From the sequence record OR234014.1: a stretch of 64,000 nucleotides of DNA; one strand, 5' to 3'. Origin of the DNA: Staphylococcus phage SAC. The position numbers were made by a program, and so were the translations under genes. This document shows, one piece after another, positions 1 through 64,000 of this stretch. Within the stretch, counting starts at the first letter, position 1. Every line of letters starts with the position of its first letter. Under the pieces are notes generated by a model, which was not told where the DNA came from, made no database searches, and worked only from the letters and a program-made list of their open reading frames with translations.

Positions 1-175
1 CATCTACCTTTTCTGATTCACCAGACTCATTAGAGTATGCTACTTTATAAGTTCCTTTAGGATACGTAGTATCTGCTGTTAAACCACTAATAGAAATAGT
101 TGTTTTACCTGTTTGTTCAGCAGTCTTAGTACCTACTACTTCACCATCTTTATATACTTTTAGTGTTTTTTCCAT
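1..175 (-). CDS. Ig-like (Big_2-type) structural protein, N-terminal part; gene continues beyond the window start
   Basis: ATG at 175 is preceded by a GGAGG RBS (181-190 on the minus strand). Translation MEKTLKVYKDGEVVG...YKVAYSNESGESEKVD is paralogous to the ORF at 192-704. Confidence 0.5.
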   Translation of the reverse strand, partial: MEKTLKVYKDGEVVGTKTAEQTGKTTISISGLTADTTYPKGTYKVAYSNESGESEKVD

Positions 176-191
176 TGATTTTTACCTCCGA

Positions 192-704
192 TTATGCTGT
201 AATATCAGCTGTTGTTTCTTTAGGGTCTACAGTTACATCTGTAGGAGCTTCAGGTACTTTATCTTTAACAACTACAGTTACAGTATCTGTATGATTACCA
301 TCATCAGTTGTAACAGTGATTGTAGTCTGACCTTTTGCTTTAGCTTCTACTAAACCTTTACTTGATACACTAGCAACATCATCATGTTCTGAAGTAAATG
401 TATAAGTAGCTTTTGTTGCGTTACTAGGTTCAATCGTAGCTACTAAATTATGTGTTTCTCCTACTTTTAAATCTAGTGTTTCTACATCTAAAGTAACGGA
501 TGCTACTTTAATGTCCTTAGTCTTAAACGCAGGAACATCTACTTTTTCTGATTCTCCTGATTCATTAGAGAAAGATACTTTATATGTACCTTGTGGGTAG
601 TCTGTGTTAGCAGTTAAGTTATCAATTGTAATTGATGTTTTACCTGCTTGTTTCTCTTCACTTTTTAATAGCTGGTCACCTTTATATAAATTTAATTTAT
701 CCAA
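192..704 (-). CDS. Ig-like domain (Big_2) phage structural protein
   Basis: Bacterial Ig-like group 2 signature (ASVTLDVETLDLKVGETHNLVATIEP...TITVTTDDG) with a T/V-rich C-terminus ending ETTADITA. Confidence 0.6.
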   Translation of the reverse strand: MDKLNLYKGDQLLKSEEKQAGKTSITIDNLTANTDYPQGTYKVSFSNESGESEKVDVPAFKTKDIKVASVTLDVETLDLKVGETHNLVATIEPSNATKATYTFTSEHDDVASVSSKGLVEAKAKGQTTITVTTDDGNHTDTVTVVVKDKVPEAPTDVTVDPKETTADITA

Positions 705-725
705 ACTAAGTCATCCTTTATATAA

Positions 726-1358
726 TTATTCAGCTGTAATATCAGCTGTTGTTTCTTTAGCTGTTACTGTTACATTTTTAGGTACTGAAGGTTCTGAAGT
801 ATCTCCTTGACCTTCTCCTGAGTCTACTCCTTTAACGTCTTTACGTAGTGGACTAGCAGGAAACTCAGCGCTCACGTCTTCATGAGGTTTCTCATTACTA
901 TCTACTACTTTTTTAGCATCTTTACTTTCAGCATCAACTAAAGCAAAAACATCCTTCTTGTTATTAGCAAGGAATACATTGTATACTCCAAAGCTGAAAC
1001 GGTCTTCAACGAATGCTAAAAACGCTTGAATTAATTGTTTACCTTTATCTTTACCTTTAATATTTTCAGTTCTAATAAAAGCATGGTTGTAAGGGTCTTT
1101 AACAGTATTAACTACAAAATGAATTTGGTCTCCATCTGTATAAGCAACAGGAGCCTTTTTCATAATTTTAATATTTCCTCTACCATCTGTTTCAATCGGG
1201 TATAAGAATAATTCTCCCTTATTATCTACTACTTTGTAGTTATACTGACCACGGTGTGTACGTGTATAACCATCTTGCTCTACTTGAACTTGTAAATACT
1301 TATCTGCTACAGTAGTGGTATCTTGTTTTAATACTTCATTAATATTTTTCTTAGCCAT
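726..1358 (-). CDS. Structural protein with an Ig-like C-terminal segment, paralog of 192-704
   Basis: The ETTADITAE C-terminal motif is shared with the neighbouring ORF; the N-terminal domain is distinct. Confidence 0.5.
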   Translation of the reverse strand: MAKKNINEVLKQDTTTVADKYLQVQVEQDGYTRTHRGQYNYKVVDNKGELFLYPIETDGRGNIKIMKKAPVAYTDGDQIHFVVNTVKDPYNHAFIRTENIKGKDKGKQLIQAFLAFVEDRFSFGVYNVFLANNKKDVFALVDAESKDAKKVVDSNEKPHEDVSAEFPASPLRKDVKGVDSGEGQGDTSEPSVPKNVTVTAKETTADITAE

Positions 1359-1464
1359 AATAATTAAGCTCCAATCATTATTTTTTACATTATAACATAG
1401 AAAAAACCTCCCTATGTTATTATTTTTTTCACTAATAATATAACAAAAGGGAGGCTTATTCAGG

Positions 1465-2226
1465 TTATTCCCACATATGATTTTGCTTATCTACTTTATT
1501 ATCTTTGATATACCTTTTGGCATTTTGTTCATGATAAGCATTAATTTTAAATTTAACATAATCTTTAAGTTCTGTAAGCTCTCTAGCTACTTCTGAACGT
1601 TCTACCTCTAACCTATTAGCTACAGTAGACACAATAAATGCGTTGTCTTCTTTATCCGTATTAATAAGGAGCTCTTTTAGCAGTTCACTTTGTACTTCAG
1701 TAAATTGTGTATCATCAAAGACATAATTAAGTAATTCATTTTCTTCTAATCCCACATTTAACTCCTGTGTTAAGGACTCTACTGTATAATCTGTTTTACC
1801 TACAAGTTCAGTACGTTTATATTTATTGTTCTTCTTAACATAACTGTTCTGTACTCGTAGTGTTAGTTTAGTTTTAATATACCCTGGAAAATCTACTTTA
1901 CTTTGTATATCATACTCCTTAACTAACTTAATAAACTGCTCATCTATGTATTCCCGTAGCTCTTGTTTCTCAAAGTCATGACTCATACCTCTAGAGTACC
2001 TATGAAATAATGACCATCTAAGGTTCTTATACCTTTTTAAAAGCATATCTAAGTCTCTACCAAAGTCAGTAGGAATACCATCTAAGTCTATAATATATCT
2101 ATTCCCATTATTAACTTTCTTCATAAGGATGTGCTCCCTCAAATACAATCTTAATCCTGTGTACATCATTTGATACATAGATATCTGAGTAATGTATTGT
2201 TTTAGGTACTTTGACTTCAGAACCAT
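1465..2226 (-). CDS. RNA polymerase sigma factor (phage-encoded); true start is probably the internal MKKVNNG at about 2124
   Basis: C-terminal region-4-like helix-turn-helix (NAFIVSTVANRLEVERSEVARELTEL). The longest ORF overlaps the upstream gene by 116 nt, whereas the internal ATG avoids the overlap. Confidence 0.5.
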   Translation of the reverse strand: MVLKSKYLKQYITQISMYQMMYTGLRLYLREHILMKKVNNGNRYIIDLDGIPTDFGRDLDMLLKRYKNLRWSLFHRYSRGMSHDFEKQELREYIDEQFIKLVKEYDIQSKVDFPGYIKTKLTLRVQNSYVKKNNKYKRTELVGKTDYTVESLTQELNVGLEENELLNYVFDDTQFTEVQSELLKELLINTDKEDNAFIVSTVANRLEVERSEVARELTELKDYVKFKINAYHEQNAKRYIKDNKVDKQNHMWE

Positions 2227-2464
2227 TATAACGTACTAAAGAGTAACCTCCTGCCCATCTTGACTCTACATGCTCAATATACATAACTGTAGAATCAGTG
2301 TAAGGAAATCCCGACTCTTCTACAATGATAGGCTCCTTATTATCTCTAGCTTTTTTAAAACGTTCTGCTATTTCAATATAAGGTAAGGGCAATACATCAT
2401 TTGTATTAGCCCTACCTAATGCTTCTTTAACACTATTAATATTTCTATCTATTAGATTATTCAT
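2111..2464 (-). CDS. hypothetical protein
   Basis: ORF of 117 aa in the gene array directly downstream of recA exon 2. Confidence 0.4.
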   Translation of the reverse strand: MNNLIDRNINSVKEALGRANTNDVLPLPYIEIAERFKKARDNKEPIIVEESGFPYTDSTVMYIEHVESRWAGGYSLVRYNGSEVKVPKTIHYSDIYVSNDVHRIKIVFEGAHPYEES

Positions 2465-3479
2465 TTACATCTTCCTTAGTCTCTTTATTAGTAGAGCTAA
2501 GCTCTTCGTAGTAATCTTGTAATGCTTTAAACTCTTCTAATTGAGTAGTGTCTACTTTTGTATTGTTTAAAGGTGCATACTTATGAGGGAAATTCTCGTG
2601 GTAAACTCTACTAAATAATTCTAAGTATAATTCATGGTTGTCCATTAATGTCGGTACCCAATCTTTATCATATTTTTTAATTTCTTCACCATTTAACGTA
2701 ACATAATTACGCCATGTTCCTTTAGTAATTAAACCACGCTCAACGGCTTCTTTATAGATAGTATGATAAGGGTCAACACCGTTTAATTGAATAGTATCTT
2801 CATCAGAACCTACTTCATAACCTGATAATAAATCAACTTCCGCTTTTTGACCAGGTCTAGATAGCTTAGACTTCTTAGTCTCAATACGCATAACATGACC
2901 TTTATACGTAGGTTTACCTGTCATAGCATCATTCTGTTTTAATTCTGATTCTTTACCTTTAGATACTTTAATACGTAAACTAGCACCATGTTCAAAAGCT
3001 CTTCCTCCTGTAGACTTAATAGGGTCATCATAAGGATTACTCATATTTAAATTATCACGTGCTTGGTTAATAACAATTAATCCTGTATTTGTATCATTAA
3101 GCTTAGGTGAAATAGCATTTACTACTTTTTGTGTACTTGTCGCTTTCGTTCCAAGTTTTTTATGGTCTACTCCTGCATCAATTTCATCTTGTGTACGTGT
3201 AGCTCCTAGGGAATCCCAAATGAACAAAATAGGTACGCCTGGTGCTTTCTCATTAAATGTATCAATCCAGTATTCTAACTCTTTACCTACGGTTTCTACT
3301 GATAGTTCAGTAACATTTTTAAGTCTACCTTCACCTGACTGTATTGAGAACAATTTAGATACGTCTACACCTAACTGTTCCATACGTTGGTTATCCGCTG
3401 TTCCTTCAATGTCAATCCAAACTGTAATAACTCCTAATTGTGTTGCTACTCTAGATAAGTGTACTGCAAAAGTCGATTT
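2457..3479 (-). CDS. recA: RecA/UvsX-like recombinase, exon 2 (begins KSTFAVHLSRV..., before the annotated Met)
   Basis: The frame is open from 3479. KST completes the Walker A motif GLTGSG|KST with exon 1. ILFIWDSLGAT is a RecA-like core. The intron ends in G at 3480. Confidence 0.75.
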   Translation of the reverse strand, partial: KSTFAVHLSRVATQLGVITVWIDIEGTADNQRMEQLGVDVSKLFSIQSGEGRLKNVTELSVETVGKELEYWIDTFNEKAPGVPILFIWDSLGATRTQDEIDAGVDHKKLGTKATSTQKVVNAISPKLNDTNTGLIVINQARDNLNMSNPYDDPIKSTGGRAFEHGASLRIKVSKGKESELKQNDAMTGKPTYKGHVMRIETKKSKLSRPGQKAEVDLLSGYEVGSDEDTIQLNGVDPYHTIYKEAVERGLITKGTWRNYVTLNGEEIKKYDKDWVPTLMDNHELYLELFSRVYHENFPHKYAPLNNTKVDTTQLEEFKALQDYYEELSSTNKETKEDVNE

Positions 3480-4839
3480 CAGTTACTACCCCTAGTTTCC
3501 TAGTACTTTAACACTAACTTAATAGTGGGCTTAGACTATATCTTTAATTGCCTGGTATGCAAGTTTTTGTTTTCGGTCTATATGAATATTATTATCTCGA
3601 TATAATGTTTTCATTAATTTTTTAGCTTTTTTACCTGTATAACCTATTCTATAAGAGGTAGAAGTTTTAGATATTGTAGGACATTTAAAACCTAATAAGT
3701 CTTCAATCCAACTACCTACTTCTTTTAAAAATTCAGGATGATTGTTAACTAAAGTTATTGACCATCTATTATTATAACATCCAATAGAACCATCACCATC
3801 AAACAATCCTCTTAAGTAATGTTTCCTTAAATCATAAGGTATGTCTTGTGTTAACCAATCTGTTTTTTTAGTTTTCATAGGTATTATACCATATTTAGCT
3901 AAATCATTACATAGTTTTTCATCGGTAACACTAAAAGTATACGTAGAATTTTCATTTTTTATATAATCTCTTTTTCTATGAGATTCATAAATTTTACTGT
4001 CTGAATTCAATTCTTTTTGAACTCTTTCTACTATTTCTTTATCAATTAACTCTAGTGTTAAGTAACATTGACCTTCTCTTCTATATCTAACACAACCGTC
4101 AGCCATCAATAAACCTAAAATATATGCTTTCTCTTCAGTATCAATTACTTCAAAGAAATCTTTATTAATATTTCTATTAACTCTCCTAGGTTGATAGTAA
4201 GATGTATCAATACCAAAGTCTCTTAATATTTTACTTATCTCTCTTGCATGTGTTGTATAGACTGCTTTTATCTCTGCAATAGTCATAGACTCCTCAGTGT
4301 ACATTCTTAAAATATCTTGTTTTTGTTTACTAGTCCATCTTCTCTTGCTATTTGTGTCAATATTAAACTCATCTAGTACTTTTTTAATTGTAAAGTAATG
4401 TGCATTATACTTTTTTTGTATTTCACTAAATTTCTTACCTTCTTGAAAGGATTTCACTATATCTTGTTTTTCTTCATTAGACCATACTCGTTTTACCATA
4501 TTATACTACTCTCCATTTTAAATAGATTTCGTAGGCAATTCCCACGTACTTCGGTTTCCCTACTCTACTCAGTTACTCACTAATACTTCTCAATATTAGC
4601 TACCTTTTCGATAGTCGTTGAACCTTCTCCATTTTACAGGAGCTTGGATGCTGATTACCTACACTATATAATATAACAGTTTAATAACTCGTTATACCAT
4701 ATAACTCATATACTTGTTATTTTTAACATTCACGCTTACCGTTTCCAGTTACGTTGTAGTTAACAAGTCTTTAAGGCTTCCCAGCAATTCACGTGGATTT
4801 GTAATAACTCATTATAAGCCATTGTGGCTATTTAAGGTA
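3480..4839 (-). mobile_element. Group I intron in recA carrying a LAGLIDADG homing endonuclease gene
   Basis: R element GTTCAACGACTA (plus-strand 4611-4622, reverse complement) and S element AAGATATAGTCT (3526-3537, reverse complement). The 5' exon ends in U (GGT). The internal guide sequence GCCAC pairs with exon AGTGGT. Omega-G lies at 3480. Confidence 0.75.
3531..4499 (-). CDS. LAGLIDADG homing endonuclease (two-motif), intron-encoded
   Basis: Two LAGLIDADG motifs: AYILGLLMADGCV and YLRGLFDGDGSI. Confidence 0.8.
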   Translation of the reverse strand: MVKRVWSNEEKQDIVKSFQEGKKFSEIQKKYNAHYFTIKKVLDEFNIDTNSKRRWTSKQKQDILRMYTEESMTIAEIKAVYTTHAREISKILRDFGIDTSYYQPRRVNRNINKDFFEVIDTEEKAYILGLLMADGCVRYRREGQCYLTLELIDKEIVERVQKELNSDSKIYESHRKRDYIKNENSTYTFSVTDEKLCNDLAKYGIIPMKTKKTDWLTQDIPYDLRKHYLRGLFDGDGSIGCYNNRWSITLVNNHPEFLKEVGSWIEDLLGFKCPTISKTSTSYRIGYTGKKAKKLMKTLYRDNNIHIDRKQKLAYQAIKDIV

Positions 4840-5052
4840 ACCACTACCAGTTAATCCGTAAACTTCTGTAAGTCTTCCTAGAGGAATACCTCCACCTAAA
4901 ATTCTATCATATTGTGGAATCATAGTAGGAATGATATTCTTAATATCTGCTCTATTACTATCTGATAGTAAAGTTAAACCTAATTCTTTACCTAAGTCAA
5001 TAGTATTTAAATTTGTAGTATCTACTTCTTTACCTTTTTTTGCTCTAGCCAT
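4840..5052 (-). CDS. recA: RecA/UvsX-like recombinase, exon 1
   Basis: ...ILGGGIPLGRLTEVYGLTGSG ends inside the P-loop. The annotated YLK-stop tail is intron read-through. Confidence 0.75.
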
Positions 5053-5114
5053 TATATCATCCTTTTATATGAAATTTAAATAAAAGAGTGCTAAGATAGC
5101 ACTCTATAAAGTTA

Positions 5115-6290
5115 TTATAAATCTAAACCTGCTAATACATCATCTACACTCTTAGGTTGATTTTGTTTAGGTGGTTCTGGTGTTGATTCATTTGTGTTGA
5201 ATGGGATTTGAGAATCGTCAATGTTATTAGCATCAAAGTTCTCAAATGGATTACTTTGTTCTTGTTGTGTTGGTTGCTGTGATGTCTGTTGCTGTGGTGC
5301 TTGTTGCACAGGTGTTCCTTGACCAAACTGTGTATTTTGTTGTGGGGGAACTTGTGGTGTTGGTTGTTGTACAGTATTAAAGTTTGGTTGTGTGTTATTT
5401 TGCCCACCTAAATTATCTGGCAACTGCTGTTCTATGCTTTGTTGCGTAGGAGCTTGTGTTTGCTCTTGTGTTGATGGTTCTTCACCTAATGTGTTTGTTT
5501 CTCTATTGAATTTAAAATTATCATGAGAAACTTCTGTGTTATTAACATTGTTAATCAACCAGTTTACAAAGTTAGGGTTATTTTCTTCTGTTGGTGTAGC
5601 TAACTTATCTAAATCAGATAACTGCTGTTCCCAACCTTGAGGTAAAGCACCTAATTTTACTGTAGGATAAACAGTTACATTCCATGATTTTTCACCTTTT
5701 TTAGCTTTAGCAATATTAATAGGGAATGCATCATCTGCTGAAATAAAGCTATGTGTAGCAGTAGGTGATGGTGATAACATTTTATCTTTTAATCGGTCAA
5801 TCAATTGAGACAGACCTGTATTAGATAGCTCCATAGGTTGGATAACAACATTACCTTGTTCATCTGTGTTAGGAACTAATTGACCGTTTTGATTAAAGTA
5901 TTCAATAACATGAATATATGCTCGTCGTGCAGGTTTATTAGGGAAGTTACTAAATTGTACACCTTGCTTTAACCATGTATTTACATAAGGGTCTACAACA
6001 GATGAGTTAACTTTCTCGGGTAAAGTAAGCATAGAGAACTTTTGTGCTCCATCTTTTTTAACATAGTTAATACCTAGTGTTCTAAATTCCTTAAAGAACT
6101 CATTAGAACCTTCTACAGGCGGTAGTACACGTACAAGTGCAGACTCTTTATTGATTTGGTTACCGTTAGCATCTTTTACTTTACCTAAGCGCAAAACGAG
6201 TTGTTTTGGCTTGTATAATTCTACCTCATTGTCAAAACCACTTGATTGTAGCTTTTCTGATTGCTGATTAATAAATTGATTAAAATCCAT
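5115..6290 (-). CDS. putative single-stranded DNA-binding protein with a Q/P-rich linker and an acidic C-terminal tail
   Basis: The C-terminus ...DDSQIPF...VDDVLAGLDL resembles the SSB acidic tail motif (DDDIPF). A low-complexity Q/P/T linker precedes it. The gene sits beside recA and pol. Confidence 0.4.
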   Translation of the reverse strand: MDFNQFINQQSEKLQSSGFDNEVELYKPKQLVLRLGKVKDANGNQINKESALVRVLPPVEGSNEFFKEFRTLGINYVKKDGAQKFSMLTLPEKVNSSVVDPYVNTWLKQGVQFSNFPNKPARRAYIHVIEYFNQNGQLVPNTDEQGNVVIQPMELSNTGLSQLIDRLKDKMLSPSPTATHSFISADDAFPINIAKAKKGEKSWNVTVYPTVKLGALPQGWEQQLSDLDKLATPTEENNPNFVNWLINNVNNTEVSHDNFKFNRETNTLGEEPSTQEQTQAPTQQSIEQQLPDNLGGQNNTQPNFNTVQQPTPQVPPQQNTQFGQGTPVQQAPQQQTSQQPTQQEQSNPFENFDANNIDDSQIPFNTNESTPEPPKQNQPKSVDDVLAGLDL

Positions 6291-6328
6291 AATATCTTTT
6301 CTCCTTTTATTTTAAAAATTACTTAATT

Positions 6329-6357
6329 AGTATAACATGTTTTCTTTTGTTTGTCAA
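6329..6357 (-). promoter_or_regulatory. sigma-A-type promoter TTGACA-N17-TATACT upstream of 5115-6290
   Basis: Reverse complement reads TTGACAaacaaaagaaaacatgtTATACT, followed by an RBS and the ATG at 6290. Confidence 0.5.
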
Positions 6358-6360
6358 TAC

Positions 6361-6843
6361 CTAATGTGTAAATGGGTTAGTAACACCACCATTTTTATTT
6401 GTTTGTCTTAGTTCCGCACTAATCTGTACTAACATAGTTGTACGTGTTTCAAAAGCTTTTACGATATAATGTAATTGTTTTTCTCTATAATTCCATGCTT
6501 CTACAACCTTTGCTTGCTGTTGATATTCATCAGAAAGAAATACAGCAGACTCTACTTGGTCTTTTGTAGGTTTCTTTCCCTGTTGTTCGTACTGAGCTCT
6601 AATTTGTAGATTAAGTTGAGCTCCTATTTTTTCTAACTTACGTTGCTCTGCTTCGGTATAATTACTCACACGTTCTTTTAATGAAGCCCACCATGCAAAT
6701 TTAGACGACTGTTGGTACATTTCGTCTTGAATTGTATATTCACTAAGTTTTAGTTCATCATGGATATTAAAAGTCTGAGTGTTTCCATTGTTATCTTTTA
6801 AGGTTAACTCATTGAAATCTAATGTATCTAAATGTATCTCCAT
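6361..6843 (-). CDS. hypothetical protein
   Basis: ORF of 160 aa. Confidence 0.4.
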   Translation of the reverse strand: MEIHLDTLDFNELTLKDNNGNTQTFNIHDELKLSEYTIQDEMYQQSSKFAWWASLKERVSNYTEAEQRKLEKIGAQLNLQIRAQYEQQGKKPTKDQVESAVFLSDEYQQQAKVVEAWNYREKQLHYIVKAFETRTTMLVQISAELRQTNKNGGVTNPFTH

Positions 6844-6867
6844 AATACCCTCCTCTATTTTACTGTA

Positions 6868-7557
6868 CTATATAACTTTGAAACTGTCAATATTATTTTT
6901 AATATATTCCGTTTTTTGTTTGTACTGCTCTTCAGTTAGTTTATCTGATTCATAGTAGTCTTTGATTTGTTGTAAGGCTAATTTATACTTAATATATCCT
7001 TTATACGAATTAAATTGCTTTATTAACTCTTCGTTGTATTCTACCATATCATTATATGTTAATCCTATCTCTATATCTGCATCTATAGGATACTGTCTTA
7101 ACTCACCATTAATTTTTATTTTTAAGAAATCATAAGGAAGGTTCTCCATTACATGGACAATAACTTTAGCCATAATATTAACTTCTTCAGGAGGTGAGTC
7201 TACTACAATACTATCATGAACAGTAGCTACTAACTTCGATTTCATATTCTTATTTTGAATAAAGTCGTCAATATAAGTAATAGCCATGTTAGTAAGGTAA
7301 CCACCTGTACCTTGAATAATCGTGTTAAAGGACTGTCTAAGACCCTCATTTTTAATCTTTTTATCTCTAGATTGTGCTGAGTGTATATATCTTCTGTGTC
7401 CATTCATTGTTTCTACATATCCATGTTTTTGAACAAACTCATGAGTTTCATCTATAGACTTCTTAATAGCAGGTTTATTAGAATAAAACTTATTAAATAT
7501 TTCAGTAGCTTCATCAACTGTCATATTATTTTTACCTGCAAACGAAAACTCTGACTC
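6868..7557 (-). CDS. polA: DNA polymerase I family (PolA), exon 2 (begins ESEFSFAGKNN before the annotated Met)
   Basis: Contains motif C (KLVATVHDSIVVD). Upstream in frame, ESEFSFAG follows omega-G at 7558. Confidence 0.7.
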   Translation of the reverse strand, partial: ESEFSFAGKNNMTVDEATEIFNKFYSNKPAIKKSIDETHEFVQKHGYVETMNGHRRYIHSAQSRDKKIKNEGLRQSFNTIIQGTGGYLTNMAITYIDDFIQNKNMKSKLVATVHDSIVVDSPPEEVNIMAKVIVHVMENLPYDFLKIKINGELRQYPIDADIEIGLTYNDMVEYNEELIKQFNSYKGYIKYKLALQQIKDYYESDKLTEEQYKQKTEYIKNNIDSFKVI

Positions 7558-8637
7558 CGTTTATACCCTCGGTTTCCCGATATTTATTAGGGGACTAGAC
7601 TATATCTTAAGTAAATACGTTACTATCTACTTCTAGGCTATTCCATGTAGGTATGAGCTACATGTACTCTACTCGGTTATATTGCAATAAGCCCTCTCGG
7701 CGTAAAGCTCACCTTTTGATAGTCGTTCGATAAAATAATTTAAGTGTTTAAGTGTAATCAAATCGTTCTCTTTTCTCTATTTTGAATGTAATCCCATAAC
7801 AATCTTCACCGGTTTCCATTTTTCTAAAGTTAGTGCCTGACGTAGGTATATTTAGTCTCTTTAGTAGCTTAGTTTTTACTCTATCATAATCAATTTCCAC
7901 ATGATTCTTATAAGCAACATAGTGAGGTGCATAAAGTTTAGAAGGGTTTTCTACAGGTTGATAATTATATTCTTGTAGTGTTTTAAAAACCCAGTTCTTA
8001 TGATGTTTTCTTTCCCCTCTAAGAACTGCAGAAATATGGCTTTGAATTAAGTTATGTTCCTTAGCAAATTTAGACTGATTGAAGAATATATATTCTTTAC
8101 CTGTAGGGTCTATACCTAATATCTTTTTACTTCTTGAAGGTACAAATCCTAAGTTCTCTTCTCTAGTAGCCCATTTACATTTATCTAAGCTATATACTTT
8201 ATTACCTAGTTCTTTAATATCCTTATCTAACACTAACTCACCATTTTTATACTTCTCTAAACTCCAACCATCAATTAACTCTACATCCTTAAGAAAGTTA
8301 TTAAAATTATGCCATCTATCGTCTACTGTTATTCCTAGTAATCCATAATATTTATATTCCTTACATTTAGGATTATAACATCTGTCTATCATATGAGACC
8401 ATACATGAGCTAATTTAGAATATAGCTTATTGTGATTATATCTTTCTCCTATTTTAAATTCTATTTAAATCATCCTTACTTATTAAATTACACTTAAATT
8501 ATTCTACACAGGATTAGCATTTTAAAGCCTTCCCTGTTAGCATAGTTCTTAACTACCATTTCCTGTAGCTCCTAACGTGAACTATACACCCTATACTCAA
8601 TAGGTTTACCTAGTTTTACTACGGCTATATTTTGTTA
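7558..8637 (-). mobile_element. Group I intron in the DNA polymerase gene carrying an HNH homing endonuclease gene
   Basis: The internal guide sequence GCCGTA pairs with exon TACGGT. R-like CGAACGACTA (7722-7731, reverse complement) and S element AAGATATAGTC (7597-7608, reverse complement). The 3' end GGGTATAAACG is identical to tail-tube intron 1. Confidence 0.75.
7748..8392 (-). CDS. HNH homing endonuclease (I-HmuI-like), intron-encoded
   Basis: NPKCKEYKYYGLLGI...SLDKCKWATREENLG matches the HNH_3-type motif of phage homing endonucleases. Confidence 0.7.
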   Translation of the reverse strand: MIDRCYNPKCKEYKYYGLLGITVDDRWHNFNNFLKDVELIDGWSLEKYKNGELVLDKDIKELGNKVYSLDKCKWATREENLGFVPSRSKKILGIDPTGKEYIFFNQSKFAKEHNLIQSHISAVLRGERKHHKNWVFKTLQEYNYQPVENPSKLYAPHYVAYKNHVEIDYDRVKTKLLKRLNIPTSGTNFRKMETGEDCYGITFKIEKRERFDYT

Positions 8638-11160
8638 ACCGTAAATTAAACCAAAGGCTACAGCTTTACTGGCTTGTCTTTCTTCTGCTGTTACGTCCTT
8701 CATACTTTTACCATACATAATACTTGCCGTATTTTTATGAATATCTTGTCCTGTTAAAAACATCTCTAACATTTCTTTATCATCTGTATATAGTGCCGTA
8801 ATACGCATCTCTAAGGCACTATAGTCGGCTTGTAAAATTACACCATCTTTAAATCTAGAGATAAAAGAACGTTTAATAGGGTGGTGATAATCAAACTTAT
8901 TTATATCAGATGTATGAGCAGGTAATTGTTGCATATTAATGTTTGAACTACTTAATCGACCTGATGCAGTTCCTGTACTATTATAGTTACCATGTAAATT
9001 ATGTGTATTCTTATTTACTCTTTTAGGTAATTTCTTAGTAAAAGAATTTCTTTTAGTTTGCAAAGAGGCATAATAAATAAGTAAGTCTAGTAGCTTTTTA
9101 TTATCTTCATTCTCAACCAAAGATAATGCCATCTTTATAGACTTAGTATCTGTTTTGTAGTCTTTCCATGATAACTCATCTTCTTTAGTACTATTACTGA
9201 AAGGTTTATCCTTAACTGTCTCTTTACTATAAGGTAACTGTATACCTAAAATGCTATATAATACTTCACCTTTATGGTCTCCTGAGCTTGGTTTGAACTT
9301 CCAACCTTCATCTTTAAATTTAGCTCTATACTCATGTATTTCTTTGTCTCTATCAGATGGTTTCTTCTCATGTTCTGCTAGGGCTAGTTGGTATAAATTA
9401 TACCTAGTTTCTTCAAATTCTTGGATAGCCCAATGCTCTCTAATTTCTTGGTGGGTTTTTTCCATCTCATTAATATAAAATTCATCATTTTTATGCATGT
9501 ATTCTAAGTCACAATGTAAACCATTTGATTGTATTCTAGCTAATGTTCTAATTAATCTAGGGTAACTTATTGACATTAAGTTCAATGCTTTAGGTCTATT
9601 TTGTTCTTTTAACTTTTCAATAACATCACAGTATATTCTTCTACAGACATCGGTGTCACCACTGGCATAAGGATGCATAAGCTCTAATGGAATCCAATCA
9701 TAATTAAAGTCACCTCCATCTACCTCATTAATAACTTTAGTATTGTCCTTATACGTGTTAATTAAATTAATAGATGTACCTAATACATAATCTTTAGCTT
9801 TGTTAGATAAACTCATATACTCGGGTGATGATTCGGCTACTTCTTTAAATTCAGAATCCATAAGCATATTCTTTGTAATAACCTCAGGTGTTAGTTTTAA
9901 CTCTAAGTATCTTTTTTGCTCTTCTGTGATACCATAATACTTATCTTCATCTGTTAGTTCTATATCAATGTTATCGAGTTTATTTTTCAACCAAGTATCA
10001 TACTCATTTGATTTTATGTTATATTCTTTCTTAGCAACTTTTTTATTTTCTTTTTTAATCTCTTTTAGTTTATCTGATAAGAATCTTAGTAGCTTCAATA
10101 CATACCACTCTTTAAAATCTTCAAGAGGTTTGTCATATCCTCCTACATCTGTTACTTCGTAAGCAAGGTCTGATAATCTTAGAGACTCTGCTTGTTCTTG
10201 TGTTACAGCTAAATACCAACCTACCTTAGTGTCTTGATTATTTTCAAAGTCTGTGAAACCTTGTGTTGTCATTAGAAAATTTATATCATAAGTAGCATTA
10301 TGTAGTACCTTAATGTCTTCTTTGCTAGCTACCCATTCTTTTAATAAGGAAAGAATTTCATCAATATCTTGTTGTCCATTCTCCCAAGTAAAGTCTGATT
10401 TATATAAAGGTATTGTAACACCTTGACCATTTTCCCAACTCATTGATAATACTAAGGGTTTACTTCCTTCTCTATCAGGACTAAGTGAGTTAGTTTCTAA
10501 ATCCCATGCGGTAATGTCTACACCGTCATGATTATCATTCTTTACTTCTTTATTAAATATTTCTCTTACACGCTCAATACTTGTAACAAGTTCATACTTA
10601 ACTTCTTTAGGTTTAAATACGTCTTCACCTTGTTCTACAAACTTACCTAATAACTTAAGGTCAGCTACTACATGACGCTCACTATTCTTATTAACGTTTG
10701 TGTACTCTATGCTATAAGTAGGTAATACCCAAACATCATGTTTTTTATCTTCACTAGTAATAGTTACTTTATTAGGTACACCTCTAACTTTACCGATAGC
10801 TGATACATTTAATAAATATTTAACCCCTAGCTTACCTAAAGGAATAATAATATCGTACTTATTGTTTATGATTATTTGACTCATTCTTTCATAGTAAGGT
10901 TTAACTTCAGATAACTTAACGTCTTGGTACTTAATTGTTTTACCATAGTTATTCTTAATAGGTGTAGGTACTTTAGGATATAAAAAATCAATGTCATAAT
11001 CCTTTGTGCTCCTATCTCTATTAATACCAGAAATATTAGACAATAGTTGTTTTAGTACTCTACCATTAGGTGTATTTAATAGTACATTCTTAACACTACC
11101 ATCATTACTAACTGAAAAGTGTTCCTCTCTGATATAGTCGTATAAAATTAAAACTTTCAT
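8638..11160 (-). CDS. polA: DNA polymerase I family, exon 1 (3'-5' exonuclease and polymerase domains through motif B)
   Basis: Ends ...ERQASKAVAFGLIYG (motif B, RxxxKxxxFGxxYG). The last codon is GGT. Confidence 0.8.
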
Positions 11161-11220
11161 GTTATTACCAATCCCTTCTTTAACTTAAATACAGTATAGC
11201 ATATCTAATCATAGTAGTCA

Positions 11221-11249
11221 ATAAAAAAAAGAGGAACTTAATCCTCTTT
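11221..11249 (-). terminator. rho-independent terminator downstream of the HU gene
   Basis: Stem AGAGGA/TCCTCT followed by T8 on the minus strand. Confidence 0.5.
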
Positions 11250-11540
11250 GTTTAATACATCTATAACTTTATCTAATTCAGACAAAGGTTTAAACTTTAG
11301 TGCCTTTCTATTAGGTAAAGTGAAGTATGTTTTATTTAGTCCATCCCATGCTTTTTTACCCTTACGCTCTACTACTTCTATTTGAAAGTACTTATGATTC
11401 TTTACCTTATCGTAATCTTCAAGTAGTAATTCAGAAATAGCTTTTGTTTCTGCTTCTAGTATCTCTTCTACGTCTTGGATATAGTACCCTGTACTCTCAG
11501 ATATCTTTCTTGCTATATCTCTTCTATTTGCTGTACTCAC
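11238..11540 (-). CDS. HU/IHF-like DNA-binding protein
   Basis: About 100 aa with a bacterial histone-like fold signature (RRDIARKISE...). Confidence 0.6.
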   Translation of the reverse strand: MSTANRRDIARKISESTGYYIQDVEEILEAETKAISELLLEDYDKVKNHKYFQIEVVERKGKKAWDGLNKTYFTLPNRKALKFKPLSELDKVIDVLNKED

Positions 11541-11548
11541 AAAATCAC

Positions 11549-12151
11549 CTAAATCTTAATCTTTCTTTGTCTTTTTAATTCAGTAAGTAGGTCTTCTATT
11601 ATTTCATAATCTTTATTTTCTTTACTAGCAAGAATATAGATATACATTTTCCACACGGACAAAGAAACCCTTAATTTGTCTGCAAAGTCAAGCGTATACC
11701 TAGGTTTTAGTTTATAAGCTTCTTTATCATACGTGTAGTACTTACCTTGTTTAGCGTCTATAGAACTAATACGAGGGAATGATAGATGAACCTCGTCTAC
11801 ATTCGTTTTAACATCGTATAAACTTCTAATAATATCGTAAGGATTGACGTAAGGAAATACAACTGAAATATCAATAATGACTTTTGTTCCCATGAAACTC
11901 AAAGCTATATTATCCATATCTTTGTTACTAAACTTACTACGCATTCTATATACAACTGATGATTTAGGGTGAGCTGATAAATCTTTAAGCACATAGTAAG
12001 GAATTACTGAATCGGTATAGTATGTTACTTGTCCACCGTGCTTGCATATTTTTTCAATCAACTTATCATTGTTATACTTCTCATTAAATAGCATGTAATG
12101 TTTATCATCTCTTAGTATATACCTAGTTGATTTATTAGCTAAGTTGTCCAT
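11549..12151 (-). CDS. hypothetical protein
   Basis: ORF of 200 aa. Confidence 0.4.
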   Translation of the reverse strand: MDNLANKSTRYILRDDKHYMLFNEKYNNDKLIEKICKHGGQVTYYTDSVIPYYVLKDLSAHPKSSVVYRMRSKFSNKDMDNIALSFMGTKVIIDISVVFPYVNPYDIIRSLYDVKTNVDEVHLSFPRISSIDAKQGKYYTYDKEAYKLKPRYTLDFADKLRVSLSVWKMYIYILASKENKDYEIIEDLLTELKRQRKIKI

Positions 12152-12357
12152 ATCTTTTTCTATCTCATCTTCATTTAAAGTTGTAACTTTAATAGCTTTA
12201 GATAATTCATCTTTGTTTTTTACATGTATATTAAAATATCTATCACTATTATATATAGTTAATGTTTTATTTTTTGCGATAACTATTCATCCTTTCATGA
12301 AAAAACCTACTACCTTTTACTAATATAAGTATAGCATAAGTAGTAGGTAATTACAAA

Positions 12358-12690
12358 TTAAAGTAAATCTAATTCCATTAAGTTTTTAGGTGTTACTTGG
12401 TCTTCGAACTTCTTAGCAAGTTCCCCATCTTTATATCCAATAAGTACAGGTGTACTCATAATGTCAAATAACTTGACCGCTTTTTCTCTATCTACATCTT
12501 TATCATCTAAGTTAATAACATAAACAGGTTTAGTAATATCTCCTTCTGCTTCGAAAAGAGGAATCACACTTTTTAAAATTTCACATTTAGCACACTCATC
12601 TTGTGTAACCATGACAATAACATCCTGTTTTTGTCTGATTGTTGTATTTAACTCTAATAAACTATTCACTTTTTCCATTTTCTGTATCAT
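12358..12690 (-). CDS. thioredoxin/glutaredoxin-like redoxin (likely RNR electron donor)
   Basis: CxxC motif (DECAKCE), about 110 aa, adjacent to the nrd genes. Confidence 0.5.
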   Translation of the reverse strand: MIQKMEKVNSLLELNTTIRQKQDVIVMVTQDECAKCEILKSVIPLFEAEGDITKPVYVINLDDKDVDREKAVKLFDIMSTPVLIGYKDGELAKKFEDQVTPKNLMELDLL

Positions 12691-12988
12691 CCTTTTCTAG
12701 TGTGTCAATAATATCTTTAAATGTTTCAATATCAGCTACATGTGTTAACTGCACCATACCATCAGCTTTAAATAACTTCAATGTACCTTCGTATATAAGA
12801 ATGTATACATATGTATTATAAATAAACTCTAGCTGAAATTTACTGGATTTACTATCTGCTTTAGTATCATCTCCCCTATTAAACATCTTAATAGGGTCTT
12901 GTACATTACTTACTTGTGAGAAAATATCATTTGATTTGAATATATCTTCAGTTCTACTTAGTAATCCAAACGCTTCTTTTTTATTCAT
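12662..12988 (-). CDS. hypothetical protein
   Basis: ORF of 108 aa. Confidence 0.35.
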   Translation of the reverse strand: MNKKEAFGLLSRTEDIFKSNDIFSQVSNVQDPIKMFNRGDDTKADSKSSKFQLEFIYNTYVYILIYEGTLKLFKADGMVQLTHVADIETFKDIIDTLEKDDTENGKSE

Positions 12989-13000
12989 TTAGTCACCTCT

Positions 13001-13936
13001 TTAGGCTTCACAATTAATACAAATTTTAGATAAATTGAATTGTTGTGATGCATTTGTACCATGTTGATAATACAATGACTTAATACCATTAGACCATGCA
13101 AAGAGATAAAGTTCATTTAACTCCTCTGCTGTAACATGTTTAGGGTTAATCATAATGTTTATAGATTGTCCTTGGTCAATATATTTTTGTCTTGTAGAAG
13201 CTTGGTCTAATATATTATATTGATTAATTTCACCATATGTTTTAAATACTTCCTTTTCATAATCACTTAAGAAAGTTAGGTGTTGAACGGAACCATCATT
13301 GTCCCTAATACTCTCAATAACTTTTTTATTGTCCTTTCCTTTTTCTTTTAATAGTCTTTTAAGGTAAGGATTAATCATAGTTTTCTTTACTTTAGCAGTG
13401 TCTACAACGTAATAATTACTCATAAAAGGTTCAATTGATTTAGAAACTTGACCTAGGATAAATGAGCTCGAAGTCGTAGGAGCTACCGCCATCAAACACG
13501 AATTCCTTCTACCATACCCTTTAAGAATAGTAGGCTCTCCATAAAGTTTAGCTAACTGCTCACTAGCTTTATAAGTTTTTTCTTTTAATAATTTAAATAT
13601 CTCTTCATTAATTTGACTAGCTTTAATACTTTCAAAAGGTATGAGTTTTGATTGTAGGTATGAATGATATCCAAGAACGCCTATTCCTAAGGCTCTGTTC
13701 TCAACAGAAAAGTTATAAGCTCTCTCCATAAATTTAAATGCTTCTTGTTTATCTTTTTCAGCTGAGTCTCTTAGATATTCTAAGTCTCTAATAAACTCAG
13801 ACATAACAGCATCTAAAAAGTAAACAAGTGTCTCTACAGCATCCGTGTGTTTCCATTCATCATACTTAACAAGGTTCATACTAGATAGGTCACATACAAA
13901 TGACCAATCTTCTTTATTAGGTAACATAATTTCACT
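13001..13936 (-). CDS. nrdE: ribonucleotide reductase large subunit, exon 2 (begins SEI-MLPNKEDWSFVC)
   Basis: In-frame SEI precedes the Met. WSFVCDLSSMNLVKYDEW is the conserved region following NLCSEI. Omega-G at 13937. Confidence 0.75.
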   Translation of the reverse strand, partial: SEIMLPNKEDWSFVCDLSSMNLVKYDEWKHTDAVETLVYFLDAVMSEFIRDLEYLRDSAEKDKQEAFKFMERAYNFSVENRALGIGVLGYHSYLQSKLIPFESIKASQINEEIFKLLKEKTYKASEQLAKLYGEPTILKGYGRRNSCLMAVAPTTSSSFILGQVSKSIEPFMSNYYVVDTAKVKKTMINPYLKRLLKEKGKDNKKVIESIRDNDGSVQHLTFLSDYEKEVFKTYGEINQYNILDQASTRQKYIDQGQSINIMINPKHVTAEELNELYLFAWSNGIKSLYYQHGTNASQQFNLSKICINCEA

Positions 13937-14775
13937 CCTACATGTTCAATAGTGGTCGTTAATCACTACCAGTTCTCTAATTAACAATATTTATAGTTAG
14001 GGAATTTTTCAGAATTACATCTTCTGGTTAATGTATTTCTGTTTATTCCTAGCTCTTCAGAGCATATACCCATATTTTTATAAACTACGCCATCAACAAT
14101 AACTTTTTTAGCATTAGCGCTTTCTTTACCATACATCGGATTGTTTTTTCCTCGTCTATCCATTATATTCCACCCAAAACCTATCTCCATATTATAACCT
14201 TTTTTTACAGATTCGTACATGTCTATAAAAATTTGCTCTACCATGTAAGCAAACTTTTTATCCTCTGTACTAAAAGTGTATAATTCTTCTACATAAAAAT
14301 TCTCTTCACCATGTTTCATCATTGATTGGTGTAAATTAGTTGTTGAGCCTATCTTAGCTTTTCTAATATGATTTTTAAATCTATGTTGAACTGTTTTTGA
14401 TGTAATTCCGATGTATATTTTATTATTGTTTTTGTTTGTAATTTTATAAATATGGTACTCCATTTTCGACCCTCTTAATTATTATTGTTAATATGAACTT
14501 CTATATGTTTCCATATAGAGCAGACTATATCATCTTCCTTAATAAGGAAGTCCACCATTTCGATTTAAATAAGATTTACTTGATTATTACTCAATACTTA
14601 TACCACTTGGCTCTAACCTTATCCCTTCACTTATGTGAATAGGTTACGGATAGTCGTTAGGCATTTACAGATTTATAATCTGATTTAGCACGGTGTTGTC
14701 GTATATTTTAACTTAGATATTCACCGTTTAGATGGATTTTTCGATAGTAATTACTTACTAAAGGTGCAAATTTTT
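13937..14775 (-). mobile_element. Group I intron in nrdE/nrdA carrying a GIY-YIG homing endonuclease gene
   Basis: Exon 1 ends ...NLC (TGT) and exon 2 starts SEI, splitting the catalytic NLCSE motif. R-like CTAACGACTA (14651-14660, reverse complement) and S element GATATAGTCTG (14521-14531, reverse complement). Confidence 0.75.
13981..14463 (-). CDS. GIY-YIG homing endonuclease, intron-encoded
   Basis: IYKITNKNNNKIYIGIT matches the GIY-(10)-YIG motif. Confidence 0.75.
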   Translation of the reverse strand: MEYHIYKITNKNNNKIYIGITSKTVQHRFKNHIRKAKIGSTTNLHQSMMKHGEENFYVEELYTFSTEDKKFAYMVEQIFIDMYESVKKGYNMEIGFGWNIMDRRGKNNPMYGKESANAKKVIVDGVVYKNMGICSEELGINRNTLTRRCNSEKFPNYKYC

Positions 14776-15522
14776 ACACAAATTTGAGTTATTAATAGTC
14801 AATCCTTTGTCTTTATATACATCTACTGTATTACTATTTGCATTATCATGAAAGAAGATATAGGGGTATCCTATTTGTGTTCTTCTTGTTAATACTTTAG
14901 CCCATGTTTTTCTTTTTTCTTTGTCCCCATTAATCATGTCTAATAACCAATCATCAGTAACTGTTACCGCATGTGTTAAGTTTTGAATTGGATTACCTTC
15001 GGTACCAATCTCTAAAAACTCGTCAATATCTTTGTGTTCTATAGGTAGATAAGGGCTAAATCTTCCTCTTCTTTGGCTACCCTGACTTATCGTATCTGTC
15101 ATTTGCTCAAATAGCTTCATAAAATGAACGGAACCACTTGTCAGTCCATTATCAGTGATTTCTGAGCCTCTAGGTCTGATGTTACCGAAGTAACCACTTG
15201 TACCACCACCGTATTTACTCATCATACCTACTTCACTAGCAGTATTAAGTATCGATGGTATAGTATCATCTACCCAACTACCAAAACAACTAATACTAAA
15301 TCCTCTATCTTTCCCGAAATTAGACCATATAGGACTGGATAAGGAATAATAACCTTTACTCATATAATCATAAAACTTGTCAGAAAACCCATCAATACCT
15401 AAAATATCTTCAGCGTAATCTGCAATATCTTTAATTCTTTGTTCTGGTGTTTCACCATCACTTAAATAACCACGTTCTAGAAAAACTCTAGAATCATTAT
15501 TTAACCATTCAAAATTACTCAT
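14776..15522 (-). CDS. nrdE: ribonucleotide reductase large subunit, exon 1 (short N-terminus, no ATP cone)
   Basis: LSSPIWSNFG...SISCF (first catalytic Cys region) through ...NNSNLC. There is a stop codon immediately upstream of the ATG. Confidence 0.75.
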
Positions 15523-15537
15523 CTATATACACTGCCT

Positions 15538-16875
15538 TTATATCATTTTTAGTCTTAAAATAGCGTTTACTTTATCTTTAGTAACTCGTTTACCAGTATT
15601 TTCAAAATCAGATTCCGTTGAAAAAATAGTATCTTCCGTTACAGAATTACTAAATTTTGTATAGTTTACAGAACGTTTAGATAAAAAGTCCGTTAACTTA
15701 GTACTAATAACTTCATCATCAAACCATGACACTTCACTTAGTAACTCTTCATCAACATCAAAAAGTTTAGTATACCCAACAGCTACTAGAGAGTTATTAA
15801 GCCTATTTTTAATAAATTCTTGTACTACTTTCTTAGGTAAGAACTCTAGTTCCCCATCTTCATACATCCAATCAAGTAACCGTGTTTCTGATTCATAAGA
15901 TTTTTTACAGGCTGTGTAAACTGCATCTTCCATTTCTTTGTTGAACCACTCAGGTCTTTCTTCTCTAAGAATATTAATGATTTCTGTTCCAAATAATCCA
16001 TGGATTTGCTCTTCTTTAGATGTAGCTTCAATAGCATTTGATAAACCTCTAAATAAGTTTTTATATTTATTAAAACTCATCATAATTAAAAATTGACTAA
16101 ATAAAGATACATGTTCAATAAATATAGAAAATAATAAAACAGATAGTACGTAATCTCTATCATCCTCACTCTTACTTAGTTTTACATGCATCGCTAACTC
16201 ATCAACACGTTCTTTAAGAGCAGGAATATCGTCAATTGTTTTAAACTCCTCATTCAAACCTAAAATCTCTAATAAATGTGAATAAGCGTCGGCATGACGT
16301 GCTTCACTCTCACTAAAAGTTGCACCCACAGCTCCAGTTTCCCATTTAGGCATTCTATGATATAGGTCACCCCAGAAAGTCTTTACTGCTACTTCTACTT
16401 GGGCAATTGCTAGCATAGCTTTTTTAATGGTCATTTGCTCATTGTATTTAACGTTATTCTTATAGTCTTGAATATCTGATGTATAGTTAAACTCAGTGTG
16501 TACCCAGTAACTTTGGCGTATAGCATCTTTATATTCTAATAATTCAGGGTATTCATAGGGTTTTAATTCTTTTCTTGGTTTGAATAAGTCTCTTTTACGC
16601 TCTCTTTTCTTTTTATCCCTATATAAAATAAAAGCTTTAGCAGTATCTTTATACATACTACTAAATAAAACTTCTTCTACTATATCTTGTATTAATTCTA
16701 CAGTAATGATAGTGTCTTGTTCTTCTAGTAAAGAGTCTACGTCATCTACAAGAGAATCAATAACATCTTCAATATATTCTTCTGTTTCTGAGTTGGCTCT
16801 TAAAATAGCATTAGTAACTTTACTTAAATCATAATCTACAACGGAACCATCACGTTTTTTTATTTGTGTAATCAA
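15538..16875 (-). CDS. nrdB: ribonucleotide reductase small (R2) subunit with an N-terminal ATP-cone domain
   Basis: N-terminal 90 aa match the ATP-cone consensus (IKKRDGSVVDYDLSKVTNAIL...AKAFILYRDKKK). The rest is a ferritin-like R2 (FSESEARHADAYS, IEATSKEEQIHGLFG). Confidence 0.7.
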   Translation of the reverse strand: MITQIKKRDGSVVDYDLSKVTNAILRANSETEEYIEDVIDSLVDDVDSLLEEQDTIITVELIQDIVEEVLFSSMYKDTAKAFILYRDKKKRERKRDLFKPRKELKPYEYPELLEYKDAIRQSYWVHTEFNYTSDIQDYKNNVKYNEQMTIKKAMLAIAQVEVAVKTFWGDLYHRMPKWETGAVGATFSESEARHADAYSHLLEILGLNEEFKTIDDIPALKERVDELAMHVKLSKSEDDRDYVLSVLLFSIFIEHVSLFSQFLIMMSFNKYKNLFRGLSNAIEATSKEEQIHGLFGTEIINILREERPEWFNKEMEDAVYTACKKSYESETRLLDWMYEDGELEFLPKKVVQEFIKNRLNNSLVAVGYTKLFDVDEELLSEVSWFDDEVISTKLTDFLSKRSVNYTKFSNSVTEDTIFSTESDFENTGKRVTKDKVNAILRLKMI

Positions 16876-16889
16876 CTAGTATCCCTTCC

Positions 16890-17498
16890 TTATATACCAT
16901 CAAGTAAATCATCAATCAACTTATCTTCTTTTTTACTAACTTTAGATATTTTAGATTTGACAACTCTATATGGTTTAATCTCTTTTTTGTTGTAGCAAGA
17001 TATAATATAAGAAGGTGTTAAGTTAGTCAACCCATCTATCGTAGTTATAAGAACATCATAAAAATGTTTGTCTTTTCTAACATTCTCTATAATAAAATCT
17101 GTTCTCATAATAGGGTACTCTTCATCTCTTAACTTAACATATACATCTTCTATATAAGGTAATGCTACATATGACTGTGCTCTATTTCTTGTAAATATTA
17201 AACAAGGAGTTTTATTAACTTGCAAACTATCTCCTATAACTTGTTCCCACCATGTATGAGGTTCTTTATTATTAAGTAGAACATTATCCATAATCCAATT
17301 TTCTCTATGTTTACACTCTACAACTAATGGAAAATTAGACTCTAAAGGTGCTACAATGTCACCGACAGCATTATTGTTAGCTCCCCATGATGCACCTCCT
17401 GATTGTGGAGACCTACTAAAAGGATAACCCCACCAATCAGAAAGTTCTTTGGCAATCTTTCTTTCGAATACATCACCTTTTTTTTTACTATTTGTCAT
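16890..17498 (-). CDS. PD-(D/E)XK-family nuclease-like protein (possible resolvase/recombination nuclease)
   Basis: GDIVAP...VVECKHR arrangement (D...E-x-K). Confidence 0.35.
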   Translation of the reverse strand: MTNSKKKGDVFERKIAKELSDWWGYPFSRSPQSGGASWGANNNAVGDIVAPLESNFPLVVECKHRENWIMDNVLLNNKEPHTWWEQVIGDSLQVNKTPCLIFTRNRAQSYVALPYIEDVYVKLRDEEYPIMRTDFIIENVRKDKHFYDVLITTIDGLTNLTPSYIISCYNKKEIKPYRVVKSKISKVSKKEDKLIDDLLDGI

Positions 17499-17925
17499 GT
17501 TTCTTCAACTGCACTACTTTTTCATTATCTTCTTTTGCTTTATGCTCTTCTTGTTTTTTTCTTACTTCTTCTTGTTTTTCTTCTAAATACTTTTCACGTT
17601 TTTCTTTTAATTTAAGTTGCGCCTTCTCTACTTGCTCAGTAGTTACATCTAGGTTATCTTCCATAACAATCATTAACAAATCAATAGCATTAAAAGCATC
17701 ATTAAAGGCAGATGCATACTCTTGAACTGTAACGGCATTAATTGCTCGTGCAATTCTAGTAGCCTCATCTAATGATACACTACGTGCTCCAATACGATGT
17801 AATTGCTTAGCAGTGTCCTCAGTTAATTCCTTGCCTTCTACTGTTCCTTGTGTAATAGCTTCTAACCACATGTCCATATCTTTTTGTGAAATACCTTTTG
17901 TATGTGTACTAATATTTTTTTCCAT
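17488..17925 (-). CDS. hypothetical protein
   Basis: ORF of 145 aa with a charged coiled-coil C-terminus. Confidence 0.4.
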   Translation of the reverse strand: MEKNISTHTKGISQKDMDMWLEAITQGTVEGKELTEDTAKQLHRIGARSVSLDEATRIARAINAVTVQEYASAFNDAFNAIDLLMIVMEDNLDVTTEQVEKAQLKLKEKREKYLEEKQEEVRKKQEEHKAKEDNEKVVQLKKHDK

Positions 17926-18281
17926 TATTCTTCATCCTTTTCTTTTGATTCTTCAATTGCTTCCTCAATATATTTTAATACGTCATCGTTAACTAACTCA
18001 GCTTTGTATAAAGCATCAATTAGAATGTTTAAGTTTAACTCTGTATTTTGCTCTAGGTCAACCATTTGTTTATTAACACCTAACAATAAGTTAGTAATAG
18101 CTTTCATAACATCTGTTAAAGTTGCTGTTTGTTCTTTACCTAACTCTTCTAATTGGTGCATACGCTGTTCATTACCTACACGTAATGCTGTAACATACTC
18201 ATCTACAAAATGTAGAATATCTTTCTCTTCCAAAATAACACTTCCTTTATTTTTATATATGTATTGTAACATACTATACAT
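17925..18281 (-). CDS. hypothetical protein
   Basis: ORF of 118 aa. Confidence 0.4.
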   Translation of the reverse strand: MYSMLQYIYKNKGSVILEEKDILHFVDEYVTALRVGNEQRMHQLEELGKEQTATLTDVMKAITNLLLGVNKQMVDLEQNTELNLNILIDALYKAELVNDDVLKYIEEAIEESKEKDEE

Positions 18282-18293
18282 TATAATGCAAGA

Positions 18294-19370
18294 TTAAAGT
18301 TTTAACTTTTGTTGTAACTTGTAACTTTGAATACTTTCAGGTGTAACTAAAAATCTATTGTGTTTCAAAGTACTAAAAGCTTTTTCCATACCCATATCAT
18401 TAGCATCTTCATTACCATGTGGTACTAAATACACTACATTGAAATGTGAGATAAGCTTATTAGCTAAATTAATACTAAAGTCTGTAGCGTCTGTGTCTAA
18501 CATAATATATATAGGTGTTTCTTTAGGAATACTTGAAATGAGGTTATTAACTTGTATCTTTGAAACTTGTTTACCAAACGTAGCTATACCGTACTTATCA
18601 AATGTAAGGGCGTCAAAAACACCCTCAGTTATAACAACAAACTTTTGTTTACTAGCTATATTTAAATTAAATATAACATCGCTTTTACCATACTCATTAG
18701 GTTTAGAAGGTGCATTTATAGATTTAATATATGGATTTGTTTCAATACTTCTTGTATTCCAGTATATATACTTACCTTCATTGTCATAAGTAAAAAATAT
18801 AACACTATTTCTAAGTACTATTTTCTTTTTCTCATTATTAATACCATAAGAATAGCAATAACCATTTATAATATACCCTATACTATAGTCTAGGATTTGC
18901 TGTAGTGTAATACCTCTATTCTTGAGATATCTTAAATACGGTACTACTTCTTTATTATTTAAGTTATCTTTAATCAATTTAAACCCTATAGGTAGTTCAG
19001 GTGCTTTTGATTTTATACTACTATTATCTTTTGTATATCCATTAAGCCTTAGTAATAATTTCTCACTTTCAGTTAAATCTGTGTTATATATTTCTAATGT
19101 TGGTGAGAATTGTATATCAATATTCTTTGTTTCTAATAACTCAAAAGCTTGTCTACCTGTAATACTATAATAAGATTTCATAAAAGTAATAGGGTTACCA
19201 TGTTCTCCACACTTCTTACAATGATACATACCATTAGTAGAGTCTAAAGACTGCTTAACATAAAACTTGTATTTCTGTTCCCCACAAAAAGGACAACAAT
19301 ATCGTAATTCTCCTACAGTATTCTCTTTGGGTGTTCCAATCTCTTGACTTAAAAAGTCTTCAAACCTCAT
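18294..19370 (-). CDS. DNA primase (DnaG-like: zinc-binding plus Toprim)
   Basis: CCPFCGEQ...HCKKCGEHG zinc ribbon. VVITEGVFDALTFDK and IMLDTD are Toprim motifs. Confidence 0.7.
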   Translation of the reverse strand: MRFEDFLSQEIGTPKENTVGELRYCCPFCGEQKYKFYVKQSLDSTNGMYHCKKCGEHGNPITFMKSYYSITGRQAFELLETKNIDIQFSPTLEIYNTDLTESEKLLLRLNGYTKDNSSIKSKAPELPIGFKLIKDNLNNKEVVPYLRYLKNRGITLQQILDYSIGYIINGYCYSYGINNEKKKIVLRNSVIFFTYDNEGKYIYWNTRSIETNPYIKSINAPSKPNEYGKSDVIFNLNIASKQKFVVITEGVFDALTFDKYGIATFGKQVSKIQVNNLISSIPKETPIYIMLDTDATDFSINLANKLISHFNVVYLVPHGNEDANDMGMEKAFSTLKHNRFLVTPESIQSYKLQQKLKL

Positions 19371-19383
19371 TTTCAGTCACTTC

Positions 19384-19977
19384 CTATATAGAAACAATTT
19401 TCTTCATTAATAGTAACATATTATAGATTTGACTTAAATCACTATAAGTATCATCTACCAGTGTTGTACTGTACTTGAGTACTTCATTTAATTGATAATC
19501 CTCTGATTTCTTACTAAAGGTGTTAATCTCTTCAATTGTTTTATCTTTCAAGTACTCGTTTGTACTGATTGTTTTTAGTGTTTGGAAAATAACACCTAAG
19601 TCACTAAATCCTTGCTTTACATCTTTACTTGTGAAGGGTTCATCTATAGTAGGTAAACCGTACAACTTAGCTTTCTCAATAATTTTCTCATTATCTTCTT
19701 TTATTTTTTCGTTATACCATAATCCTAATTTACATTTAACAGTTTCACATTTATATAAGGTTTGGTGAGTTAACCCATAAGACACAGGTAAGCTAGAGCG
19801 TAATCTCTTTAGTTCAATATATCCAAAGTCATTACTAGCTTTATACTCGTATGCATTACTTAAAGGATACCAGTCTACTAAAGTAGAAACAGGAATATTA
19901 TCTATATGTAACTTTGCATTGTTTGTATAATTTACTGTTAAAGATGCAAACTGGTTATCTTTAATCTTTAGTTTCAT
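19384..19977 (-). CDS. hypothetical protein
   Basis: ORF of 197 aa. Confidence 0.4.
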   Translation of the reverse strand: MKLKIKDNQFASLTVNYTNNAKLHIDNIPVSTLVDWYPLSNAYEYKASNDFGYIELKRLRSSLPVSYGLTHQTLYKCETVKCKLGLWYNEKIKEDNEKIIEKAKLYGLPTIDEPFTSKDVKQGFSDLGVIFQTLKTISTNEYLKDKTIEEINTFSKKSEDYQLNEVLKYSTTLVDDTYSDLSQIYNMLLLMKKIVSI

Positions 19978-21904
19978 TATTTAATTCCTTTCTTAGTGTA
20001 GCTACACCGTTTTCTTTTACTACCGTAATTGTATTCTCAAATAAAGGTGCTAGACTCTTATTATGAGTAATAACAAAAATAGTACCTACTGTTTTTAGTC
20101 TATCTTTTAGTAGTTTAACTACGTTCTCACAACCAATAGTGTCTAGACCATCAAAGCATTCATCGTAAAGGGCTATATTTGTAGATATATCTTCTTTACT
20201 CATAATTAAGTCTTGGATAGCAAAACTAATAGCTAGGTCAATACGTTTTTGCTCTCCTGCTGAATTAGATTTGTAAGACTCTCCTCCATTGTTATTCTTA
20301 ACAATAACATCGAACTTATCTTTAAGTTCTCCCTTAGCATTTTCTACTTGTGTTTGAAATTCAATTTCGATATCCGAACCCGCTAATATTTGTAAATACT
20401 CATTAGCTTTATCATTTAAGAACGGTGTAATAAAGTCTAATATTACAGAACGTAATCCTTTATTACTAAATGCATCTACAGCTTGTTTATATTTTGTTTT
20501 CTTACTCTCTAATTGTACTATATTTTCCTTATGTTTGTCAATAGTATTGTCAATATCTTTTAGTTCTTTATTGTGTAATTCTTCATTAGGTTCTTCTATA
20601 TAAGAGTAATCATTTAATATTGGTTCTTTTAAATTAGCTTTAGTGTTTTCTAATTGGCTAATTTCATCATATACTTCTTGCTGTTCTCTGTATTGCCGTT
20701 GAATATCATCATCATGTTTTTTCTTTTCTATATCTTCTTGCTGTATAAATTGTTGTAATTCTTTAGATTTAGCTAGTAGCTCTTCTTTCTTATTAATTAT
20801 AGTCTGCTCATTATGTTCGTACTGAGATATTTTAGCTTGTTTTTCTTTAATTTGTAATTCTAAGTTTTCTTTTTCTTTTATTTTGTGTGTATTATCTATA
20901 GGAGAACCACAAACAGGACAATGGTCATTTGTATCTAGTTTATTAATAGATTGTTTTAATTGATTAATTATATTTAGAGTTGTATTCTTATTTGTTGTTT
21001 CTTGACTCAATAATGGCAATAATTTATCATTAATATTTGTGTTAATCTTTTCAATACCTTGGTTAGCTTTTGTATAATTTTCACTAAATACAAATTCAAA
21101 GTCTTCAACTTTAGGAATACTACCTTTACATACACCAATCTGATTGTCTAAATCTTTTAATTTATTCTCGTACTCTTGTTTCTTTTGATTAAACTGTTCC
21201 TCTTCTTGCTTCTTACGCTCTAATAAGTTATTATATTTATTTACTTCATTATTATATTGTTCTTGTTTTAGGTTTCTTTTATATTCTAGTTTTTCTATTT
21301 CTTGTTGTTCTTTACTTTGTTTCTCCTCTACTTCTTTAACTTTTTCTTTAGCTACTTCTTGGGCTTGCTTATAAATATCAGTCTTAGTAATAGATTCTAG
21401 TATTTCTTTTTTACCTTTGTCGGTAGCTTGTGAAAACATAGGAATGTCTCCTTGACCATATATAATAGCATTTACATATGTATTAAAAGGAATACCAAAT
21501 AACTCTTGTATTTGAGTATCCGTAACATCATTTGTAGAGCCTGTTATCTCTTTGTTATTACAGAACAGCTTAACCTTGTTCTTGTGTTCCTTGTGTTTAC
21601 GATATCTTTCGATTAAATACTCGTCTTTACCTATGTTGAAAGAAAGCTTAACGTAGGTGTCTTTCTTCTTATACTTATTAACAACATCATCTGCCTTTAA
21701 ACCTTTCTCAGTCTTTCCGAACAGTGCATATGTGATAGAGGATATCATGCTTGTTTTACTTGTTCCATTACTTTCAAAACTATCATTTGTTTTATTAATA
21801 CCTTCAATAAGTACAAGACCTTGCTTATCCAGATTTAGCTTGATATGCTCAATAGCTAAAAAGTTATTCATCTCTACATAATTAAACTTAACCATTTGTA
21901 CCAC
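19961..21904 (-). CDS. sbcC: SbcC/Rad50-like recombination ATPase
   Basis: N-terminal Walker A (GINKTNDSFESNGTSKTS). Long coiled coil with a CPVCGS zinc hook. C-terminal signature and Walker B (LYDECFDGLD). Confidence 0.7.
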   Translation of the reverse strand: MVQMVKFNYVEMNNFLAIEHIKLNLDKQGLVLIEGINKTNDSFESNGTSKTSMISSITYALFGKTEKGLKADDVVNKYKKKDTYVKLSFNIGKDEYLIERYRKHKEHKNKVKLFCNNKEITGSTNDVTDTQIQELFGIPFNTYVNAIIYGQGDIPMFSQATDKGKKEILESITKTDIYKQAQEVAKEKVKEVEEKQSKEQQEIEKLEYKRNLKQEQYNNEVNKYNNLLERKKQEEEQFNQKKQEYENKLKDLDNQIGVCKGSIPKVEDFEFVFSENYTKANQGIEKINTNINDKLLPLLSQETTNKNTTLNIINQLKQSINKLDTNDHCPVCGSPIDNTHKIKEKENLELQIKEKQAKISQYEHNEQTIINKKEELLAKSKELQQFIQQEDIEKKKHDDDIQRQYREQQEVYDEISQLENTKANLKEPILNDYSYIEEPNEELHNKELKDIDNTIDKHKENIVQLESKKTKYKQAVDAFSNKGLRSVILDFITPFLNDKANEYLQILAGSDIEIEFQTQVENAKGELKDKFDVIVKNNNGGESYKSNSAGEQKRIDLAISFAIQDLIMSKEDISTNIALYDECFDGLDTIGCENVVKLLKDRLKTVGTIFVITHNKSLAPLFENTITVVKENGVATLRKELNNETKD

Positions 21905-22154
21905 CTTCTTTTAACAATTTAAAGAAACATTGATGTGAACCATAATCTAGAATATAACAATCTTCTTGTTCAATAACCCTCGTATAATAATGAGCGTAGT
22001 TAGCTTCCTCTAGTACTTTGTTAATAAGGTACATCGCATCATCAATATTTTTAACATTACATACATCATATGTTCTTTTATTATGTAAGAACTGTAAAAT
22101 AGGTTTAGATTTATCTATACTTGGTTTAATATTCTTTATAATAATATCTATCAT
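21888..22154 (-). CDS. hypothetical protein
   Basis: ORF of 88 aa. Confidence 0.35.
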   Translation of the reverse strand: MIDIIIKNIKPSIDKSKPILQFLHNKRTYDVCNVKNIDDAMYLINKVLEEANYAHYYTRVIEQEDCYILDYGSHQCFFKLLKEGGTNG

Positions 22155-22155
22155 A

Positions 22156-23187
22156 CTACAACACCGCCTTTAAACACTCTAGAAGCTCATCTTTTGCTTC
22201 TGGATAGTATTTGTCTGCATAACTAGAAGTAATCGTTATAGGGCTGTCAGACACGTCAGCGTCGACTCTCTTTTCTACCGTGTATTCTTTCTTCATTTGT
22301 ACTTGTACATTAGATTCATCTTCTGTTTTATCTAATTCAATTACTTTAGCTTGTTCTGGAGTACCAATAAACCTAATAAAGTGACCTTGGTTTACTAAAT
22401 CATTCATGTTATCTGGTACATTGTCACCTTGCACTGTAATAAACTTTCTAGTATCTAATGGAATGAACGTTGATGTTAGCTTATCTGTATCTATTAAATG
22501 TACACCATTAGCTTCTTGTTCATCTGAAAAGGATTGTTGCATTAGAGAACCACCATACATATGATTAGGGTTATTGTTTAAATATTGTCTTCTATGATAG
22601 TGACCAAGAAGAATAAAATCATATTTTTCTGGTAATAGGTCTTGGTAACCAAATGCACCTTCTAATCTGTGTGAGCCTTTACCTGTTAAACTATTCTCTA
22701 CGCCTAAATGTGCTACTAATATATTTACTTTATCTTTTTGGTAAGATTTTTTAATATACTCCTTAATTTCTTCTGTTTCATCTCCATAAGCACACATAGT
22801 TAATTGTACTTTACTAGAAAGTGAGTCACTACGTAAATCTTTAGTTACTTCCACATTAGGTAATGTTTCAAAGATATCAATACTAGATTCCGTATATAAA
22901 GAATTAGACACAGCATCATGATTTCCTCTAACCATATATACTTTAACATCTTGATTCTTAGCAAAGGTTTCAAATACCTTATTATATACTCTAGTATCTA
23001 CCGCATTTCTCTTATGGAATAAATCTCCTCCAAATATAACTTTAGCTTTATTTTCTCTAGCTAAATCAAATACTTTTTGTAATGTCTCAATTTGTTCTTT
23101 AAATCTATCATTACCATATTCTTCATCAGGTTTACTATAATTCGTAAACATATGAAAATGGCTATCTGTAAAAAATATAAATTTCAT
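22156..23187 (-). CDS. sbcD: SbcD/Mre11-like nuclease (calcineurin-like phosphoesterase)
   Basis: FFTDSHFH, GGDLFH and VRGNHD metallophosphatase motifs. Confidence 0.7.
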   Translation of the reverse strand: MKFIFFTDSHFHMFTNYSKPDEEYGNDRFKEQIETLQKVFDLARENKAKVIFGGDLFHKRNAVDTRVYNKVFETFAKNQDVKVYMVRGNHDAVSNSLYTESSIDIFETLPNVEVTKDLRSDSLSSKVQLTMCAYGDETEEIKEYIKKSYQKDKVNILVAHLGVENSLTGKGSHRLEGAFGYQDLLPEKYDFILLGHYHRRQYLNNNPNHMYGGSLMQQSFSDEQEANGVHLIDTDKLTSTFIPLDTRKFITVQGDNVPDNMNDLVNQGHFIRFIGTPEQAKVIELDKTEDESNVQVQMKKEYTVEKRVDADVSDSPITITSSYADKYYPEAKDELLECLKAVL

Positions 23188-23217
23188 TAGTGTCCTCCTT
23201 TAGTACGTTATGATAAA

Positions 23218-23246
23218 AGTATAACCCTTAACAAACATGTTGTCAA
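23218..23246 (-). promoter_or_regulatory. sigma-A-type promoter TTGACA-N17-TATACT upstream of sbcD
   Basis: Reverse complement reads cccTTGACAacatgtttgttaagggtTATACT. The -35 and spacer region is palindromic. Confidence 0.5.
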
Positions 23247-23256
23247 GGGTTTTGTT

Positions 23257-23946
23257 TTAATTTGTATTATTTAGTAATCTATCTTGTGCCATACTGAAGT
23301 ATTCTTCTGATAATTCACAACCAATAAAATTCCTATTTAACTTTTTACATGCGACACCTGTTGTTCCGCTTCCCATGAAGCAGTCTAGAACAATGTCTCC
23401 TTCATTAGTTAAGCACTCTAACAACCATTCCATAGCATATAAAGGTTTCTGTGTTGGGTGTCCTTTGCCCTGCTTTTCACTTCTAGGTGTTACACTTGTT
23501 TTAATACAAGGTCTTTCATATTTTTCATCTAAACGGTTAAAAGTCCATTTAGCTCCTTTTTTAACAAAATAAAGAGCAAATTCAGTATCAAAAATAAATC
23601 GTCTATCCCTATTACGAGGCATAGGGATAGATTTTTTCAGACGAATAACATCTTTAAATTCACAGCCTAATTCTTCCATAGTATTAATGATGAGTGTGAA
23701 TTGTCTCATGTCACAAAACACAACGATATTACCACCTTTTTTAACTTTTGGTATAGCTTTATTAATCCATAAAGTAGCTTCAAAATTTTTATCCCATTCC
23801 CCAAAATCAATACCAGCTCTACCCATAGTTGTGAACCTGTTCTCTTTTGCAATATTGTATGGTGGGTCTGTGATAATAGCATCTACACTACTATCTTCAA
23901 TTGTATCTAATAACTCTAAGCAATCCCCCTGTAATAATTTTATCAT
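23257..23946 (-). CDS. DNA methyltransferase (N6-adenine/N4-cytosine, beta class)
   Basis: DPPY (motif IV) lies N-terminal. FMGSGTT (motif I) and GHPTQKP lie C-terminal. Confidence 0.7.
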   Translation of the reverse strand: MIKLLQGDCLELLDTIEDSSVDAIITDPPYNIAKENRFTTMGRAGIDFGEWDKNFEATLWINKAIPKVKKGGNIVVFCDMRQFTLIINTMEELGCEFKDVIRLKKSIPMPRNRDRRFIFDTEFALYFVKKGAKWTFNRLDEKYERPCIKTSVTPRSEKQGKGHPTQKPLYAMEWLLECLTNEGDIVLDCFMGSGTTGVACKKLNRNFIGCELSEEYFSMAQDRLLNNTN

Positions 23947-24194
23947 TATTTTACTCCCTCTTCACTAATTTCTATAACATCATGATTAGCAAACTCCTGT
24001 AATTTAAACATATGATTGTCATTAATCTCATTTAGTAGCTTACTTGAATAAAAATGTATCAATTCACATACCTCATCTGTGTAAGGCTCTCCTCTTAATA
24101 TATCTTCAAGGATATCCATTGCTTCTTCCGTATCTACCTTTACGTGTCTTAAAAATTCAGTCTTATCTTGTAGTTCCTGTATTGTCATTTTCAT
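23946..24194 (-). CDS. hypothetical protein
   Basis: ORF of 82 aa. Confidence 0.35.
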   Translation of the reverse strand: MKMTIQELQDKTEFLRHVKVDTEEAMDILEDILRGEPYTDEVCELIHFYSSKLLNEINDNHMFKLQEFANHDVIEISEEGVK

Positions 24195-24645
24195 TGTTTA
24201 GTATCTCCTTATGTTTTTCTATTCTTTCACTGGCTAAATTATAGTATTCTTCGTCTAATTCAAAACCAATGTAATTGCGGTTAGTACTCATACAAGCAAT
24301 AGCAGTAGTGCCACTACCAATAAACCCATCTAAAACCACATCTCCTTTATTACTATGCTTCATAATACATTGTTTTATTAAATCTAATGGTTTTTCATTT
24401 TGGTGTAATTGTTTTTTACCACTTACCCTATCAAATTCCCATACATCAGTTAATCTTCTCCCATTAAAATGTTTTTTGCCCTTTACTACTAAAAATAAGA
24501 TTTCGTATTTTCTACCAAAAGAACCTTTTAAATCTCCTGCTGTATGATTGTTTTTTACCCATATAATCATATTTTTTATTTTAAATTTCTTCTCTAATTG
24601 TTGTTTAAAAAAATCTACTTTCTCTGATGAGCAGAACATATACAT
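24163..24645 (-). CDS. truncated DNA methyltransferase paralog lacking the catalytic DPPY motif
   Basis: Aligns to the C-terminal two thirds of 23257-23946 (MIIWVK, HQNEKPLDL, FIGSGTT). A stop codon lies immediately upstream of the ATG. Confidence 0.5.
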   Translation of the reverse strand: MYMFCSSEKVDFFKQQLEKKFKIKNMIIWVKNNHTAGDLKGSFGRKYEILFLVVKGKKHFNGRRLTDVWEFDRVSGKKQLHQNEKPLDLIKQCIMKHSNKGDVVLDGFIGSGTTAIACMSTNRNYIGFELDEEYYNLASERIEKHKEILNNENDNTGTTR

Positions 24646-24649
24646 AGCG

Positions 24650-24886
24650 CTAGTGTTTAATTTTATTGTTTGTTAATTCTAACTCTATAATACTTCTTTT
24701 AGGCTTAATATTAAACAATTTACAACCATACTTATCTATTACGTAATTATCCAATGTATTAAATATATCGGTTGAGACATCCTCTAACTCCTTTTCAGAG
24801 TACTTTGTGTTTATAGTCTCTATAAATCCGTGCTTATTAATGACTTTAAAGTTTTTTAATTTTACTTTTGCTTCATTTAAGTTCAA
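24650..24886 (-). CDS. hypothetical protein
   Basis: ORF of 78 aa with an RBS. Confidence 0.35.
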   Translation of the reverse strand: MNLNEAKVKLKNFKVINKHGFIETINTKYSEKELEDVSTDIFNTLDNYVIDKYGCKLFNIKPKRSIIELELTNNKIKH

Positions 24887-24917
24887 ATCTTACCACCTCT
24901 TTATTGTTTATAATAAA

Positions 24918-24946
24918 AGTATAAGCCTTAACAAATACATTGTCAA
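24918..24946 (-). promoter_or_regulatory. sigma-A-type promoter TTGACA-N17-TATACT (repeat of the 23218-23246 element)
   Basis: Reverse complement reads gccTTGACAatgtatttgttaaggctTATACT. Compensatory C/G to G/C change in the palindrome relative to the copy at 23218. Confidence 0.5.
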
Positions 24947-24955
24947 GGCTTTTTC

Positions 24956-25213
24956 TCAATTTTTTAACTTATATTCAATTGCTTTAATTACTTCTTGATG
25001 TGTATTGCAAGGTATAGCAGGTACTTTATTAGACATAACGTTGTACTTATATCCTGTTGTATTATTCCTTGCTATAGAGTCTAGTAATGTAACACATACA
25101 TTAGTTCCTTTTAATTGGAAGGTTCTTAATCCTGTATTTGTATAATCCCATTCTGCTTTATTACGTGTAAATGTTCTACGTACTTTTTTATAAAGCTTAG
25201 TAAAGTCATCCAT
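24956..25213 (-). CDS. hypothetical protein
   Basis: ORF of 85 aa. Confidence 0.35.
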   Translation of the reverse strand: MDDFTKLYKKVRRTFTRNKAEWDYTNTGLRTFQLKGTNVCVTLLDSIARNNTTGYKYNVMSNKVPAIPCNTHQEVIKAIEYKLKN

Positions 25214-26661
25214 TAAAAACTCAGCCCTCCAAAAGAATTATTAATAGCTTCAGCTTTATTAGGTTTTTCTTTAAATCTACTTTTATCTTCACCATTAAGT
25301 TCCGCTAGTATTTGCTTATGTTCTTCTGCCTCTTCTGGTGTTTCATCTCTAACAACCATTTTAGTAGGCTCTACTTTAAGATTAACAAATCTCTCACCTG
25401 TGTTTGAACTGTTTCTTACTTTGTCTAAGTACAATCTTAAAAAACCATTTTTAAATTCTTCATCTTTTTGGTTAACGGCAAAAGCAACCTCTACAGCATT
25501 GACAATCTTTCTACTTCCCTCAACATGTTCACTTGTAATAATTTCTGAACCATAAGCTGTTCTGTTTGTTTGTGCTAATGTCCAACAAACAAAATTGTAT
25601 TCTTGTGATAATTTTCGAATATCTTCAAAGATACGACCACCAGCATCTGATTCACTTTGATACTTAAGGTAAGGGTTACGCATAAGTTTAGGATAATCAA
25701 TAATAACAACATCTATATGCTTATCTTTCTTAATTGTTGTATTAATTATAATTTGTTCTAATTGGTTTGGTGTTACCTCACCAGGCATATGTTTAACGAT
25801 ATAAAAGTTACCTAGCAGTTGTCTATTCTTTTTATAATGTTCTTGTATCTTATTATAAGCATCTGTGTTTAAAGATAAGTCACCATTAAGTAATTGATTC
25901 TTTTGTACACCTACCATTTGTTGTTCCGCTCTTAATACCATTCTATCCATCTTTTCCTCTAGGGCAATATATAAAACATTTAAACCTTGTTTAACATAGT
26001 TCTTACCTAAATTACTTGCCATAAGAGACTTACCTCTACCTGTAGGTGCGATAACTAATCCTACTTCCCCTCTACCTATACCACCTTCAATTTGCTGGTC
26101 TATAGAATGGAAACCTGTAGAGTACTTATTAATACTTAAGTTGCTTAATAGTTCTCTCTTTTTATCTACGTCTTCAAAGAAGTCAATAAATTCTCCGTCA
26201 GTACCATTAATGTCACTGACTTCTATTTGTTTTAGTTTCTCTACTAGTTCAGGTAAGTTATCTGAGTCCTCTTGCTTATTCTCAGCTATGAACTTAACTA
26301 ATACTTCTTTAGACATTTCTGTTTTAATATACTTTTCTACTTCATAGTTTACAGAATCGTCTTTATTATTCATGTCTACTGTATATAAGCTATCTAAATA
26401 TTTTAATGTTTGTGTTACTTTTTCATCATCTTGTTTATCACTACCCATTAATTGCTCTACTTTAATAGCTAAAGATTCATTTGACATTTTATCAGCAATG
26501 TGTGCTGTTCTTTTTATAGCTGTGAATAAGTAACCCATGTTTTCCGATTCTGTAGCAAATAGACTTTTAGGTAACTTATCTAGTACTTCTCTTGCAAAAT
26601 GTATATCCTTCATAGACTTATGTAGGATAATCTCCTTAATTCGTTTACTCATATGTGTCAT
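25213..26661 (-). CDS. DnaB-like replicative DNA helicase
   Basis: RecA-fold C-terminal domain with Walker A (GLVIAPTGRGKS), preceded by a DnaB-like N-terminal domain. Confidence 0.6.
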   Translation of the reverse strand: MTHMSKRIKEIILHKSMKDIHFAREVLDKLPKSLFATESENMGYLFTAIKRTAHIADKMSNESLAIKVEQLMGSDKQDDEKVTQTLKYLDSLYTVDMNNKDDSVNYEVEKYIKTEMSKEVLVKFIAENKQEDSDNLPELVEKLKQIEVSDINGTDGEFIDFFEDVDKKRELLSNLSINKYSTGFHSIDQQIEGGIGRGEVGLVIAPTGRGKSLMASNLGKNYVKQGLNVLYIALEEKMDRMVLRAEQQMVGVQKNQLLNGDLSLNTDAYNKIQEHYKKNRQLLGNFYIVKHMPGEVTPNQLEQIIINTTIKKDKHIDVVIIDYPKLMRNPYLKYQSESDAGGRIFEDIRKLSQEYNFVCWTLAQTNRTAYGSEIITSEHVEGSRKIVNAVEVAFAVNQKDEEFKNGFLRLYLDKVRNSSNTGERFVNLKVEPTKMVVRDETPEEAEEHKQILAELNGEDKSRFKEKPNKAEAINNSFGGLSF

Positions 26662-28231
26662 CCTTTACTATATCAATAACCTTATTATAGTTCAACATAC
26701 CTTCTTTTGTCAATGGTATTTTATCAATTAAATTATATTTTTCAATTATAGACTTAACTTCTTTTAAATTAACCTCATAACCTAAGTAATTACTATACAT
26801 TTGTAGAATATATGATGTTGAAGTAAATCTTCTCATATGTAGATAATTCATTGTTGTTTGTTCTATATTTACAATATCTTGTTTACTTAAGTCTGTAGTG
26901 TTTACTAAACTTATACCTATTAAGTCTCTTCTATCTATACCACCATTTAATTCTGCGATATTTGCTTTATACTCTTTTTGCATTAAAAACATAGATAGTC
27001 TAGCATTGTTAGGTATTGTAGTAGGTGAATACTCATTTACAATACATTGTTTAATAAATTTATTTAATAAGTTTTTATGTTTACTAGGTAATTTTTCTAT
27101 TAGATGTTCTATATATTTATTATATGATAAAAGTATAATATGTTTCATGCCATTAAATATACCATAAATAGTATCTTCTATATCTAAAGCTGTTTTAAAC
27201 ATTGTATCAATATCATGTATCTCTTCATTTAAAGGTGTTGTATATAATTGATGTAATTGTGCTACAGCAGGATTTAATAGGTAATCAGATGACTTAATTA
27301 AAGACTCTACTTCCCCAATTTGTCTATTTGTTTTATTTACACCTCGTTTAATACCTTTTACATAATTTTCATAATTAGTTAGATATTTATCTGAACTAAA
27401 AAAGTTAGGTGCAGGTATAGGATAAGGTTGTGTTTTATTCTCAAACCCAAATGTGGTATTCTTAAAAACATTTTGCATATATTTAAAAACATTAATGTTC
27501 TTATCTTTTATCTTTAAGTAAAAGTTGTAGAATGTATTAAATGTCTTACTACCAAAGAAGTCTTTACAAATACTATCTCGTGATAAATTCTGTAACATTT
27601 TCTTTCTGTAGTACTCAGATAAATGCTTATGTCTATCTACGTCTTCATTACCATTTGATAATGTTAAATGTTGTATATATTTAGCATTCATGTGTGCTAT
27701 AGCATATTGGTCATATAACTTACATAAGATATAAGATTTATAAAAACCCTCGGGGTCATAAGACATATTAAAAATATCTTTAGTAGGGTAAGGTAAACTA
27801 CTATTATAAAAATTCATATCTGATATTATTTTCCTGTTTTTATCTTTACTAGCATTATATTGAACCATTTCTAGTTTTGTTCTACGTTTATTTTCTTTTC
27901 TTTCATATACGTAGCTAGGAAAAAATCTATTTCGTAATTCAGTAGCGTATTCTAGATTAGAAGTAATAACATTGTCATCTGTATCATTAAAATGTAAGAG
28001 ACTATCTGTATCATAGTCTCTTACTAGTGATATAACAATACCACCTTTATTTCCTCTTTTAGAAACAACATTAATTTTGTTATCCTGCTCTAATCTTTTA
28101 AGGTTTTTAGATAAAGTAGAGACTGAGACATCTAGCTCTTCTGCTAACTCTTTTTTAGTAGCTATTTGATAAGTATTATTTTTTGATTTTTTTTCAATGT
28201 AATCATATAATCTTCTTTCTGTCTTAGTCAC
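26645..28231 (-). CDS. replication initiator (Rep)-like protein with an N-terminal wHTH
   Basis: The N-terminal winged-helix region (ATKKELAEELDVSVSTLSKNLKRLEQDNKI) resembles MarR/Rep HTH domains. It sits between two helicases. Confidence 0.4.
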   Translation of the reverse strand: MTKTERRLYDYIEKKSKNNTYQIATKKELAEELDVSVSTLSKNLKRLEQDNKINVVSKRGNKGGIVISLVRDYDTDSLLHFNDTDDNVITSNLEYATELRNRFFPSYVYERKENKRRTKLEMVQYNASKDKNRKIISDMNFYNSSLPYPTKDIFNMSYDPEGFYKSYILCKLYDQYAIAHMNAKYIQHLTLSNGNEDVDRHKHLSEYYRKKMLQNLSRDSICKDFFGSKTFNTFYNFYLKIKDKNINVFKYMQNVFKNTTFGFENKTQPYPIPAPNFFSSDKYLTNYENYVKGIKRGVNKTNRQIGEVESLIKSSDYLLNPAVAQLHQLYTTPLNEEIHDIDTMFKTALDIEDTIYGIFNGMKHIILLSYNKYIEHLIEKLPSKHKNLLNKFIKQCIVNEYSPTTIPNNARLSMFLMQKEYKANIAELNGGIDRRDLIGISLVNTTDLSKQDIVNIEQTTMNYLHMRRFTSTSYILQMYSNYLGYEVNLKEVKSIIEKYNLIDKIPLTKEGMLNYNKVIDIVKDDTYE

Positions 28232-28240
28232 TACCCATAC

Positions 28241-29551
28241 CTACTTTCCTAATTCTTTAATTTCAAATTTTTCTTCTTCATATATTTTTCTACGCTCATT
28301 AGAATGTTTATATAAAAACTTATGTGTCATATCATTAAAATCAAATATCTGTGTTGTATTATCTTCTTTCTTTTTACGTAACGCACGACCTACACGTTGT
28401 AGTGTTTGTCGTAAAGATTTACCACCTGCACCTAGGATTAATGAACGAATACCACTGATATCAACACCCTCATCAATAAGGCTTGTAGCAATCATAACTT
28501 TAAGTTTACCATTACGCATTTCATCTAACTTTTGTTTACGCATATCCGACTCTATTTCACCATGTAAAAAGAAATTCTCTACACCCATTTCATTCAACAT
28601 AGTGGATAGTATTTCACCATGCTCAACAAAATTAATAATAATAAGCGTAGCTTTATCTTGATTATACCACTTAGCTGTTAGTTTTGCAATAAGTTTATTT
28701 CTAAACTCGTTATGTACAATACCTTTATTATATGCATCCCTGTAATCCTTAATATTATCTATATCATCAGGGTTAGCAATAGGGATAATATTTATTGTAG
28801 GTCTAGCTGAATAGCCATTCTCGATTAAAAACTCATTAGATGTTCTTACAATAATATCTCCGAATAATGCTTGCATACGCATCCATAGTAGCTCATCTTT
28901 CATGTCTATGGAGCCTGTTAGTGCTATCCTGTATAGTGCATTCTCACAGGACATTAAACTTGTATACCATGAATCTGATTTACTGTGATGTGCTTCATCA
29001 ACTATCATTACAGCTATAGAGTCTAGGAACTCACGCATTTTATGATATTTATCATAGCTCTTTTGATTTTTCTTTCTTACTTCTTTTTGGAAAATAACAT
29101 TATGATTGTTTAATGCCATTAATACTTCAGCATCCGTCTTTGAATTATGATAAATATCTTGAAGTATATCAAGCACATTCTGCTCTACTTTAGTTTTAGG
29201 TGTTGTACTTTCTAATAATAACTTAAGTAACCTTTTTTGATTTTTACCACCTTCAAATTTAGGAAGTATCTCTTTAGCTATCTTTTTACTTAAGTTTACT
29301 TTAGCAGATACTTTTACTCCTTCTGTAGGGTCTTTTAAGTTAGAGTTAACAGTAGGAATCATAACTACAGTTACTTGTTTAACATCAAACTTACCAGAAC
29401 CTACTTTACCTACTGATATATTCAATCGTTCACTTAAACGGTCAGCAGATTGATTAAAAATCTCAGTAGAACTTGTAAAAAAAGCTACACGCTCTCCTTT
29501 TTCTAGTTGTGGTAATAGTTGGTCTATGATACCGCTAGCAACCTCTGTTTT
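28241..29551 (-). CDS. SF2 (DEAH-type) DNA helicase, exon 2 (begins KTEVASG...)
   Basis: DEAH box (MIVDEAHHS) and helicase-C motif (QRVGRALR). The annotated TTG start codon is the end of the intron (omega-G at 29552). Confidence 0.7.
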   Translation of the reverse strand, partial: KTEVASGIIDQLLPQLEKGERVAFFTSSTEIFNQSADRLSERLNISVGKVGSGKFDVKQVTVVMIPTVNSNLKDPTEGVKVSAKVNLSKKIAKEILPKFEGGKNQKRLLKLLLESTTPKTKVEQNVLDILQDIYHNSKTDAEVLMALNNHNVIFQKEVRKKNQKSYDKYHKMREFLDSIAVMIVDEAHHSKSDSWYTSLMSCENALYRIALTGSIDMKDELLWMRMQALFGDIIVRTSNEFLIENGYSARPTINIIPIANPDDIDNIKDYRDAYNKGIVHNEFRNKLIAKLTAKWYNQDKATLIIINFVEHGEILSTMLNEMGVENFFLHGEIESDMRKQKLDEMRNGKLKVMIATSLIDEGVDISGIRSLILGAGGKSLRQTLQRVGRALRKKKEDNTTQIFDFNDMTHKFLYKHSNERRKIYEEEKFEIKELGK

Positions 29552-29798
29552 CAATTATGTTACGATTAGGTTCGTTACTCCTAACCTTCTTGTAGTCTCC
29601 TACAAAGTTCAGACTATATCTTAACCATATCTAATGAGACTTAGGTTCTCCCTGTTTCCAATCACTTGATTGTACATAATAGTCGTTGCACCTTCCTAGT
29701 AATTTATTAAGCTTGGCTCATGATTGTCTCAAATGAGAGAGTTCCCATGAATTAAAGGAGTTACACTTATAATATTTCTACTATAAGGGGCAAAATTT
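29552..29798 (-). mobile_element. ORF-less group I intron in the helicase Walker A codons
   Basis: Exon 1 ends ATNAG (GGT) and exon 2 starts KTEV, restoring GxxxxGKT. R element GTTCAACGACTA (29680-29690 region, reverse complement) and S element GATATAGTCTG (29610-29623, reverse complement). The 5' end resembles the nrdE intron. Confidence 0.7.
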
Positions 29799-30236
29799 AC
29801 CTGCATTGGTAGCTTGCTTACATATACCATTATAATTGACTAAACTATTAAACACAGCTTCATACTGATAGTCACGTAATGTAATCTTACCTACGTTATT
29901 ATCTAGTAGCTGTATTTCATCATCAATATCTTCTTCAGCTAAAAAGCTTTCAGATTTTTCATCAATAATTTCGTATTGAAAGTTATGTCTTGATTGTAAC
30001 TCACCTAGTAATGTTATCATCTTAGGTAACAACCCACTAGGGAATTTGTTCTCAGCATAATCGTAGAAATCCACATAACCATCCCACACACCTCGTTTAA
30101 AAGCTAAGCTATGTTGATAGCCCTCTTTCTTAGCTCCTAACGTTTTATGAACACGCTTAAGTATGATATCTTTAATATACCCGTCACTTTCATCAAAATC
30201 TACATATGTATATATATTCTGTTGTCTTAATTGCAT
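29799..30236 (-). CDS. SF2 helicase, exon 1
   Basis: RDYQYEAV (Q/Ia-like motif) followed by ...KQATNAG (first half of Walker A). The annotated KFCPL-stop tail is intron read-through. Confidence 0.7.
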
Positions 30237-30294
30237 ATATTCTCCTTTCTTTTTATTCCTTTATTATCTTACCATATTTATTAAAGTTAGTCAA

Positions 30295-30325
30295 GAAAAA
30301 AAAAGACTAGGAATTATCCTAGTCT
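30295..30325 (-). terminator. rho-independent terminator
   Basis: Perfect 8-bp stem AGACTAGG/CCTAGTCT followed by T9 on the minus strand. Confidence 0.55.
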
Positions 30326-31688
30326 ATGGTAAAGAGATACCTACAACACGTGTAACATATTGGTCTTTATTATTATTTACTGCACTATCTTTAATTGTCC
30401 ATGTATCACCAGTAATAGATAAAGTTACTCGATAGTACTCTACTCCAATATTAGAGTCTCCTGATACATAAGCTCCTGAACATGTGTAAATACCATCTCC
30501 ATCTATATAAAACTTATGACATAAAGTACCTGTTTTATCCGTACCTTTTGTGTTTTGTAAGGCTCTGTATCTTGTGTATATCTCTACGTATTGGTAGTTA
30601 GATATAGAATCAGACATAGTTTCTTTTTTATTTGTATCTTTAAAGTTATGTGCTCCATTCCATAGTTCTTTAAAACCAGGTAATGTTTTTGTTGTGTTCC
30701 ATGTATTACCATTTACGGAACCATTAATAGTTCTACCGTCAGTACCTATTGCGGTATATACACCATATAAATTAGTATAGTTGTTTGAGTCTGATATAAA
30801 TATACCTCTGCAACTAACCGTAGACGGAGAGCCTGAAACACCACCTTGTATATAGAAAGTAAAAACAGTTTTACTCGTTTCTTCAATATGTTTAGCTATA
30901 GCTTGTTGGAATGTTATATTGTCTGCTGTATATACGGATAATGAGTAATTATTGTTTTCCGCATCTCCATTTACATTAGATACAAGATATTTGCTTATCT
31001 TTTGTACGTCTAAATCAGTTCTCCAAGCACCCCAATTGTCATACGATTTCTTAACATTAAGATATTCTTTTCCCGTGCTACTATCCGTTAATCTTAACAT
31101 TCTATTATCATTACTGTCTATGGAAACTTGTAAGAATCCTTCATAAACACCACTAGGCATATCCGACATATTAGACACGTAATATGTACCTTGTGTATTA
31201 ATATCAAAAGGACTTCCACCTATATGTGATGTATATTTATTATTAGGTAAACTTTGTACTACTTGCCATTGTGATGTTTGGTAGTTAGTAACGAATCGGT
31301 GCATCACTTTTGATTTACTGTCCGCCGTTGACAATGTATACAATATTTGTATTACTCTATCCTCAGTATCTAATGTTAATACTTGCAGTAATACATCTAT
31401 ATTTTCCATATCTGGTTTATCATACATAGTAGCCAATGTACGTGCTCCTATGTAATATAAACCTACTTTTTTAATGTCTCTTAAGTAATTGGTATAATCT
31501 ATATCTTTAGCTAATCCTCTATCCGTTGTTAACTTAACTTTCTGTGCTTTACTTACGTCTAATTGTAAGTCTGTAGTTACTTCAAAGATATTTCTATCCT
31601 CAGTTAATACACTACCTATGTTATTAACTTGTTTTGTTAGGTCTGCTATTGTACTGTTTTCCGTAATAGGTGTAAAATTTAGTGCCAT
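30324..31688 (-). CDS. receptor-binding/tail fibre protein
   Basis: 454 aa, S/T/N/Y-rich beta-rich protein at the distal end of the baseplate module. Confidence 0.45.
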   Translation of the reverse strand: MALNFTPITENSTIADLTKQVNNIGSVLTEDRNIFEVTTDLQLDVSKAQKVKLTTDRGLAKDIDYTNYLRDIKKVGLYYIGARTLATMYDKPDMENIDVLLQVLTLDTEDRVIQILYTLSTADSKSKVMHRFVTNYQTSQWQVVQSLPNNKYTSHIGGSPFDINTQGTYYVSNMSDMPSGVYEGFLQVSIDSNDNRMLRLTDSSTGKEYLNVKKSYDNWGAWRTDLDVQKISKYLVSNVNGDAENNNYSLSVYTADNITFQQAIAKHIEETSKTVFTFYIQGGVSGSPSTVSCRGIFISDSNNYTNLYGVYTAIGTDGRTINGSVNGNTWNTTKTLPGFKELWNGAHNFKDTNKKETMSDSISNYQYVEIYTRYRALQNTKGTDKTGTLCHKFYIDGDGIYTCSGAYVSGDSNIGVEYYRVTLSITGDTWTIKDSAVNNNKDQYVTRVVGISLP

Positions 31689-31693
31689 ACTAT

Positions 31694-32050
31694 TTATCCT
31701 TTCTTAGATAACAATTCTTGTAACATTCTTTTTAGTTCCTCTACTTCACTCTCTAATTTTTTGTAGTCTTCTTTAGGTACAAACTCTTCTGGTGGTTGGT
31801 ATTCTATGTCCTCTACACTCTTCGAGTTATCTTCAAAGCTTTTATTATATATTACTTCGTTAGTGTTCTTATAATACGCATACTTATTACTAACAAAATC
31901 AACAAAGAATCCATCAGGTAGAATAGACCTTGATACTTTTACATCACCATTGTTCTCTTCATATCCACCTACAATAGTATATCCCATAATATACTTATTA
32001 TCTTTTAAGTGTAACACAATTTCATCTTTACCAATGTCATACTTTATCAT
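31694..32050 (-). CDS. hypothetical protein (possible tail-fibre chaperone)
   Basis: 118 aa with a coiled-coil C-terminus, lying between two receptor-binding protein genes. Confidence 0.3.
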   Translation of the reverse strand: MIKYDIGKDEIVLHLKDNKYIMGYTIVGGYEENNGDVKVSRSILPDGFFVDFVSNKYAYYKNTNEVIYNKSFEDNSKSVEDIEYQPPEEFVPKEDYKKLESEVEELKRMLQELLSKKG

Positions 32051-32067
32051 CTATAAAACCTCTTCTC

Positions 32068-33993
32068 TTAAATATATGTTAACCCTATTACTCTTAGTAC
32101 TTCAATGTGACCTGTTTGATTGAATTGTGCGACTGTTGTGGTATTTCTATTTCCATCTAGGTTAATTGTTTTTGACATTTTAGCAGTGACATTTATCTTA
32201 TCAGTAATGTCACAATATCCTTCAAAGAAATCTACGCTAGAATTAGAGCCATCATTTACTAAGTTAAAGTCTCTAATTACAATACTAGATGTAGTAGCAG
32301 GGAATCTTCTAGTTGTATTATGTCCAGAACTTCTAGTCCAATATACTACGTCAATAAAATCATAGTTATATAACGAATCTGATAGATTTACTGTGTTTCC
32401 TGAAGCAAGGTCAAGCGTTCCTTCCCAAAGGCTAGTACTAGCCATTTGAACTTTCATGGCTTGCCAACCATTATTATCTTTATTATATGTTAAAGAATAT
32501 TTCTTGCCTTTAGTATCACTAAAATCCATTTGTATTACTTTATTTGTAGTGTTTATATTATTATTTTTATACGCTACTTGTATTGTGCCTTGTATTGTTT
32601 TATTACTAGGAGTTCCACTTATAGAACCATCACAGTAGAAGGTATAAAAACCTTGAGGTACAGACATTGCTAATTGTTGCAGACTTCTACCATTCGAGCT
32701 TTGGTAATCCCATACGTATTTATAGTAGTCATTACTATATGTATCTACGCTACTGTGTGATTGAAGCTCATCTTTACTTGTTGTCTCAGTCCAATTACTC
32801 CATATTTCATCATATTTTCTTTTATCATAAGTATGAGTAATAAAAGGAGTTACCGAGTATGATTTTTCTAATTTTGGTAGTGCATAATACACAATAGCTC
32901 CATTATTAGTAGAATTAGAGCAGTTAAATCTTAGTAGGGCTGATATATAATTAACCCTATCATTACTAGACTCTTGGTTATATGATTGTAAAGTAAAAGT
33001 AAAGGAGAACTTTTTCCACTCCGTAGATAAGTCATAATAGTTAACCTCTCTCCTACCTCCTGTGTATGGGTTATTGTCTTGATAAACATAATTATACCCA
33101 GCAATCTCAAAGTAGGGGAAATTACCATTTAACAAATTAGGGTCATTTACTTTAATATAAACAGACATTGTAACAGTATCCCCTACATATAGTTCGTCTC
33201 CTATTCTAAATCGTTTTGACATAACTGTAGGATATGATTCCCCTCCATCATCTAATTGAATAGTATTTTCACCCATATATCTAACTGTTGAGGTAGATGC
33301 ATTATTAGTAAAACCCCAAAAAGATGTATTATCTATATAATCCGTTCTTATATTAGCTACATCCGTCATTGGTAATGTGAATAAACTATCTCTTAATAAG
33401 TTAGGTTGTTGGTCTTGGCGTGGTAACTTTCTAATCATTTTAAATGTTAAAGTAGAATTAATAGGATTAAATTCAGCTAAAGCTGAGGTACCATTTTTAC
33501 TTTCCTTATAATTTATCCATCCTGTGTTTAAATTACTTTTAGGGGGATTTATGAGTGTTGCAAATTGAGTTGTGGACTCTGTTAAATTTTTTACATTAAT
33601 TGTATTTCCTGAATCGTATAATGTACCTTCATCTAGTTTAAAACTAACCCAATCATAGACAGTACCATTATAATAAGTTTTCACAAACAATTTATTTGTG
33701 TTAGACGGGGCATAATATAACTTATAATAAGTACTACCCTTTTTATCTAAGTGTAAAAACCCTATATTACTTACACCTTGCGGGGTGTTTCTTGCTTGTG
33801 TTACAAAGTAGTCACCTGAGTCTTGTATGAAATTTAAAACATTATTTAAATCAGGATAACTAATCGTTTTTAAATCAGATAAGTTAACTTCTTCTTTTAA
33901 GTATTTACCCATTTCATTTACTTTAGGGTACATATCCTTTAATCTTTGTGATTCTGTTAGAGGTGTGTAGTTAAACGTCATGTGTGTAATCAC
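32068..33993 (-). CDS. receptor-binding protein
   Basis: 641 aa, N/S/T/Y-rich. The annotated start is GTG; an ATG at 33981 is an alternative start. Confidence 0.45.
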   Translation of the reverse strand: MITHMTFNYTPLTESQRLKDMYPKVNEMGKYLKEEVNLSDLKTISYPDLNNVLNFIQDSGDYFVTQARNTPQGVSNIGFLHLDKKGSTYYKLYYAPSNTNKLFVKTYYNGTVYDWVSFKLDEGTLYDSGNTINVKNLTESTTQFATLINPPKSNLNTGWINYKESKNGTSALAEFNPINSTLTFKMIRKLPRQDQQPNLLRDSLFTLPMTDVANIRTDYIDNTSFWGFTNNASTSTVRYMGENTIQLDDGGESYPTVMSKRFRIGDELYVGDTVTMSVYIKVNDPNLLNGNFPYFEIAGYNYVYQDNNPYTGGRREVNYYDLSTEWKKFSFTFTLQSYNQESSNDRVNYISALLRFNCSNSTNNGAIVYYALPKLEKSYSVTPFITHTYDKRKYDEIWSNWTETTSKDELQSHSSVDTYSNDYYKYVWDYQSSNGRSLQQLAMSVPQGFYTFYCDGSISGTPSNKTIQGTIQVAYKNNNINTTNKVIQMDFSDTKGKKYSLTYNKDNNGWQAMKVQMASTSLWEGTLDLASGNTVNLSDSLYNYDFIDVVYWTRSSGHNTTRRFPATTSSIVIRDFNLVNDGSNSSVDFFEGYCDITDKINVTAKMSKTINLDGNRNTTTVAQFNQTGHIEVLRVIGLTYI

Positions 33994-34141
33994 CTTTCAA
34001 TTTTTTAAGCTCATCAATAAGCTCATTAACTTCTTGTAGTTTATCTTTATATGTTTGTTCCATTTCTTTTATAGCTTTTTCTTCTACAGTAGGAATAAAG
34101 AGTTTAGCTTGTGAGTAAGGGTCTCTATATTCTGTAGGCAT
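33971..34141 (-). CDS. small hypothetical protein (56 aa)
   Basis: ATG at 34141 with a GGAAG RBS. Reads MPTEYRDPYSQAKLF...KKLKGDYTHDV. Not in the ORF track because it is under 60 aa. Confidence 0.3.
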   Translation of the reverse strand: MPTEYRDPYSQAKLFIPTVEEKAIKEMEQTYKDKLQEVNELIDELKKLKGDYTHDV

Positions 34142-34192
34142 AATATCACTTCCTTAGTTAAATAAAAAGAGGGTATGAAACCCTCTTTAAAC

Positions 34193-37100
34193 TTACTCAT
34201 CTCTTGTTGTAACCATAAGTCTACGTACACGAGGTCTTAAGAAACTATTTTCAGTTGATAAGTCTAATCTTACTTGTAATTTGTTATTCTTAGTAGAGTG
34301 ATTTACTTTCTCATCAATAGCATATCTATTAAAGTCTCTATTAGCCTTAACTACCTGAGCAGACTTAGTAAATGTTTTCCAAGTTTTACCATCATCGTCT
34401 GAATACTTAGGAATAACATTAGTGCCCTTAGGTAAGAATGCTTCATAACTAAATCTTATTGTGTTGTATGGAGCTTCTGTCATATCAATAGCTCTACCGA
34501 TATATGAACCTTTTAACTCAGTTAAGAATGTAGTAAACGTTAAGTCATTAGAACTTAATAAAGGTGAAATATACTTATTAGACTCAAATGTAGCTTTTAA
34601 TTTAACTTGTTTAGCTAAACCTAATACCTCTAAATCTTGGTAGTTACCAATAGGTTCCCATTTTAATTGGTCAAATGTAGTAGATGTAGCCATGCCATCT
34701 AAAATCATTTTAATTTCCCAAGTACAACCTGTTCTTTCAGGAGTTAAGTACGTAGACATTAAAACTAATCTATCTGCTGATACATTCTTAATAGGTTCAA
34801 ATTCAATTGTAGCTGTTTCATTAAACTTAGAAGTATATACACCAAATTTTAAATCTGAATTTTGGTGTGGAGTCCAAGTACTAGCGTTAGATGAACTAAA
34901 TAGAACGCCTTGTACATATGGATTACCGCTAATAACTTCATTAGGTTTATCAATCTTAGGTTTTGTTCTTGTTCCGACCCACATAGTATAATCACTATTT
35001 TCTGTAATAATGACAATAGCATACTCTTTACCTGCTTCAGCCATCATAGGGTCATCAAAGTATACTCTAGTTTCAGCACTAGCATTATTAGATACTTTAA
35101 TATCATCTGAGTTGATTACTGTTTCAGCATATACCGTCTTGTTAGGGTAACCTGTATCTCCCATACCACGAATTTGTACAGTTACATTACTAGACTTATC
35201 TCCTTTACTAGCAAAGTATAAACCTAAAGAACTAATAGTTCTACTTTCATCATATTGGAATGATTGTGCTAATGGGTCTACTAAGTTTACTGTAACACGT
35301 GTTTTGATAATAACATCTTGTACAGTCTTCTTACGTCCTTGAGCTGTATATGTTGTAGCACTTGTAGAGTTAGCATTTTTCAATGTTACTTCTCTATTAC
35401 CGCAACGAATACCTGCTGGAATTGTAAATGTACCTTTAGCTGTGCCTTTAGCATCAGACATAATTGTACCATCTTCAGAACCTTTTCTATAACCTGTTGC
35501 TGGTGTAATAGCACAACGAACACCATCAAATAAAATATACAAATTATTATCATTAGGATTTAAACCATTAACTTCGAAAGATACGTCACGAACACGAATA
35601 AATTCAATCATTTCTTCAAGTGTACGCTGTCCTACAGCCTCTAATAGAGTACCTGTTCTACCATGTTCTCTATCATATGCGTATGACTTACCTTTCCACT
35701 CTTGTCCTTTATCTAACTGTAAGTTAGAATATAAGTAATGTTCTGTTTCTCCATAATAACTTTCATTATGTCTCCAGAATCTTTTCATTGTTACTTTTTT
35801 AGTTTTCTGTTCTGTGATTGTTACATTCTGAGTATCTATCCAGTTATCTTCACTAGGAGTTAATTTTAACACACCTTGTTTATTTGGTATATTATAAGGG
35901 TTTACATTTAAAGTTTCTGATGCTTGTCCTTGGTAAATTGTACGCTCTTCTGTAAATGGTGCGGAAATTAGTCGACCCCATACATGAGCTGTAGTGTCTC
36001 CTTGAATAATCTTAGGTTGGTTTACAGCTTCCTTATAGGCTAAAGTAGCCTCCGCATCATCAAAACTAAACACAATACCAAAGTCAGGGTGTGTAATATC
36101 AGCTTTATCTAAAGATATAAAACCTTCACTAAATACAGAACGTAATGTTAATGGGTTTTGTTTTTCCATTGCGCCATCATCCAAAGCATTAACAGCTTGG
36201 TTATACTCTAAATTATCTACTCTAGTTTTTACTTTTTGTAAGTCTTCCATAGATAATCTAGTAATAGCATATGAAATACATACTGCTTCGTTAGAATCAG
36301 GTAATACTGTTACAGTACCTAATTGTAAGTTCTCAGGGTCTGTATTTAAAGGTGGTGTTACTAATCTCATAATATTAGGTTCACCTTTAAGAATAGCAAT
36401 ATCACCAAACTTATTAATAAAAACAGCATCTTTACGAGCTAAGTAGTAAGTATAGTCTACAAGTACAACACTTTGGTCAATAGGCTTAGTACCATTAACA
36501 GGTGTGAAATTAATAGACCAGCGTTTACCTTCTCCCTCACCTACTGTAGATACTTCATAATCTTTACCTACTTCCATCTTTCTGTTGTACTTATACGAAA
36601 CATAATAAGATGTACCTCCATTAGGTTCTTGACCTGAAGGAGACCAGTCTATTGTTTGACCATCAGTAAGTCTATAGTCTTCTCCTTGTTTGTATTCTTT
36701 TGTTGTCTGACCTGGACTTGTTTCTGTCCATACTCTAACCACTTCAAAAGCTGTTTTATTAGATAAATAGTCTTGAGAATCTCCTGTTGAACTTCTTGTA
36801 ACACGCTCTTTATCTACTAATACTTGCGCTGTTACACGTTGAACATCTTTTACAGGGGTATTAGCTAAAGTAATATTATTTGATGATTTATTAAATACAG
36901 TACTTTCATTTTCTGCTTTACCTAGTTCCCTTGACTTCTCTACACTAATTCTAGTAGAAACTGGTTTATCTACTTTATAACCTTTTACATATGCCTTACC
37001 AGCATCTACAACAACAGATACATGATTATCATCTTCGGCGTTTCCTTCTGAAAATAGCTCAAATCCACTAACTTTATATGAACCCGACTCATCATAAGTA

Positions 37101-37651
37101 CGCTCTGCTAATACTTTGTTGATTTTATCCATCTCAGCATTAGTAGATTGGATATAGAGGTCTCCATCCATAAAAGTATAAATAGTAGCAGAAGTAGGGT
37201 CATTGACTGTTAAAGATAACTTCTCTTCTAGACGGTCTGCACCCTTAGAAAAATAACTAGGAACTCCGCTTGTTTGGTCTAATAAGCTATTATCTTCATC
37301 AGGTGTAATAATTCTTTCTGTTAGTTTAATACCTACTGTTTCTTTACCTACACCCGTAATTTTAACAGTGTCTTCACTACTATAGTAACGTATCTTACCA
37401 TTTATATACACATAACCTGGGTTAACTTGTAGTACATTATCTTTAGTTAATGTAAAACCTAATCCTGATTGTTTATCCCCATCTTTAAAAATAGAATCCC
37501 CTAAATTTTTTAAGTAATATTGTTCAATAGACTGCATTTCATTTAGTTCTGATTGTTGTAGTGGTCTATCTGGATTAAATAGTACTCTTGTTCTATCTTT
37601 TGTAGGGTCAAATCTATCTAAGTATGGAGAACTTTTAAAATTAATTGCCAT
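34193..37651 (-). CDS. large adsorption-associated tail/baseplate protein (1152 aa)
   Basis: Size, position and beta-rich composition. Confidence 0.5.
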   Translation of the reverse strand: MAINFKSSPYLDRFDPTKDRTRVLFNPDRPLQQSELNEMQSIEQYYLKNLGDSIFKDGDKQSGLGFTLTKDNVLQVNPGYVYINGKIRYYSSEDTVKITGVGKETVGIKLTERIITPDEDNSLLDQTSGVPSYFSKGADRLEEKLSLTVNDPTSATIYTFMDGDLYIQSTNAEMDKINKVLAERTYDESGSYKVSGFELFSEGNAEDDNHVSVVVDAGKAYVKGYKVDKPVSTRISVEKSRELGKAENESTVFNKSSNNITLANTPVKDVQRVTAQVLVDKERVTRSSTGDSQDYLSNKTAFEVVRVWTETSPGQTTKEYKQGEDYRLTDGQTIDWSPSGQEPNGGTSYYVSYKYNRKMEVGKDYEVSTVGEGEGKRWSINFTPVNGTKPIDQSVVLVDYTYYLARKDAVFINKFGDIAILKGEPNIMRLVTPPLNTDPENLQLGTVTVLPDSNEAVCISYAITRLSMEDLQKVKTRVDNLEYNQAVNALDDGAMEKQNPLTLRSVFSEGFISLDKADITHPDFGIVFSFDDAEATLAYKEAVNQPKIIQGDTTAHVWGRLISAPFTEERTIYQGQASETLNVNPYNIPNKQGVLKLTPSEDNWIDTQNVTITEQKTKKVTMKRFWRHNESYYGETEHYLYSNLQLDKGQEWKGKSYAYDREHGRTGTLLEAVGQRTLEEMIEFIRVRDVSFEVNGLNPNDNNLYILFDGVRCAITPATGYRKGSEDGTIMSDAKGTAKGTFTIPAGIRCGNREVTLKNANSTSATTYTAQGRKKTVQDVIIKTRVTVNLVDPLAQSFQYDESRTISSLGLYFASKGDKSSNVTVQIRGMGDTGYPNKTVYAETVINSDDIKVSNNASAETRVYFDDPMMAEAGKEYAIVIITENSDYTMWVGTRTKPKIDKPNEVISGNPYVQGVLFSSSNASTWTPHQNSDLKFGVYTSKFNETATIEFEPIKNVSADRLVLMSTYLTPERTGCTWEIKMILDGMATSTTFDQLKWEPIGNYQDLEVLGLAKQVKLKATFESNKYISPLLSSNDLTFTTFLTELKGSYIGRAIDMTEAPYNTIRFSYEAFLPKGTNVIPKYSDDDGKTWKTFTKSAQVVKANRDFNRYAIDEKVNHSTKNNKLQVRLDLSTENSFLRPRVRRLMVTTRDE

Positions 37652-37670
37652 ATATATTCAATTCTCCTTT

Positions 37671-38210
37671 TTAAACTTCAATGATAAAGCGCTCTTTTAC
37701 AGTTGTTTGTTCACTTCTATTTTGGAACTGTTTATTATCATAAAATAATAAAGTTCCTGTAGATTGCACTTCACTAGGTAGTAAGTTAAATTTAGAAATA
37801 CTATCTTTAGCTAACAAATCCATAACAAATCCTACTTGTCTATATGTACCTAAGGGTAACTCATCCCCAACAATACTACTTTCTAAGTACACCCACTTAG
37901 CACCTTCAGCAACTGCATTAGCTGAGTCAATTTCTACCCATCGTTTATTACCATATGTAATTTCTTTTTTACTTTCATCACCCGTTGTTTTTGCAGGTCT
38001 AACTAATGCTACCTTAGTTGCTTTTTTATATCCGATAACTTCTTGTAATGATGTTGCTGTTTCTTCAGGTTGAGGTGGGCTTGTTTCATTAGCCCACGCT
38101 GTACTTTTACCAATTGTTAAATAAATAGAATCAGCCTTACTTACAATGTATTTAGCTAACTCTACATGTGAAGCATTTGTTGCTATAGCCATATTTTTTA
38201 TTCCTTTCAT
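37671..38210 (-). CDS. hypothetical structural protein
   Basis: ORF of 179 aa with its own promoter upstream. Confidence 0.4.
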
Positions 38211-38261
38211 GTCTAGTATTCTGTATTAATATAACAAGGTATACTATAATACGCATACCTT

Positions 38262-38290
38262 ACTATATCATATTAATACTTTATTGTCAA
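38262..38290 (-). promoter_or_regulatory. sigma-A-type promoter TTGACA-N17-TATAGT
   Basis: Reverse complement reads TTGACAataaagtattaatatgaTATAGT, upstream of 37671-38210. Confidence 0.45.
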
Positions 38291-38295
38291 TATCT

Positions 38296-40998
38296 TTACT
38301 GTACTTCTGTGTACGTATCTATTACTTTAATTTTATTATCTACTGTGAATGTATCACTTGATAGTAACATATCCCGTAAGTCATAAATAAATCTATTTGA
38401 ACCTAATGTAATATTCTCGTTATATAGAGTAGTAGACGTTAGCAATCTATCTACATCAGTATATCCTTGGTATATCTTAGGTGCTAATTTTATTACCTGT
38501 CCTGTTGAACTATCAAATACATTACCTTCACTATCAGTAAGTATGCTCATGCTACTTAATGTAGTGTTATATATCATATCTACCTCTTGCCACACAGCAT
38601 TGAAATAGTTATTACTCATGTTAGAAATACTACCTTTTTTATTTGTTAAATTATTCAGGTTAGCATTCCATATAGTTTTAAGTATAACCCTAGAGAAAGG
38701 TGTAATACTTGAATAATCTATTGTTTCTAAGCCATATAAATCTACTAAGTTATTAGGTGTTATTGTTTCACCTTGACTTAAATTACTTATTGTTTTTAGG
38801 TTTGTCCAATTATCCCCATAGTAAGAATAACTTAGCTCAATATTTTTAAGAGGTGTTGTTGTATTTATTCCTATTGTTTGTATATCTGTTAATATGTTAT
38901 CAAACACAATAGCTTTGTCTATAACATTAGTTACATCTTCAGGTGCTACCGTGTAGTCCTTCTTAGTAGCTCCTTCTTTTAATTGAAGGTTTGTTACTTT
39001 TACCATATTAGAAGCAATAGGTGTTTTAGAGGCAGTACCATCTGCTGTATATCTACCTGTGTAAACAACAAGTCTATGGTCTGTAATTGTAGGTGCTGTA
39101 AATGTGATAGATACCTCAATCTTATTACCTATCTTTCTTTGCATGCTTTTAACACCATTAGCAACAATACCTTTAGTACTACTATATAAATATATACCAT
39201 GATTGTCAGAATATGTTTTTAAGTCCATATTAGCATCTGTGATTTCCATCTCGAATGACAAAGTATATAATTTTTGTGGTTCTAGTACTTTAGATAAATA
39301 CGTTGAATTATATAAGGTGTCAGCCCATGATGAGATATAAAACTCTTTTGTGCTTACAACACCCTTGAATATATTACTATCACCTTTATATGATTGCAAT
39401 AAGTTTCTATTAGTTGTATTTTTATATAAATCTATAGGTGTATTATTTTGTACCTCATTATTGCTGTTTTTACCTGTAATACTTACAATAGGTTTAGTTG
39501 AATCATAAGTAGCATGTAACCTTAAATATTTTATGGGTTGATATCCATTTTTATTAATTATGTCTCCATTTAATAATGATGCTACTTTAAAGCCTTCAAT
39601 ATAAGTATCTTTAGTCAAATCTATGTAGTTTTCAACTAGTGCCTTAAAAGGTTTGATAGTATACACATCTTTTTTATAATTATAAAAATGTAAATCCATG
39701 TAGTTAATACTTATATCTTTTTGCTCATCTTTACCTATATTAACCTCTAATCTTGTAAATAAATTAAGGTCATCATTTAAGTAATCTCTTATATAACCTA
39801 TGTTTACACCTATGTTTTTCTCGTAAAAAGATAGTTCTGTTTCTGATACAGTTAACCATTCATTAGTACGAAAATCAAATATTTGTAACTTAATAGGTAA
39901 TGATTCATCAGGTGAAACTAAAGCTTTTGCAAAGAAATCAATTGTTAGTTCTCCTATAAAATCGGATATTTGTTTTTTAGCATTATCTCTAGTTATATCT
40001 ATATTAGGTTTGTATCTACTGATAAACTCACTTACATTAAAGTTATTGTATAAATAAGATACACCATAAGCAGTTTCCATTGATATATTTATATCATTAG
40101 TATTCTTTAAGGATGTATATAAGTAATAATCTAAAGGTGCTTCTTTTCCTTTATCATTTAAAGAAGCTATATGTGTGACGGCTGATGTACTAGTAGGTTC
40201 ATATGCATATGTCGTAACATAAGCATAATTTATAAATCTACGTCCAATATTAGAAGAGCCTGATAGAATATCTTCACTATTTAATGTACTCTTATTTGTT
40301 CTGAACCTTGTTTTATCAGATTGTTCAGCTGTTGCTTCACTCATGTTTAAATGTCCATAGAAAGTTTCATCATAACCTAATAATCTATCTAAATCCGTAT
40401 ATGTTTCAATTTTAGGTAGATTTTTAAGCCATTTAACAACACCATCACCCTTTATGGTAGTAGCACCATCATAAGTTAAATATAACTTAACACCTGCGGG
40501 TTTAAATTCATTTATTACATCTATAATCTCTAAAGGAAAGTAACCATCAACAGAAACATTTATCACAGCAAATCTATAATAATAACCCATTAAATAATCT
40601 TCACCATTTAATTTTGATTTATTGGTATAAAATATATTTTTAAAAGGTTCATATACACTAACATTTATATTCTCATTATCTAAGTAATCTTTAATAGCAC
40701 TAATAATAGCGTTGTTAGTACCTCTTTTTAATAATAAGTATTTTATAATTCTTTTTCTATAGCTGTCATCATTCTCATTTATTCTTCTGTATACACCAAA
40801 CCAATCCCCAAACTTATCTAAGTAATCTCCTGTGGCAGTTTTTAATGATGATTGAAGTTTGCTTTTAATGGTGTCTGACTCTATATTGTTCATCTCATCA
40901 TTAAGTGCTGTTATTAAAGCATAGTTAGGGTCTTGGTTATCTTTATTATTCTTATTTCTTCTTAATAAAGGGTGTAAATTTCTTAAAAAATTAGCCAT
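38296..40998 (-). CDS. baseplate/tail fibre structural protein (900 aa)
   Basis: Position directly after baseplate J and N/Y/T-rich composition. Confidence 0.45.
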   Translation of the reverse strand: MANFLRNLHPLLRRNKNNKDNQDPNYALITALNDEMNNIESDTIKSKLQSSLKTATGDYLDKFGDWFGVYRRINENDDSYRKRIIKYLLLKRGTNNAIISAIKDYLDNENINVSVYEPFKNIFYTNKSKLNGEDYLMGYYYRFAVINVSVDGYFPLEIIDVINEFKPAGVKLYLTYDGATTIKGDGVVKWLKNLPKIETYTDLDRLLGYDETFYGHLNMSEATAEQSDKTRFRTNKSTLNSEDILSGSSNIGRRFINYAYVTTYAYEPTSTSAVTHIASLNDKGKEAPLDYYLYTSLKNTNDINISMETAYGVSYLYNNFNVSEFISRYKPNIDITRDNAKKQISDFIGELTIDFFAKALVSPDESLPIKLQIFDFRTNEWLTVSETELSFYEKNIGVNIGYIRDYLNDDLNLFTRLEVNIGKDEQKDISINYMDLHFYNYKKDVYTIKPFKALVENYIDLTKDTYIEGFKVASLLNGDIINKNGYQPIKYLRLHATYDSTKPIVSITGKNSNNEVQNNTPIDLYKNTTNRNLLQSYKGDSNIFKGVVSTKEFYISSWADTLYNSTYLSKVLEPQKLYTLSFEMEITDANMDLKTYSDNHGIYLYSSTKGIVANGVKSMQRKIGNKIEVSITFTAPTITDHRLVVYTGRYTADGTASKTPIASNMVKVTNLQLKEGATKKDYTVAPEDVTNVIDKAIVFDNILTDIQTIGINTTTPLKNIELSYSYYGDNWTNLKTISNLSQGETITPNNLVDLYGLETIDYSSITPFSRVILKTIWNANLNNLTNKKGSISNMSNNYFNAVWQEVDMIYNTTLSSMSILTDSEGNVFDSSTGQVIKLAPKIYQGYTDVDRLLTSTTLYNENITLGSNRFIYDLRDMLLSSDTFTVDNKIKVIDTYTEVQ

Positions 40999-41008
40999 TG
41001 TTTACCCC

Positions 41009-42055
41009 CTATATTAATTCTACCTTAATATCCCCTGCTCTAATAATACCTTTCGAAGATACTTCTATATTTGTAGATAAATTCTTAAATGCTACATCAT
41101 AAATTAAATTATCATCTATATTCATAATAGCTTGAATTAAATCGTTAATAATTAAGTCATCAGAAGTAGTCAGACTATTTAGGTATCCTCTAATAACACT
41201 TTCAATATGTCTTTGTAATGTATCACCTATCCTAGCTTTATTAGATATTGTTACTACTGCAGACACATCTATTTCCTCTTTCTCTACGCCTACAACATCT
41301 AACTTTATACCACTAGGTCTGTAATCTTCTAATGCCGTTATTATGTCATTTTTTAGAGTAGCAGATAAATTTCCGTTTTTATCATGCGCATATACAGTAA
41401 CATGACCTACTTCTTCATAAACATAAACACCATCAACATCAGGTACTTGTAATGTACCATATCTAATAGATTTATTAGTAGCTCTTCCTCTCGATTCTAC
41501 AAACATATGGAACCTACGTTTAAAATCCTCTTGAGATTCTTCTTTTGTTCCTGTATTAAAGGAAGTCGGGTTTGTAATTGTACGAATTAAACTAGAGCCT
41601 GAGGCTATTGTATTAATGATATCTTCAGGTATATTACCTACAATACCAACTTCTTTACAGTAAACTTCTACTGTAATTTCAGTGGTTCCTTCTTCAGCAT
41701 AGTAATCAACTAATGTTTCAAACTGTTGAGGGTATTCTTGCCTAGTAGATGAGAATGTAGTACCTGCAGGTATATACATTCTCATGTCTAAAGGTTGGTA
41801 AAATTGAATGTTTACATTACCATAAGCACGCTTAGCTTTTCTTTTTTGAAAATCAAAAGCTTCAATAATCCCTTCTTGAATGCCCCAATTAATGTTTTCT
41901 CTTGTTAATATATAATACTGTTCTATTTCTAAAGCTACTGCTTCTAAAAGAGAGCGTACAGCTGAACCAGGTGTAAAGTCTGTTATTTTGCTTGTACCTT
42001 GTATCGTCTTATCCATTAACCTAGATAATATCTGTGTTAACTTTCTTGTTCTCAT
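41009..42055 (-). CDS. baseplate J-like protein
   Basis: Size (348 aa) and position in the baseplate gene block. Confidence 0.45.
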   Translation of the reverse strand: MRTRKLTQILSRLMDKTIQGTSKITDFTPGSAVRSLLEAVALEIEQYYILTRENINWGIQEGIIEAFDFQKRKAKRAYGNVNIQFYQPLDMRMYIPAGTTFSSTRQEYPQQFETLVDYYAEEGTTEITVEVYCKEVGIVGNIPEDIINTIASGSSLIRTITNPTSFNTGTKEESQEDFKRRFHMFVESRGRATNKSIRYGTLQVPDVDGVYVYEEVGHVTVYAHDKNGNLSATLKNDIITALEDYRPSGIKLDVVGVEKEEIDVSAVVTISNKARIGDTLQRHIESVIRGYLNSLTTSDDLIINDLIQAIMNIDDNLIYDVAFKNLSTNIEVSSKGIIRAGDIKVELI

Positions 42056-42069
42056 ATAAATTTCCTTTC

Positions 42070-42774
42070 TTAGTCAAATAAAGCAAAGACACCTGAATCA
42101 TCTTGACCTAATACAAAGTCTATAGATTCTTCTACGGACTTGATTTCTACATTAAATGACCCATAGTATTCATTACCTTTTATCTCCCAACCTTTTAAGT
42201 TAGCTGATTTAACTCTACTATCTGATGTTAGAGTCTTTAATACATCTACTTCAATTAACGTAGCTTGTTCAGGTATATTTAAACCAAATAAATTATGAAT
42301 GTTAGAACCATATTCAGGATGTAATAATAAAGAACCTTTAGGTGTCAATAGTCTAGCTCTTAAAGATTGCTTAATGTTATCTATGCCTTTAACTATATCA
42401 AGGTCTCCTCTACCATCTGAAGATAGGGCTAATATTTCATCATCTGTTCCATGAGCGTCTATATACTCTTTATTATCCGTCATATTTAGGTCTCTACCTA
42501 AAGCTAATTCTACTAATACATCTTTATCTCTTGATGTTATTTCTTTAGAAACCGAGTCTGTTAACTCAGCATCTAAAGGTATAATAATAATATCACCCTT
42601 AGTTATTAAGTGTTCAGGGTTCCTTTTCTTTTCTTCATCTGTATCTACAATATAAGGATATTGTAAGTTGTTATGTTCTATTAAATCTAACCAATAACTA
42701 ACATCACCATAATACCTTTGTGATATAGCTTGTAAGGTTTCTTCTGGTTGGACTTCATGCTTTCTAAATCTCAT
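42070..42774 (-). CDS. baseplate wedge component (LysM-like N-terminus)
   Basis: N-terminal TLQAISQRYYGDVSYWLDLIEHNNL resembles a LysM domain. Confidence 0.4.
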   Translation of the reverse strand: MRFRKHEVQPEETLQAISQRYYGDVSYWLDLIEHNNLQYPYIVDTDEEKKRNPEHLITKGDIIIIPLDAELTDSVSKEITSRDKDVLVELALGRDLNMTDNKEYIDAHGTDDEILALSSDGRGDLDIVKGIDNIKQSLRARLLTPKGSLLLHPEYGSNIHNLFGLNIPEQATLIEVDVLKTLTSDSRVKSANLKGWEIKGNEYYGSFNVEIKSVEESIDFVLGQDDSGVFALFD

Positions 42775-43295
42775 TATACCACCTCACTCTTAATTAGCGG
42801 TAGTTGTAATTCCAAAGAGCCAAAACATAAGTCTAAGTCTCTTAAATCGAGAACAATACTATTGTATTCTTCATAATCACTTAAGTAGTCAGCTACATAG
42901 TTAACATTACTTCTCACTATAGATACATCTTTTTCTGTTAAATATTTTAAGTATTCAGGACTTTCTACAAAGCAGTTTACAATAGCGTAAGCTTCCATTA
43001 CGATAGATTGCATAATTAAATACATTCTAGGTGATTGTAACTTTAAACTTGTTTGTTCTACTTTATTAACTATTGTATTGTTGTTAAATGTTCTTTCTAA
43101 AGTAGGGATATCAGTAGACTTAATCTCTTTTAATTTTACTCTTGCAAGTTCACTTAGTTGTATTTGTGGTGTATAAAATTTAGAAACAAAAGGTACTTCC
43201 TCATCTAATAAGTTCATATGTGTGTAAGACATGTCTAACTCTAATCCATTTAAAAACCTTAATAGTCCTTGTGGTTGAGGTATATAATTATTCAT
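42774..43295 (-). CDS. hypothetical baseplate protein
   Basis: ORF of 173 aa, translationally coupled to its neighbours. Confidence 0.35.
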   Translation of the reverse strand: MNNYIPQPQGLLRFLNGLELDMSYTHMNLLDEEVPFVSKFYTPQIQLSELARVKLKEIKSTDIPTLERTFNNNTIVNKVEQTSLKLQSPRMYLIMQSIVMEAYAIVNCFVESPEYLKYLTEKDVSIVRSNVNYVADYLSDYEEYNSIVLDLRDLDLCFGSLELQLPLIKSEVV

Positions 43296-44146
43296 TACCT
43301 AGATACACCTCCATCACCGTATCCTATTTTAAGTGCCATATCATCAACAGTACTACTAAGACCGTTAGTATTCTGTCTAGGGTTATATATACCTATATTA
43401 CTCATACCGTCTCTATTACCTTCAGAACCACCTGTTCTTATGCCACTACCTCCTCTTAATGTTCCTGCCGTTCCATATCGTGAACCACTACTACTAGAAT
43501 TAGAAGAGCTTTTACTACTTTTATTTTCAAATTGTGATACTATTTGATTATTCTTGTTTCTTGTTTTTCGTGCGTTACTATCTAAATCATTAACACCCTC
43601 ATCAACTCTTTGTTTAGCATTAGGTTTTACATTACCAAACTCAGCAGATGTTACGGAACCTCTATCTGCTTCAGCAAGGTTACCTATCACAACTAAAGTT
43701 ATTTCATATCTATATAACAAGGATTCATCTTTAGACCTTGTTATTTTTAAACCTTGCGGTGCTAGATGTACTTTGTAATATTTATCATCAGTAAAGTTAT
43801 AGAACTCTATATAAGCTCCTGCTACGCTACCATCTCCACCCTGCTTAGCGTATGCTTCTACTTGTTCTTGTAGTTCCTCTATTTTTTGTTTTCCTGTTTT
43901 AGTACCATCTACTTCTTTTACAGGTCTAAATCCAGTAGTACCAGAAAAAGTTATTGTCTCTATATCTTTACCATAGTCTTCAACAATAATGTCTGATTTA
44001 GTTTTAGTTATAGATGTTCTTTGTGGTGCATCTATTTCATAACTTTCAGGGTTTACTTTGAAACGGTACATATTATATTTACCGCTTGCTGTTGGAAAAC
44101 GTAATGCAATACGTCTTATTGTATTCTTTCCATCTGATTGAGGCAT
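43295..44146 (-). CDS. hypothetical baseplate/tail protein
   Basis: ORF of 283 aa with a G/S-rich C-terminus. Confidence 0.35.
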   Translation of the reverse strand: MPQSDGKNTIRRIALRFPTASGKYNMYRFKVNPESYEIDAPQRTSITKTKSDIIVEDYGKDIETITFSGTTGFRPVKEVDGTKTGKQKIEELQEQVEAYAKQGGDGSVAGAYIEFYNFTDDKYYKVHLAPQGLKITRSKDESLLYRYEITLVVIGNLAEADRGSVTSAEFGNVKPNAKQRVDEGVNDLDSNARKTRNKNNQIVSQFENKSSKSSSNSSSSGSRYGTAGTLRGGSGIRTGGSEGNRDGMSNIGIYNPRQNTNGLSSTVDDMALKIGYGDGGVSR

Positions 44147-44257
44147 AACTTACCACCTTTCTATATCGTATTATATCATATATAGTATTTAAATACAACT
44201 ACTTTCTCAAGTTTAATATAACATGACATATATAAAAAAGCCCTATTAATAGGACTT

Positions 44258-46714
44258 TTAAACTTTTTTAAACTCTAATATTTTATTTGTTTCTACACCA
44301 TCTATACCATATAAAATAAGCTTATTTATAATATCACTTGTCATATCACCACTAGCATATATAGATAGGTTATTATTATGTGCTGTATTTACTGTATCTT
44401 GAGTGATGCTAGTATATGGTAGTAGTACTCCGTATATATTTGTATATATACCTTTGTTAATATCTGTACTTGTTAGATAGGAAGTATTATATAATACTGG
44501 TAAGTTAGAAAAATTATTTAATACTTCTTGTGTGATTGTTAAATCTTTAACTTTCAAATACACTTGATTCCTAGGTGCTCTTATACCAATTAAATTATAT
44601 TTTTTCAGTAGTTCTACTATGTTTGCAGTAGTTGGTAAATTAATACTATATCTAATAGAATTTTTATATTTAGCTAATACATCTTCTAAAGATAAAATAC
44701 TCTCACCATTCTTAGCTGAAAATGACTTTATTTGTTGTAGAGTGTAATCAGACACATTACCTTTACCTGTTGTTATAGTATCTAATTTAGAATCATTAAG
44801 ACAGACTAACTGATTGTCTTTAGTAACTTGTGTTGTCAAACTCAATAAATCAACATTAGAATTTACAAGTGTTTGTAGTTGCTTATCTGTTTGTTCGGAT
44901 ACTATACCTAATAACTCAGTGTTAGTAGGTGCTAAAGTAGTTTCTAATACTTCTATACTAAACATTGTATTATCTTGTAGTAATGTAAGGTTAATATCAT
45001 TATCTTGTTGTACTTCTACTGTGAATGTATCTCCTTGTTTAACAGGTATAACATTTGTAATTATATTATCGTGTGTATTACCATTAGTTATAGTTTTGTA
45101 TGTATTACTATTCTTCTTGACTGTAATAGTTTTTACTTTATCTTGTAATATATCCCATTTAAGATTAATAGAAACTTTAACTTTAGATACACCTAACGGA
45201 ATAACAAAAGCATCCTTAGTCTTATTTACAAACTCAGAATTATTAAAAACTATCTTATTCCATGTAATACGTGTAGGTGTGTATGGATAAATAGTAAGGT
45301 TACTATCTAATTGCAGTAATGAACCTAGATAATTACTACTAACACTTTGAGAACTGTTATTAACATAGGTCTTACTTGATTTCTCTAATAAGGTATTATT
45401 AATGTTAGGTAATGTAATTGTATCTAGAGTATTCAATCTACTTTTTAACTCAGGTATTTCTTGGTTGTATTTATTTATCATAGTAGAAGCATCTTCATAT
45501 AAGCCTTTAAATGTTTTGTCTCTAAACTCTTGAAACTGTGTAATAATACCCTCAGCTCTACTACTTACATTAGATATTTGAGATTTCATAGTCGTAACAT
45601 CGCTACTTGCCTTACTAGAAACTTCTATAGATTTTTTAGTCTCTTGGATTAACTCCTCTAAGTTTTCTTTACCTACACCTTCAAGTAAGTAGTTAATGTC
45701 ATCTAATTCTTTCTGTACTTCCTTAAGTCTATCTATAGACTCTGTAATGCTAGCATCTAACGTATCTAAAATTGGCTTATCATCTAAATATATACCTTTA
45801 TCATTAAATTCAAACATATGCTTAGGGTTTTTTATGTAAAACACATTATTATCATTTATACCAAACTCTACCCATACTTGCGCTGAGTCTAATAATAGGT
45901 CATCATCTTGCTTTATAACTCTATAAGAACCATCGTGAGACATCTCTTGTGTTGTTCTTTTTTGTGTGCTTTTGTCTAATACTGAAGCTCTTACATCACC
46001 TTTTTCGGAAATAAATAAAGTTGTAACATGATTATCTCCAGAACCATCATCAAAGTATAGACCCTGGTGTTTAAATAACATGTTAGGTGCCTTTTGTATT
46101 CTAGGTTCTATTAAATTTTTGTTACTATAGTATGATGGAAATAAGTCTTGGTATTCAGTACCTGTATAAAAGTCTGAAGATAAAGGTTTTTCTTTATCAC
46201 CTGAAGTAATGGATAAGAAAGATTTACCATTGAATGTTTTTATAGATGTACCTTCACCATCTTTATATGTATAAGTTAGGTCAGGTAATATAGAATACAA
46301 AGCACTACTATATTTATAAACATCATCATTACTCATTTTACCACCCTCTAAAGGATTCGTATTTATGAGTTGGTTTGCTTCTGTATTACCATAGATAGCT
46401 AGTATAATAGGGTAATTAATGTCATCATTAATAAATCCTAACAGTACAGTAGTTCCTTCCGTTATTAAAGTATTACTGCCATACATGCTACCTTCAGGTG
46501 TTCTCCCTACATAATCTTTAGGATAAGGAACAGCTAACTTACCGTCATCACTAGGGTTACGTCCTAGTGTTAAACTATTTATTTTAACTTCTACAGTTTG
46601 GTACTTATAATTTATTTTGCTTACTGTACCTAATAATAGACCCTTAACATTAAGTTCTTCAGAGTCTATCTTTTTTAAACTTCTACCTAAAGAAGACTGT
46701 AATCTTACCACCAT
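44258..46714 (-). CDS. large tail-associated protein (possible glycerophosphodiesterase-type tail enzyme)
   Basis: 818 aa. The C-terminal LYGIDGVETNK resembles the end of a GDPD fold. Follows the CHAP lysin as in Twort-like phages. Not verified at motif level. Confidence 0.35.
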   Translation of the reverse strand: MVVRLQSSLGRSLKKIDSEELNVKGLLLGTVSKINYKYQTVEVKINSLTLGRNPSDDGKLAVPYPKDYVGRTPEGSMYGSNTLITEGTTVLLGFINDDINYPIILAIYGNTEANQLINTNPLEGGKMSNDDVYKYSSALYSILPDLTYTYKDGEGTSIKTFNGKSFLSITSGDKEKPLSSDFYTGTEYQDLFPSYYSNKNLIEPRIQKAPNMLFKHQGLYFDDGSGDNHVTTLFISEKGDVRASVLDKSTQKRTTQEMSHDGSYRVIKQDDDLLLDSAQVWVEFGINDNNVFYIKNPKHMFEFNDKGIYLDDKPILDTLDASITESIDRLKEVQKELDDINYLLEGVGKENLEELIQETKKSIEVSSKASSDVTTMKSQISNVSSRAEGIITQFQEFRDKTFKGLYEDASTMINKYNQEIPELKSRLNTLDTITLPNINNTLLEKSSKTYVNNSSQSVSSNYLGSLLQLDSNLTIYPYTPTRITWNKIVFNNSEFVNKTKDAFVIPLGVSKVKVSINLKWDILQDKVKTITVKKNSNTYKTITNGNTHDNIITNVIPVKQGDTFTVEVQQDNDINLTLLQDNTMFSIEVLETTLAPTNTELLGIVSEQTDKQLQTLVNSNVDLLSLTTQVTKDNQLVCLNDSKLDTITTGKGNVSDYTLQQIKSFSAKNGESILSLEDVLAKYKNSIRYSINLPTTANIVELLKKYNLIGIRAPRNQVYLKVKDLTITQEVLNNFSNLPVLYNTSYLTSTDINKGIYTNIYGVLLPYTSITQDTVNTAHNNNLSIYASGDMTSDIINKLILYGIDGVETNKILEFKKV

Positions 46715-47598
46715 GTTATATCATCCTCATCAAACCTCATAACCCTGCCATTAAAGTCATCCCAATAATCGTCTAACTCATAGGTACTAATAGAGGTGTT
46801 ATCTTTAGGAAATGTACCTATAAGAGAAATAAACTTCTTATCTCCTATGTATATCCCTATATTATCATCACTACGTCCAAAGAATAGTATATCACCTATT
46901 TTGAATTTGTCAATATCAACTTTATATTTGTGTCCCTTACCAAATATAGTATAGAAGCTTTTACCTGTGAAGAAGTAGTTAACTGTTAATGGATTTTTTA
47001 GCTCTACATTTCTCTTTTTATACATCCAATATAATAAGTTGTATGTATCTAAAGGTACTATATCCTTACTTTCAAAAGGGTTTTTATCCGTATTCCCTTT
47101 AAACATATACTGTATATGTTTATAATTATTTAAATTCTCTTTCAAGTCTAATGTTACTAATGTACTAACTGGAACATCTTCATCAAATATATGCTCATTC
47201 TCCATGTAGCTACCATACAGTATGTTCTGTAACTCATCAAAGTAATCTATAACAAGTACACCATTTCTTTCTACCATATGTACCATACAAGTTGATAATG
47301 CATCAGTAGGTACTGTGAGATTATCAGTAGTATAACTTATTTTTCTAAGTGTGAGTTTAGCTTCTATATCTGTACCATTATTAGTAAAACTATCATATGT
47401 TACTTGTCTAGGTGTTATACTTTGTATAACACCTACATATGGTCTAATATAAACAACTTTATTATATACGTCTTCTGTAGTTATCTTTTTAACTTCCTTA
47501 TCTTTTTCTTCAACCTTTTCTTTGGTTAATACTTCAAAATTGAAAAGATTATCTATAAATTTATCTATAACATCTTTAACTTGTTTATCCGTTGCCAT
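46705..47598 (-). CDS. hypothetical tail protein
   Basis: ORF of 297 aa. Confidence 0.4.
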   Translation of the reverse strand: MATDKQVKDVIDKFIDNLFNFEVLTKEKVEEKDKEVKKITTEDVYNKVVYIRPYVGVIQSITPRQVTYDSFTNNGTDIEAKLTLRKISYTTDNLTVPTDALSTCMVHMVERNGVLVIDYFDELQNILYGSYMENEHIFDEDVPVSTLVTLDLKENLNNYKHIQYMFKGNTDKNPFESKDIVPLDTYNLLYWMYKKRNVELKNPLTVNYFFTGKSFYTIFGKGHKYKVDIDKFKIGDILFFGRSDDNIGIYIGDKKFISLIGTFPKDNTSISTYELDDYWDDFNGRVMRFDEDDITWW

Positions 47599-47603
47599 AT
47601 CAA

Positions 47604-50036
47604 TTATCCTTTATCATATATAAATTGAGCACCTTTACCTATTGCTGAACTCATGTCTATTGTTCTTGTACCATAGCCATTAGGAGTTGCATAATTATGT
47701 TCTGATATAAATATACTAGCGCCACCGTCTAATACTTTTTCTACAAAAGCAACATGTCCATACTGAGGGCTTCCGCCAGGAGCGCCTCTCTGCCATATAA
47801 CACAAGCTCCTTGTTTAGGTGTTCTACCTACACTATAACCAGCACTTTTAGCACCACCAATCCAATCCGCCGCGTCTCCCCATAACGGAACAGGAATACC
47901 TAACTCACCACGTCTATTATAAGCATACCATGTACATTGATATTTGTAATGCCTGTTTCCTGGTTGAACAAAATTTGGGTCGTGTTTAGGCAACTTACCA
48001 TTATATTTTTCTAGTGAAGCTAAGGTACCTCCATCTTGTGCGCCTCCGTCAGAATCTCCATCTTTATTTCCTTTTGTTTTCTTCTCGGCTACACCTTTTT
48101 CTTTTAATTCTTTAGATGTCTCTTCACCCATAAGACCACCCATAAAGTCAGATGACTGATTCCATAGTCCTTTAAACCTATGTTTGCTTCCTTCACCATC
48201 TTTTATAATAGCATCTTTTAGTCCTCTTGTTACTCCTATTGTAGTAAAGTATCCTTGTTTATAATCAAACTTATGTTCTATGGACTCTATGTAAAACTCC
48301 CATATATCCCCTCGTTGTTTATCTTTTATAAATAACCGTTTACCTAGGTCATACTTAGGGTCACCTAATACAACAATATTACCTGCATAAAAATTAGGGT
48401 TTGAGTGATACCAATTAAATAGCATTTTAGTAAATATAATTAAAGGGTCATCACTTGCGTCAGAACCTGTATCTCTAGCAACATTAGCTACTCCTTCTAC
48501 GGCTTTAAGATACTTATCATAAATATCACCTGTGGTACTTGTAGGTGGGTTACCTTTAAATCTAGTGTAATCCTCTAGTAGTTTCTTAGCATGTGTAGGA
48601 TTACCATATTTATAATTCTTTGTAATATCATCTATTACAGCTTTTGTTGTTTTCTTATTTAAATCTTTATCATCAAAAGTTTCTTTTTTATTAAACTTTT
48701 CCGCTAATATAGACTTTAATTTTTCTTTTGTTAACTTTGGTCTAGTATCAGATACTGATTCTCTTGAAGTATTATTCTTTGTTATCTTTTCATAATCTTC
48801 TTTACTTAAATTACCTTTTTTTATGTAAGACTCTAAAATACTCTTTACTTCAGGTTTAGTAATATTGTTGTACTTTGATGATATCTTACTAGAGTATTTA
48901 TCTAATCCTTTAGATATGGACTCTCTACCATAGTTATTTAAATCTTTAAGTAGTCTGTCATAAGTTACTCGTTCATGACCGTTATCTCCACCTGTAGTTT
49001 CACTATCTTCTGTAGCACTACCACTCTTAGTTCCTATGTATAGGTTTTCTGTTTCATATTTAGAATACCCGTATCTATCTACTAATTCTTGGTGGAATTG
49101 AGGTTTAGAGAATACATCCCCTGTTAATTCTTTTAACATACCTGCTGGTTTTACTGTAAAGATAGAGTAGGTTTCTACATCACTCTTACCTACATCCTCC
49201 TCTATAAAATCATCAGTTGGTACAACTATGTATTCTAGTGCTTTCCATTCAGTTGGATTAAAAGGAGTTTTTCTTAATACTAGCTGTGCTTTACCTTTAT
49301 GTTTATCTGAATTTCTAAAGAATAACTCATTAAAAGGTCTAGCAGTTACTAAGTCCATAAGTTGTTTTAATGTACCATCGAAGTTAGTAAAAGCGGAAAC
49401 TTCAGTTAACTTTTCATACTCATCCCAACTAGATAAATCATCATACTCTAAGTAACTCTCTAATGTGTTGTATGTTTTATCCGTATAATTGTACTTCATG
49501 TAAGGAATAAATCGTTGTATAATACCTTGCATTACATCTTTAGCGGAACTACCTGTAAATTTAACCTGATTCTCTCCATCGCCATCAACTAACCAACCAA
49601 CAGTTGGTAATACAGCTTGTACCTCTTGAATAACACCTAAACCAAACTTCATAAAAGGTTTTACAAATGATTGACCTGTTATTCTAAATTGTACTTGGTC
49701 ATTACCATAACTACCTACTTTAGATACTTGAGATACCATACCTACTTGTATAAGTTTCTCTTGGTTTCCCTCTTTATCTTTATGGTCATTATTAGGCGTA
49801 ATATATATCTTAATAATATCATTTGCCATTACTAGCTTATCCCAATACGTATCCCCTGCCATAGTTATTTGGAATACAGCACTATCATCTTCCATAGCAT
49901 TCTTAGTTTGAAAACTAAGTAACTTTGAAGCAAATTGATTGCCGTTGTAATCTTTAGTATCTTCAAACTTTAATGTAAATGTATTATCATCTGTTACTAT
50001 TTCTATTCGTATCTTAGGACGTCTAATTCTATACAT
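47604..50036 (-). CDS. tail-associated murein hydrolase with a C-terminal CHAP domain
   Basis: C-terminal YQCTWYAY...GHVAFVE gives a Cys/His CHAP peptidase signature. Confidence 0.7.
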   Translation of the reverse strand: MYRIRRPKIRIEIVTDDNTFTLKFEDTKDYNGNQFASKLLSFQTKNAMEDDSAVFQITMAGDTYWDKLVMANDIIKIYITPNNDHKDKEGNQEKLIQVGMVSQVSKVGSYGNDQVQFRITGQSFVKPFMKFGLGVIQEVQAVLPTVGWLVDGDGENQVKFTGSSAKDVMQGIIQRFIPYMKYNYTDKTYNTLESYLEYDDLSSWDEYEKLTEVSAFTNFDGTLKQLMDLVTARPFNELFFRNSDKHKGKAQLVLRKTPFNPTEWKALEYIVVPTDDFIEEDVGKSDVETYSIFTVKPAGMLKELTGDVFSKPQFHQELVDRYGYSKYETENLYIGTKSGSATEDSETTGGDNGHERVTYDRLLKDLNNYGRESISKGLDKYSSKISSKYNNITKPEVKSILESYIKKGNLSKEDYEKITKNNTSRESVSDTRPKLTKEKLKSILAEKFNKKETFDDKDLNKKTTKAVIDDITKNYKYGNPTHAKKLLEDYTRFKGNPPTSTTGDIYDKYLKAVEGVANVARDTGSDASDDPLIIFTKMLFNWYHSNPNFYAGNIVVLGDPKYDLGKRLFIKDKQRGDIWEFYIESIEHKFDYKQGYFTTIGVTRGLKDAIIKDGEGSKHRFKGLWNQSSDFMGGLMGEETSKELKEKGVAEKKTKGNKDGDSDGGAQDGGTLASLEKYNGKLPKHDPNFVQPGNRHYKYQCTWYAYNRRGELGIPVPLWGDAADWIGGAKSAGYSVGRTPKQGACVIWQRGAPGGSPQYGHVAFVEKVLDGGASIFISEHNYATPNGYGTRTIDMSSAIGKGAQFIYDKG

Positions 50037-50087
50037 ACTTGTACTTCCTTTTTCTTTATATAAAGGGTAGTACTTAATAATACTACC

Positions 50088-50912
50088 CTAGTAATTACGT
50101 TTATATGTGTTTGAGAAAATATCTAAGTCATCTCCAAAAGTAGACTTAATGCCTTTACCTATTTCTTCAGCATCCCTTTTGTCATTTGTTCCTGTAATGC
50201 TAACATTCACAGATACATTATTTTGAGATGCAGTACTTCCTGAAGCACTACTAAGTATCGGGTTTCTTAATACGGACGTATATGATGATGGTATAGCTCC
50301 ACCGCCACCGCCACCTGACTTACCGTATTTGCTTACATAACTTTTAGCGTTATTTACTCGAGTACTCATCATAGCCTCTCCAGCACCCATACGCTCAAAA
50401 CCTTGTGCAAAAGCTTTTGTATTTTTTTCTAAACTACCACTTTTACTCCATCCTGCATTTTTAAGCATATCACTATTTTGACCAGAACTCATTTCTTTCC
50501 ATAAGAAATCTAACTGTGCGTCTAAGTCATTAGACTTCTTACCTTTAGATTTAGCAAAGCTATCAAGGTCTGATTTCCTACTACCTAACCATTGTGCAAT
50601 GCCAAAAGCACCACTAGAGGCGTTCTTTGCATTAGGGTCAAGCCCTGATTCTTGCTTAAGGTTACCCATAACGGCACCTACTTGGTTATCGGATAAACCT
50701 TTACCTTTAAGGAATTTGTAAATCTTACCCGCACCTTCTCCATCTACATCGGAAGCTGAACCCCCTGAGTCAGAACTACTGTCTGAACCTCCTGAGTCTA
50801 GCGCTTTAGCATCTTCTATAATTTGTTGTGCTCTATCTAATAGGTTACTGTAAGTTTTTAAGTTTTTAGTTTCTGATTTATTATTCTTTTCTCTTAGTTG
50901 TTCTGTAGACAT
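50088..50912 (-). CDS. tail lysozyme-like / lytic transglycosylase-like protein
   Basis: GNLKQESGLDPNAKNASSGAFGIAQW is a lysozyme-like motif. The protein is G/S-rich. Confidence 0.5.
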   Translation of the reverse strand: MSTEQLREKNNKSETKNLKTYSNLLDRAQQIIEDAKALDSGGSDSSSDSGGSASDVDGEGAGKIYKFLKGKGLSDNQVGAVMGNLKQESGLDPNAKNASSGAFGIAQWLGSRKSDLDSFAKSKGKKSNDLDAQLDFLWKEMSSGQNSDMLKNAGWSKSGSLEKNTKAFAQGFERMGAGEAMMSTRVNNAKSYVSKYGKSGGGGGGAIPSSYTSVLRNPILSSASGSTASQNNVSVNVSITGTNDKRDAEEIGKGIKSTFGDDLDIFSNTYKRNY

Positions 50913-50970
50913 TTTCTGTTTTTTATTATTTATACCATTTGTTAAAATATATAAGTATTATAATTGTATT

Positions 50971-51840
50971 CTAAAAATTAGATTCTAATAATTGTTTTAA
51001 TTTTCTACCTATTGCTTTCCCTGTTTCATTAGGGTTTTTACTTTTAGGTACTTCTATGTTATATTTAAGATTCTTTGGTTGATGGTCGTTTTTTAGAGCA
51101 TGTCTAGGCATAACATCACTGCCTCCACCTCCGCCACCTATGAACTTGTCTGAACCTTTCATAATACTGGCAATCATAGTATCCCAATTACCTGCTGTTG
51201 CATATTCATGAACACCATTGTTGTGTCTCATATCGTGTAAGTTCTTTTGTCCTTTGTTGTAGAAGTTGTCTCTAATCCATTTAGCACCACCAACAATACC
51301 CAAACCATAGTTAAAACCATTATTAGGATTGTTATCAAAAGCACCTATACCGAACCAGTTACCTTTGTTAGGGTCTCCTCCTTTGGAAAGATTTGATGTT
51401 CCCCAGCCTGTCTCAACAGCACTATGTGCTACTAAATACCTTGGGTCAAGTCCTGACTCTTTACCTGCTTTCATATAAAGCTCACCTAAACCACGCATTT
51501 TAGAATTACTAGGTGCTTGAGACTCAATCCATTTATTTAACATTTCGGCGTTTACACCTTTAGCAGTTTTACCTAAGTCATGCTTAGTTACGTCTTTATC
51601 CGTAAAGTTTTTACCATCAAGGTAGTCAAGTGTTCCTCCTGATGAACTGTCGTTAGAACTACTACCTTTATTTGTTAGGTTATCTGCTAAATGGTCTAAG
51701 AAATGTGAGTATACTGTTACATTTCCTTCTCTAGAATCATTATTCTTTTCTCTTTTTTCTTCTGCTTTTTGCCTGTCTTTACTTTGTGATTTATCATTAA
51801 TACCATAAGTTAAAACATATAAACAATAGTATACTTTCAT
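50971..51840 (-). CDS. N-acetylglucosaminidase-like peptidoglycan hydrolase (start uncertain)
   Basis: AHSAVETGWGTS...NWFGIGAFD is a glucosaminidase-like motif. The hydrophobic N-terminus MKVYYCLYVL may be spurious. Confidence 0.5.
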   Translation of the reverse strand: MKVYYCLYVLTYGINDKSQSKDRQKAEEKREKNNDSREGNVTVYSHFLDHLADNLTNKGSSSNDSSSGGTLDYLDGKNFTDKDVTKHDLGKTAKGVNAEMLNKWIESQAPSNSKMRGLGELYMKAGKESGLDPRYLVAHSAVETGWGTSNLSKGGDPNKGNWFGIGAFDNNPNNGFNYGLGIVGGAKWIRDNFYNKGQKNLHDMRHNNGVHEYATAGNWDTMIASIMKGSDKFIGGGGGGSDVMPRHALKNDHQPKNLKYNIEVPKSKNPNETGKAIGRKLKQLLESNF

Positions 51841-51989
51841 ATATAACCTATCGTATTAGTTATGTATATTTATTTAATAACAAGTTTACCTTACAAAATA
51901 AGAAAGGTTTATATGCAGAAGTAGAATACAAATTTTAATTATTTATATATTTTAACAATGTTTAAATATACACGCTACTGTATATTCTC

Positions 51990-52358
51990 TAGTTATTTCT
52001 AGACACTACCTTTCGGTACGTGCGCAGACTATTTGTTATCCCTATTAGTATAGGGTGAGTATTTTTCTTCCACCAATCACTTGTGGCTTTACTTCCGTCA
52101 CCTATACGGAATAGTCGTTGAACGTGTTCCGTAGACCTTTCAGGTCTTTAGGACTTTCGATGCTATACACCCATTGTACTTCTCCTTAGGATTTAACCTT
52201 AGAGTATCTAACTAATTTTTTCTGATTTCTCAACATTCAAGCCTAGTCTTTCGACTTACTTTGTAGTTTAGTTAGCTTTAGTAGTTTCATAGCAGTTAAC
52301 ACTCGGTACTTACAGATTGCTCTATAAGCAAGGCAATTAGTATATAACTAATTATGTT
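51990..52358 (-). mobile_element. group I intron-like element at the 3' end of the TMP gene
   Basis: R element GTTCAACGACTAT (52111-52123, reverse complement), S-like AATAGTCTGCGC, GAAA-tetraloop hairpins, and a 65-nt block (52216-52280) nearly identical to tail-tube intron 1 (58072-58135). The internal guide sequence GCCTT pairs with exon AAGGT. Confidence 0.5.
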
Positions 52359-55289
52359 ACCTTTTTTATTTTTCACTGTCTCGTCTAATTTAGAAGGGTT
52401 ATCTGGTGTGAAGAAATCTGTTATGCCACCCCATAGTTTACCTACAGGAGAGTCTTGGAATTTATTCTTACCATCTTTATCTCCATTAGACCATAATTTC
52501 CAACCATCACTTGTCATAGAACCTTCCGCTGTTTTCGTAGCATAATCTCTTAAGCCATCTCCATAGCCTAAATTTAACGGGTCTATAATACTTCCTATAG
52601 TATTACCAAATTTAGAAGAAGCTTCTTTAGTATCTCCTTGTATTAAAGAACTACCTATATCAAACGCCGATAGACCTGCACCAATCCAACCTAGCTTACT
52701 TGTAAGACCACCTAGTTTACCAAGACCTCCTGCGTTAGCAGTAGGTGCTTGTGACATAAAACCTAAGTCAGAACCTTTACCGCTAAATTTACCTTTAGCT
52801 TTACCAAAAGCTCCCTTACCTTTGTTCCATGCACCTTTACCTAGGTCTTTGGTTCTTCCCATATATTCACCAAAAGTAAAATCTCTTTTTCCAAAGGTAT
52901 CAAATAAGGTTTTACCCATGCCTTTAGCAGTTTGTCCTGCTCCTTTTGCTTGGTCTTTAAATGGTCGGTCTCCACCTCTAGGGTTATCACCTAGTATAGT
53001 GTCAGCTAAGTTTTTAAGTCCTCCAAAGCGTCCACCACCGTTAGGATTACCACCAGGTTTACCACCACCAGTCTTACCTGTTGAACCTCCTTTACGGTTA
53101 TTAAACCAATCTTTTAGTCCTTTTTGACCTTTACCTAATAAAGAACCACCAGCCATCATGGCAGTAGATTTAGCTAAAGATGCTACAAAGGCAAGTACTG
53201 CTCCTGAAGCTAGGTATAAAGGAGCTGGCAAGCTTGCCATAGCACTATGAACATCTCTAATAGGTTGAGCTAAGTCATAAATATCCTCAGCTTTATCATC
53301 TGTCTTAGCTTTGTTATGGTCATTTCTACCTGCTTTAGACTCGGAATACTTATCCTTATTTTTATCTCCTGCTTTAGAGCCCTCTTGTTCCATGCTCTTA
53401 GCTTTACTAGCTAACTCTTCTTTAGATAGTTTACCTGAGGCGTAAAGATTGTACAACTCATCTGTTTGCTCTTGTGTTAAGTTAGCTCCCATGCTTTCAA
53501 AGCCTTTTTTAGCTATGGCTTGTTTTTCTTTTGTTGTACTTCCTATATTATTAGCTTGGTCAAATATATTAACTAAGTTATTAGGGTCTGATATACCTTT
53601 ATCCATTTGTGCTTGTAAGTCATGCATACCTTCTAATCCTTGGTACTTAGTACCCCATCCCATTGCTAATCTAGTATAAGAATTACCCATACCATTTTTA
53701 ATACCTTGGTCAATACTACTTAAGGCTTGAGCTCCTTGTGCACCTTGTAGACCTTTACTACCTGTACCCGCTACTTGAGCTTGTAGAGAAGTAAGATTAG
53801 ACATTTCTCCTTTAGATAATGTTCTACCTTGTCCTGACTGCTCGGCAATAGTACTTAAAGCTCTTAATTGCTCGTCTTGTCTACCAACCATATCAGATTC
53901 ACGTATACCACCTAAGAAAGCATCTTGCATAGCTTTCATATTATCTGAGTTTACGCCACCTGTATGCATAAGTTGTGACATGGATTGCTGATAAGCTTCT
54001 TGGTCTTGTATACCTAATGAACGACCACCTACAGCTAACTGTTTAGCTCCTTTATACGTATCTGCATCGCTTTTATGTCCTATAGAACTTTCATATGACG
54101 TAGCCATTTTTAGCATGTCAGTTGAATTATAACCAAGCTTATTATCTATTGACAAATCTCCATATGTATTTCTTACTGCGTCTATATCCATATTATCTGA
54201 ATTTTGTCCTAATGATGTTACCATAGGTCTATTTGCCTCGGATAAGGAGGCACCTTTCATATACATACCACCTGCAAGAGCAGTTACTGCCATAGTAGCA
54301 TGTGCACCAATAGATGGTAATCTATCTTGGAACAATTTACCCATTGTTCCTCGTTGCTGTTCTATCTCACGCTGAGCAAACTGTTTTTTAGCACTATTTT
54401 TATAGTAGTTGATTGACTTGTCTAATTCAGCACCTGTTTTTCTATAAACTTCAGAAAGCTTTTCACTTTCATCAATCATCATTTTAATAGAAGCTGATTG
54501 TTTTTTATAATCCTCAGAACTTATTTCACCACGAGCTCTTTTGCCTACTAAATCTTGTTGTTGTTGTCTATAACCTCTATATCTATCTTGGTTTTCTTTT
54601 ATTCTTCTATTGTTAGCTTCTCGTTGCTTTTCAAAAGTGTCTACTTTACCTAATTCAGAACGTACTCTAGCACCTTGGTCATAGGACATTCTATTAGAGC
54701 CTTCAGACCTAGATATATGACCTCTAACCATATTACGATTAGCTCTTAGTTGCTTTGTGTACTCCTTAGCTGAACTGGCATCTTTTACTAATTTATTATA
54801 CTCTTCTGTAACTTGGTTCAGTGTTTTCATTTCTTTTATTCTGTTTGTTATATCTGAGTCTGAACCAATCTTTTGAGATGCTACTTTCTCTAGTTCTGTT
54901 TGTGTATTATTTAGTGTCTTATTAAGTTTACTATATACTTTCTCTACTTCAGGGTCAGGAGCTATACCCTTTGTAATATTATCTGTTTGTATGTCATTTA
55001 AAGCTTTCTTTAGGTCGTTTATATTCTTAGTTACATTCTGTGTAGAACTAATAGCCTCATCCATAGCTTTTGGTGATATTAAAGACTTATCACTTTGTTT
55101 ATCCATAATGTTTTGTACAGATTTTACTTCTTTTGCTATTACTTTTAATTTCTCTAAGAAGTTTGTTAATGGTGCATCTATGTTTTTAGACTCTAACGCA
55201 TCCATGTACATCTCTATAGCTTTTAAACTTTGTTCTAAGCTAGAACTATCACCAGTCAAGACCAACCTATAATCGTCATTCATTGCCAA
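52296..55289 (-). CDS. tail tape-measure protein (the true exon 1 may end at 52359 after ...KNKKG)
   Basis: 997 aa, G-rich, a long alpha-helical protein placed after the tail chaperones. The hydrophobic tail NIISYILIALLIEQSVSTEC is probably intron read-through. Confidence 0.65.
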   Translation of the reverse strand: MAMNDDYRLVLTGDSSSLEQSLKAIEMYMDALESKNIDAPLTNFLEKLKVIAKEVKSVQNIMDKQSDKSLISPKAMDEAISSTQNVTKNINDLKKALNDIQTDNITKGIAPDPEVEKVYSKLNKTLNNTQTELEKVASQKIGSDSDITNRIKEMKTLNQVTEEYNKLVKDASSAKEYTKQLRANRNMVRGHISRSEGSNRMSYDQGARVRSELGKVDTFEKQREANNRRIKENQDRYRGYRQQQQDLVGKRARGEISSEDYKKQSASIKMMIDESEKLSEVYRKTGAELDKSINYYKNSAKKQFAQREIEQQRGTMGKLFQDRLPSIGAHATMAVTALAGGMYMKGASLSEANRPMVTSLGQNSDNMDIDAVRNTYGDLSIDNKLGYNSTDMLKMATSYESSIGHKSDADTYKGAKQLAVGGRSLGIQDQEAYQQSMSQLMHTGGVNSDNMKAMQDAFLGGIRESDMVGRQDEQLRALSTIAEQSGQGRTLSKGEMSNLTSLQAQVAGTGSKGLQGAQGAQALSSIDQGIKNGMGNSYTRLAMGWGTKYQGLEGMHDLQAQMDKGISDPNNLVNIFDQANNIGSTTKEKQAIAKKGFESMGANLTQEQTDELYNLYASGKLSKEELASKAKSMEQEGSKAGDKNKDKYSESKAGRNDHNKAKTDDKAEDIYDLAQPIRDVHSAMASLPAPLYLASGAVLAFVASLAKSTAMMAGGSLLGKGQKGLKDWFNNRKGGSTGKTGGGKPGGNPNGGGRFGGLKNLADTILGDNPRGGDRPFKDQAKGAGQTAKGMGKTLFDTFGKRDFTFGEYMGRTKDLGKGAWNKGKGAFGKAKGKFSGKGSDLGFMSQAPTANAGGLGKLGGLTSKLGWIGAGLSAFDIGSSLIQGDTKEASSKFGNTIGSIIDPLNLGYGDGLRDYATKTAEGSMTSDGWKLWSNGDKDGKNKFQDSPVGKLWGGITDFFTPDNPSKLDETVKNKKGNIISYILIALLIEQSVSTEC

Positions 55290-55342
55290 ACAGTATTCAC
55301 CACCTAATCAAAAAATAAGGGTATTGGTGTTATACCATTACC

Positions 55343-55801
55343 CTACATGTACCAATCATCTACATCTTCTATTGCTTTGTTTATATCTTCTTGTGTTGTT
55401 TCTTTGTTATCAATACCTAAACTTTCATCAAGCTCTTTTTGTTTTTGTCTTATGTGTTCCATCATAGCTAAATGTTGAGTTGTTAATCCCTCGGTTTCAT
55501 CTTCTAACTCAGCTTCAACTCGTCTATCTCTTTCTATCTTTTCTTTCTCACTTAAACTTTTATCTACTTGTGTATTTAAATCATCTAAGTCTAAGAAATC
55601 AGGAACAACATCAAATTCATCTGTCGGCGCTTCGAACCATGATGTGTCTACGTCTTCCGCTTTCATATCATAGTTTTTACCGTCTCTAGCTTCCATCATT
55701 TCTTTTGTATCTAAATTCATGTTAGCTATAATAAACTCTATTTGATAGTCATCTAAATCTTTAAAACGTTGTTCGGTAGGTAGCACATTAAACTCACGCA
55801 T
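55343..55801 (-). CDS. tail assembly chaperone-like acidic protein
   Basis: 152 aa, very acidic, directly upstream of TMP. Confidence 0.4.
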   Translation of the reverse strand: MREFNVLPTEQRFKDLDDYQIEFIIANMNLDTKEMMEARDGKNYDMKAEDVDTSWFEAPTDEFDVVPDFLDLDDLNTQVDKSLSEKEKIERDRRVEAELEDETEGLTTQHLAMMEHIRQKQKELDESLGIDNKETTQEDINKAIEDVDDWYM

Positions 55802-55892
55802 GATAGCCCATAAGTTTCTTGATAAAGGCTCTCTAGCTATATGTGAAAGTCCACCTAACCGTTCTATATCTTCATTTAACTTCTTTACGTTA

Positions 55893-56321
55893 CTAGTAAC
55901 GAAAGGACGTCATAAAGTCTAACCAATCATCCCACATAATAGCAAGTGGAGTTAGGTTATAAATCTCTTCAGGGTCTCTAAATTCTTTAGGTACTTCTAC
56001 CCCTACTTCTTGTAGAGTAGCTAACATCTGATAAGCATTAATAACTTGGTCAGATTGATAAGCATCCATTCCACCTAAGTATGCAGAACGTAAAGCCATG
56101 ATATTACCTTGTTCTCTAGCATTAGGTAATCTAATTTTTACTTTGAATTTTAAATCTAATTCTTCAAAGTTGTATCCTTTCTCCCATACATCATTAACAC
56201 CTTTAATTACTTTGTTAATAACACGCTCTTTATCTTTTCGTTGCTGATATTTTAACTCATCAATTTCTTCAGGTGTCATATCTTTAATATCTTTTTGTTC
56301 TTTTTCCAATTCTTTATCCAT
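55893..56321 (-). CDS. tail assembly chaperone-like protein
   Basis: 142 aa, lying between the tail tube and TMP. Confidence 0.4.
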   Translation of the reverse strand: MDKELEKEQKDIKDMTPEEIDELKYQQRKDKERVINKVIKGVNDVWEKGYNFEELDLKFKVKIRLPNAREQGNIMALRSAYLGGMDAYQSDQVINAYQMLATLQEVGVEVPKEFRDPEEIYNLTPLAIMWDDWLDFMTSFRY

Positions 56322-56409
56322 CCTTTATTATTTTCTCATAATTAATATAACAGCTAACTTATGTTTTTTATACACATACAGTATAACATAATGTGGTTAT
56401 AACTCCAAA

Positions 56410-56718
56410 TTACTTAACATATTCAGCTACTCTTTTTTCAATTTCTTGTAACCTTTGTTCAATTGTTTCACTATTTTTAAGTAAGTAAATGTAGTAATCT
56501 TGAAGTGAGTCATAATATTCAAAATCAATCGTCAAAATCTCTTGACCCTCAAAATACTTTTTAGTGATTTTACCTGCTTGTTCCGTTAAGGTTTTAAACT
56601 TGTCAAGAATTTGATTGATTGCAATAGCAGTTGTCTTACTTGTTAAATCTACATTCTGTGGGAATTTATGTAACTCAATTTTCATTTCTTCATGGATAGC
56701 TCTTAATTTATTTGTCAT
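56410..56718 (-). CDS. hypothetical protein
   Basis: ORF of 102 aa with a promoter upstream. Confidence 0.4.
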   Translation of the reverse strand: MTNKLRAIHEEMKIELHKFPQNVDLTSKTTAIAINQILDKFKTLTEQAGKITKKYFEGQEILTIDFEYYDSLQDYYIYLLKNSETIEQRLQEIEKRVAEYVK

Positions 56719-56748
56719 TTTTTATTCTCCTCTTTATTAATGTAACCT

Positions 56749-56778
56749 TAGTATATATTATGTATTTACTTATGTCAA
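56749..56778 (-). promoter_or_regulatory. sigma-A-type promoter TTGACA-N18-TATACT
   Basis: Reverse complement reads TTGACAtaagtaaatacaataataTATACT, upstream of 56410-56718. Confidence 0.4.
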
Positions 56779-57224
56779 TACTTTATTTTTAAATTTTTAT
56801 CATAATAATCATTTAAATTTAATGTTTTGTGGTTATCTGTGACTCTGTTATAGTACATAGTTACAACTTCACCTGTTTCAACTTCTATAACTAAATATTG
56901 GTAAGATAATTTATTATTTACTTTTACTACATAAGGGTGTCTAACAACTACCCTACGTTGTATTTTGTTATTGTATAATGTTTCATTATATTCTATAATA
57001 TCTAAGTTCTTATTATGTATATAATGAACAAACGCTTTAAAATTTACTGGTTTCTTACATTTACCTTTGAAGTGATTTGTTAACTTAAAGTAATTATTTT
57101 TATTATAAGCCTCTTTTAGTAAGTTCCTACATATAATTATTTCTTGATTAGTCATTTGTTTATAATGCTTCTTTACTTGCCTGTTTTTACTTGTTGTTCT
57201 TCTGCCTGAATAAAAAGTTTTCAC
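56775..57224 (-). CDS. hypothetical basic protein
   Basis: 149 aa, lysine- and asparagine-rich. Confidence 0.35.
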   Translation of the reverse strand: MKTFYSGRRTTSKNRQVKKHYKQMTNQEIIICRNLLKEAYNKNNYFKLTNHFKGKCKKPVNFKAFVHYIHNKNLDIIEYNETLYNNKIQRRVVVRHPYVVKVNNKLSYQYLVIEVETGEVVTMYYNRVTDNHKTLNLNDYYDKNLKIKY

Positions 57225-57248
57225 AGTTCATCATCTCCTTATATAACT

Positions 57249-57278
57249 ATAGTATTACAGTTATTTATAATTGTCAAT
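57249..57278 (-). promoter_or_regulatory. sigma-A-type promoter TTGACA-N18-TACTAT
   Basis: Reverse complement reads TTGACAattataaataactgtaaTACTAT, upstream of 56775-57224. Confidence 0.35.
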
Positions 57279-57398
57279 ACCTTTATGCTTATTTTTTCTA
57301 GAATATTTTGTTTTATCTTTTTTAATTCTTGTTGTTGGTTTAATTTTCCATGTTGCCCTTGAATTACTTACTTTACCTATTGTTTTCCTGTTTGTCAT
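57261..57398 (-). CDS. small basic protein (45 aa)
   Basis: GGAGG RBS six nt upstream of the ATG at 57398. Reads MTNRKTIGKVSNSRATWKIKPTTRIKKDKTKYSRKNKHKGIDNYK. Confidence 0.3.
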   Translation of the reverse strand: MTNRKTIGKVSNSRATWKIKPTTRIKKDKTKYSRKNKHKGIDNYK

Positions 57399-57451
57399 TT
57401 AGTACACCTCCTTTTATTTTTAATTATAATACAGTACTTCTAATAAAACAA

Positions 57452-57487
57452 GTATAAAAAAAGACCTAACTTTTATTGTTAGGTCTT
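57452..57487 (-). terminator. rho-independent terminator after the tail-tube gene
   Basis: Stem AAGACCTAAC/GTTAGGTCTT followed by T7 on the minus strand. Confidence 0.6.
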
Positions 57488-57497
57488 AATACGAAAT

Positions 57498-57524
57498 TTA
57501 AGTTCTAGCCTTATCTGATGCTGT
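57498..57524 (-). CDS. tail tube protein, exon 3 (TASDKART-stop)
   Basis: Follows omega-G at 57525 (...GGGTATAGAGG|ACAGCA). It completes a 142-aa protein. Confidence 0.65.
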   Translation of the reverse strand, partial: TASDKART

Positions 57525-57822
57525 CCTCTATACCCTATCTTTCGATATATTTTAAAGGGAGTAGACTATACCATAATCTTAATGTGTAACTAAGACTCAC
57601 TTATTATAGTCGTTGAAGCTTCCCACTCTCGTAGGCTTGCCTGCGTATCATCTATTTTACTGTACTTAGGGTTTAACCTTATACTATACTAGATATTTTT
57701 TCTGATTTCTCAACATTCAAGCTTACCCTTTCAGGTTACTTTGTAGTTATCTAGTCTTTAAGACTTTCACGCAATTTAAAGTGTTTTCTATGCTTGTCAC
57801 CAAACATAGCCTCTATTAGTTA
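57525..57822 (-). mobile_element. group I intron 2 of the tail-tube gene (no ORF)
   Basis: The 5' end TAACTAATAGAGG resembles intron 1. The internal guide sequence GAGG pairs with exon CCTT. R element GCTTCAACGACTATAA (57585 region, reverse complement). S-like element TATAGTCTAC (57555 region, reverse complement). Confidence 0.65.
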
Positions 57823-57896
57823 AAGGTAGCTAAACTCAATTTCTTCTGTTACAATTTCATTTGTCTGCCAAGTCTCGTTGTAGTTGTTTGCTGAAC
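57823..57896 (-). CDS. tail tube protein, exon 2 (74 nt: C-SANNYNETWQTNEIVTEEIEFSYL)
   Basis: Open frame flanked by intron ends. Joining with exon 1 creates a TGT Cys codon across the splice junction. Confidence 0.65.
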
Positions 57897-58198
57897 CGTT
57901 TATACCCTATCTTTCGATATATTTTAAAGGGACTAGACTATACCATAATCTTAATATGTAACTAAGACTTACCTATTATAGTCGTTGAACCTTCTCCATT
58001 TTACAGGAGCTTGGATGCTAATTACCAATTATGTAGTACTTAGGATTTAACCTTATACCATCTAACTAATTTTTTCTGATTTCTCAACATTCAAGCCTAG
58101 TCTTTCGACTTACTTTGTAGTTTAGTTAGCTTTACGGTGTTCTAGCAATTTAAGGTATTATTCAATGCACATCACTGTACAAGGGGTCTATTTAGTTA
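57897..58198 (-). mobile_element. group I intron 1 of the tail-tube gene (no ORF)
   Basis: The internal guide sequence GACC pairs with exon TGGTT. R element GTTCAACGACTA (57981-57992, reverse complement). GAAA-tetraloop hairpins. The 3' end GGGTATAAACG is identical to the pol intron. Confidence 0.65.
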
Positions 58199-58526
58199 AA
58201 CCATGGTAACTAATAATAACTTGTTTCGTTAAGTTATCTACTACTAAGATATCAATAATATCTTTCTTAAGAATTTCTTCACCAAGTGAAGCATATCCTA
58301 AATCTGCGAAGTTTTCTTTTTTCATACGTAAACGTTCTAGTGTAATTGTACCAGCATATTTTAAGTAAACATGCTCTTGTGGCATAATACTACCAATTTC
58401 GTATACACCAGTAGTTCCGTATTCACGTTGACCTTTAGCAGATTGTGCTCTTCCAACTGGTTTACCTTTTACCATTAGCATAACGGTATTACCAGTATGG
58501 ACAGACTGCTTAGCCTCTGAAGCCAT
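58199..58526 (-). CDS. tail tube protein, exon 1 (109 codons plus 1 nt)
   Basis: MASEAKQSVHTGNTVMLMVKGKPVGRAQS...ISYHG lies directly downstream of the sheath gene. The annotated LTK-stop tail is intron read-through. Confidence 0.7.
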
Positions 58527-58588
58527 ATTAATTCACTCTCCTATTAAATTTAATAGGAGTACCTAAACTAGGTACTCCTTGTCCTAGT

Positions 58589-60349
58589 TTAGGCTCTTAA
58601 TGTTTGTTGTTGGTATACCAAGCTAACAGAAATTTTCTTGAAGCTTCTGATAGGGTATACAACCATTGAGATTCTAGCTTCATTACCCTCGACAATAACT
58701 TGTACGTCTTCAGGTGGGAAGTCTTGAATTTCGTTATCTCGTTTCTTGCGTCCTAAGAATGACTGTACAAAGTCTTTGATAATTGAAGCACTTGTATTGA
58801 TAGTACGAGTACCAATAAAGTTATTTTCAAGCTCAAGTTTTAACTCAGAACATAAGAAGTCATTTGCTTCCCCAACAGCCATTTCTGACTTAACAGGGTC
58901 ATTTTTATCATTAAATGTCGTAACATCGTCTGTTAATCTAAAGAATGTATTAGCTCTATTACGAACATATTGTACGGTGATAATACCGTTTTCATTTAAC
59001 TCATCTAAGTCTAATGATTCATATAATTGGTCTACATTATTAATACGTAGTTGCTTAAAGGTAATAGACTCACCTATAGCTAAACCACTTACCAAACCTC
59101 CGATAGCAGAAGCTACCATATAAGCTGGTACATGTAACTTACGACCATTGTCCATTGTGAATATACCTGAGTTAGCTACTAAAGCAACTCGTGGGCTAGA
59201 TAATGATGATTGACGACCAAATAATTGTTCTTTCGTTTCATTAAATCCTCCACCTAGAATAGCACGCATAGGTTCACCTGCATCAGAACGTTCTTTAACA
59301 AAAGAAGCTACTTCTGCATGAACAGATTGTTTAGAGGATAGTGGTACCATGTAGTATCCACCTTCATGTGCAAATTTTTCGATTTTATCCGCCCATGTAG
59401 CAGGAGGTTCACCATTTGTACCACCTGAAAGTTTTGTTAATTCAAAAGGTGTGATTTCTTGAATTGGGGACACAGCTGTTACAGTAGCAGATTCTTCATG
59501 TGCGTCTACTTCTACGTTTTTAGGTGCTTGTTCAGATACTAATCGTTCAAATGAAACAAGTCCGTTATAGGCTGTTTGTTTCTCTAAATCACCAAATACT
59601 GCTTTTACATACTCAGCTTTATCCTTAATGTTAACATCTGTCATAGGGTCTAATAAGTAAGACTCTAAGTTCTTATCTCCAAAAGGTGATAACTTAGCTT
59701 CAAAATCAGGTAATTGGTTAATATCGTTAATGATGGCATTAGTAGTAGCGTAAGCTCCTCCTGTTAAGTCATAAGACTTAACTTCTGTGCTATTAGCTTT
59801 TAATACTAATCTTTTTGCTTTTTGTGTCTCTTTATCGTGCTCTACAGAAAAAGTAGCTGTACTTTCACTACCTTTATATTTGATAGTGAAGATATTACCA
59901 ATATTATCATATGTTTCATTAAATCTATCATCTTGGAAGATTAAATGTAAACGTAATGAATTACTGATTGTATTTTTTTCTAATCCTACTTGAATGTTGT
60001 TAGCTACGTTACCATAAATCTGTGAAGTAACTTTCAATCCGCCTACTTCAGCTGTAGCTGGTTTAGCATCCTCTACACGCATAGCAAAAATCTTACCTGC
60101 TGTGTATTGTGGATTAGAACCCCAAGCTAATTCAATTGCATCAAGTAATTCACCTGAGCGGAATAGTCTTTTAGCTTGTGCGTAGTTTCTTAATTCATAT
60201 ACGGTATCAGGTTTACCACCTTCAGCTTGTCCAATTAAACATAAAATCTTTTCACTGGAGCTAGCTGATTTACCGATACCTGTACTGTCTACATTAATGA
60301 CTGCATGTGGACGAGTGACAGGTCTTCGTGGAAACGGTTCAACTGCCAT
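58589..60349 (-). CDS. tail sheath protein
   Basis: 586 aa. MAVEPFPRRPVTRP... is strongly similar to Twort-like myovirus sheath proteins. Confidence 0.8.
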   Translation of the reverse strand: MAVEPFPRRPVTRPHAVINVDSTGIGKSASSSEKILCLIGQAEGGKPDTVYELRNYAQAKRLFRSGELLDAIELAWGSNPQYTAGKIFAMRVEDAKPATAEVGGLKVTSQIYGNVANNIQVGLEKNTISNSLRLHLIFQDDRFNETYDNIGNIFTIKYKGSESTATFSVEHDKETQKAKRLVLKANSTEVKSYDLTGGAYATTNAIINDINQLPDFEAKLSPFGDKNLESYLLDPMTDVNIKDKAEYVKAVFGDLEKQTAYNGLVSFERLVSEQAPKNVEVDAHEESATVTAVSPIQEITPFELTKLSGGTNGEPPATWADKIEKFAHEGGYYMVPLSSKQSVHAEVASFVKERSDAGEPMRAILGGGFNETKEQLFGRQSSLSSPRVALVANSGIFTMDNGRKLHVPAYMVASAIGGLVSGLAIGESITFKQLRINNVDQLYESLDLDELNENGIITVQYVRNRANTFFRLTDDVTTFNDKNDPVKSEMAVGEANDFLCSELKLELENNFIGTRTINTSASIIKDFVQSFLGRKKRDNEIQDFPPEDVQVIVEGNEARISMVVYPIRSFKKISVSLVYQQQTLRA

Positions 60350-60371
60350 GTATAATTCTCCTATCTATATA

Positions 60372-60578
60372 TTAAATTTCTAATTCTCTACCTAAATACT
60401 TTTCTAAAAATGGAATAAAGTCTTTTTCATTGAACAGGTAGTGTTTACCTTCCATGTAGGCTTTAAAACCTGCTACCTGTGACTCTTTCATATTAAACAA
60501 GGTCTGTGCTGTTTTTAAAAATGTATCTATATGTACATAACCTGTAAAGGTTTTACCTTTAGGTGTTTTCTTAGCCAT
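60372..60578 (-). CDS. hypothetical protein
   Basis: ORF of 68 aa immediately upstream of the sheath gene. Confidence 0.4.
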   Translation of the reverse strand: MAKKTPKGKTFTGYVHIDTFLKTAQTLFNMKESQVAGFKAYMEGKHYLFNEKDFIPFLEKYLGRELEI

Positions 60579-61414
60579 TATCTTTTTGCTCCTTTATTCT
60601 TGAAAGTAATCTTATTAATATCTTGTGTTATTGTATAATCTAAATCTAATGAACTTGTGTATTTAATTATAGTAGGTCTACCAAAGATAGATGACTCACC
60701 GTCTTGGAATATAGGTGCGATATCTCCAAATGCAAGATTTTGTAGCTGGAATGTTTGTTGTTCTTCTATACTGTCTCTCATAGATATCAATATCATTTTT
60801 AATACGGCATCTAAACATCTAGCAACATCTACATTATACGACATACCCACAATTGTTACTTGTTCTTCTATGGTAATACCTTTTACTAACCCTTTACTAT
60901 CATTTGTTTTTTCTACATATACAATATTTGCGTTGTAGCCTTCATAAGTCTCATTGTTAGTATAATTAAAAGATACAGTGTTATCTGATACTTTAACATC
61001 ATCGTAAGAATCAAACGCTATGTCTTCTACTCTTATTACATTAGAAATAGGTTTAGATACATGAAATACTAAACGATTACCTTCTCTTTTAGCTACTGAT
61101 TGTTCACTATATGTGTTACCCGAAGCTTCTAGATAAGACCCTTGTATACTACCTAAAGAGTTTTTAACCTCTTGACCTTGTCCTAGTTGTATTAGGTAAT
61201 GAGCTTCGTAGTTGTTTTTAAAGCTAGGGAAATTGAACCCTACTGTTACTTCGTGCTTTGCGTTCTTACCGCAAAAAGCCTCTTTGAACATTTCCCTAGT
61301 TTGATAATCAAAGTCTTTTAAAACTTCATCTATAATATAACAATTACTTAGTACTGTATGTAATCTGGGCTTTATTTGCTCTAGTAAATATGAGTCTACT
61401 GATGTTATTGCCAT
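60578..61414 (-). CDS. head-tail joining / neck structural protein
   Basis: 278 aa, positioned between the head genes and the sheath gene. Confidence 0.4.
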   Translation of the reverse strand: MAITSVDSYLLEQIKPRLHTVLSNCYIIDEVLKDFDYQTREMFKEAFCGKNAKHEVTVGFNFPSFKNNYEAHYLIQLGQGQEVKNSLGSIQGSYLEASGNTYSEQSVAKREGNRLVFHVSKPISNVIRVEDIAFDSYDDVKVSDNTVSFNYTNNETYEGYNANIVYVEKTNDSKGLVKGITIEEQVTIVGMSYNVDVARCLDAVLKMILISMRDSIEEQQTFQLQNLAFGDIAPIFQDGESSIFGRPTIIKYTSSLDLDYTITQDINKITFKNKGAKR

Positions 61415-61432
61415 CCTACTTCCATAACCTTT

Positions 61433-62053
61433 CTACATTAAATTCTTAATCTTCCAGTTCATAAGATTTCTAACATACTTTAATGTTGTTTTAGAGAAGT
61501 TGTTTTCATTAACCTTATCTCTATTTAATATCCATGAACTTGCAGGGGATTTACTAGATACTGTTCTAAACATAAAGTAACTAGATTTTTTACCATTTCT
61601 TACTTTAGTAATTCTACTTGATTTACTAGCAGGATTTAGTGATGGATGACTAATATTACTTCGTCTACCCTCTAGATAATCAGTAAGAGTAGATACTGAA
61701 TTACTTGAACTGTCTATTTTTAAAGACCTTAAGTCTTGGTATGTTTTATTATTCATCTTACTTGTTTTTATTCTTATAGGCACCGTTAGATACCAACCAC
61801 CATCTTTAGTCTTTTTCTTTTTAGATGAATGAGCAAAAGCTTTCTTAAGGTCTATTACACCTTTCTTCTCTAGCTTTTTCTCAGTTATTTGTAAATAAGT
61901 AGGCATACGTTTGACACTCACATTATCTACTTGTAATGCTGTAGCTTGTAATCTATCTAAAATATCAGAACGCATAGCATCTACTGTTCTCTTACCTACA
62001 TTTTTATAGCTCTTGTCTCTAAATAACTTAGGTCTAGTTGCTTTTATAGGCAT
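61433..62053 (-). CDS. structural protein (basic)
   Basis: ORF of 206 aa. Confidence 0.4.
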   Translation of the reverse strand: MPIKATRPKLFRDKSYKNVGKRTVDAMRSDILDRLQATALQVDNVSVKRMPTYLQITEKKLEKKGVIDLKKAFAHSSKKKKTKDGGWYLTVPIRIKTSKMNNKTYQDLRSLKIDSSSNSVSTLTDYLEGRRSNISHPSLNPASKSSRITKVRNGKKSSYFMFRTVSSKSPASSWILNRDKVNENNFSKTTLKYVRNLMNWKIKNLM

Positions 62054-62928
62054 TATAGCATTCCCCCAAAGAAACCACCTGAATGATTATCTTTAGATTC
62101 TTTTTTAGGGTCTTCTACCTGTATCTCTAAGTCCTCTTCTATACCATCATTAACTTTAAATGGCTCAGGTAGTACAATAACGTCTTCCCTTTTTAATAAT
62201 AGCTTCTGAGGTAAATTTTCAAACTTTGTATTAGGTTGATTAAATTTAGTATATTGGTATCGACTTTCTTTTAATATATCTGATACTACATATCTAAGTA
62301 CCATTAAAATATTTAAGGATATAGTTTTGTTTTCAAACTTAGCGTCCATGAATAATCTATTGTTCTCTATATTATAGTCATCTTCATAAACATTACCATC
62401 GTTAGATGTAATAAAGGTTACTTCTTTGACATCATAGTATAGAGGTATACCTTTTTGTATACGCTCTTTAGTAACATGGTATATAAGTTGTTGTGGCATC
62501 AATACTTCAGGAACAGTAAACCTGTCTCTATAAGATACTCGTTTTTCTAATTGTGTAGTTCCTATAGCTGTACCAGTATCTAAAATTCCTATATCTAAAT
62601 TGTTAGTTCCTTTTTCTTGAGATTGGATAGCCATTATTGTCTCTTTAGGAGGTAAATAGGCAATACCTTTACCGTGACACCTAGGACAATCTACTCTAGG
62701 ATGTCCTGTGTCAGGGTTAAGGCAAGGACAAAAGTAAGCCCTTTCCCACAGTACCTTTATACCTCTATCATTGACAAATCTTCTCATATCCTTAGTGTCA
62801 AACTCTAGTCTAGCTGTAGATAACTTTTGTTCTTGTTCATCTGCTTGTGTTGTAGATGTATACATAGTAGACTTATTAATTATATTAGAAGTATTATTAT
62901 TAGTACCTATCATAAAAGGTTTTTGCAT
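62053..62928 (-). CDS. structural protein with a Cys4 zinc-ribbon-like motif
   Basis: CPCLNPDTGHPRVDCPRCHG motif; 291 aa. Confidence 0.4.
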   Translation of the reverse strand: MQKPFMIGTNNNTSNIINKSTMYTSTTQADEQEQKLSTARLEFDTKDMRRFVNDRGIKVLWERAYFCPCLNPDTGHPRVDCPRCHGKGIAYLPPKETIMAIQSQEKGTNNLDIGILDTGTAIGTTQLEKRVSYRDRFTVPEVLMPQQLIYHVTKERIQKGIPLYYDVKEVTFITSNDGNVYEDDYNIENNRLFMDAKFENKTISLNILMVLRYVVSDILKESRYQYTKFNQPNTKFENLPQKLLLKREDVIVLPEPFKVNDGIEEDLEIQVEDPKKESKDNHSGGFFGGML

Positions 62929-62929
62929 T

Positions 62930-63146
62930 TAATATCTCCTTCCTACTATATGCCTATCATATTGGAGCCAAAGTAAGATTTTAACCCAGCTAATAGCTCT
63001 TTTATATCTTCATTAATTTGTAGTATTTGAGCACTTGCTCCACCATACATAGCAGATTGTGTAGTACCTATTGTTTCTGTAATACCATCTACATCTAGAG
63101 TTTTGTTTGCTATTCCTGCACCGATAATGAGATTACCATATGTTAA
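62930..63146 (-). other. orphan C-terminal coding fragment (about 65 codons, no start codon), possible 3' exon of a gene interrupted by the TnpB element
   Basis: Open frame ...LTYGNLIIGAGIANKTLDVDGITETIGTTQSAMYGGASAQILQINEDIKELLAGLKSYFGSNMIGI-stop. It begins right after a TAA inside the palindrome GTTAATTTAATTAAC at the edge of the TnpB downstream region. Confidence 0.35.
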
Positions 63147-63219
63147 TTAAATTAACTTCCTTTGTAAAATAAAAGGCATTATACATTCGGGTTATGGAAC
63201 CCTACTAAAAGCAAACATA
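63147..63219 (-). ncRNA. candidate IS200/IS605 right-end / TnpB-associated omega (re)RNA scaffold region
   Basis: Located immediately 3' of the tnpB stop codon. Contains hairpin GGGTTCCATAACCC and the palindrome GTTAATTTAATTAAC. Assigned by position and structure only. Confidence 0.3.
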
Positions 63220-64000
63220 TTATTGGTTTTGTTCTTTTAACCATTGGGAATTATGGTAGTTTTTTAAATTAATACTTGCATTTATATCCCTATCTTCTTC
63301 ATATCCACAAGCATTACATTTAAAGACTTTATCACCTAACTGTAATTTTAAAGCATTTCTTTTTCTTTCTCCGCAATTACTGCATATTTGTGATGATGGA
63401 TAATAAGTACTAGCTACTGTAAATTTTATACCTCTATCTTCACATTTATATTGTAATTGCTGTCTAATCATATAGAAATTAGAAAACTGTATTTGTTTTC
63501 TTTTTTGTCCTGTATATCCTTTGTCTTTTATTAAATCACGAACTCTTATATCCTCTACAATAATCTCTTTAGGATACTTTTCAACAATTTCTTTTGTTAT
63601 TTCATGTACATGATTTTTAAGGATATTTGACATTTTTCTATAAACTTTAGCTATCTTATTTTCTAGCTTTAAAACATTATTTGTTTTGGTGTGGTTAATA
63701 TCATATTTATTACTTAATCTTTTCTGTAGGTCAGCTAATTTTTTTTCTAACCTTTTCATTTTCTTGGAATAAATAATATTACCATATATTTTTCTGTTAG
63801 AACAAATTACGTGTTTTTTACCACTACCTAAGTCTATACCTATGACTTCGTTAGTATTATCCTTTTCTTTCTTGTATTGATTATCTACTTCAATTGAAAA
63901 AGATATATACCAATATTTACCATCATAGTAACATTTAGGGTTTAAAGGTTTAATGCTTTCATTCTCTAGTACTGATTTATTATTTTTATATGTACCATTA
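63220..64000 (-). CDS. tnpB: IS200/IS605-family TnpB (OrfB) RNA-guided nuclease homolog, 3' part; the ORF continues past the window end
   Basis: RuvC-I motif VIGIDLGSG, CYYDGKYWYISF, a C-terminal zinc finger CSNCG...CNACG, and RuvC-III-like DRDINASINL. The frame is open to 64000. Confidence 0.75.
   Translation of the reverse strand, partial: NGTYKNNKSVLENESIKPLNPKCYYDGKYWYISFSIEVDNQYKKEKDNTNEVIGIDLGSGKKHVICSNRKIYGNIIYSKKMKRLEKKLADLQKRLSNKYDINHTKTNNVLKLENKIAKVYRKMSNILKNHVHEITKEIVEKYPKEIIVEDIRVRDLIKDKGYTGQKRKQIQFSNFYMIRQQLQYKCEDRGIKFTVASTYYPSSQICSNCGERKRNALKLQLGDKVFKCNACGYEEDRDINASINLKNYHNSQWLKEQNQ

What the first reader, a model, noticed from the sequence alone, without database searches (positions are those of the whole stretch)
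29552..29798. Compact ORF-less group I intron (247 nt) splitting the Walker A GKT of an SF2 helicase, with a weak P1
Exon reconstitution is unambiguous at protein level: ...ICKQATNAG + KTEVASGII gives GxxxxGKT. The annotated exon 2 start (TTG) is actually the intron terminus with omega-G. P1 pairing with the first 30 nt of the intron is only 3 bp (GCC with GGT), so splicing may depend on P10 or an alternative guide sequence. That makes this a good candidate for regulated or inefficient splicing of an essential helicase.
Basis: partly seen in the sequence, partly recalled or inferred. Interest (0 to 1): 0.55.

Follow-up and report, generated by a model that had tools for sequence, protein, structure and literature searches.

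The report
Known self-splicing intron in phage helicase
The 247-base insert is a genuine, already reported Twort-type group I intron that splits the ATP-binding loop of the helicase gene of a Staphylococcus Silviavirus phage. Its short exon-recognition helix is shared with sister introns and is not evidence of regulated splicing.

Summary
Window 29552-29798 (minus strand) is an ORF-less group I intron: Rfam RF00028 scores 91 bits, E 5e-22. It starts after a U and ends in G at 29552, and that G is the last base of the "TTG start" of the downstream ORF. Removing it gives a 582-aa ResIII/Helicase_C protein that aligns without gaps to the intronless 582-aa DhlA helicase of Kayvirus phages.

The window is 100% identical to Staphylococcus phage StAP1 (genus Silviavirus). 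The split helicase of Romulus/Remus is in the literature, and some GenBank records already label this stretch intron_gpI, so it is not new.

The exon-guide pairing really is only 3 bp (GGU/GCC). Two intron-internal pairs bring P1 to 5 bp, and a 4-bp P10 (UUUU/AAAA) is possible. Four sister introns, in another Silviavirus helicase, a DNA polymerase and two terminase sites, use the same GGU/GCC design. The Twort orf142 introns use 4 bp. "Regulated or inefficient splicing" therefore has no support.

Side observations:
- A divergent Silviavirus carries the intron one codon upstream, with a compensating guide sequence.
- Twort and some Kayvirus helicases carry a LAGLIDADG intein 3 nt downstream.

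The parts
29799..30236 (-). Helicase (dhlA-type) exon 1, 146 codons, ending ...ATNAG (GCA GGT). A GGAG ribosome-binding site lies upstream of the ATG at 30236.
   Evidence: It is colinear with residues 1-146 of the intronless HSA30 helicase.
29552..29798 (-). ORF-less group I intron of the Twort type, 247 nt.
   Evidence: Rfam RF00028 at 91 bits, E 5e-22. In a 14-intron alignment, 94.6% of cells are paired and 41 of 67 pairs show compensatory change.
28241..29551 (-). Helicase exon 2 (KTEVASG... through DEAH and Helicase_C to the stop codon).
29789..29801 (-). P1 hairpin. Exon GGU (29801-29799) plus intron AA (29798-29797) pair with UU-GCC (29793-29789). The U.G wobble at the 5' splice site is U29799 with G29791.
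   Evidence: U.G is invariant in 14 of 14 family members, and pairs -2 and -3 covary with the insertion site.
29789..29795 (-). Internal guide sequence 5'-UUUUGCC-3'. GCC binds the 5' exon (P1); UUUU can bind the first four bases of exon 2 (P10).
29548..29551 (-). 3'-exon partner of P10 (AAAA).
   Evidence: On its own it is weak: 11.6% of positions on this strand would pair as well. It is supported by the covarying P10 in VL10 (UUACU/GGUAA).
29781..29783 (-). In-frame UAG that ends translation of the exon-1 frame five codons into the intron, inside the 5' strand of P2.
29766..29787 (-). P2, 9 bp with a GAAA tetraloop.
   Evidence: helix 2: 8 of 9 pairs show compensatory change.
29648..29760 (-). 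P3 (29760-29755 with 29653-29648). It encloses P4 (29750-29745 / 29723-29718), a short P5 (29738-29727), P6/P6a (29717-29690), the 5' strand of P7 (29684-29680) and P7.2 (29672-29659). No P7.1 is present.
   Evidence: helices 3-10. P7.1 is present in VL10 and Twort I2 but absent here.
29612..29646 (-). P8 (29646-29624, irregular), J8/7, and the 3' strand of P7, UAGUC (29616-29612).
   Evidence: P7 is invariant in 14 of 14 members.
29564..29606 (-). P9 (29606-29589, GAGA tetraloop) and P9.1 (29586-29564, 9-nt loop AGUAACGAA).
   Evidence: helices 12-13.
29552..29552 (-). Omega-G, the last intron nucleotide. The 3' tail CGUAACAUAAUUG is identical to that of Twort orf142 I2 and I3.

Best explanation

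Proposed steps, inferred from the anatomy and from the established group I pathway:
1. Exon 1, intron and exon 2 are transcribed as one pre-mRNA.
2. The guide sequence UUUUGCC pairs its GCC with the exon-1 end GGU, with a U.G wobble at the splice site. Two intron A-U pairs extend this to a 5-bp P1.
3. Exogenous G bound at P7 attacks after U29799.
4. UUUU can then switch to pair with the AAAA that opens exon 2 (P10), which places omega-G 29552 in the G site.
5. The exons are ligated to give ...ATNAG-KTEVASG..., a 582-aa SF2 helicase.

The short exon recognition is a shared trait of a small group of sister introns that all sit after GGU. It is not a special regulatory device. The ribozyme anatomy, the junctions and the colinearity of the product are shown here. 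Catalysis itself is inferred from homology.
For: - Rfam RF00028 scores 91 bits, E 5e-22, over the full-length model.
- In the 14-member alignment with the structure drawn on it, 94.6% of cells are paired, against 36-43% when partners are slid. 41 of 67 pairs show compensatory change, and 0 of 500 shuffles reach this.
- U(-1).G occurs in 14 of 14 members, and every intron ends in G.
- The core is 67-74% identical to Twort orf142 I2/I3, with an identical 3' tail. The Twort record annotates orf142 as joined exons containing group I introns.
- The spliced product is 582 aa with ResIII + Helicase_C domains. It aligns without gaps to the intronless HSA30 helicase, also 582 aa.
- A 400-nt query spanning the spliced junction aligns as one continuous piece in about 290 Kayvirus, Listeria-phage and Bacillus-phage genomes. 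It aligns as two pieces in about 46 Silviavirus genomes.
- VL10's guide sequence UUACU-GCC matches its own exons GGU|GGUAA, while the window's UUUU-GCC matches GGU|AAAA. Swapping partners gives only 1-2 pairs.
- The literature lists the Romulus/Remus helicase among split or intron-containing genes.
Against: - I found no transcript or in vitro splicing data for this particular intron. The primary papers (Vandersteegen 2013; Landthaler and Shub 1999, 2002) are not in the library.
- P1 is at the short end of the family: 3 exon pairs and -1.8 kcal/mol.
- P7.1 is missing and P5 is only 4 bp.
- The window's own 4-bp P10 is weak statistically, because 11.6% of positions on this A-rich strand would do as well.
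- A plain minimum-free-energy fold does not recover the core and scores z = -1.8, as expected for a pseudoknotted ribozyme.
Confidence: 0.92

Rival explanations
1. The intron does splice, but its 3-bp exon recognition makes splicing slow, dependent on P10 or a protein, or timed, so that helicase production is regulated.
For: - The exon-IGS pairing is only 3 bp, and the P1 hairpin (-1.8 kcal/mol) is weaker than Twort I2/I3 (-3.5 and -3.3).
- The pol intron in the same window has a 5-bp exon-IGS pairing, ACGGU/GCCGU.
- Three of the five GGU/GCC introns have long P10s of 4, 5 and 8 bp, against 0-4 in the 4-bp group. This fits P10 compensating for a short P1.
- A review speculates that phage introns act as 'on-switches' (PMC11878797).
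Against: - The design is shared by sister introns in DNA polymerase and terminase, so it is not specific to the helicase.
- Two of them (Alsa_3 pol, BS1 terL) have only a 1-bp P10, so P10 compensation is not general.
- P1 energies overlap the family range.
- The Azoarcus ribozyme works with triplet recognition (PMC2241849).
- Nothing in the sequence points to a regulator.
- The intron is present in every Silviavirus genome of this type found in the search, and these are phages isolated and propagated as lytic.
Confidence: 0.1
2. The intron is a dead relic, and the helicase is made as two polypeptides (151 aa and 437 aa) that assemble, or the gene is a pseudogene.
For: Most database records annotate two separate CDSs, the second starting at TTG 29554. 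The Romulus record places a predicted promoter inside the intron.
Against: - The split falls inside the P-loop (G|KT).
- There is no Shine-Dalgarno sequence upstream of the TTG. The nearest GGAG lies roughly 25 nt away.
- The promoter scan finds no excess over shuffles (4 found against 5.0 +/- 2.1) and nothing at the Romulus site.
- All catalytic-core helices are intact and covarying.
- Orthologues are single 582-aa proteins.
Confidence: 0.03
3. Splicing uses junctions other than 29798/29552.
For: AAA occurs on both sides (intron start AAA, exon 2 start AAA), so the junction could be slid by 1-3 nt without changing the mRNA sequence.
Against: Only the 29799|29798 and 29552|29551 choice gives both U at -1, paired with the invariant guide G, and a terminal G. 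The slid alternatives end the intron in A.
Confidence: 0.02

Closest known systems
The same intron as already recorded in Silviavirus genomes (Romulus, Remus, Stau2, KSAP7/11, StAP1, CIFT_MFB_MRSA phages)
   Same: The locus is 99-100% identical. Romulus/Remus annotate the whole 1996-bp stretch as 'similar to DNA helicase'. Papers list the helicase among split or intron-containing genes (PMC7497331, PMC5526547). PV360683 and PV295866 label it intron_gpI.
   Different: Nothing differs.
Phage Twort orf142 (tail tube) introns I2 and I3. These are the self-splicing introns of Landthaler and Shub 1999; I2 is the ribozyme crystallised by Golden et al. 2005 (cited in PMC3984707).
   Same: Same architecture (P1-P2, P3-P9, P7.2, P9.1), 67-74% core identity, identical 3' tail CGUAACAUAAUUG, similar size of 252 nt (286 nt for I3), and ORF-less.
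   Different: The Twort introns pair 4 exon nucleotides (GCAU/GUGC), have P7.1 and a longer P5, and have little P10 (0-2 bp). The window intron pairs 3 (GGU/GCC), lacks P7.1, has a 4-bp P5, an extended P8 and a 4-bp P10.
Sister 'GGU/GCC' introns: VL10 helicase, Alsa_3 / PG-2021_27 DNA polymerase, phiSA_BS1 terL, CF5 terL
   Same: All sit after GGU, use the guide GCC, have a short P5 and extended P8, are 244-256 nt long, and are 69-86% identical to the window intron.
   Different: They occupy different genes or sites. The P10 segment differs and matches each intron's own 3' exon in VL10 (5 bp) and CF5 (8 bp), but not in Alsa_3 or BS1 (1 bp). VL10 keeps P7.1.
Azoarcus pre-tRNA-Ile group I intron
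   Same: Its guide sequence recognises only a triplet, CAU (PMC2241849 abstract). This shows that 3-nt exon recognition is compatible with an active ribozyme.
   Different: It belongs to a different subgroup and sits in a tRNA of a bacterial host. It is not a relative by sequence. I did not test subgroup assignment here.
LAGLIDADG intein in the DhlA helicase of Twort and of Kayvirus S25-3 / S25-4
   Same: It interrupts the same P-loop of the same gene. The intein lies between K and T of GKT, 3 nt downstream of the window's intron site.
   Different: It is a protein-splicing element of about 418 aa with its own homing endonuclease domain. It is not an RNA intron.

Membership tests
Group I intron (Rfam RF00028) | The covariance-model score reaches the curated gathering threshold. 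| tested here: met
   91 bits against a threshold of 50, E 5.2e-22, model positions 1-253 of 253.
Group I intron (Rfam RF00028) | Conserved core helices P3-P9, including the P3/P7 pseudoknot, supported by covariation. | tested here: met
   94.6% of cells paired, 41 of 67 pairs with compensatory change, slid controls at 36-43%. P7 GACUA/UAGUC is invariant.
Group I intron (Rfam RF00028) | The 5' splice site follows a U that forms a U.G wobble with the internal guide sequence in P1. | tested here: met
   U29799 pairs with G29791. U.G occurs in 14 of 14 aligned introns, and the two neighbouring pairs covary.
Group I intron (Rfam RF00028) | The intron ends in G (omega-G). | tested here: met
   G at 29552. 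All 14 relatives also end in G.
Group I intron (Rfam RF00028) | Removing the intron restores an uninterrupted gene colinear with intronless homologues. | tested here: met
   582 aa against 582 aa with no gaps. The junction query is continuous in about 290 genomes.
Group I intron (Rfam RF00028) | G-dependent self-splicing of the transcript. | not testable with these tools
   I found no transcript or in vitro data for this intron. It is inferred from homology to the Twort orf142 introns.
Twort-type (IA2-like) phage introns | Extra P7.1 and P7.2 hairpins between P7 and P3, and P9.1 after P9. | tested here: inconclusive
   P7.2 (29672-29659) and P9.1 (29586-29564) are present and covary. P7.1 is absent here (UUAUGUA in its place) but present in VL10 and Twort I2. 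The subgroup label itself comes from memory of the Twort literature and was not tested.
Mobile (homing) group I intron | It encodes a homing endonuclease. | tested here: not met
   There is no ORF in the 247 nt, and the exon-1 frame stops after 5 codons. The neighbouring genes are a structural protein and Rep.
SF2 helicase (host gene) | Motif I (P-loop), motif II (DEAH), and the ResIII/DEAD and Helicase_C domains. | tested here: met
   Pfam ResIII at 1.1e-13 and Helicase_C at 4.8e-16 on the spliced protein. The product contains ATNAGKT and VDEAHH.

The most novel reading that the evidence does not exclude
The ORF-less 'GGU/GCC' introns form a lineage that reaches new sites by reverse splicing. 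They need only GGU plus whatever P10 they can evolve. This would explain their presence after GGU at five sites in three genes, including two helicase sites one codon apart.

In the helicase P-loop the intron would also act as a shield. It splits the target of the LAGLIDADG endonuclease carried by the intein that occupies the neighbouring codon in Twort and some Kayvirus phages. Intron and intein would then be competing occupants of one 6-nt hot spot.
Probability: 0.15. Interest if true: 0.45.

Novelty: already known. Interest (0 to 1): 0.15.

Why it matters
There is little new biology here. Group I introns in replication genes of Twort-like staphylococcal phages have been catalogued since 1999, and this one is already recorded.

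The practical value is for annotation. Most of the roughly 46 Silviavirus records still list two ORFs ("DNA helicase" plus "hypothetical protein", or two "DNA helicase" CDSs) with a false TTG start. They should carry one joined CDS of 582 aa.

The comparative details are tidy material for people who study intron mobility. These are the family-wide 3-bp GGU/GCC recognition, the P10 that tracks the 3' exon, the one-codon shift in VL10 and the intein next door. They do not change current understanding.

Tried and rejected
- **Primary papers.** I tried to read Vandersteegen 2013 (PMC3592175) and Landthaler and Shub 1999 and 2002 (PMC22036, PMC113830). None is held, so any published splicing evidence for this intron could not be checked.
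- **Silviavirus transcriptome data.** A search found nothing relevant.
- **Pattern scan of viral contigs.** Scanning with the conserved P9.1 region gave only 4 loci, mostly tail-tube introns. The phage GenBank collection was more useful.
- **Plain MFE folding.** It recovers P1, P2 and P9 but not the pseudoknotted core, and scores z = -1.8. I did not use it as evidence either way.
- **Promoter inside the intron.** The Romulus record annotates one, but the consensus scan did not find it, and promoter-like sites do not exceed shuffles. I rejected it as a basis for separate expression of exon 2.
- **A longer P1.** I looked for one in another register or further into the intron. There is none: A-4 and C-5 face C and C.
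- **The window's P10 as standalone evidence.** I rejected this, because 11.6% of positions on this strand pair equally well with UUUU. It stands only together with the covarying VL10 and CF5 cases.
- **Alternative VL10 junctions.** These would give ATNGKT or a stop codon. I rejected them in favour of GGT|...G|GGT, which gives ATNGGKT as in Kayvirus.
- **Alsa_3 pol intron.** It did not reach the Rfam gathering score although it is 76% identical to the window intron in the core and aligns through all helices. I did not pursue this.

Full report
**What is in the sequence.** All genes in this region lie on the minus strand. Exon 1 of a helicase gene runs from the ATG at 30236 to ...GCA GGT at 29801-29799. 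The next base, 29798, opens the sequence AAAUUUUGCCCC. The insert ends ...CGUAACAUAAUUG with G at 29552, and AAA ACA GAG GTT follows from 29551.

The mechanical ORF list gives two ORFs:
- 29781-30236: exon 1 plus five intron codons, then TAG.
- 28241-29554: this starts at TTG 29554-29552, so its "start codon" is the last three intron bases.

One slip: the rebuilt motif is QATNAGKT, an SF2 motif I, and not literally GxxxxGKT.

**Is it more than chance?** Rfam's group I intron model (RF00028) matches 29589-29808 on the minus strand at 91 bits (gathering score 50), E 5.2e-22, over the whole model. It is the only Rfam hit in the 64-kb window, even at E up to 1.

**Where the window comes from, and what is already known.**
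- The helicase locus is 100% identical to Staphylococcus phage StAP1 and 99.5% identical to Romulus and Remus (genus Silviavirus, Twortvirinae).
- The Romulus and Remus records mark the whole 1996-bp stretch as "similar to DNA helicase".
- PMC7497331 states that in Remus and Romulus the helicase, among other genes, is reported as split and/or containing a group I intron, and that KSAP7/11 are arranged the same way.
- PMC5526547 lists the Romulus/Remus helicase among intron-containing genes.
- Two records (PV360683, PV295866) already annotate intron_gpI at this place.

The feature is therefore already known. I could not read the primary description, Vandersteegen 2013. I found no transcript data for Silviavirus.

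**The exons.**
- Joining 29799-30236 to 28241-29551 gives a 582-aa protein with ResIII (1.1e-13) and Helicase_C (4.8e-16) domains, a DEAH box and a faint UvsW_N match.
- It aligns end to end, without a gap, to the intronless 582-aa helicase of Kayvirus HSA30: ATNAGK-TEVASG against ATNGGK-TEVASG. This protein is the DhlA of Kayvirus nomenclature (582 aa).
- A 400-nt query made of the spliced junction aligns as one continuous piece in about 290 Kayvirus, Listeria-phage and Bacillus-phage genomes.
- The same query aligns as two pieces, 242-247 nt apart, in about 46 Silviavirus genomes.
- There is no Shine-Dalgarno sequence before the TTG. Promoter-like sites in the region do not exceed shuffled controls.

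This excludes separate expression of the two halves for practical purposes.

**The ribozyme.** I aligned the intron, with 8 nt of each exon, to 13 relatives:
- VL10 helicase;
- Alsa_3 DNA polymerase;
- phiSA_BS1 and CF5 terminase;
- Twort orf142 I2 and I3;
- several tail-tube introns;
- the PH15 hydrolase intron.

I then drew the helices on the alignment. In intron numbering (1 = window 29798):

| Helix | Intron positions | Note |
|---|---|---|
| P1 | exon -3..-1 + 1-2 with 6-10 | |
| P2 | 12-20 / 25-33 | GAAA loop |
| P3 | 39-44 / 146-151 | |
| P4 | 49-54 / 76-81 | |
| P5 | 61-64 / 69-72 | |
| P6 | 82-84 / 107-109 | |
| P6a | 88-94 / 98-104 | |
| P7 | 115-119 / 183-187 | |
| P7.2 | 127-131 / 136-140 | |
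| P8 | 153-175 | irregular |
| P9 | 193-199 / 204-210 | GAGA loop |
| P9.1 | 213-219 / 229-235 | |
| omega-G | 247 | |

On the alignment, 94.6% of cells form standard pairs, against 36-43% when partners are slid by 1-3 columns. 41 of 67 pairs show changes on both sides, and no shuffle out of 500 reaches any of the measures.

The core is 67-74% identical to Twort orf142 I2 and I3, and the 3' tail CGUAACAUAAUUG is identical. The Twort record annotates orf142 as four joined exons containing group I introns. I2 is the ribozyme whose crystal structure is cited in PMC3984707.

Compared with those, the window intron lacks P7.1, has a 4-bp P5 and has a longer P8. At 247 nt it is ordinary for the family, whose members mostly measure 244-257 nt (Twort I3 is 286 nt).

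**The "weak P1".** The count is right. Only GGU pairs with the guide GCC, because A-4 and C-5 both face C. But P1 continues into the intron with A1-U7 and A2-U6, which gives a 5-bp hairpin of -1.8 kcal/mol.

Across the family:
- The splice-site U.G is invariant (14 of 14).
- The two adjacent pairs covary with the insertion site: CG, GC, AU and UA at one; GC and AU at the other.
- Five introns share exactly the GGU/GCC design with 3 exon pairs. They are the window intron, VL10 helicase, Alsa_3 polymerase, BS1 terL and CF5 terL.
- The other nine, including Twort I2 and I3, have 4 exon pairs.
- P1 hairpin energies run from -1.4 to -2.6 kcal/mol in the first group and from -0.9 to -3.9 in the second.

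The window's P1 is thus at the short end but inside the family range. It is a lineage trait found in several essential genes, not something particular to this helicase. The Azoarcus ribozyme shows that triplet recognition (CAU) is compatible with activity (PMC2241849).

**P10.** The four U's just upstream of GCC can pair with the AAAA that opens exon 2. This overlaps the intron-internal part of P1, as expected for the P1-to-P10 exchange between the two splicing steps.

By itself this is weak evidence. U pairs with A or G, and 11.6% of positions on this A-rich strand would do as well. It gains weight from relatives:
- VL10 has UUACU facing GGUAA: 5 bp, chance 1.5%.
- CF5 has AAAUUCAU facing AUGGAUUU: 8 bp, chance 0.03%.
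- Pairing each intron with another intron's 3' exon gives 4 or more pairs in only 0.6% of 168 combinations, against 4 of 14 for the true partners.
- Swapping the window and VL10 partners gives only 1-2 pairs.
- Alsa_3 and BS1 have only 1 bp, so a long P10 is not a rule even in this group.

The step from there to "regulated or inefficient splicing" has no support in the sequence.

**How it most likely works.** The standard group I pathway applies (PMC3984707):
1. The pre-mRNA folds and GCC holds GGU in P1.
2. Exogenous G attacks after U29799.
3. The guide's U's engage exon 2, and omega-G 29552 enters the G site.
4. The exons are joined.

Ribosomes that follow exon 1 stop at UAG 29783-29781, inside P2, before they reach the core. 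The anatomy, the junctions and the product are shown here. Catalysis is inferred from close homology to the Twort introns.

**Things seen on the way.**

*VL10.* This divergent Silviavirus carries an 86%-identical intron of 256 nt one codon upstream: ATN-GGT|intron|GGT-AAA-ACA, which gives ATNGGKT as in Kayvirus.
- Its exons are 94.5-96% identical to the window's.
- The 25 nt just upstream of the intron differ strongly: IVHIATNG against ICKQATNAG.
- This looks like a separate insertion or replacement event with co-converted flanks, rather than simple descent.

*Intein next door.* In Kayvirus S25-3 a 418-aa intein sits between K and T of the same GKT, 3 nt downstream of the window's intron site (GGK|CISKD...VNHN|TEVASG).
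- Pfam identifies it as Intein_splicing (1.4e-14) plus LAGLIDADG_3 (4.8e-15).
- By its record's note, Twort has the same arrangement.
- Three mobile elements therefore use three adjacent codon boundaries, G^G^K^T.

- The DNA polymerase is split at ...FGLIYG (GGT 8640-8638) and resumes at GAG TCA GAG TTT... from 7557. This gives ESEFSFAGKN, which matches Alsa_3's ETPFSFAGKN.
- The 1080-nt insert (7558-8637) carries a 214-aa ORF (7748-8392).
- It also carries AACGACTA (7727-7720) and AAGATATAGTC (7608-7598), which match the conserved P7 and J8/7 sequences of the aligned introns.
- Its guide sequence GCCGU pairs with ACGGU (5 bp).

*Target availability.* GGTAAAA, the full complement of the window's guide sequence, occurs 30 more times on the coding strand of the window. 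The 7-nt match alone does not explain where the intron sits.

**Verdict.** The feature is a member of a well-known family and is already on record for these phages. The proposed special significance of the short P1 is not supported.

Noticed in passing
L004 592-847 (Staphylococcus phage VL10, OP940114), compared with window 29552-29798: A divergent Silviavirus has an 86%-identical, 256-nt version of the intron one codon upstream (ATN-GGT|...|GGT-AAA-ACA). Its guide sequence UUACU-GCC matches its own exons. The exons are 94.5-96% identical to the window's overall, but the 25 nt next to the intron differ strongly, which resembles a co-conversion tract.
   Followed up: partly
L010 950-2203 (phage S25-3 helicase) and L011 (Twort helicase), corresponding to window 29548/29549: In some Kayvirus phages and in Twort the same helicase carries a 418-aa intein (Intein_splicing + LAGLIDADG_3) between K and T of GKT. 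That is 3 nt downstream of the window's intron site. Intron (two positions) and intein thus occupy three adjacent codon boundaries of one P-loop.
   Followed up: partly
window 7558-8637 (minus strand): The DNA polymerase I gene is split after ...FGLIYG (GGT 8640-8638) and resumes at GAGTCAGAG (from 7557). The 1080-nt insert holds a 214-aa ORF (7748-8392), the core motifs AACGACTA (7727-7720) and AAGATATAGTC (7608-7598), and a guide sequence GCCGU that pairs with exon ACGGU (5 bp). Rfam gave no hit here even at E up to 1, presumably because of the ORF.
   Followed up: partly
L003 3994-4237 (Alsa_3 pol), L005 301-548 (phiSA_BS1 terL), L006 294-539 (CF5 terL): ORF-less sister introns, 69-76% identical to the window intron in the core, all sit after GGU and use the guide GCC. 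They lie at different sites in DNA polymerase and terminase. CF5's first 8 intron bases are fully complementary to its 3' exon, an 8-bp P10.
   Followed up: partly
L003 3994-4237: The Alsa_3 polymerase intron did not reach the Rfam gathering score in the multi-locus scan. The near-identical PG-2021_27 copy (L007) did, at 63.7 bits. This is probably a filter or threshold effect.
   Followed up: no
window 12900-16900 and 19900-23200 (minus strand): By the StAP1 annotation, the ribonucleotide reductase alpha subunit and the exonuclease / DNA-repair genes are also fragmented. An HNH homing endonuclease gene lies near the RNR pieces. No Rfam intron hit falls in either region, so these splits may involve inteins, endonuclease genes or ORF-bearing introns.
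   Followed up: no
window, whole (minus strand): GGTAAAA, the exact complement of the intron's 7-nt guide sequence, occurs 31 times, 30 of them on the coding strand. Shuffles give 18.5 +/- 4.3. One of these sites (7530-7536) lies about 20 nt inside DNA polymerase exon 2, near the 3' splice site of the pol intron.
   Followed up: no
L001 2005-2033 (Romulus record), corresponding to window 29704-29732: The Romulus GenBank record annotates a MEME-derived promoter inside the intron, around P5 and the 3' strand of P4. A consensus sigma-70 scan of the window does not report it.
   Followed up: partly

Follow-up and report, generated by a model that had tools for sequence, protein, structure and literature searches.

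The tape-measure protein (TMP) gene of this silviavirus is predicted to be interrupted by a ribozyme-bearing element with one 5′ splice site (52360/52359) and two alternative 3′ splice sites (51803/51802 and 50935/50934), giving two TMP isoforms. The probability of this reading, which rests on sequence comparison, is put at about 0.6. The window (the whole 64,000-nt stretch of DNA analysed, from Staphylococcus phage SAC, OR234014.1) is that of a Silviavirus, a Stau2/Romulus-like Staphylococcus phage, with 99.8 % identity to Silviavirus genomes. In the Silviavirus and Sepunavirus annotations examined, three separate ORFs are called or the region is blank; module A is listed as ORF289 or 'tail tip protein' and module B as ORF274.

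The split tape-measure gene

Three coding segments are considered.

52360..55289, minus strand: 5′ exon, TMP-N (977 codons, ending ...VKNKKG), from the ORF list, translation and homologue colinearity
50971..51802, minus strand: candidate 3′ exon A, glucosaminidase module, 277 aa (Pfam PF01832, E 3.5e-11)
50088..50934, minus strand: candidate 3′ exon B, phage tail lysozyme module, 282 aa (Pfam PF18013, E 2e-31)

TMP-N is colinear with the TMPs of phage K, Twort, and Listeria AG20 as far as the Gly of ...KNKKG, and GG (52361-52360) forms the final two bases of the exon. The match to the continuous homologues ends exactly at this Gly, beyond which lies the hydrophobic ORF tail NIISYILIALLIEQSVSTEC that an earlier note on this DNA had singled out as odd; judged from these alignments, the tail is translation running on into the intron. 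It is truncated by an early stop in CF5, 80B, Alsa_2, and PG27, reading ...NIISYKLIALLVG and then a stop in CF5. The comparison of TMP C-termini, which the note had proposed, favours an intron, in that no continuous homologue aligns through NIISYILIALL.

The TMPs of K, Twort, and AG20 are uninterrupted and carry a single C-terminal lysin module each. Joined to the GG of exon 1, exon A encodes G-INDKSQSK..., and one HSP between the conceptual TMP-A (1253 aa) and the uninterrupted TMP of Listeria AG20 runs through the junction (E 2e-74). Exon B encodes G-INNKKQKMSTEQLREKNN...; module B shares 65 % identity with the C-terminus of the uninterrupted phage K TMP, and the conceptual TMP-B (1258 aa) is likewise matched through the junction in a single HSP by K (E 2e-170) and by Twort. 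These alignments show a gene split exactly at the insertion, with continuous homologues running on into one lysin module. The homologues proceed colinearly into the downstream ORFs, which the note had treated as a separate hydrolase gene. A search of a 5.8-billion-protein collection with the junction peptide gave no usable match.

Modules A and B are paralogous and both are found in every intron-bearing genome examined. Each opens at an in-frame Gly codon preceded by its own 3′ inverted-repeat (IR) copy and GG, and the frame from this codon is open for 276-295 aa in 13 out of 14 cases. No ATG, GTG, or TTG lies within at least 90 codons of the module A Gly in 80B, Quidividi, PG27, and Alsa; in PG27 and Alsa there is a stop two codons upstream of this Gly, and the N-terminal linker is nonetheless conserved. 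Module B has no start for 58 codons in PG27 and no ATG for 91 codons in CF5, where a TTG overlaps the end of module A. In Alsa_1, Alsa_2, and Alsa_3 it is out of frame with the Gly by one homopolymer A, and in PG27 it is in frame. In the window, the module B ATG lies 8 codons past the Gly codon without a Shine-Dalgarno sequence, and an ATG in frame with module A stands at 51840, accompanied by a weak AGG, with MEME-predicted promoters annotated upstream in Romulus. Independent translation of the modules is therefore possible in the S. aureus silviaviruses.

The predicted 5′ splice site and the ribozyme core

Three features define the 5′ part of the element.

52330..52363, minus strand: P1, from exon/guide covariation over six insertion sites
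51956..52359, minus strand: ribozyme core, from RNAalifold and pair counts over 10 relatives
52150..52280, minus strand: P4-P6 block in common with tail-tube introns 1 and 2, from sequence comparison

In P1, exon AAGG (52363-52360) pairs with guide CCUU (52333-52330), intronic U52359 stands opposite G52334, and a P1-extension hairpin (AAUUAGU/ACUAAUU, 52353-52335) lies between the exon and guide strands. Exon and guide covary across the six insertion sites (AAGG/CCUU, GAGG/CCUU, GCAG/CUGU, GAG/CUC, AGAG/CUCU), as does the extension (AUUAGU/ACUAAU, GAUAGU/ACUAUU, AUUGU/ACAAU). The guide GCCUU (52334-52330) thus faces exon AAGGU where the note had placed it, but its exact 5′ junction does not stand: by the rule of this intron subfamily, the exon is taken to close with GG (52360), which leaves the U of the U-G pair in the intron. 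The junction (^) reads AAGG^UAAC in the window, MR003, and CF5, GAGG^U in 80B, and AAGG^U in PG27.

The canonical U at position -1 of the 5′ exon is absent, as colinearity with intronless alleles puts G at -1 and U at +1. This placement is adopted because it is needed to restore the frame in five relatives: the portal gene of DH2, judged against the intronless Twort NEADPG; the tail tube of Enterococcus Efe143, against 25 records with continuous ...STQFTYL; the tail tube of Stab23, against phage K EIEFSYL; and, likewise, the TMP of PT94 and the major tail gene of F1. At the TMP site of the window, too, the frame is restored only with a G-ending exon. A canonical junction (exon ...GGU joined after UGG) yields GGU UAU UAA, which is out of frame and includes a stop, and it fails in the five other host genes as well. 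A +1 frameshift by slippage on the A-run at AAA AAA GGU was rejected because CF5 and 80B are without the slippery run. Ribosomal bypass, from GGU to GGU, would have to span 190 nt or more and was rejected on that account.

The core has the order P2, P3, P4-P6 domain, P7, P7.1, P7.2, P3′, P8, P9, two hairpins, and the tail UAAACAUUG; the helix topology (P3, P4-P6, P7, P7.1, P7.2, P3′, P8, P7′) is that of IA2. The R element noticed earlier (GACUA, 52116-52112) pairs with the S element UAGUC (52031-52027) as P7, invariant in 10/10 sequences, and the GAAA-loop hairpins are likewise borne out, P9 lying at 52022-52004. P9 is followed by the hairpin UCUAG-AAAUAA-CUAGA (52003-51988) and by one with a GUAGCG loop (51987-51964). 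The UCUAG/CUAGA stem covaries in the relatives (CUAGG/CCUAG, CUUGG/CCAAG, UGUG/CACA, CAUGG/CCAUG), and conserved structure runs 45 nt beyond it, to the IR stem.

With 10 relatives from 6 insertion sites aligned, RNAalifold gives 86 pairs, 53 of which have compensatory (double) changes. In the count that includes the P7 pseudoknot (87 pairs, 53 with double changes), 97.0 % of cells are paired, compared with 77 % in shuffles and 36-44 % with slid partners; the observed level was attained by 0 out of 500 shuffles. Compensatory change is also seen among the TMP copies themselves, P9 being ACC/GGU in the window and AGG/CCU in MR003, while the P7 and junction sequences are invariant. The RNA fold is therefore shown to be conserved through compensatory changes. 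It bears out the suggestion of a group I ribozyme-type intron rather than plain intergenic sequence, and there is little doubt that this is a genuine, structurally maintained group I/IStron-type intron. The Infernal check that had been recommended does not register it: a search of 50500-59500 with Rfam RF00028 gave no match at the gathering score or at E<=10, and the model also fails on the window's own tail-tube introns; the whole group of IStron-type introns escapes detection by RF00028.

The near-identity of one block with tail-tube intron 1 was confirmed, 52216-52280 and 58072-58135 being identical at 63/63 overlapping positions. The wider match (52280-52150 with 58134-58005) is 87.8 % over 131 nt (E 8e-42), and tail-tube intron 2 (57769-57665) matches at 81 % over 107 nt. 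In line with the note, the ribozyme block is taken to have been exchanged between the TMP element and tail-tube intron 1. The P4-P6 block also has direct blastn matches to the c-st and D-1873 elements.

The inverted-repeat stem and the proposed choice of 3′ site

Downstream of the core, four features make up the IR stem and the candidate 3′ splice sites.

51922..51956, minus strand: 5′ arm of the AU-rich IR stem (GUUAAAAUAUAUAAAUAAUUAAAAUUUGUAUUC), from complementarity, duplex energy and conservation
51827..51921, minus strand: IR-stem loop in its module-A form, from the Romulus annotation and comparison with DH2
51803..51826, minus strand: 3′ arm A and proposed 3′ splice site A (UUGUUUAUAUGUUUUAAC-UUAUGG^U), junction 51803/51802
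50935..50973, minus strand: 3′ arm B and proposed 3′ splice site B (...CUUAUAUAUUUUAAC-AAAUGG^U), junction 50935/50934

The 5′ arm, the first G of which is homologous to the terminal G of ORF-less relatives, is reverse-complementary to both 51827-51809 and 50973-50927, the stem itself being drawn with 51826-51809 and with 50973-50941. The duplex energies are -20.6 kcal/mol with arm A and -23.1 kcal/mol with arm B, compared with -8 to -11 with shuffled partners, and IR duplexes overall range from -20 to -32 kcal/mol. Phages of the Silvia-, Sepuna-, and Alsa/PG27 types retain the 5′ arm, which covaries in DH2; because it is invariant across the TMP copies, the covariation of the stem lies in its outer part and in DH2. 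Arm B begins at the stop codon of module A, shows 84 % complementarity to 51968-51922 over 49 nt, and is kept ahead of module B in all intron-bearing genera. The motif TATRYTTTAAYNNNNGG is found exactly only at site A and at 50951-50935 in the 64 kb scanned, and the site A motif and its spacing are repeated in CF5, MR003, 80B, Quidividi, PG27, and Alsa. The 3′ ends in the TMP copies are UGG (GGG in MR003-B) and that of the DH2 relative is ACGG, every inferred 3′ end being a G. Romulus has promoter-like sites annotated within the loop, which also contains the ATG (51840) of the called ORF289; at the same position, the relative in the DH2 portal gene carries a TnpB gene together with a promoter and an RBS.

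Other roles for the repeats were considered. DNA inversion between them was rejected because both modules are co-oriented with TMP-N and there is no invertase, and a general promoter because the repeated motif occurs exactly only twice in 64 kb. No other downstream in-frame G-ending codon is conserved between phages as a 3′ site.

It is proposed that P1 would present the 5′ splice site and that the lone 5′ IR arm (51956-51922) would pair with either 3′ arm, so that the terminal G, six bases further on (51803 or 50935), would enter the guanosine site. Ligation at site A would give ...AAA AAA GG^U AUU AAU... and TMP-A with its glucosaminidase, and ligation at site B would give ...GG^U AUA AAU... 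and TMP-B with its lysozyme. Each transcript would make one isoform, and which one would depend on how the two 3′ arms compete for the single 5′ arm. That the intron reaches past 51990 and splices to site A is probable. Whether both 3′ sites are used is judged an even question, and that a single IStron-derived ribozyme makes a mutually exclusive 3′-exon choice, joining the TMP body to glucosaminidase or lysozyme, is put forward tentatively, at slightly under even odds.

If site A were the sole 3′ site, TMP-N would be joined to the glucosaminidase and module B would be a separate gene, translated from its own weak start or by coupling to the module A stop, with the IR copy before it a relic of the recombination that stacked both modules. 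Site A is proximal and comes first in the transcript, an ATG is available to module B in the window, MR003, and 80B and the overlapping TTG in CF5, and its Alsa version is out of frame with its Gly codon. However, the 3′ IR-B and GG are kept at constant spacing in four lineages with a pairing strength equal to that of IR-A, the stretch between the Gly and the first ATG of module B is an open frame with homology to the K/Twort linker, and neither the window ATG, for want of a Shine-Dalgarno sequence, nor the start-poor PG27-B and CF5-B fits a separate gene well; this reading is unlikely. Use of site B as the sole 3′ site is more doubtful again. It would make a 1425-nt intron and restore a K-like TMP, with module A as IR-loop cargo in the place of tnpB, expressed from the loop promoter and the ATG at 51840, much as the DH2 loop carries its own promoter, RBS, and gene; the Romulus promoters are predicted at about 51896-51855, and of the two stems in the window that of B is the longer. 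Yet module A is startless in 80B, Quidividi, PG27, and Alsa with its linker conserved, PG27 and Alsa have the stop just upstream of its Gly, it has a complete 3′ IR and GG of its own, and the continuous Listeria AG20 TMP bears an A-type module.

The remaining readings do without either site. The note had offered a decayed intron as an alternative; here there would be no splicing, TMP-N would end in the hydrophobic tail, and the modules would be translated separately. The silence of RF00028 and the public annotation of three ORFs would agree with this, but compensatory changes at 53 of 87 pairs over 10 relatives and between the P9 helices of the window and MR003, together with the invariant P7 and junction sequences, argue against decay. 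The read-through tail is also unconserved as protein, with the early stops listed above, and the sister elements are in essential portal and tail-tube genes that would not work if unspliced; a dead relic is therefore very improbable. Least probable of all is the 3′ limit of 51990 with a CTAG^AAATAA junction and a micro-exon of 1-3 codons at 51998-51993, as first suggested, which would end the intron at ...CUAG (51999), leaving a stand-alone TMP-N and separate downstream genes. A G does stand at 51999, a few bases past P9, and is followed by in-frame AAA TAA if the exon ends GGU. This junction was rejected because it is inside the covarying 52003-51988 hairpin, AAAUAA being its loop, with conserved structure and then the IR stem continuing beyond. 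In addition, the Stab23 tail-tube intron has the same hairpin and its 3′ splice site follows the next one, a GG-ending exon gives the frame GGA AAU AAC UAG instead of K-stop, and the modules have no start codons in other genera.

Relation to IStrons and to other phage introns

The element is likely to be a group I ribozyme of Twort-like IA2 type that has been joined to transposon ends, inserted after GG in the silviavirus TMP gene, and it probably represents an ORF-less derivative of a group B (IS607-type) IStron. It is filed as an IStron derivative because ORF-less IStrons are known. Group B IStrons have a GG-ending target, G at -1, a U-G pair shifted by one base pair, ORF-less variants, and a long AU-rich IR stem (Tourasse et al. 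2014, PMC4227781). This stem, of 15-34 bp, encloses the IS part downstream of the P9 subdomains, and their 3′ end is typically CGG. Those compared were BcISt1 and CbISt1-4, including the elements of C. botulinum phages c-st and D-1873 (PMC4227781), and CboIStron, for which the G-ending junction rule was confirmed by RT-PCR (Zedaveinyte et al., bioRxiv 10.1101/2023.11.20.567912). Experiments with IStrons found that an 18-nt 3′ determinant is sufficient and that an engineered second copy serves in vivo as an alternative 3′ splice site (PMC13521648).

The window element resembles them in its GG target, in the G that ends the 5′ exon with the intronic junction U paired to the guide G, in an IA2 core with P7.1, P7.2, and an extended P9, and in an AU-rich IR stem of 15-35 bp around the cargo position with a 3′ end ...GG. 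With these hallmarks at the insertion, the tape-measure gene is taken to be split. The element differs from the known IStrons in lacking tnpA and tnpB, in its 3′ end (UGG, not CGG), and in its host, a Staphylococcus phage of the Herelleviridae. No ORF for the IS607-family genes (tnpA serine recombinase, tnpB) was found in the 95-nt loop, whereas the DH2 relative has tnpB (PF01385 and PF07282, each about E 5e-21). Its 3′ IR with the splice determinant occurs in two copies, each before a different paralogous exon, an arrangement undescribed for IStrons.

Group I introns are also known from the tail-tube gene of Twort (orf142), reportedly described by Landthaler and Shub in 1999, and the Twort I2 ribozyme is said to have been crystallised by Golden and colleagues in 2005. 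The window's tail-tube introns are of this kind, and the TMP element has in common with them the phage subfamily, the IA2 architecture, and the R/S elements. In contrast to it, orf142-type introns have the canonical U at -1, seen in Twort and in tail-tube intron 1 of the window, have no IR stem, and end shortly after P9 or P9.1. The T4 sunY (nrdD) intron reportedly has a remote 3′ splice junction, in work said to be that of Michel and colleagues in Genes Dev in 1992. Both sunY and the TMP element have a long insertion after the catalytic core and a long-range pairing of the 3′-terminal segment that restores the 3′ site, but sunY has only one 3′ splice site, its 5′ junction is canonical, and the cargo is a homing-endonuclease ORF.

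Exon skipping by group I introns is reported for Twort orf142 and has been described for the SIOphi polymerase (PMC11878797). In such introns and in the IStrons with duplicated determinants, a group I ribozyme selects among rival splice sites, as is proposed for the window element; those cases are skipping or artificial constructs, whereas here a pair of natural 3′ sites would yield two complete proteins that differ in their enzymatic domain. The TMP genes of B. cereus-group prophages also contain group I introns (PMC2504315), at sites that differ from that of the window element. TMP 'introns' were noted in Sepunavirus Quidividi, Terranova, and Twillingate, the boundaries of which could not be determined by the authors, who left the CDS unannotated (PMC6597688). 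This is the same element at the same site, 74 % identical; that report gives no boundaries, family assignment, or alternative-exon model. The presence of the element at one site in several genera suggests vertical descent or homologous exchange.

These comparisons show that phages of Staphylococcus and Enterococcus have IStron-type introns in structural genes, namely those for portal, tail tube, major tail, and TMP. For the TMP gene, the group B IStron rule (exon ending in G, IR stem, GG) leads to exact predicted junctions and a full-length tape-measure protein. If the proposed model is true, this would be natural functional alternative splicing giving two protein isoforms in a bacteriophage, with a domesticated transposon end acting as splice-site selector. 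If both sites are used, phages that are therapeutic candidates would load two peptidoglycan hydrolases on the tape measure from one gene, a ribozyme-driven protein diversification by a mechanism undescribed for phages.

Organization of the tape-measure locus

Staphylococcus phage SAC is a Stau2/Romulus/SSP49-like myophage of the genus Silviavirus, and the genes discussed are all on the minus strand. The 601 bases around the intron-like element in the tape-measure protein (TMP) gene, here called the TMP element, are 98.7-99.8 % identical to the best 30 records, all of which are Silviavirus genomes. The annotation in public records contains no intron at this locus.

Features of the TMP locus
52296, minus: end of the 'tail lysin' or tape-measure ORF in public records
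51987-51964, minus: second conserved hairpin, loop GUAGCG, covariation in 6/9 pairs
51840-50971, minus: first ORF after the TMP ORF in public records
51804-51802, minus: in-frame Gly codon GGT, start of module A homology
50936-50934, minus: in-frame Gly codon GGT, start of module B homology
50912-50088, minus: second ORF after the TMP ORF in public records

The TMPs of phages K (1351 aa) and Twort (1269 aa) are continuous, with ...KDKKKG leading directly to a linker (...MTAEQLREKNN...) and then a C-terminal lysozyme domain; that of Listeria phage AG20 is also continuous, with a glucosaminidase domain. When the C-termini of related TMPs were compared, as the earlier note had proposed, homology to K was found to break at ...KNKKG (52361-52359), and the remaining ORF tail, NIISYILIALLIEQSVSTEC, has no protein homology to anything. 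Matches to Kayvirus TMPs end just before this tail when it is included in the query, and align straight over the junction once the downstream ORF replaces it. Homology to K picks up again weakly in ORF289 (module A), which carries a Glucosaminidase domain (PF01832), and at 65 % identity in ORF274 (module B), which carries a Phage_lysozyme2 domain (PF18013). These are paralogous C-terminal modules with a common linker and C-terminal tail motif. Both modules are present in every intron-bearing genome examined (Silviavirus, Sepunavirus, and the Alsa/PG27 group), and a single module in every intronless one.

Ahead of each Gly codon stands UUAUAURUUUUAAC-N4-GG, a motif with exact occurrence only at these two sites in 64 kb; it is conserved in front of the two modules in CF5, MR003, 80B, Quidividi, PG27, and Alsa as well. 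Reading from the Gly codon, the frame stays open for 276-295 aa in 13 out of 14 cases. In 80B, Quidividi, PG27, and Alsa, module A lacks an ATG, GTG, or TTG for at least 90 codons; module B has no ATG for 91 codons in CF5 and no start for 58 in PG27, and the module B ATG in SAC has no Shine-Dalgarno sequence. Based on these boundaries, the 3′ motif, the open frames, and the missing starts, modules A and B appear to behave as 3′ exons. In the S. aureus silviaviruses, the loop of an AU-rich inverted repeat (IR) contains predicted promoters as well as an ATG in frame (51840), so that module A may have additional expression of its own; where an ATG is present, separate translation of module B may occur too. 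In Alsa_1, Alsa_2, and Alsa_3, one missing A (A6 versus A7 in PG27) puts module B in a different frame from the Gly codon. Neighbouring genes are fragmented too in these assemblies, and the frameshift looks like a homopolymer sequencing error; it could be real decay.

Ribozyme fold and the 3′ side of the core

Full-length relatives of the TMP element, with 72-78 % identity, are found in many phages. Ten relatives from six insertion sites were used for structure alignment: the TMP copies of SAC, MR003, CF5, 80B, and PG27, and copies in the DH2 portal, the Stab23 and Enterococcus Efe143 tail tube, the PT94 TMP, and the F1 major tail gene. RNAalifold predicted 86 pairs, 53 with compensatory double changes. 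With the P7 pseudoknot included, 97.0 % of cells are paired, versus 77 % in column shuffles (0 out of 500 attain the observed value), and 36-44 % after shifting of partners by 1-3 columns. The helix order, P2, P3, P4-P6, P7, P7.1, P7.2, P3′, P8, P7′, P9, is that of the IA2 architecture. Compensatory change is also seen among the TMP copies, for example in P9 (ACC/GGU in SAC, AGG/CCU in MR003). The core features reported in the earlier note are present: an R element (GACUA, 52116-52112), hairpins with GAAA loops, and a GCCUU guide (52334-52330). An S partner for R is present too (UAGUC, 52031-52027). The RF00028 scan that it suggested left the element unscored even at E≤10. Its alternative of a decayed relic is contradicted by the compensatory changes; the TMP element is a structured ribozyme.

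Likewise, the 3′ end once placed at CUAG (51999), with a micro-exon, is not upheld, as UCUAG-AAAUAA-CUAGA (52003-51988) is a covarying hairpin, its stem compensated in relatives as CUAGG/CCUAG, CUUGG/CCAAG, UGUG/CACA, AGGC/GCCU, CAUGG/CCAUG, and UGUGG/CCACA. Next to the GUAGCG-loop hairpin comes the tail UAAACAUUG, whose G is the last intron base in ORF-less relatives (Stab23 AAAUCG|UUUUCG; Efe143 AAACUG|UUCACA), whereas the homologous G in the TMP element (51956), and its counterpart in DH2, instead starts a long AU-rich helix. The segment right behind the core (51968-51922) is reverse-complementary to both 3′ copies (B, 84 % over 49 nt; A, 89 % over 19 nt). The predicted energies of these IR duplexes range from -20 to -27 kcal/mol among the TMP copies and reach -32 in DH2, versus -8 to -11 (sd ~2.5) for shuffled partners, and the outer part of the helix varies by genus in both partners together (DH2 CUUAUAA/UUAUAAG, TMP copies UAUAUAA/UUAUAUA).

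Between the IR arm and the beginning of module A (51998-51780), sequences are 100 % identical in 45/46 of the listed S. aureus silviaviruses (99.5 % and 98.6 % in the other two), even where the ribozyme core is 91 % identical with indels (MR003, CIFT phages). This sameness could reflect stronger constraint or recent exchange.

Predicted splice junctions and the IStron family

The 5′ splice site would be at 52360|52359. Splicing to site A (51803|51802) would remove an intron of 557 nt, and to site B (50935|50934) one of 1425 nt with module A inside. The predicted junctions are ...GTGAAAAATAAAAAAGG^TATTAATGATAAATCA (A) and ...GTGAAAAATAAAAAAGG^TATAAATAATAAAAAACAG (B), with predicted junction peptides TVKNKKGINDKSQSK and TVKNKKGINNKKQK; in Sepunavirus SEP1, ...AGAGG would be joined to TAAGAAGAAGG (A) or CATACTAGGAG (B). 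Of the conceptual products, TMP-A (1253 aa) aligns with the AG20 TMP in a single HSP through the junction (E 2e-74), as does TMP-B (1258 aa) with the TMP of K (E 2e-170); TMP-B also gives a single HSP to Twort. A canonical junction (exon ...GGU, intron end ...UGG) was rejected; it would read GGU UAU UAA.

An identical off-by-one recurs in five further genes for which exon colinearity can be tested. These are the DH2 portal (GAGG|UAAC...UUACGG|CAGAC, versus AAT GAA GCC GAC in intronless Twort), the Efe143 tail tube (GCAG|UAAG...AACUG|UUCACA, with ...STQFTYL continuous in 25/25 records listed), the Stab23 tail tube (UUGAG|AAAC...AAUCG|UUUUCG, versus EIEFSYL in K), and the PT94 and F1 genes, in which the frame stays open only with a G-ending exon junction. 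In all five, the last exon base, G, pairs with the guide, and the U opposite the guide's G belongs to the intron. The same signature has been published for group B (IS607-type) IStrons, which insert after GG-ending sites, have G as the final 5′ exon base with the U-G pair shifted by one base pair, and share an IA2 core with P7.1, P7.2, and extended P9, an IR stem of 15-34 bp (>80 % AU) around the IS genes, and a ...CGG terminus; ORF-less variants are known (PMC4227781). In CboIStron, the sequenced spliced product equals the excised DNA joint, TGGG|...CGG| (bioRxiv 10.1101/2023.11.20.567912). Elements of C. botulinum phages c-st and D-1873 have blastn matches to the shared P4-P6 block. Unlike the TMP element, tail-tube intron 1 of SAC and the Twort orf142 introns have the canonical U at -1. 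In an IS607-type IStron, a 3′-terminal stretch of 18 nt is enough for splicing, and a duplicated determinant is picked in vivo as an alternative 3′ site (PMC13521648), making use of both 3′ sites mechanistically plausible here.

A complete IStron of this family interrupts the portal gene of DH2 (vB_SpsM-DH2, OM373548.1; L005 2473-4370), with Twort having the intronless allele of the site. TnpB is still in the IR loop, which contains a sigma-70-like promoter, an RBS, and the 409-aa TnpB (OrfB_IS605 and Cas12f1-like TNB). To our knowledge, there is no report of a TnpB-bearing IStron in a Staphylococcus phage, and no paper was found tying IStrons to Staphylococcus phages.

Other introns and previous reports

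The tail-tube gene (start 58526, minus) is split by two group I introns, 58198-57897 and 57822-57525, its exons rebuilding a 142-aa protein colinear with the phage K tail tube (HG-C-SANNYNETW...EFSYL-TASDKART). Both introns are unannotated in the Romulus and KSAP7 records, where exon 1 alone is called, as a 112-aa 'capsid' or 'tail tube' protein. The TMP element resembles intron 1 (87.8 % over 131 nt, E 8e-42) and intron 2 (81 % over 107 nt). The near-identical block described previously, 52216-52280 and 58072-58135, proved identical at 63/63 overlapping positions. Outside it, the TMP intron and tail-tube intron 1 are ~75-88 % alike, which points to recent gene conversion in the P5 region between these introns 6 kb apart.

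In Enterococcus phage vB_EfeBG-143 (L018 1450-1837), the family member in the tail-tube gene has G at -1; immediately behind it is a short unannotated 3′ exon, FTYLTSAKVK*, followed by a free-standing HNH endonuclease gene (ORF 1955-3061). The 5′ TMP region of PT94 (L017 1380-1872) seems to carry two tandem group I introns separated by a 19-nt exon, GGTTCAGCGATGTCTAAGG, and the annotated TMP CDS begins only behind the second.

The sole RF00028 match in the window (29589-29808, minus, 91 bits) is between ORFs 29781-30236 and 28241-29554, apparent halves of a helicase gene; in Romulus and Remus this gene is known to be interrupted. An RF00028-negative group I-like element at ~4880-4560 (minus), after ...GLTGSG of a RecA-like ORF, has a guide region (ACCUUAAAUAGCCAC), a P5-like block, and an R element (GGUUCAACGACUAU), and probably corresponds to the intron described in the repair-protein gene of Romulus and Remus.

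Published introns of Romulus, Remus, and KSAP7 interrupt the terminase, portal, helicase, RNR, repair-protein, and polymerase genes, with none reported in the TMP or tail-tube genes. An intron in the TMP gene has been noted for the Sepunavirus phages Quidividi, Terranova, and Twillingate, whose authors reported being unable to locate its boundaries and whose records omit the CDS (PMC6597688), and group I introns in TMP genes are also known from B. cereus prophages (PMC2504315). The reported element is real and its class is already known. New here are its exact predicted boundaries, its family assignment, and the duplicated 3′ determinant, which we hypothesize serves two alternative lysin exons.

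Follow-up and report, generated by a model that had tools for sequence, protein, structure and literature searches.

Tail-tube genes split into tiny exons have been known since 1999, from the gene of phage Twort that is orthologous to the one analysed here. In that year, Landthaler and Shub reportedly found that the three introns of this Twort gene, orf142, are spliced in vivo and can splice themselves in vitro. These introns presumably belong to subgroup IA2, of which the helices P7.1 and P7.2 are typical. In the GenBank entry for orf142 (AF132670), the coding sequence is given as a four-exon join with the remark 'contains group 1 introns'; we reconstructed exons of 345, 41, 23 and 20 nt, separated by introns of 325, 252 and 286 nt. 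Two non-coding introns have also been described in the tail-tube gene of kayvirus 812, as well as in A3R, 676Z, Fi200W and P4W, and the ORF downstream of the tail-tube gene in 812 was described as a putative intron nuclease (PMC6445280). The gene, under the name tmpA, is cited elsewhere as intron-containing in Twort (PMC5526547). Among sequence records, that of PM28 has two Intron_gpI features annotated in the tail-tube gene and that of CIFT_MFB_MRSA21 has four; for the PM28/812 intron near coding position ~355, the true boundaries are uncertain, because it ends in A under alignment. We counted four tail-tube introns in HM01, three in MR003 and three in PV172160, with up to four per phage in the Twortvirinae.

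The DNA analysed here, referred to as the window, is a stretch of 64,000 nt from Staphylococcus phage SAC (OR234014.1). At the locus of interest (57400-58700), the window shows 100% identity to Staphylococcus phage StAP1 (KX532239) and 99 to 99.8% identity to the phages Stau2, RP15, Romulus, Remus, PM56 and PM93, all of them Silviavirus; over its first 25 kb, identity to StAP1 is 99.4%, and the window is ~4.2 kb shorter there. Judged from such identities, the window's phage is a Silviavirus (Twortvirinae, Herelleviridae). The features of the locus are collected in Table 1. Downstream of exon 3 lie the counterparts of G1 ORF293 and ORF093, and no endonuclease-like gene was found between exon 3 and these conserved genes. 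Just 3' of the tail-tube gene, several intron-rich relatives carry an extra ORF, absent from the window, whose I-HmuI NUMOD-like matches are weak and sub-threshold.

Table 1. Features of the split tail-tube gene and its flanks in the window, with predicted exons, introns and intron helices
Feature	Position	Strand	Remarks
Tail sheath gene	60349-58589	-	586 aa; precedes the tail-tube gene
Terminator-like hairpin	58579-58555		after the sheath gene
Shine-Dalgarno-like AGGAGAG	58536..58542	-	9 nt upstream of the tail-tube ATG; read from sequence
Exon 1	58199..58526	-	328 nt; cds nt 1-328, codons 1-109 and first base of Cys110; last base U
Intron 1	57897..58198	-	302 nt; after cds nt 328; starts UAACUAAAUAG; terminal G at 57897
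Intron 1, guide to P4	guide GACC 58188-58185; P2 58181-58166; P3 58157-58153 with 57974-57970; P4 58147-58142 with 58021-58016	-	
Intron 1, P7 to P9	P7 57983-57978 with 57941-57936; P8 57969-57947; P9 57931-57905	-	
Exon 2	57823..57896	-	74 nt; cds nt 329-402, from GT of Cys110 to Leu134; last base U
Intron 2	57525..57822	-	298 nt; after cds nt 402; in-frame UAA at start; terminal G at 57525
Intron 2, guide to P4	guide GAGG 57813-57810; P2 57806-57791; P3 57783-57779 with 57602-57598; P4 57773-57768 with 57647-57642	-	
Intron 2, P7 to P9	P7 57611-57606 with 57569-57564; P8 57597-57575; P9 57559-57533	-	
Exon 3	57498..57524	-	24 nt (TASDKART) and TAA stop
Intrinsic terminator-like hairpin and T-run	57461..57487	-	10 nt past the exon-3 stop codon

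Read without splicing, the gene is an ORF of 112 aa on the minus strand (58526..58188) with the C-terminus ...ISYHGLTK, since the start of intron 1 brings an in-frame stop three codons in (LTK, stop). Exon bounds were obtained by spliced alignment to the intronless coding sequence of phage G1, which opened gaps in the locus at cds nt 328 and 401/402. The second junction was set at nt 402 because, of the two positions left by this one-base ambiguity, only an exon ending in CCUU makes the cleavage-site pair a U·G. When exons 1, 2 and 3 are joined, a 429-nt ORF results, whose 142-aa product ends ...ISYHG-C-SANNYNETWQTNEIVTEEIEFSYL-TASDKART and in which the Cys110 codon (T/GT, the slash marking the junction) arises across junction 1. 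The sequences at the junctions become ...CCATGGTT/GTTCAGC... and ...GCTACCTT/ACAGCATC..., and both are covered by a single tryptic peptide of 38 aa, QVIISYHGCSANNYNETWQTNEIVTEEIEFSYLTASDK. A preliminary description of this DNA, made from the sequence alone, had already recognized the 112-aa ORF with its ISYHGLTK ending, the three-segment join to 142 aa and the cysteine codon created across the first junction; these points were confirmed, and its coordinates (exon 1 ending at 58199, exon 2 at 57896-57823, exon 3 at 57524-57501) were right throughout.

With tblastn, the 142-aa protein found matches in 754 phage records. It aligns ungapped over residues 1-142, at 95.1% identity, with the products of uninterrupted Kayvirus genes (G1 ORF105, Team1 and fRuSau02 tmpA), and in the PDB it matches 8q01 (11 entries), whose 'tail tube protein' chain is likewise 142 aa long, with 95% identity and an E value of 3e-88. 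The last 40 residues (103-142) are identical to that chain. As neither the 142-aa nor the 112-aa protein is assigned to a family by Pfam, the identification as a tail-tube protein rests on the tblastn and PDB matches. Removal of both introns thus restores an uninterrupted, conserved reading frame. If only intron 1 is removed, translation would end at the in-frame UAA with which intron 2 starts, and the computed product is 134 aa.

The preliminary description had also held that both intervening sequences are ORF-less group I introns, and had named a minus-strand search with Rfam family RF00028 as one check of this. A local scan of the 901-nt segment 57400-58300 gave two matches. Intron 2 (57832-57543, minus strand) scored 50.7 bits with E 8.8e-12, above the RF00028 gathering score of 50 bits, and intron 1 (58208-57915, minus strand) scored 37.8 bits with E 6.6e-8, below it; both matches are full length (model positions 1-253) and far beyond chance. 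Scans of the whole window, with either the gathering threshold or E<=0.001 as cutoff, missed the tail-tube introns and returned only a helicase intron. The Rfam filters drop the introns in such scans, even though intron 2 exceeds the gathering score locally, and this is probably the reason why annotation pipelines overlook both.

The anatomy of the two sequences is that of the family. Conserved core helices P3 to P8 (P4-P6 and P3-P9 domains), including the P3/P7 pseudoknot, are present in both, as are an R-like element (UUCAACGACUA) and an S-like element (GGUAUAGUCUA). Both end in G (...GGGTATAAACG/ and ...GGGTATAGAGG/), and a terminal G is also found in all homologs. No ORF longer than 34 aa, and no endonuclease ORF, was found inside either intron. 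The two are 79.7% identical over 300 nt (blastn), and their differences lie largely in compensatory pairs. In single-sequence minimum free energy folds, P1, P2 and P4-P9 were recovered for intron 2 (z = -3.2), and P1, P2, P7 and P8 for intron 1 (z = -2.5).

Covariation was analysed in a set of 12 introns from five Twortvirinae genera or groups, made up of the window's two and ten homologs from HM01, RODI, V1SA09, HN01, RSM-J51Sa, Golestan-100, Quidividi and PV172160. RNAalifold alone predicted P2, P4, P5, a four-helix P5 extension, P7, P8 and P9, with 34 of 66 pairs compensatory. A specified structure of 67 pairs (P2-P9 and the P5 extension), which adds the P3 pseudoknot strand and outer P6 pairs to the RNAalifold helices, was 98.3% paired and had 36 compensatory pairs, although cell counts of this kind overstate the number of independent events, because the 12 introns are related to one another. 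The P3 columns were 93% paired across the aligned introns. None of 500 shuffles equalled the 67-pair structure, and when the partner was slid by 1-3 columns only 31 to 41% of positions paired, with at most 5 compensatory pairs. Inner P6 hairpins, which are out of register between introns 1 and 2, were excluded from the test.

P1 was tabulated separately, because in the MAFFT alignment the exon/P1 part was misplaced, as was most of the Golestan-100 intron, which is shorter. For Quidividi, the boundary at site 402 was moved one base by hand, in the alignment and in the P1 table, and the exon boundaries of Twort, MR003 and CIFT21 were set by hand and then re-checked. P1 comprises just four exon pairs in each intron of the window: guide GACC pairs with exon end GGUU in intron 1, and GAGG with CCUU in intron 2, the last pair being U·G in both. 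Across sites 328, 339, 366 and 402, the guide covaries with its target, as GACC, GUUG, GUUC and GAGG face the exon ends GGUU, CAAU, GAAU and CCUU, with the terminal U·G kept in four of four. Where the site is empty, the codons are different but synonymous (GGA-U in place of GGU-U at site 328 in MR003 and CIFT21; UUA in place of CUU at site 402 in G1, PM28 and HM01), so the guide-pairing exon bases are specific to intron-bearing alleles. The U at the exon ends, the two P1 pairings, the terminal G and the R and S elements, all named in the preliminary description, are present in or next to both introns.

Its central proposal of two ORF-less group I introns in the tail-tube gene is likewise supported, by the RF00028 matches, the restored protein, the covariation, and the purifying selection that exons 2 and 3 appear to be under (see below). 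We estimate at about 0.9 the probability that these introns are real and are spliced, yielding the 142-aa protein. The tail-tube gene (tmpA) would be transcribed as a single late unit that starts upstream of 58526 and stops at the terminator (57487-57461). Each intron would fold independently into a canonical P3-P9 core with a large P5 extension, and its guide would pair with the last four exon bases to form P1, with U·G at the cleavage site. Guanosine would attack after U58199 and after U57823, and the released exon 3'-OH would then attack after the terminal G (57897 and 57525, respectively). The ligated mRNA (328 + 74 + 27 nt) would encode the full 142-aa tail-tube protein, and unspliced RNA would give the 112-aa product (...HGLTK). 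Splicing, its autocatalysis and its efficiency are what we infer from the established chemistry of the family.

Among the alternatives, the one that survives best accepts the introns and questions whether splicing is simply constitutive. A protein cofactor might be involved, or products of exon-2 skipping (113 aa) and of intron-2 retention (134 aa) might be made and serve a regulatory or structural role. A 74-nt exon does lie between two introns of ~80% identity, a skipped product can be computed from exons 1 and 3 (113 aa, ending ...SYHG-YSIR), and exon skipping in Twort orf142 is cited as reported in two papers (PMC11878797 and PMC10136302). No sequence feature requires such events, however, and the skipped product would be without 33 conserved residues. 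The guides GACC and GAGG moreover differ at two of four positions, which disfavours cross-pairing of the intron-2 guide with exon 1. We consider this alternative unlikely.

It is considerably less probable still that the gene is truly truncated or decaying, with a functional 112-aa ORF and downstream segments that are mere relics between dead intron remnants. In favour of this stand the public records. In the inspected two-intron records (StAP1, both Romulus, KSAP7, Stau2 and RODI), the 112-aa ORF alone is annotated, under product names that range over 'hypothetical', 'capsid protein', 'truncated capsid protein' (Stau2 and the re-annotated Romulus) and 'tail tube', and the 112-aa sequence is held by NCBI, under several accessions, and by UniRef. 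Against truncation, the Herelleviridae have the tail tube among their essential core genes, yet these phages are viable: the two-intron arrangement is 99 to 100% conserved in StAP1, Stau2, Romulus, Remus, KSAP7/11, RP15, PM56 and PM93, which are independent isolates. Of the 99 nt in exons 2 and 3, 17 are not those of G1, and these differences amount to 13 synonymous and no non-synonymous codon changes (in exon 1, 26 changes are synonymous and 7 non-synonymous); judged from this pattern, exons 2 and 3 are under purifying selection. Compensatory changes kept in the intron helices would not be expected of dead relics, and the tail-tube chain in the PDB has the length of the joined protein. The position of the terminators also argues against a truncated gene. 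Only two terminator-like sites were found in 57300-58700, flanking the whole unit, with none between exon 1 and exon 3, and the downstream one, whose counterpart carries a terminator annotation in the Romulus record, follows exon 3 and not the 112-aa ORF. Translational bypass or frameshifting, inteins, or group II introns in place of group I have next to no credibility, as nothing beyond the split coding sequence speaks for them, whereas the gaps of 302 and 298 nt have in-frame stops at or near their starts, match RF00028 over its full length, contain no ORF (which rules out inteins) and gave group II matches in the local Rfam scan at E ~5-7 only.

By blastn, 14 introns fell into two lineages. 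Lineage A, to which the window's introns belong, occupies sites 328, 339, 366 and 402; its members are 70 to 91% identical to one another and have a ~130-nt P5 extension in common. The Twort-like lineage, which includes Twort I1-I3, occupies sites 345, ~355, 374, 386, 391 and 409. Thus, in the inspected loci, at least 10 group I insertion sites, those just listed, lie within 82 nt of coding sequence. The lineage A introns at site 339 (HN01) and site 366 (PV172160) have guides that are re-targeted. In RODI, V1SA09 and HN01, which are kayviruses with the site-402 intron, cds nt 1-280 shows 0-1 differences from intronless G1, compared to 37 from the window, whereas exon 3 is Silviavirus-like, with 1 difference from the window compared to 7 from G1. 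This exon pattern is a co-conversion-like tract and speaks for horizontal movement. More tentatively, the final 100 nt of the tail-tube gene in Twortvirinae might be a natural landing pad, with ORF-less introns having moved between nearby sites, a possibility that we regard as open to considerable doubt. The site pattern fits movement within the gene, for example by reverse splicing; it also fits an exchange between genera through recombination that co-converted the flanking exon. If the landing pad were real, it would offer an unusually clean natural setting in which to study endonuclease-independent intron transposition. The covariation of guide and target across sites is a useful natural data set on intron mobility.

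The exact 142-aa sequence was not found among ~15 billion proteins, in which the 112-aa form was found. Its absence from this collection implies that nobody has annotated the 142-aa product, and that no assembled spliced transcript backs it. In the inspected records of phages with introns of the same lineage (RODI, HM01 and others), none of these introns is annotated as such, and the Romulus record places 'promoters' within intron 1. Two secondary sources that list introns for Romulus and Remus place them in terL, portal, helicase, RNR, DNA repair and DNA polymerase genes and omit the tail tube (PMC7497331; PMC11878797, Table S1). Sites 328 and 402, the intron lineage and the annotation gap appear to be new relative to the literature covered, which for Romulus and Remus consists of such secondary listings. 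The phages affected are candidates for therapy against S. aureus (StAP1, Stau2, Romulus, Remus, KSAP7/11, SA11, SAP6 and phiIPLA-RODI), and a mis-annotated major tail-tube protein bears on proteomics searches, structural work and marker-gene phylogeny. In the reclassification of the Herelleviridae, the tail-tube tree was the only discordant marker (PMC7409376). ORF-less phage introns of the lineage A type are probably under-counted, since whole-genome Rfam scanning misses them, and the locus helps both to correct annotation and to illustrate what the Rfam filters miss.

Compared with known systems, the tail-tube introns are more ordinary than the preliminary description implied, as their like is known in Twort and in kayviruses. 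The parallel that it drew with Twort orf142 proved to be closer than claimed. The gene is orthologous, with 85% identity over the first 115 residues (tblastn); the joined product has 142 aa in both phages; several ORF-less group I introns lie in the last 100 nt; and internal and terminal exons are tiny (41, 23 and 20 nt in Twort, 74 and 27 nt in the window). At every junction, in Twort and window alike, U precedes the 5' splice site and G ends the intron. The introns themselves differ. Twort has three (sites 345, 386 and 409) and the window two (328 and 402), no similarity between the window introns and Twort I1-I3 was found by blastn, and the window introns, unlike those of Twort, have a P5 extension of ~130 nt. 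Nor do they have room for P7.1/P7.2, since P3' directly abuts P8. The kayvirus 812 type resembles the window in that its tail-tube gene also carries two group I introns without ORFs, and natural intron-less variants of it exist. Its introns, however, are at ~355 and 391 and belong to the Twort-like lineage, and it has an adjacent putative endonuclease gene (orf104 in 812), which the window does not. The introns of T4 td, nrdB and nrdD and of the SPO1 DNA polymerase gene occur one per gene in genes of nucleotide metabolism or replication, often with a homing endonuclease ORF. They likewise interrupt conserved genes, whereas the window introns are ORF-less, paired, and located in a late structural gene. 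The Kayvirus phiIPLA-RODI (RODI) has a two-intron arrangement that is exactly that of the window. Homologous introns of 70 to 100% identity are found at sites 328 and/or 402 in phiIPLA-RODI, HN01 and V1SA09 (Kayvirus), in HM01, MR003 and PV172160 (Silviavirus), in RSM-J51Sa (Baoshanvirus), in Quidividi (Sepunavirus) and in Golestan-100.

Group I intron insertion sites were surveyed in the tail-tube genes of other Twortvirinae (loci L005-L012 and L018-L021), where at least 10 distinct sites were found, all inside nt 328-409 of the 429-nt coding sequence (cds; see table). At these loci, a single gene carried up to four introns, a maximum reached in HM01 and CIFT_MFB_MRSA21, and the shortest internal exons of intron-bearing genes measured 17-18 nt. 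One intron had an unusual end: in the spliced alignment, the last base of the PM28 intron (L011, 1856-2160), which is of the 812/PM28 type and lies near site 355, is A, not G. For 812, intron loss was reported to come with a protein change of '1 sub, 1 ins' (PMC6445280). The real splice sites of this intron type probably differ from those given by simple alignment.

In the tail-tube genes of three Kayvirus phages, RODI (L005), V1SA09 (L007) and HN01 (L009), cds nt 1-280 are identical, or identical but for one nucleotide, to the intronless gene of G1. The part that follows the site-402 intron instead resembles that of Silviavirus, exon 3 having a single difference from the window compared to seven from G1. 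This pattern looks like a co-conversion tract, such as would be left by intron transfer between genera. Several of the intron-rich relatives also have an extra ORF directly 3' of the tail-tube gene, which may encode a free-standing homing endonuclease: the ORFs of RODI and HM01 gave weak, sub-threshold Pfam matches of the I-HmuI NUMOD-like kind (E 2e-4 and 1e-3). The window has no counterpart of this ORF.

Both tail-tube introns of the window were absent from whole-window Rfam scans, at the gathering threshold as well as at E<=0.001. When the scan was restricted to 901 nt (57400-58300), intron 2 scored 50.7 bits, enough to reach the gathering score. A multi-locus scan of 24 kb detected the homologous copies at sites 328 and 402 in MR003 and HM01 and missed those in RODI, V1SA09 and HN01. 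This intron lineage is probably under-annotated in general. Annotation of another kind is found inside intron 1: the GenBank record of Romulus (JX846613) lists MEME-derived 'promoters' at 21794-21823 and 21914-21942, whose equivalents in the window, 58119-58148 and 58000-58028, sit within this intron. They are probably false positives due to the repeated intron module.

A second tail gene may also hold an unannotated intron; the candidate lies at 51803-52353 on the minus strand. It is flanked by a 988-aa 'DNA transfer / tail lysin' ORF (a tape-measure homolog) and then a 289-aa 'tail tip' ORF, which in alignment are covered in succession by one continuous ORF of G1, ORF001 (1352 aa). A weak match to the Rfam group I intron family RF00028 lies between the two (52353-52004, 24.8 bits, E 4e-4), and the candidate has the 130-nt P5-extension module in common with tail-tube intron 1, at 88% identity. 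A putative splice after U52354 and G51803 would keep the frame, joining ...KNKKGNI to INDKSQ.... The junctions stay candidates because no close intron-less allele was found.

Positions of the candidate intron, intron-like fragments, extra ORFs and tail-tube insertion sites
Feature	Position	Strand	Context
Candidate tail-gene intron	51803-52353	-	One flanking ORF ends at 52296, the other starts at 51840
Tail-tube-intron-like fragment 1	4601-4789	-	Between 74-aa fragment 4828-5052 and 322-aa ORF 3531-4499
Tail-tube-intron-like fragment 2	7558-7625	-	Just upstream of DNA polymerase C-terminal ORF 6868-7524
Extra ORF, RODI locus L005 ('Ioh')	2118-2855		
Extra ORF, HM01 locus L008	2591-3322		
Tail-tube group I sites	cds 328, 339, 345, ~355, 366, 374, 386, 391, 402, 409		

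No single record is identical to the window. Positions 1-25000 have their best match in the close relative StAP1 (KX532239), with which they align at 99.4% in five pieces; the 25 kb query spans 29.2 kb, and therefore ~4.2 kb of StAP1 is missing from the window. Mobile-element content is the suspected source of this length difference. By coordinate correspondence with StAP1, a strong RF00028 match at 29589-29808 on the minus strand (91 bits, E 5e-22) was placed between the ORF that StAP1 labels 'DNA helicase (I)' and the next ORF; the match is the helicase intron that a published list gives for Romulus and Remus (PMC11878797, Table S1). Blastn fragments of the tail-tube intron matched two further places, within 3531-5052 and 6868-8392, both on the minus strand, where no Rfam match was obtained at E<=0.01. 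At the first, the 74-aa fragment carries a glycine-rich GLTGSG motif; we interpret it as the N-terminal part of a RecA-like DNA repair protein, and the 322-aa ORF as a putative LAGLIDADG-type endonuclease. The second fragment lies downstream of a 214-aa ORF (7748-8392), presumably a putative HNH-type endonuclease. The two fragment sites correspond to the published introns of the DNA-repair and DNA-polymerase genes.

Follow-up and report, generated by a model that had tools for sequence, protein, structure and literature searches.

IStrons have been reported from clostridia, bacilli, other Firmicutes and Fusobacteria as well as from the Clostridium botulinum phages c-st and D-1873, and all of their introns have been classed as IA2 (Tourasse 2014). 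Group B (IS607-type) IStrons, whose hallmarks we take from two sources (PMC4227781; PMC13565253), include 'ORF B only' and ORF-A-deleted forms (PMC4227781). In the CboIStron of C. botulinum, the omega-RNA architecture of PK-1 (in stem-loop SL2) and PK-2 (at the 3' end) is essential; SL3 is essential as well, SL4 is dispensable, and deletion of SL1 or SL4 leaves cleavage by CboTnpB unimpaired (PMC13521648). TnpB-guided homing of a tnpA-less IStron has so far only been proposed, in a 2026 review. None of the reports that we found concerns lytic Herelleviridae, and a literature search, with the Stau2 genome paper and the 2013 Staphylococcus phage intron review outside its scope, returned no earlier description of an IStron or of TnpB in Staphylococcus phages, Silviavirus or Herelleviridae.

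Here, we analysed a stretch of 64,000 nucleotides from Staphylococcus phage SAC (OR234014.1; hereafter the window), which is 100% identical to StAP1 and 99.9% identical to Stau2 (Silviavirus). We consider it probable that the end of this window is the 3' part of a tnpA-less group B IStron in the neck gene, which splices itself out and whose TnpB homes with a guide read from exon 2. The assignment to group B (IS607-type), without tnpA, is supported by the comparisons given below.

The interrupted neck gene

Comparison of the window with relatives, using the MR003, phage K and BE05 alleles as empty-site references, revealed that the neck/head-to-tail adaptor gene (the homologue of phage K ORF45) is interrupted by a 1760-nt group I intron carrying tnpB. 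The window holds the 3' 865 nt of this element and the rest lies outside (features in Table 1). Extension upstream and alignment with element-free relatives, both suggested by an earlier note on this DNA, recovered an exon 1 of 719 nt and defined the empty site from MR003 and phage K. Together with exon 2 (190 nt), exon 1 amounts to 909 nt, the length of the uninterrupted MR003 gene; joining the two restores ...IWG^NLIIGAG... in the neck protein (^ marks a junction here and below), and the spliced gene has 302 codons with the junction exactly in frame. The earlier note had described exon 2 as an orphan frame and the C-terminus of a phage gene, which is borne out, with the correction that its coding part begins at 63135. 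The frame does open at 63146 after a TAA (63149-63147), as had been stated, and ends at a TAG (62948-62946) instead of running to 62930; the next gene begins at 62928.

The GenBank annotation of the locus, a 250-aa 'tail fiber protein', a 'transposase' and no feature over exon 2, would fit a plain IS insertion that splits or truncates a structural gene, or lies between two small genes, without any splicing. We find this simple reading, which the earlier note had also entertained, hardly credible. Hundreds of Herelleviridae genomes have the neck gene as one ORF of ~302 codons. Exon 2 lacks a start codon, the 62930-63146 frame does not represent a small gene of its own and tnpB does not lie between genes. 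In addition, the insert contains a group I core supported by covariation, its removal joins the exons exactly in frame, and the annotated 250-aa ORF merely reads 31 nt of intron before meeting a stop codon.

Table 1. Positions of the element and exon features within the window, with the basis of each assignment
Feature	Position	Strand	Basis
tnpB, C-terminal part (260 codons + stop)	63220..64000	-	translation; Pfam, NCBIfam and PDB matches
Right end / omega-RNA scaffold	63136..63240	-	5' limit from conservation only
omega-RNA stem-loop SL2, GGGUU-CCAU-AACCC	63189..63202	-	covarying stem
3' arm of the AU-rich inverted-repeat stem (GGAAGUUAAUUUAAUUAAC)	63142..63160	-	pairs with the 5' arm GUUAAUUAAAUGAAAACUUCC
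Last five intron nt, UAUGG (pseudoknot half PK-2; terminal G at 63136)	63136..63140	-	intron-free alleles; covariation with the SL2 loop
Exon 2 of the neck/adaptor gene (1 nt + 62 codons + TAG)	62946..63135	-	spliced length equals MR003 gene
Predicted omega-RNA guide, first 16 nt of exon 2 (UAAUCUCAUUAUCGGU)	63120..63135	-	position; P10 pairing

Group I ribozyme and splice sites

A group I ribozyme of ~430 nt lies at the 5' end of the element, outside the window and upstream of tnpB, where the earlier note had proposed to look for one. Rfam with gathering thresholds gave zero matches over the locus, and an E-value scan of the Stau2 locus returned chance-level matches only; the tnpB-less copy of phage Remus is matched full-length by Intron_gpI with 22.4 bits (E 0.002), under the gathering score. 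The ribozyme was aligned with its counterparts from DH2, from two other Silviavirus copies and from the C. botulinum p1BKT015925 IStron, yielding 97 pairs with 94% of cells paired, and 46 of the 97 are changed on both sides. This level was reached by none of 500 shuffles, and slid controls gave at most 14 double-sided pairs. P7 (GACUAU/AUAGUC) is invariant in the alignment. An Rfam scan of the whole window reported only an unrelated intron at 29589-29808.

Both junctions are set by the intron-free MR003, phage K and BE05 alleles. The 5' junction reads ...ATATGGGG^TTACG..., with insertion after TGGGG, so that G is the last base of exon 1 and U the first of the intron; the 3' splice site falls between 63136 and 63135 and the intron ends in GG. 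A single internal guide sequence contiguously carries both P1, 8 bp formed by exon 1 UAUGGGG with ACCCUGUG, and P10, in which exon 2 UAAUCUCAU pairs with AUGAUAUUA at 8 of 9 positions. The ligated junction is predicted to read ...AUAUGGGG^UAAUCUC..., i.e. ...CAAAUAUGGGG^UAAUCUCAUUAUCGG..., and from the in-frame junction and the P1/P10 pairing we infer that self-splicing would restore the neck ORF. A junction derived from the Rfam alignment, with P1 formed by GUGUGUAGC/GUUGCACAU, also gives an in-frame product, which carries 8 extra residues (YDDITLCV); it was rejected because the intron-free homologues have 302 codons, a length reproduced exactly by GGGG^UAAUC.

An AU-rich inverted-repeat stem of 18 bp (11 + 7; 83% AU, 15/18) encloses tnpB, with its 5' arm 1330 nt upstream of the 3' arm and outside the window. 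In other copies of the element the arms differ in sequence and are still complementary. A double change in the stem of KSAP7 was considered as compensatory and rejected, since it gives a U-U mismatch. Within the 3' arm lies a local palindrome (GTTAATTTAATTAAC, 63156-63142), an SL5-like hairpin in the omega-RNA form, which thus doubles as the last omega-RNA stem-loop and as the 3' arm of the intron stem.

TnpB and its predicted omega-RNA

The frame open to the window edge encodes TnpB, as the earlier note had recognized from hallmark motifs. GIDLG (Asp codon 63834-63832), IIVEDI, CSNCG...CNACG and DRDINASINL are all present, with an intact RuvC D/E/D triad and CxxC...CxxC zinc finger. In Stau2, the full ORF is an uninterrupted 402 aa; it would start at window-equivalent position 64429, outside the window, and stops at a TAA (63222-63220). 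Matches to Pfam (Cas12f1-like_TNB at 6e-22, OrfB_IS605 and HTH_OrfB_IS605), to NCBIfam guided_TnpB (2.6e-69, above cut-off) and to solved TnpB structures in the PDB (8iaz at 3e-43, ISDra2 TnpB at 1e-20) span residues 12-390, including the N-terminal HTH/WED-REC region; the NCBIfam 'exception' model IS607_TnpB scores 140 bits, under its cut-off of 350. Outside Staphylococcus phages, the nearest TnpBs are those of C. botulinum phage c-st and the p1BKT015925 IStron (39%), and TnpB peptide patterns, scanned against representative bacterial genomes, brought up no close relative.

The earlier note had placed the element in the IS605 family, and here we arrive at a different type. The TGGGG flank and the UAUGG end do not match the TTGAT-type target and TCAG end of IS200/IS605 and group A elements, IS605 subterminal TnpA hairpins are absent, and tnpA was found neither by tblastn in the window nor upon extension upstream. 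There is no space for an ORF A, because the 5' stem arm, a promoter-like site (3513-3541) and the tnpB start (3573; L001 numbering) adjoin closely; this is compatible with group B membership, since published members include ORF-A-less forms. The promoter-like site, TTGAAA-17-TGnTATATT, is the best of the region and lies immediately upstream of tnpB, whose Shine-Dalgarno sequence, like the site itself, sits inside the loop of the long AU-rich stem. No other ORF is found in the intron, neither a LAGLIDADG, GIY-YIG nor HNH or His-Cys box gene.

Between the tnpB stop and the 3' boundary of the element lie 84 nt of untranslated tail, not 73 as first counted, and the hairpin noticed there (GGGTTCCATAACCC, 63202-63189) is located along with the palindrome described above. 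The right end, which is homologous to those of IS607 elements and IStrons, shows only 4 differences in ~121 nt between Stau2 and DH2, as compared to a dS of 0.5 for tnpB; it is thus conserved far above synonymous sites, with SL2, the pseudoknot and SL5 preserved. The SL2 loop CCAUA (63197-63193) is pseudoknot half PK-1 and pairs with the terminal UAUGG of the intron, and the loop is complementary to the terminal 5-6 nt of the element in every relative. Stem variants of SL2 are GGGUU/AACCC, CCGUU/AACGG, CCAU/AUGG and CCGU/ACGG, and the stem and the loop-to-3'-end pseudoknot covary across four sequence types, which upholds the earlier proposal of an omega-RNA scaffold 3' of tnpB. Known here from sequence covariation, the pseudoknot matches the PK-1/PK-2 architecture of CboIStron (PMC13521648). 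Single-sequence folding of the right end was not better than that of shuffles (z = 0.34).

The same pseudoknot decides against our initial model, in which an independent tnpB-only IS entered the peripheral hairpin loop of a pre-existing classical phage group I intron, so that intron and IS would be two unrelated parasites and the guide would be the intron stem (GGAAGUUAAUUU...). Remus and Romulus carry the intron without tnpB, and stem arms 2 nt apart look like a clean 'empty site' for such an event. Yet the partner of the SL2 loop is the intron's last 5 nt, covarying across relatives, and the IS right end therefore falls together with the 3' splice site rather than with a hairpin loop. Moreover, the intron + tnpB unit occurs in at least four different genes and in clostridial IStrons, KSAP7 and DELF3 point to internal deletion as the source of tnpB-less forms, and the supposed target is preceded by CCUA, which is not a G-rich IS607-type TAM. 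Given this covariation and the resemblance to group B IStrons, the nested model was dropped, and we regard it as very improbable.

For an IStron, the guide would be the ~16 nt with which exon 2 begins (63135-63120), inferred from where they lie, immediately 3' of the scaffold as in CboIStron (PMC10690162). The guide that the earlier note had suggested, about 63130-63146, is shifted accordingly, given that 63146-63136 belongs to the scaffold/intron. A TGGG TAM and a scaffold ending in GG are likewise the same as for CboTnpB (PMC10690162). All known intron-free alleles mismatch the guide at 4 of 16 positions and a search for an intron-free allele with a perfect match found none; a substrate for present-day homing is thus not visible among the sequences at hand.

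This leads to the question of whether the intron is functional and its passenger dead, i.e. whether the element splices while TnpB no longer cuts DNA and tnpB is kept by recent ancestry or for a non-nuclease role, such as RNA binding that modulates splicing. Next to the missing target allele, the right end is short (84 nt past the stop codon vs 152-191 nt in relatives), and the internal segment of ~75 nt that it lacks would have its counterpart in SL3 or SL4 of CboIStron, so the nuclease could be crippled. The absence of tnpA, the truncated left end and the repeated loss of tnpB in sister phages fit as well. Against this stand a dN/dS of 0.12 for tnpB relative to DH2, at dS 0.5, which points to purifying selection, and the retention of all RuvC and zinc-finger residues in the TnpBs of Stau2, DH2 and a contig from IMG/VR. 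The conservation of the right end beyond synonymous sites and the CboTnpB cleavage that survives SL1 or SL4 deletion argue in the same direction, and overall we judge a dead nuclease to be unlikely, if a more serious contender than the nested and plain-insertion readings above. The earlier suggestion of a domesticated TnpB is unsupported.

Spread, proposed homing and known systems

An IStron-like or recently inserted element had been considered by the earlier note. The former stands, with tnpB inside a group I intron that splits a structural gene; the latter does not, given that the same element occupies the same site in ~20 Silviavirus genomes, in phage DH2 (~81-86% identical) and in one metagenome contig, a phage contig from IMG/VR. 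Remus and Romulus have the same intron without tnpB, and it is in Remus, whose form is 432 nt long, that the stem arms are separated by 2 nt; KSAP7 and DELF3 have lost tnpB and keep the right end as a remnant. As these two show, internal deletion gives rise to tnpB-less forms. The exons of DELF3 are K-like and its right end is Stau2-like, which hints at horizontal transfer. Homologous intron + tnpB units reside in tail-lysin (qdsa001), portal (PM56) and recombination-exonuclease (LSA2308) genes, each after GG and each with a YGG end, and by their sequences intron and tnpB appear to move as one unit. The copy in the neck gene was found at the neck-gene site only. Its left end lacks the TAACAATAAGTTACAA-type repeats (TAAC/TTAC motifs) of other copies, and with these repeats and tnpA absent, transposition of the neck-gene copy is unlikely. 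A complete IS607 with tnpA and tnpB is present in Silviavirus VL10 and a tnpA-deleted IS607 copy in phage Twort.

The anatomy of the element and the experiments on the related CboIStron suggest the following mechanism. In the late structural-gene transcript, the ribozyme would fold, P1 and P10 would form and the intron would excise after a G; the insertion would be harmless because self-excision restores the 302-codon neck gene. Transcripts from the internal promoter, or those in which the right end folds locally (SL2, pseudoknot, SL5) and not as the long stem, could provide tnpB mRNA and an omega-RNA of ~120 nt. TnpB and omega-RNA may then cut the intron-free neck genes of co-infecting phages at TGGG(G) followed by TAATCTCATTATCGGT, and recombinational repair from the IStron-bearing genome would copy the element into the cut gene, such that TnpB would serve as a homing endonuclease guided by RNA. 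The phage's own copy would be protected, as the element splits the target and its right end, AUGG, has a U at position -3 where the TAM has a G. Frequent internal deletions would generate tnpB-less introns (Remus/Romulus) and right-end remnants (KSAP7, DELF3), which would still splice and be immune to cutting. Somewhat more in doubt than in confidence, we propose that an IStron stripped of its transposase and left-end repeats has become a site-specific homing intron, with TnpB using a miniaturised omega-RNA of ~105 nt and the exon sequence read by P10 as guide.

Many Silviavirus genomes belong to phage-therapy candidates, and their tnpB is listed as 'transposase' or 'mobile element protein', while neck, tail-tube and tail-lysin genes are broken into fragments or 'truncated' proteins by current annotation. 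Recognition of the IStron mends these gene models and alters how a 'transposase' is read in safety assessments. The locus also offers a natural allelic series (empty, ribozyme only, ribozyme plus omega-RNA remnant and full element), which permits a direct test of whether TnpB-guided intron homing lets a tnpA-less IStron pass from one co-infecting genome to another. The short right end may represent a naturally minimised omega-RNA scaffold. If the homing-intron reading is true, the element would be a natural intermediate from transposon to homing intron, and therapy phages would carry an active programmable nuclease that could bias inheritance or exclude competitors in co-infection.

Among known systems, group B IStrons (BcISt1 of the Bacillus cereus group, CbISt1-4/CboIStron of C. 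botulinum, with those of phages c-st and D-1873, and the C. senegalense IStrons) share with this element a 5' group I ribozyme, homologous in sequence and covariation to that of the C. botulinum IStron, insertion after a GG-ending site (AGGG/TGGG/GAGG; here TGGG), an exon 1 ending in G, an intron that begins with U and terminates in GG, and a long inverted-repeat stem around the ORF (15-34 bp, >80% AU; here 18 bp). An ISBth15-like TnpB, an omega-RNA pseudoknot extending to the 3' splice site and the occurrence of tnpA-less and ORF-less derivatives are also common to both. In contrast to group B, the present element lives in a strictly lytic Staphylococcus myovirus and interrupts an essential virion gene, its right end is ~75 nt shorter, the left end is without repeated TAAC/TTAC motifs and TnpB is only ~39% identical. 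The 3' end is UGG (UAUGG) instead of CGG, with the SL2 loop changed to match, and sister copies have ACGG or AUGG. That different phage lineages carry the element at one homologous site is more reminiscent of homing than of transposition.

Group A IStrons (CdISt1 of Clostridioides difficile; IS200/IS605 type) are likewise chimeras of group I intron, tnpB and omega-RNA, and mutual exclusion of splicing and guide-RNA formation would be a further shared trait; their TTGAT-like pentanucleotide target, 5' exon ending in U, TCAG end, short balanced inverted-repeat stem, tyrosine (HUH) TnpA and subterminal hairpins have no counterpart here. Canonical IS607 elements (Helicobacter pylori, VL10, Twort) share the right-end/omega-RNA architecture described here, with SL2, a pseudoknot and a terminal GG, as well as a GG target, and encode related TnpBs (37-38% identical), whereas they lack a ribozyme, are intergenic and, in VL10, encode a serine recombinase TnpA. 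Finally, classical phage homing introns (T4 td/I-TevI; Twort orf142 and nrdE; Romulus/Remus introns with HNH or LAGLIDADG genes) carry a protein-only homing endonuclease and are spliced after a U, while the intron described here would be spliced after a G and carries a TnpB that is RNA-guided and comes with its own guide RNA.

A tnpB-bearing group I intron in the neck gene

In the 2 kb around the finding, the phage matches StAP1 at 100% identity and Stau2 at 99.9% (Silviavirus, Herelleviridae), and the genes lie on the - strand. The element is cut by the window edge, and its remainder was therefore taken from the Stau2 locus L001 (L001 position = 68001 minus window position). The frame open to that edge contains the motifs GIDLG, IIVEDI, CSNCG...CNACG, and DRDINASINL, and the complete protein matches Cas12f1-like_TNB, OrfB_IS605, and HTH_OrfB_IS605 in Pfam, scores above the cut-off of NCBIfam guided_TnpB, and aligns with solved TnpB structures across nearly its full length. 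Translation, domain, and structure matches thus bear out the TnpB with hallmark motifs proposed in an earlier note on this DNA, which had also placed the downstream hairpin and palindrome correctly. The orphan frame described there indeed lacks a start codon, but it ends at a TAG rather than at 62930. Apart from such small amendments of coordinates, the observation holds.

Comparison of alleles explains this arrangement. Phages of the Stau2/StAP1 type contain an annotated 250-aa 'tail fiber' ORF followed by a 436-nt gap, tnpB, 291 nt, and the next gene. Remus and Romulus share these flanks, around an unannotated gap of 608 nt, and lack tnpB; in KSAP7, with a 700-nt gap, the tnpB region is reduced to its last ~110 nt. 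About 430 nt downstream of the 250-aa ORF are common to Stau2, Remus/Romulus, and KSAP7, and in the alignment tnpB is enclosed by a long inverted repeat, one arm on each side. At this locus Silviavirus MR003 and phage K, like hundreds of further Herelleviridae, have a single unbroken gene of ~302 codons, whose product is called neck protein, head-to-tail adaptor, or 'tail fiber' in different annotations. Comparing MR003 with both Remus junctions sets the insert boundaries between ...ATATGGGG and TTACGATG... and between ...AACATATGG and TAATCTC.... The Stau2 insert is 1760 nt long; exon 1 (719 nt) and exon 2 (190 nt) add up to 909 nt, matching the MR003 gene to the nucleotide, and the orphan frame is therefore exon 2. 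The annotated 250-aa ORF is exon 1 reading on 31 nt inside the insert.

Sequence and structure comparisons identify the insert as a group I intron. Rfam Intron_gpI covers the Remus copy end to end, under the gathering score (22.4 bits, E 0.002). The 5' part was aligned with that of DH2 (a phage just 81-86% identical that bears the neck-gene element), with two further copies from Silviavirus, and with the C. botulinum IStron on plasmid p1BKT015925. RNAalifold predicted 97 pairs on this alignment, 46 of which stay paired despite changes on both sides, comprising an invariant P7 and helices at the positions of P7.1, P7.2, P8, and P9-P9.2. Paired cells make up 94% on this structure; the observed values were not reached in any of 500 shuffles, and sliding the partners by 1-3 columns left no more than 14 compensated pairs. 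Both exons are complementary to a single contiguous internal guide sequence, pairing UAUGGGG+U with ACCCUGUG in P1 (8 bp) and UAAUCUCAU with AUGAUAUUA in P10 (8/9 positions); P10 is preserved in DH2, where an A-to-G change gives a wobble pair. A trial junction from the Rfam P1 was rejected, as it left 8 extra residues in the product and the last base of the true 5' exon is G. Self-splicing of the element is very probable.

Coordinates of the features discussed
Feature	Record	Position	Strand	Remark
tnpB C-terminal frame, open to window edge	window	63220-64000	-	last 260 codons of 402-aa protein
Hairpin	window	63202-63189		
Palindrome	window	63156-63142		
Orphan frame, opening	window	63146		
Exon 2	window	63135-62946		
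Guide (predicted)	window	63135-63120		
Orphan frame, TAG	window	62948-62946		
tmpA	window	58526-57498	-	tail-tube gene
tmpA introns	window	58200-57896; 57822-57525	-	
Tail-lysin intron	window	52359-51803	-	
Intron_gpI match	window	29589-29808	-	91 bits
DELF3 remnant (LC576631.1)	L005	about 2215-2760		neck gene
LSA2308 IStron with tnpB	L011	1010-2864		recombination-exonuclease gene
PM56 (Remus-type) IStron with tnpB	L012	990-2908		portal gene
Twort IS607	L013	1402-2770		
Silviavirus VL10 IS607 (OP940114.1)	L016	2501-4373		intergenic

Further introns and IS607 elements

Two group I introns, whose 5' halves are similar to the IStron ribozyme, also break tmpA, listed in GenBank as a 112-aa 'truncated' protein. 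Its three joined exons encode 141 aa and align end to end, in one piece, with uninterrupted Kayvirus TmpA (94%). The intron 1 junction is ambiguous over a repeated TT, and the placement leaving the terminal G on the intron gives a 5' exon ending in G, like group B IStrons. A candidate ribozyme in the tmpA 3' UTR was rejected, being the second tmpA intron. The tail lysin gene contains a 557-nt ORF-less intron with a core 83% identical to the neck-gene ribozyme, AU-rich stem arms, and a CCUUU...AAGG remnant; its putative in-frame junction, derived by hand, lies after AAAAAAGG, with the intron ending in UUAUGG between ORFs of 997 aa and 289 aa. In qdsa001, a full IStron separates two tail-lysin ORFs; its exon flanks are unlike those of the window's intron, and it may occupy another position in the gene. 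Above threshold, Rfam matches the window just once, at a conventional group I intron distinct from the IStron type, which the whole-window scan misses.

VL10 carries a complete IS607 with serine-recombinase tnpA and tnpB but no ribozyme, and the tnpA of the Twort copy is reduced to a ~26-codon remnant. IS607 TnpA homologues occur in 29 Staphylococcus phage records (tblastn), and a transposase able to act in trans therefore exists in this phage group.

Omega-RNA, TnpB, and targets

Over the stretch that begins in the final tnpB codons and runs up to the 3' splice site, Stau2 and DH2 differ at 4 of ~121 nt, compared to a synonymous divergence of 0.5 in tnpB, and KSAP7 and DELF3 retain this stretch despite lacking tnpB. 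Aligning the right ends of the neck-gene element, other IStrons, and the canonical IS607 of VL10 and Twort revealed a conserved hairpin with a covarying stem (GGGUU/AACCC, CCGUU/AACGG, CCAU/AUGG, CCGU/ACGG). In each element compared, its loop complements the final 5-6 nt: CCAUA with UAUGG in the neck-gene element, CCGUAA with UUACGG in qdsa001 and LSA2308, CCAUGA with UCAUGG in PM56, and CGUUG with CAACG in c-st, Cbo, VL10, and Twort. This complementarity is the PK-1/PK-2 pseudoknot of CboIStron, formed between SL2 and the 3' end and required for CboTnpB cleavage (PMC13521648). The earlier note's hairpin is accordingly SL2, supporting its omega-RNA proposal; since the pseudoknot makes the scaffold stop at the 3' splice site, the predicted guide is formed by the first nucleotides of exon 2, not by about 63130-63146. 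We hold the architecture of IStron, exon 2, and omega-RNA scaffold with high confidence.

TnpB is 88% identical between Stau2 and DH2 (dN/dS 0.12), its catalytic triad and zinc finger are intact, and an IMG/VR contig shares the site and carries a copy at 93% identity. A strong Shine-Dalgarno sequence and the region's best promoter-like site, TTGAAA-17-TGnTATATT, lie upstream of tnpB; in sister copies, TTGACA boxes occupy the corresponding place. What counts against activity is a ~75-nt internal segment missing from the right end, which measures 84 nt after the stop codon vs 152-191 nt in relatives. The segment would correspond to either SL3 or SL4, of which only SL4 is dispensable in the CboIStron omega-RNA (PMC13521648).

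Intron-free alleles keep a TAM-like TGGGG and mismatch the guide at 4/16 positions (AAATCTCATCATTGGG in MR003, TAACTTAATTATTGGT in phage K and BE05). No intact perfect-match allele was found in the phage collection or IMG/VR, and every genome there with Stau2-type exon 2 sequence carries the intron. This lack of perfect targets is compatible with saturation by homing, and equally with vertical descent. DELF3 joins K-like exons to a Stau2-like right-end remnant, a mosaic that hints at past lateral transfer. The 541-nt tnpB-less DELF3 remnant occupies the same site, has its P2-P5 region replaced, and ends in UGUGG; its phage-K-like exon 2 (TAACTTAATCATTGG) differs from the intron-free Kayvirus target at only 1/16 positions, so a DELF3-type guide would have matched Kayvirus phages. 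The CboTnpB TAM most strictly requires G at -3 (PMC10690162), and the copy in the phage itself would escape cutting, because the element splits the target and AUGG at the right end has U at -3. Active RNA-guided homing by the element is conceivable, if somewhat short of probable.

Relation to known IStrons

IStrons have been reported from clostridia, bacilli, Fusobacteria, other bacteria, and C. botulinum phages c-st and D-1873 (PMC4227781). In the literature searched, the coverage of which is incomplete, we found no report that places one in Staphylococcus phages or in Herelleviridae; publications on these phages treat 'transposases' and group I introns as separate items, and call the PM56 portal and LSA2308 exonuclease genes 'split' or 'intron-containing', nothing further. 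The element type is known from clostridial IStrons, and what is new, within this literature, is its occurrence in these phages. The nearest TnpBs beyond Staphylococcus phages (39%) are those of c-st and of p1BKT015925, on which the characterised CboIStron resides. Related units of intron and tnpB lie in other Silviavirus genes, namely those of PM56 and LSA2308 (TnpBs about 41-43% identical) and the tail lysin gene of qdsa001 (75% identical to the neck-gene TnpB), each preceded by GG and ending in YGG. Given their presence in several different genes, ribozyme and tnpB move together.

Group B IStrons insert after AGGG, TGGG, or GAGG, begin with U, and end in CGG; splicing after G was demonstrated experimentally for BcISt1. 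Their ORFs are enclosed in a long AU-rich stem, ORF B is ISBth15-like, the IS607-type ORF A is frequently missing, and ORF-less copies are known (PMC4227781; PMC13565253). The neck-gene element, with its 5' junction TGGGG/U, terminus ...UAUGG, and 18-bp stem (83% AU, arms 1330 nt apart), belongs to this group on nearly all defining features. Alignment and tblastn of the window revealed neither tnpA nor space for one, as in some published members. The element differs in its host, a lytic myovirus, in its location within an essential virion gene, in having a truncated left end and a shortened right end, and in keeping to one homologous site. It also ends in UGG instead of CGG because the pseudoknot partner loop differs to match, compensating the C-to-U change. 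Folding locally, the palindrome would form an SL5-like final omega-RNA stem, and pairing with the distant 5' arm would complete the intron; these two alternative pairings would correspond to the published CboIStron switch, which decides between splicing and guide RNA (PMC10690162; PMC13521648).
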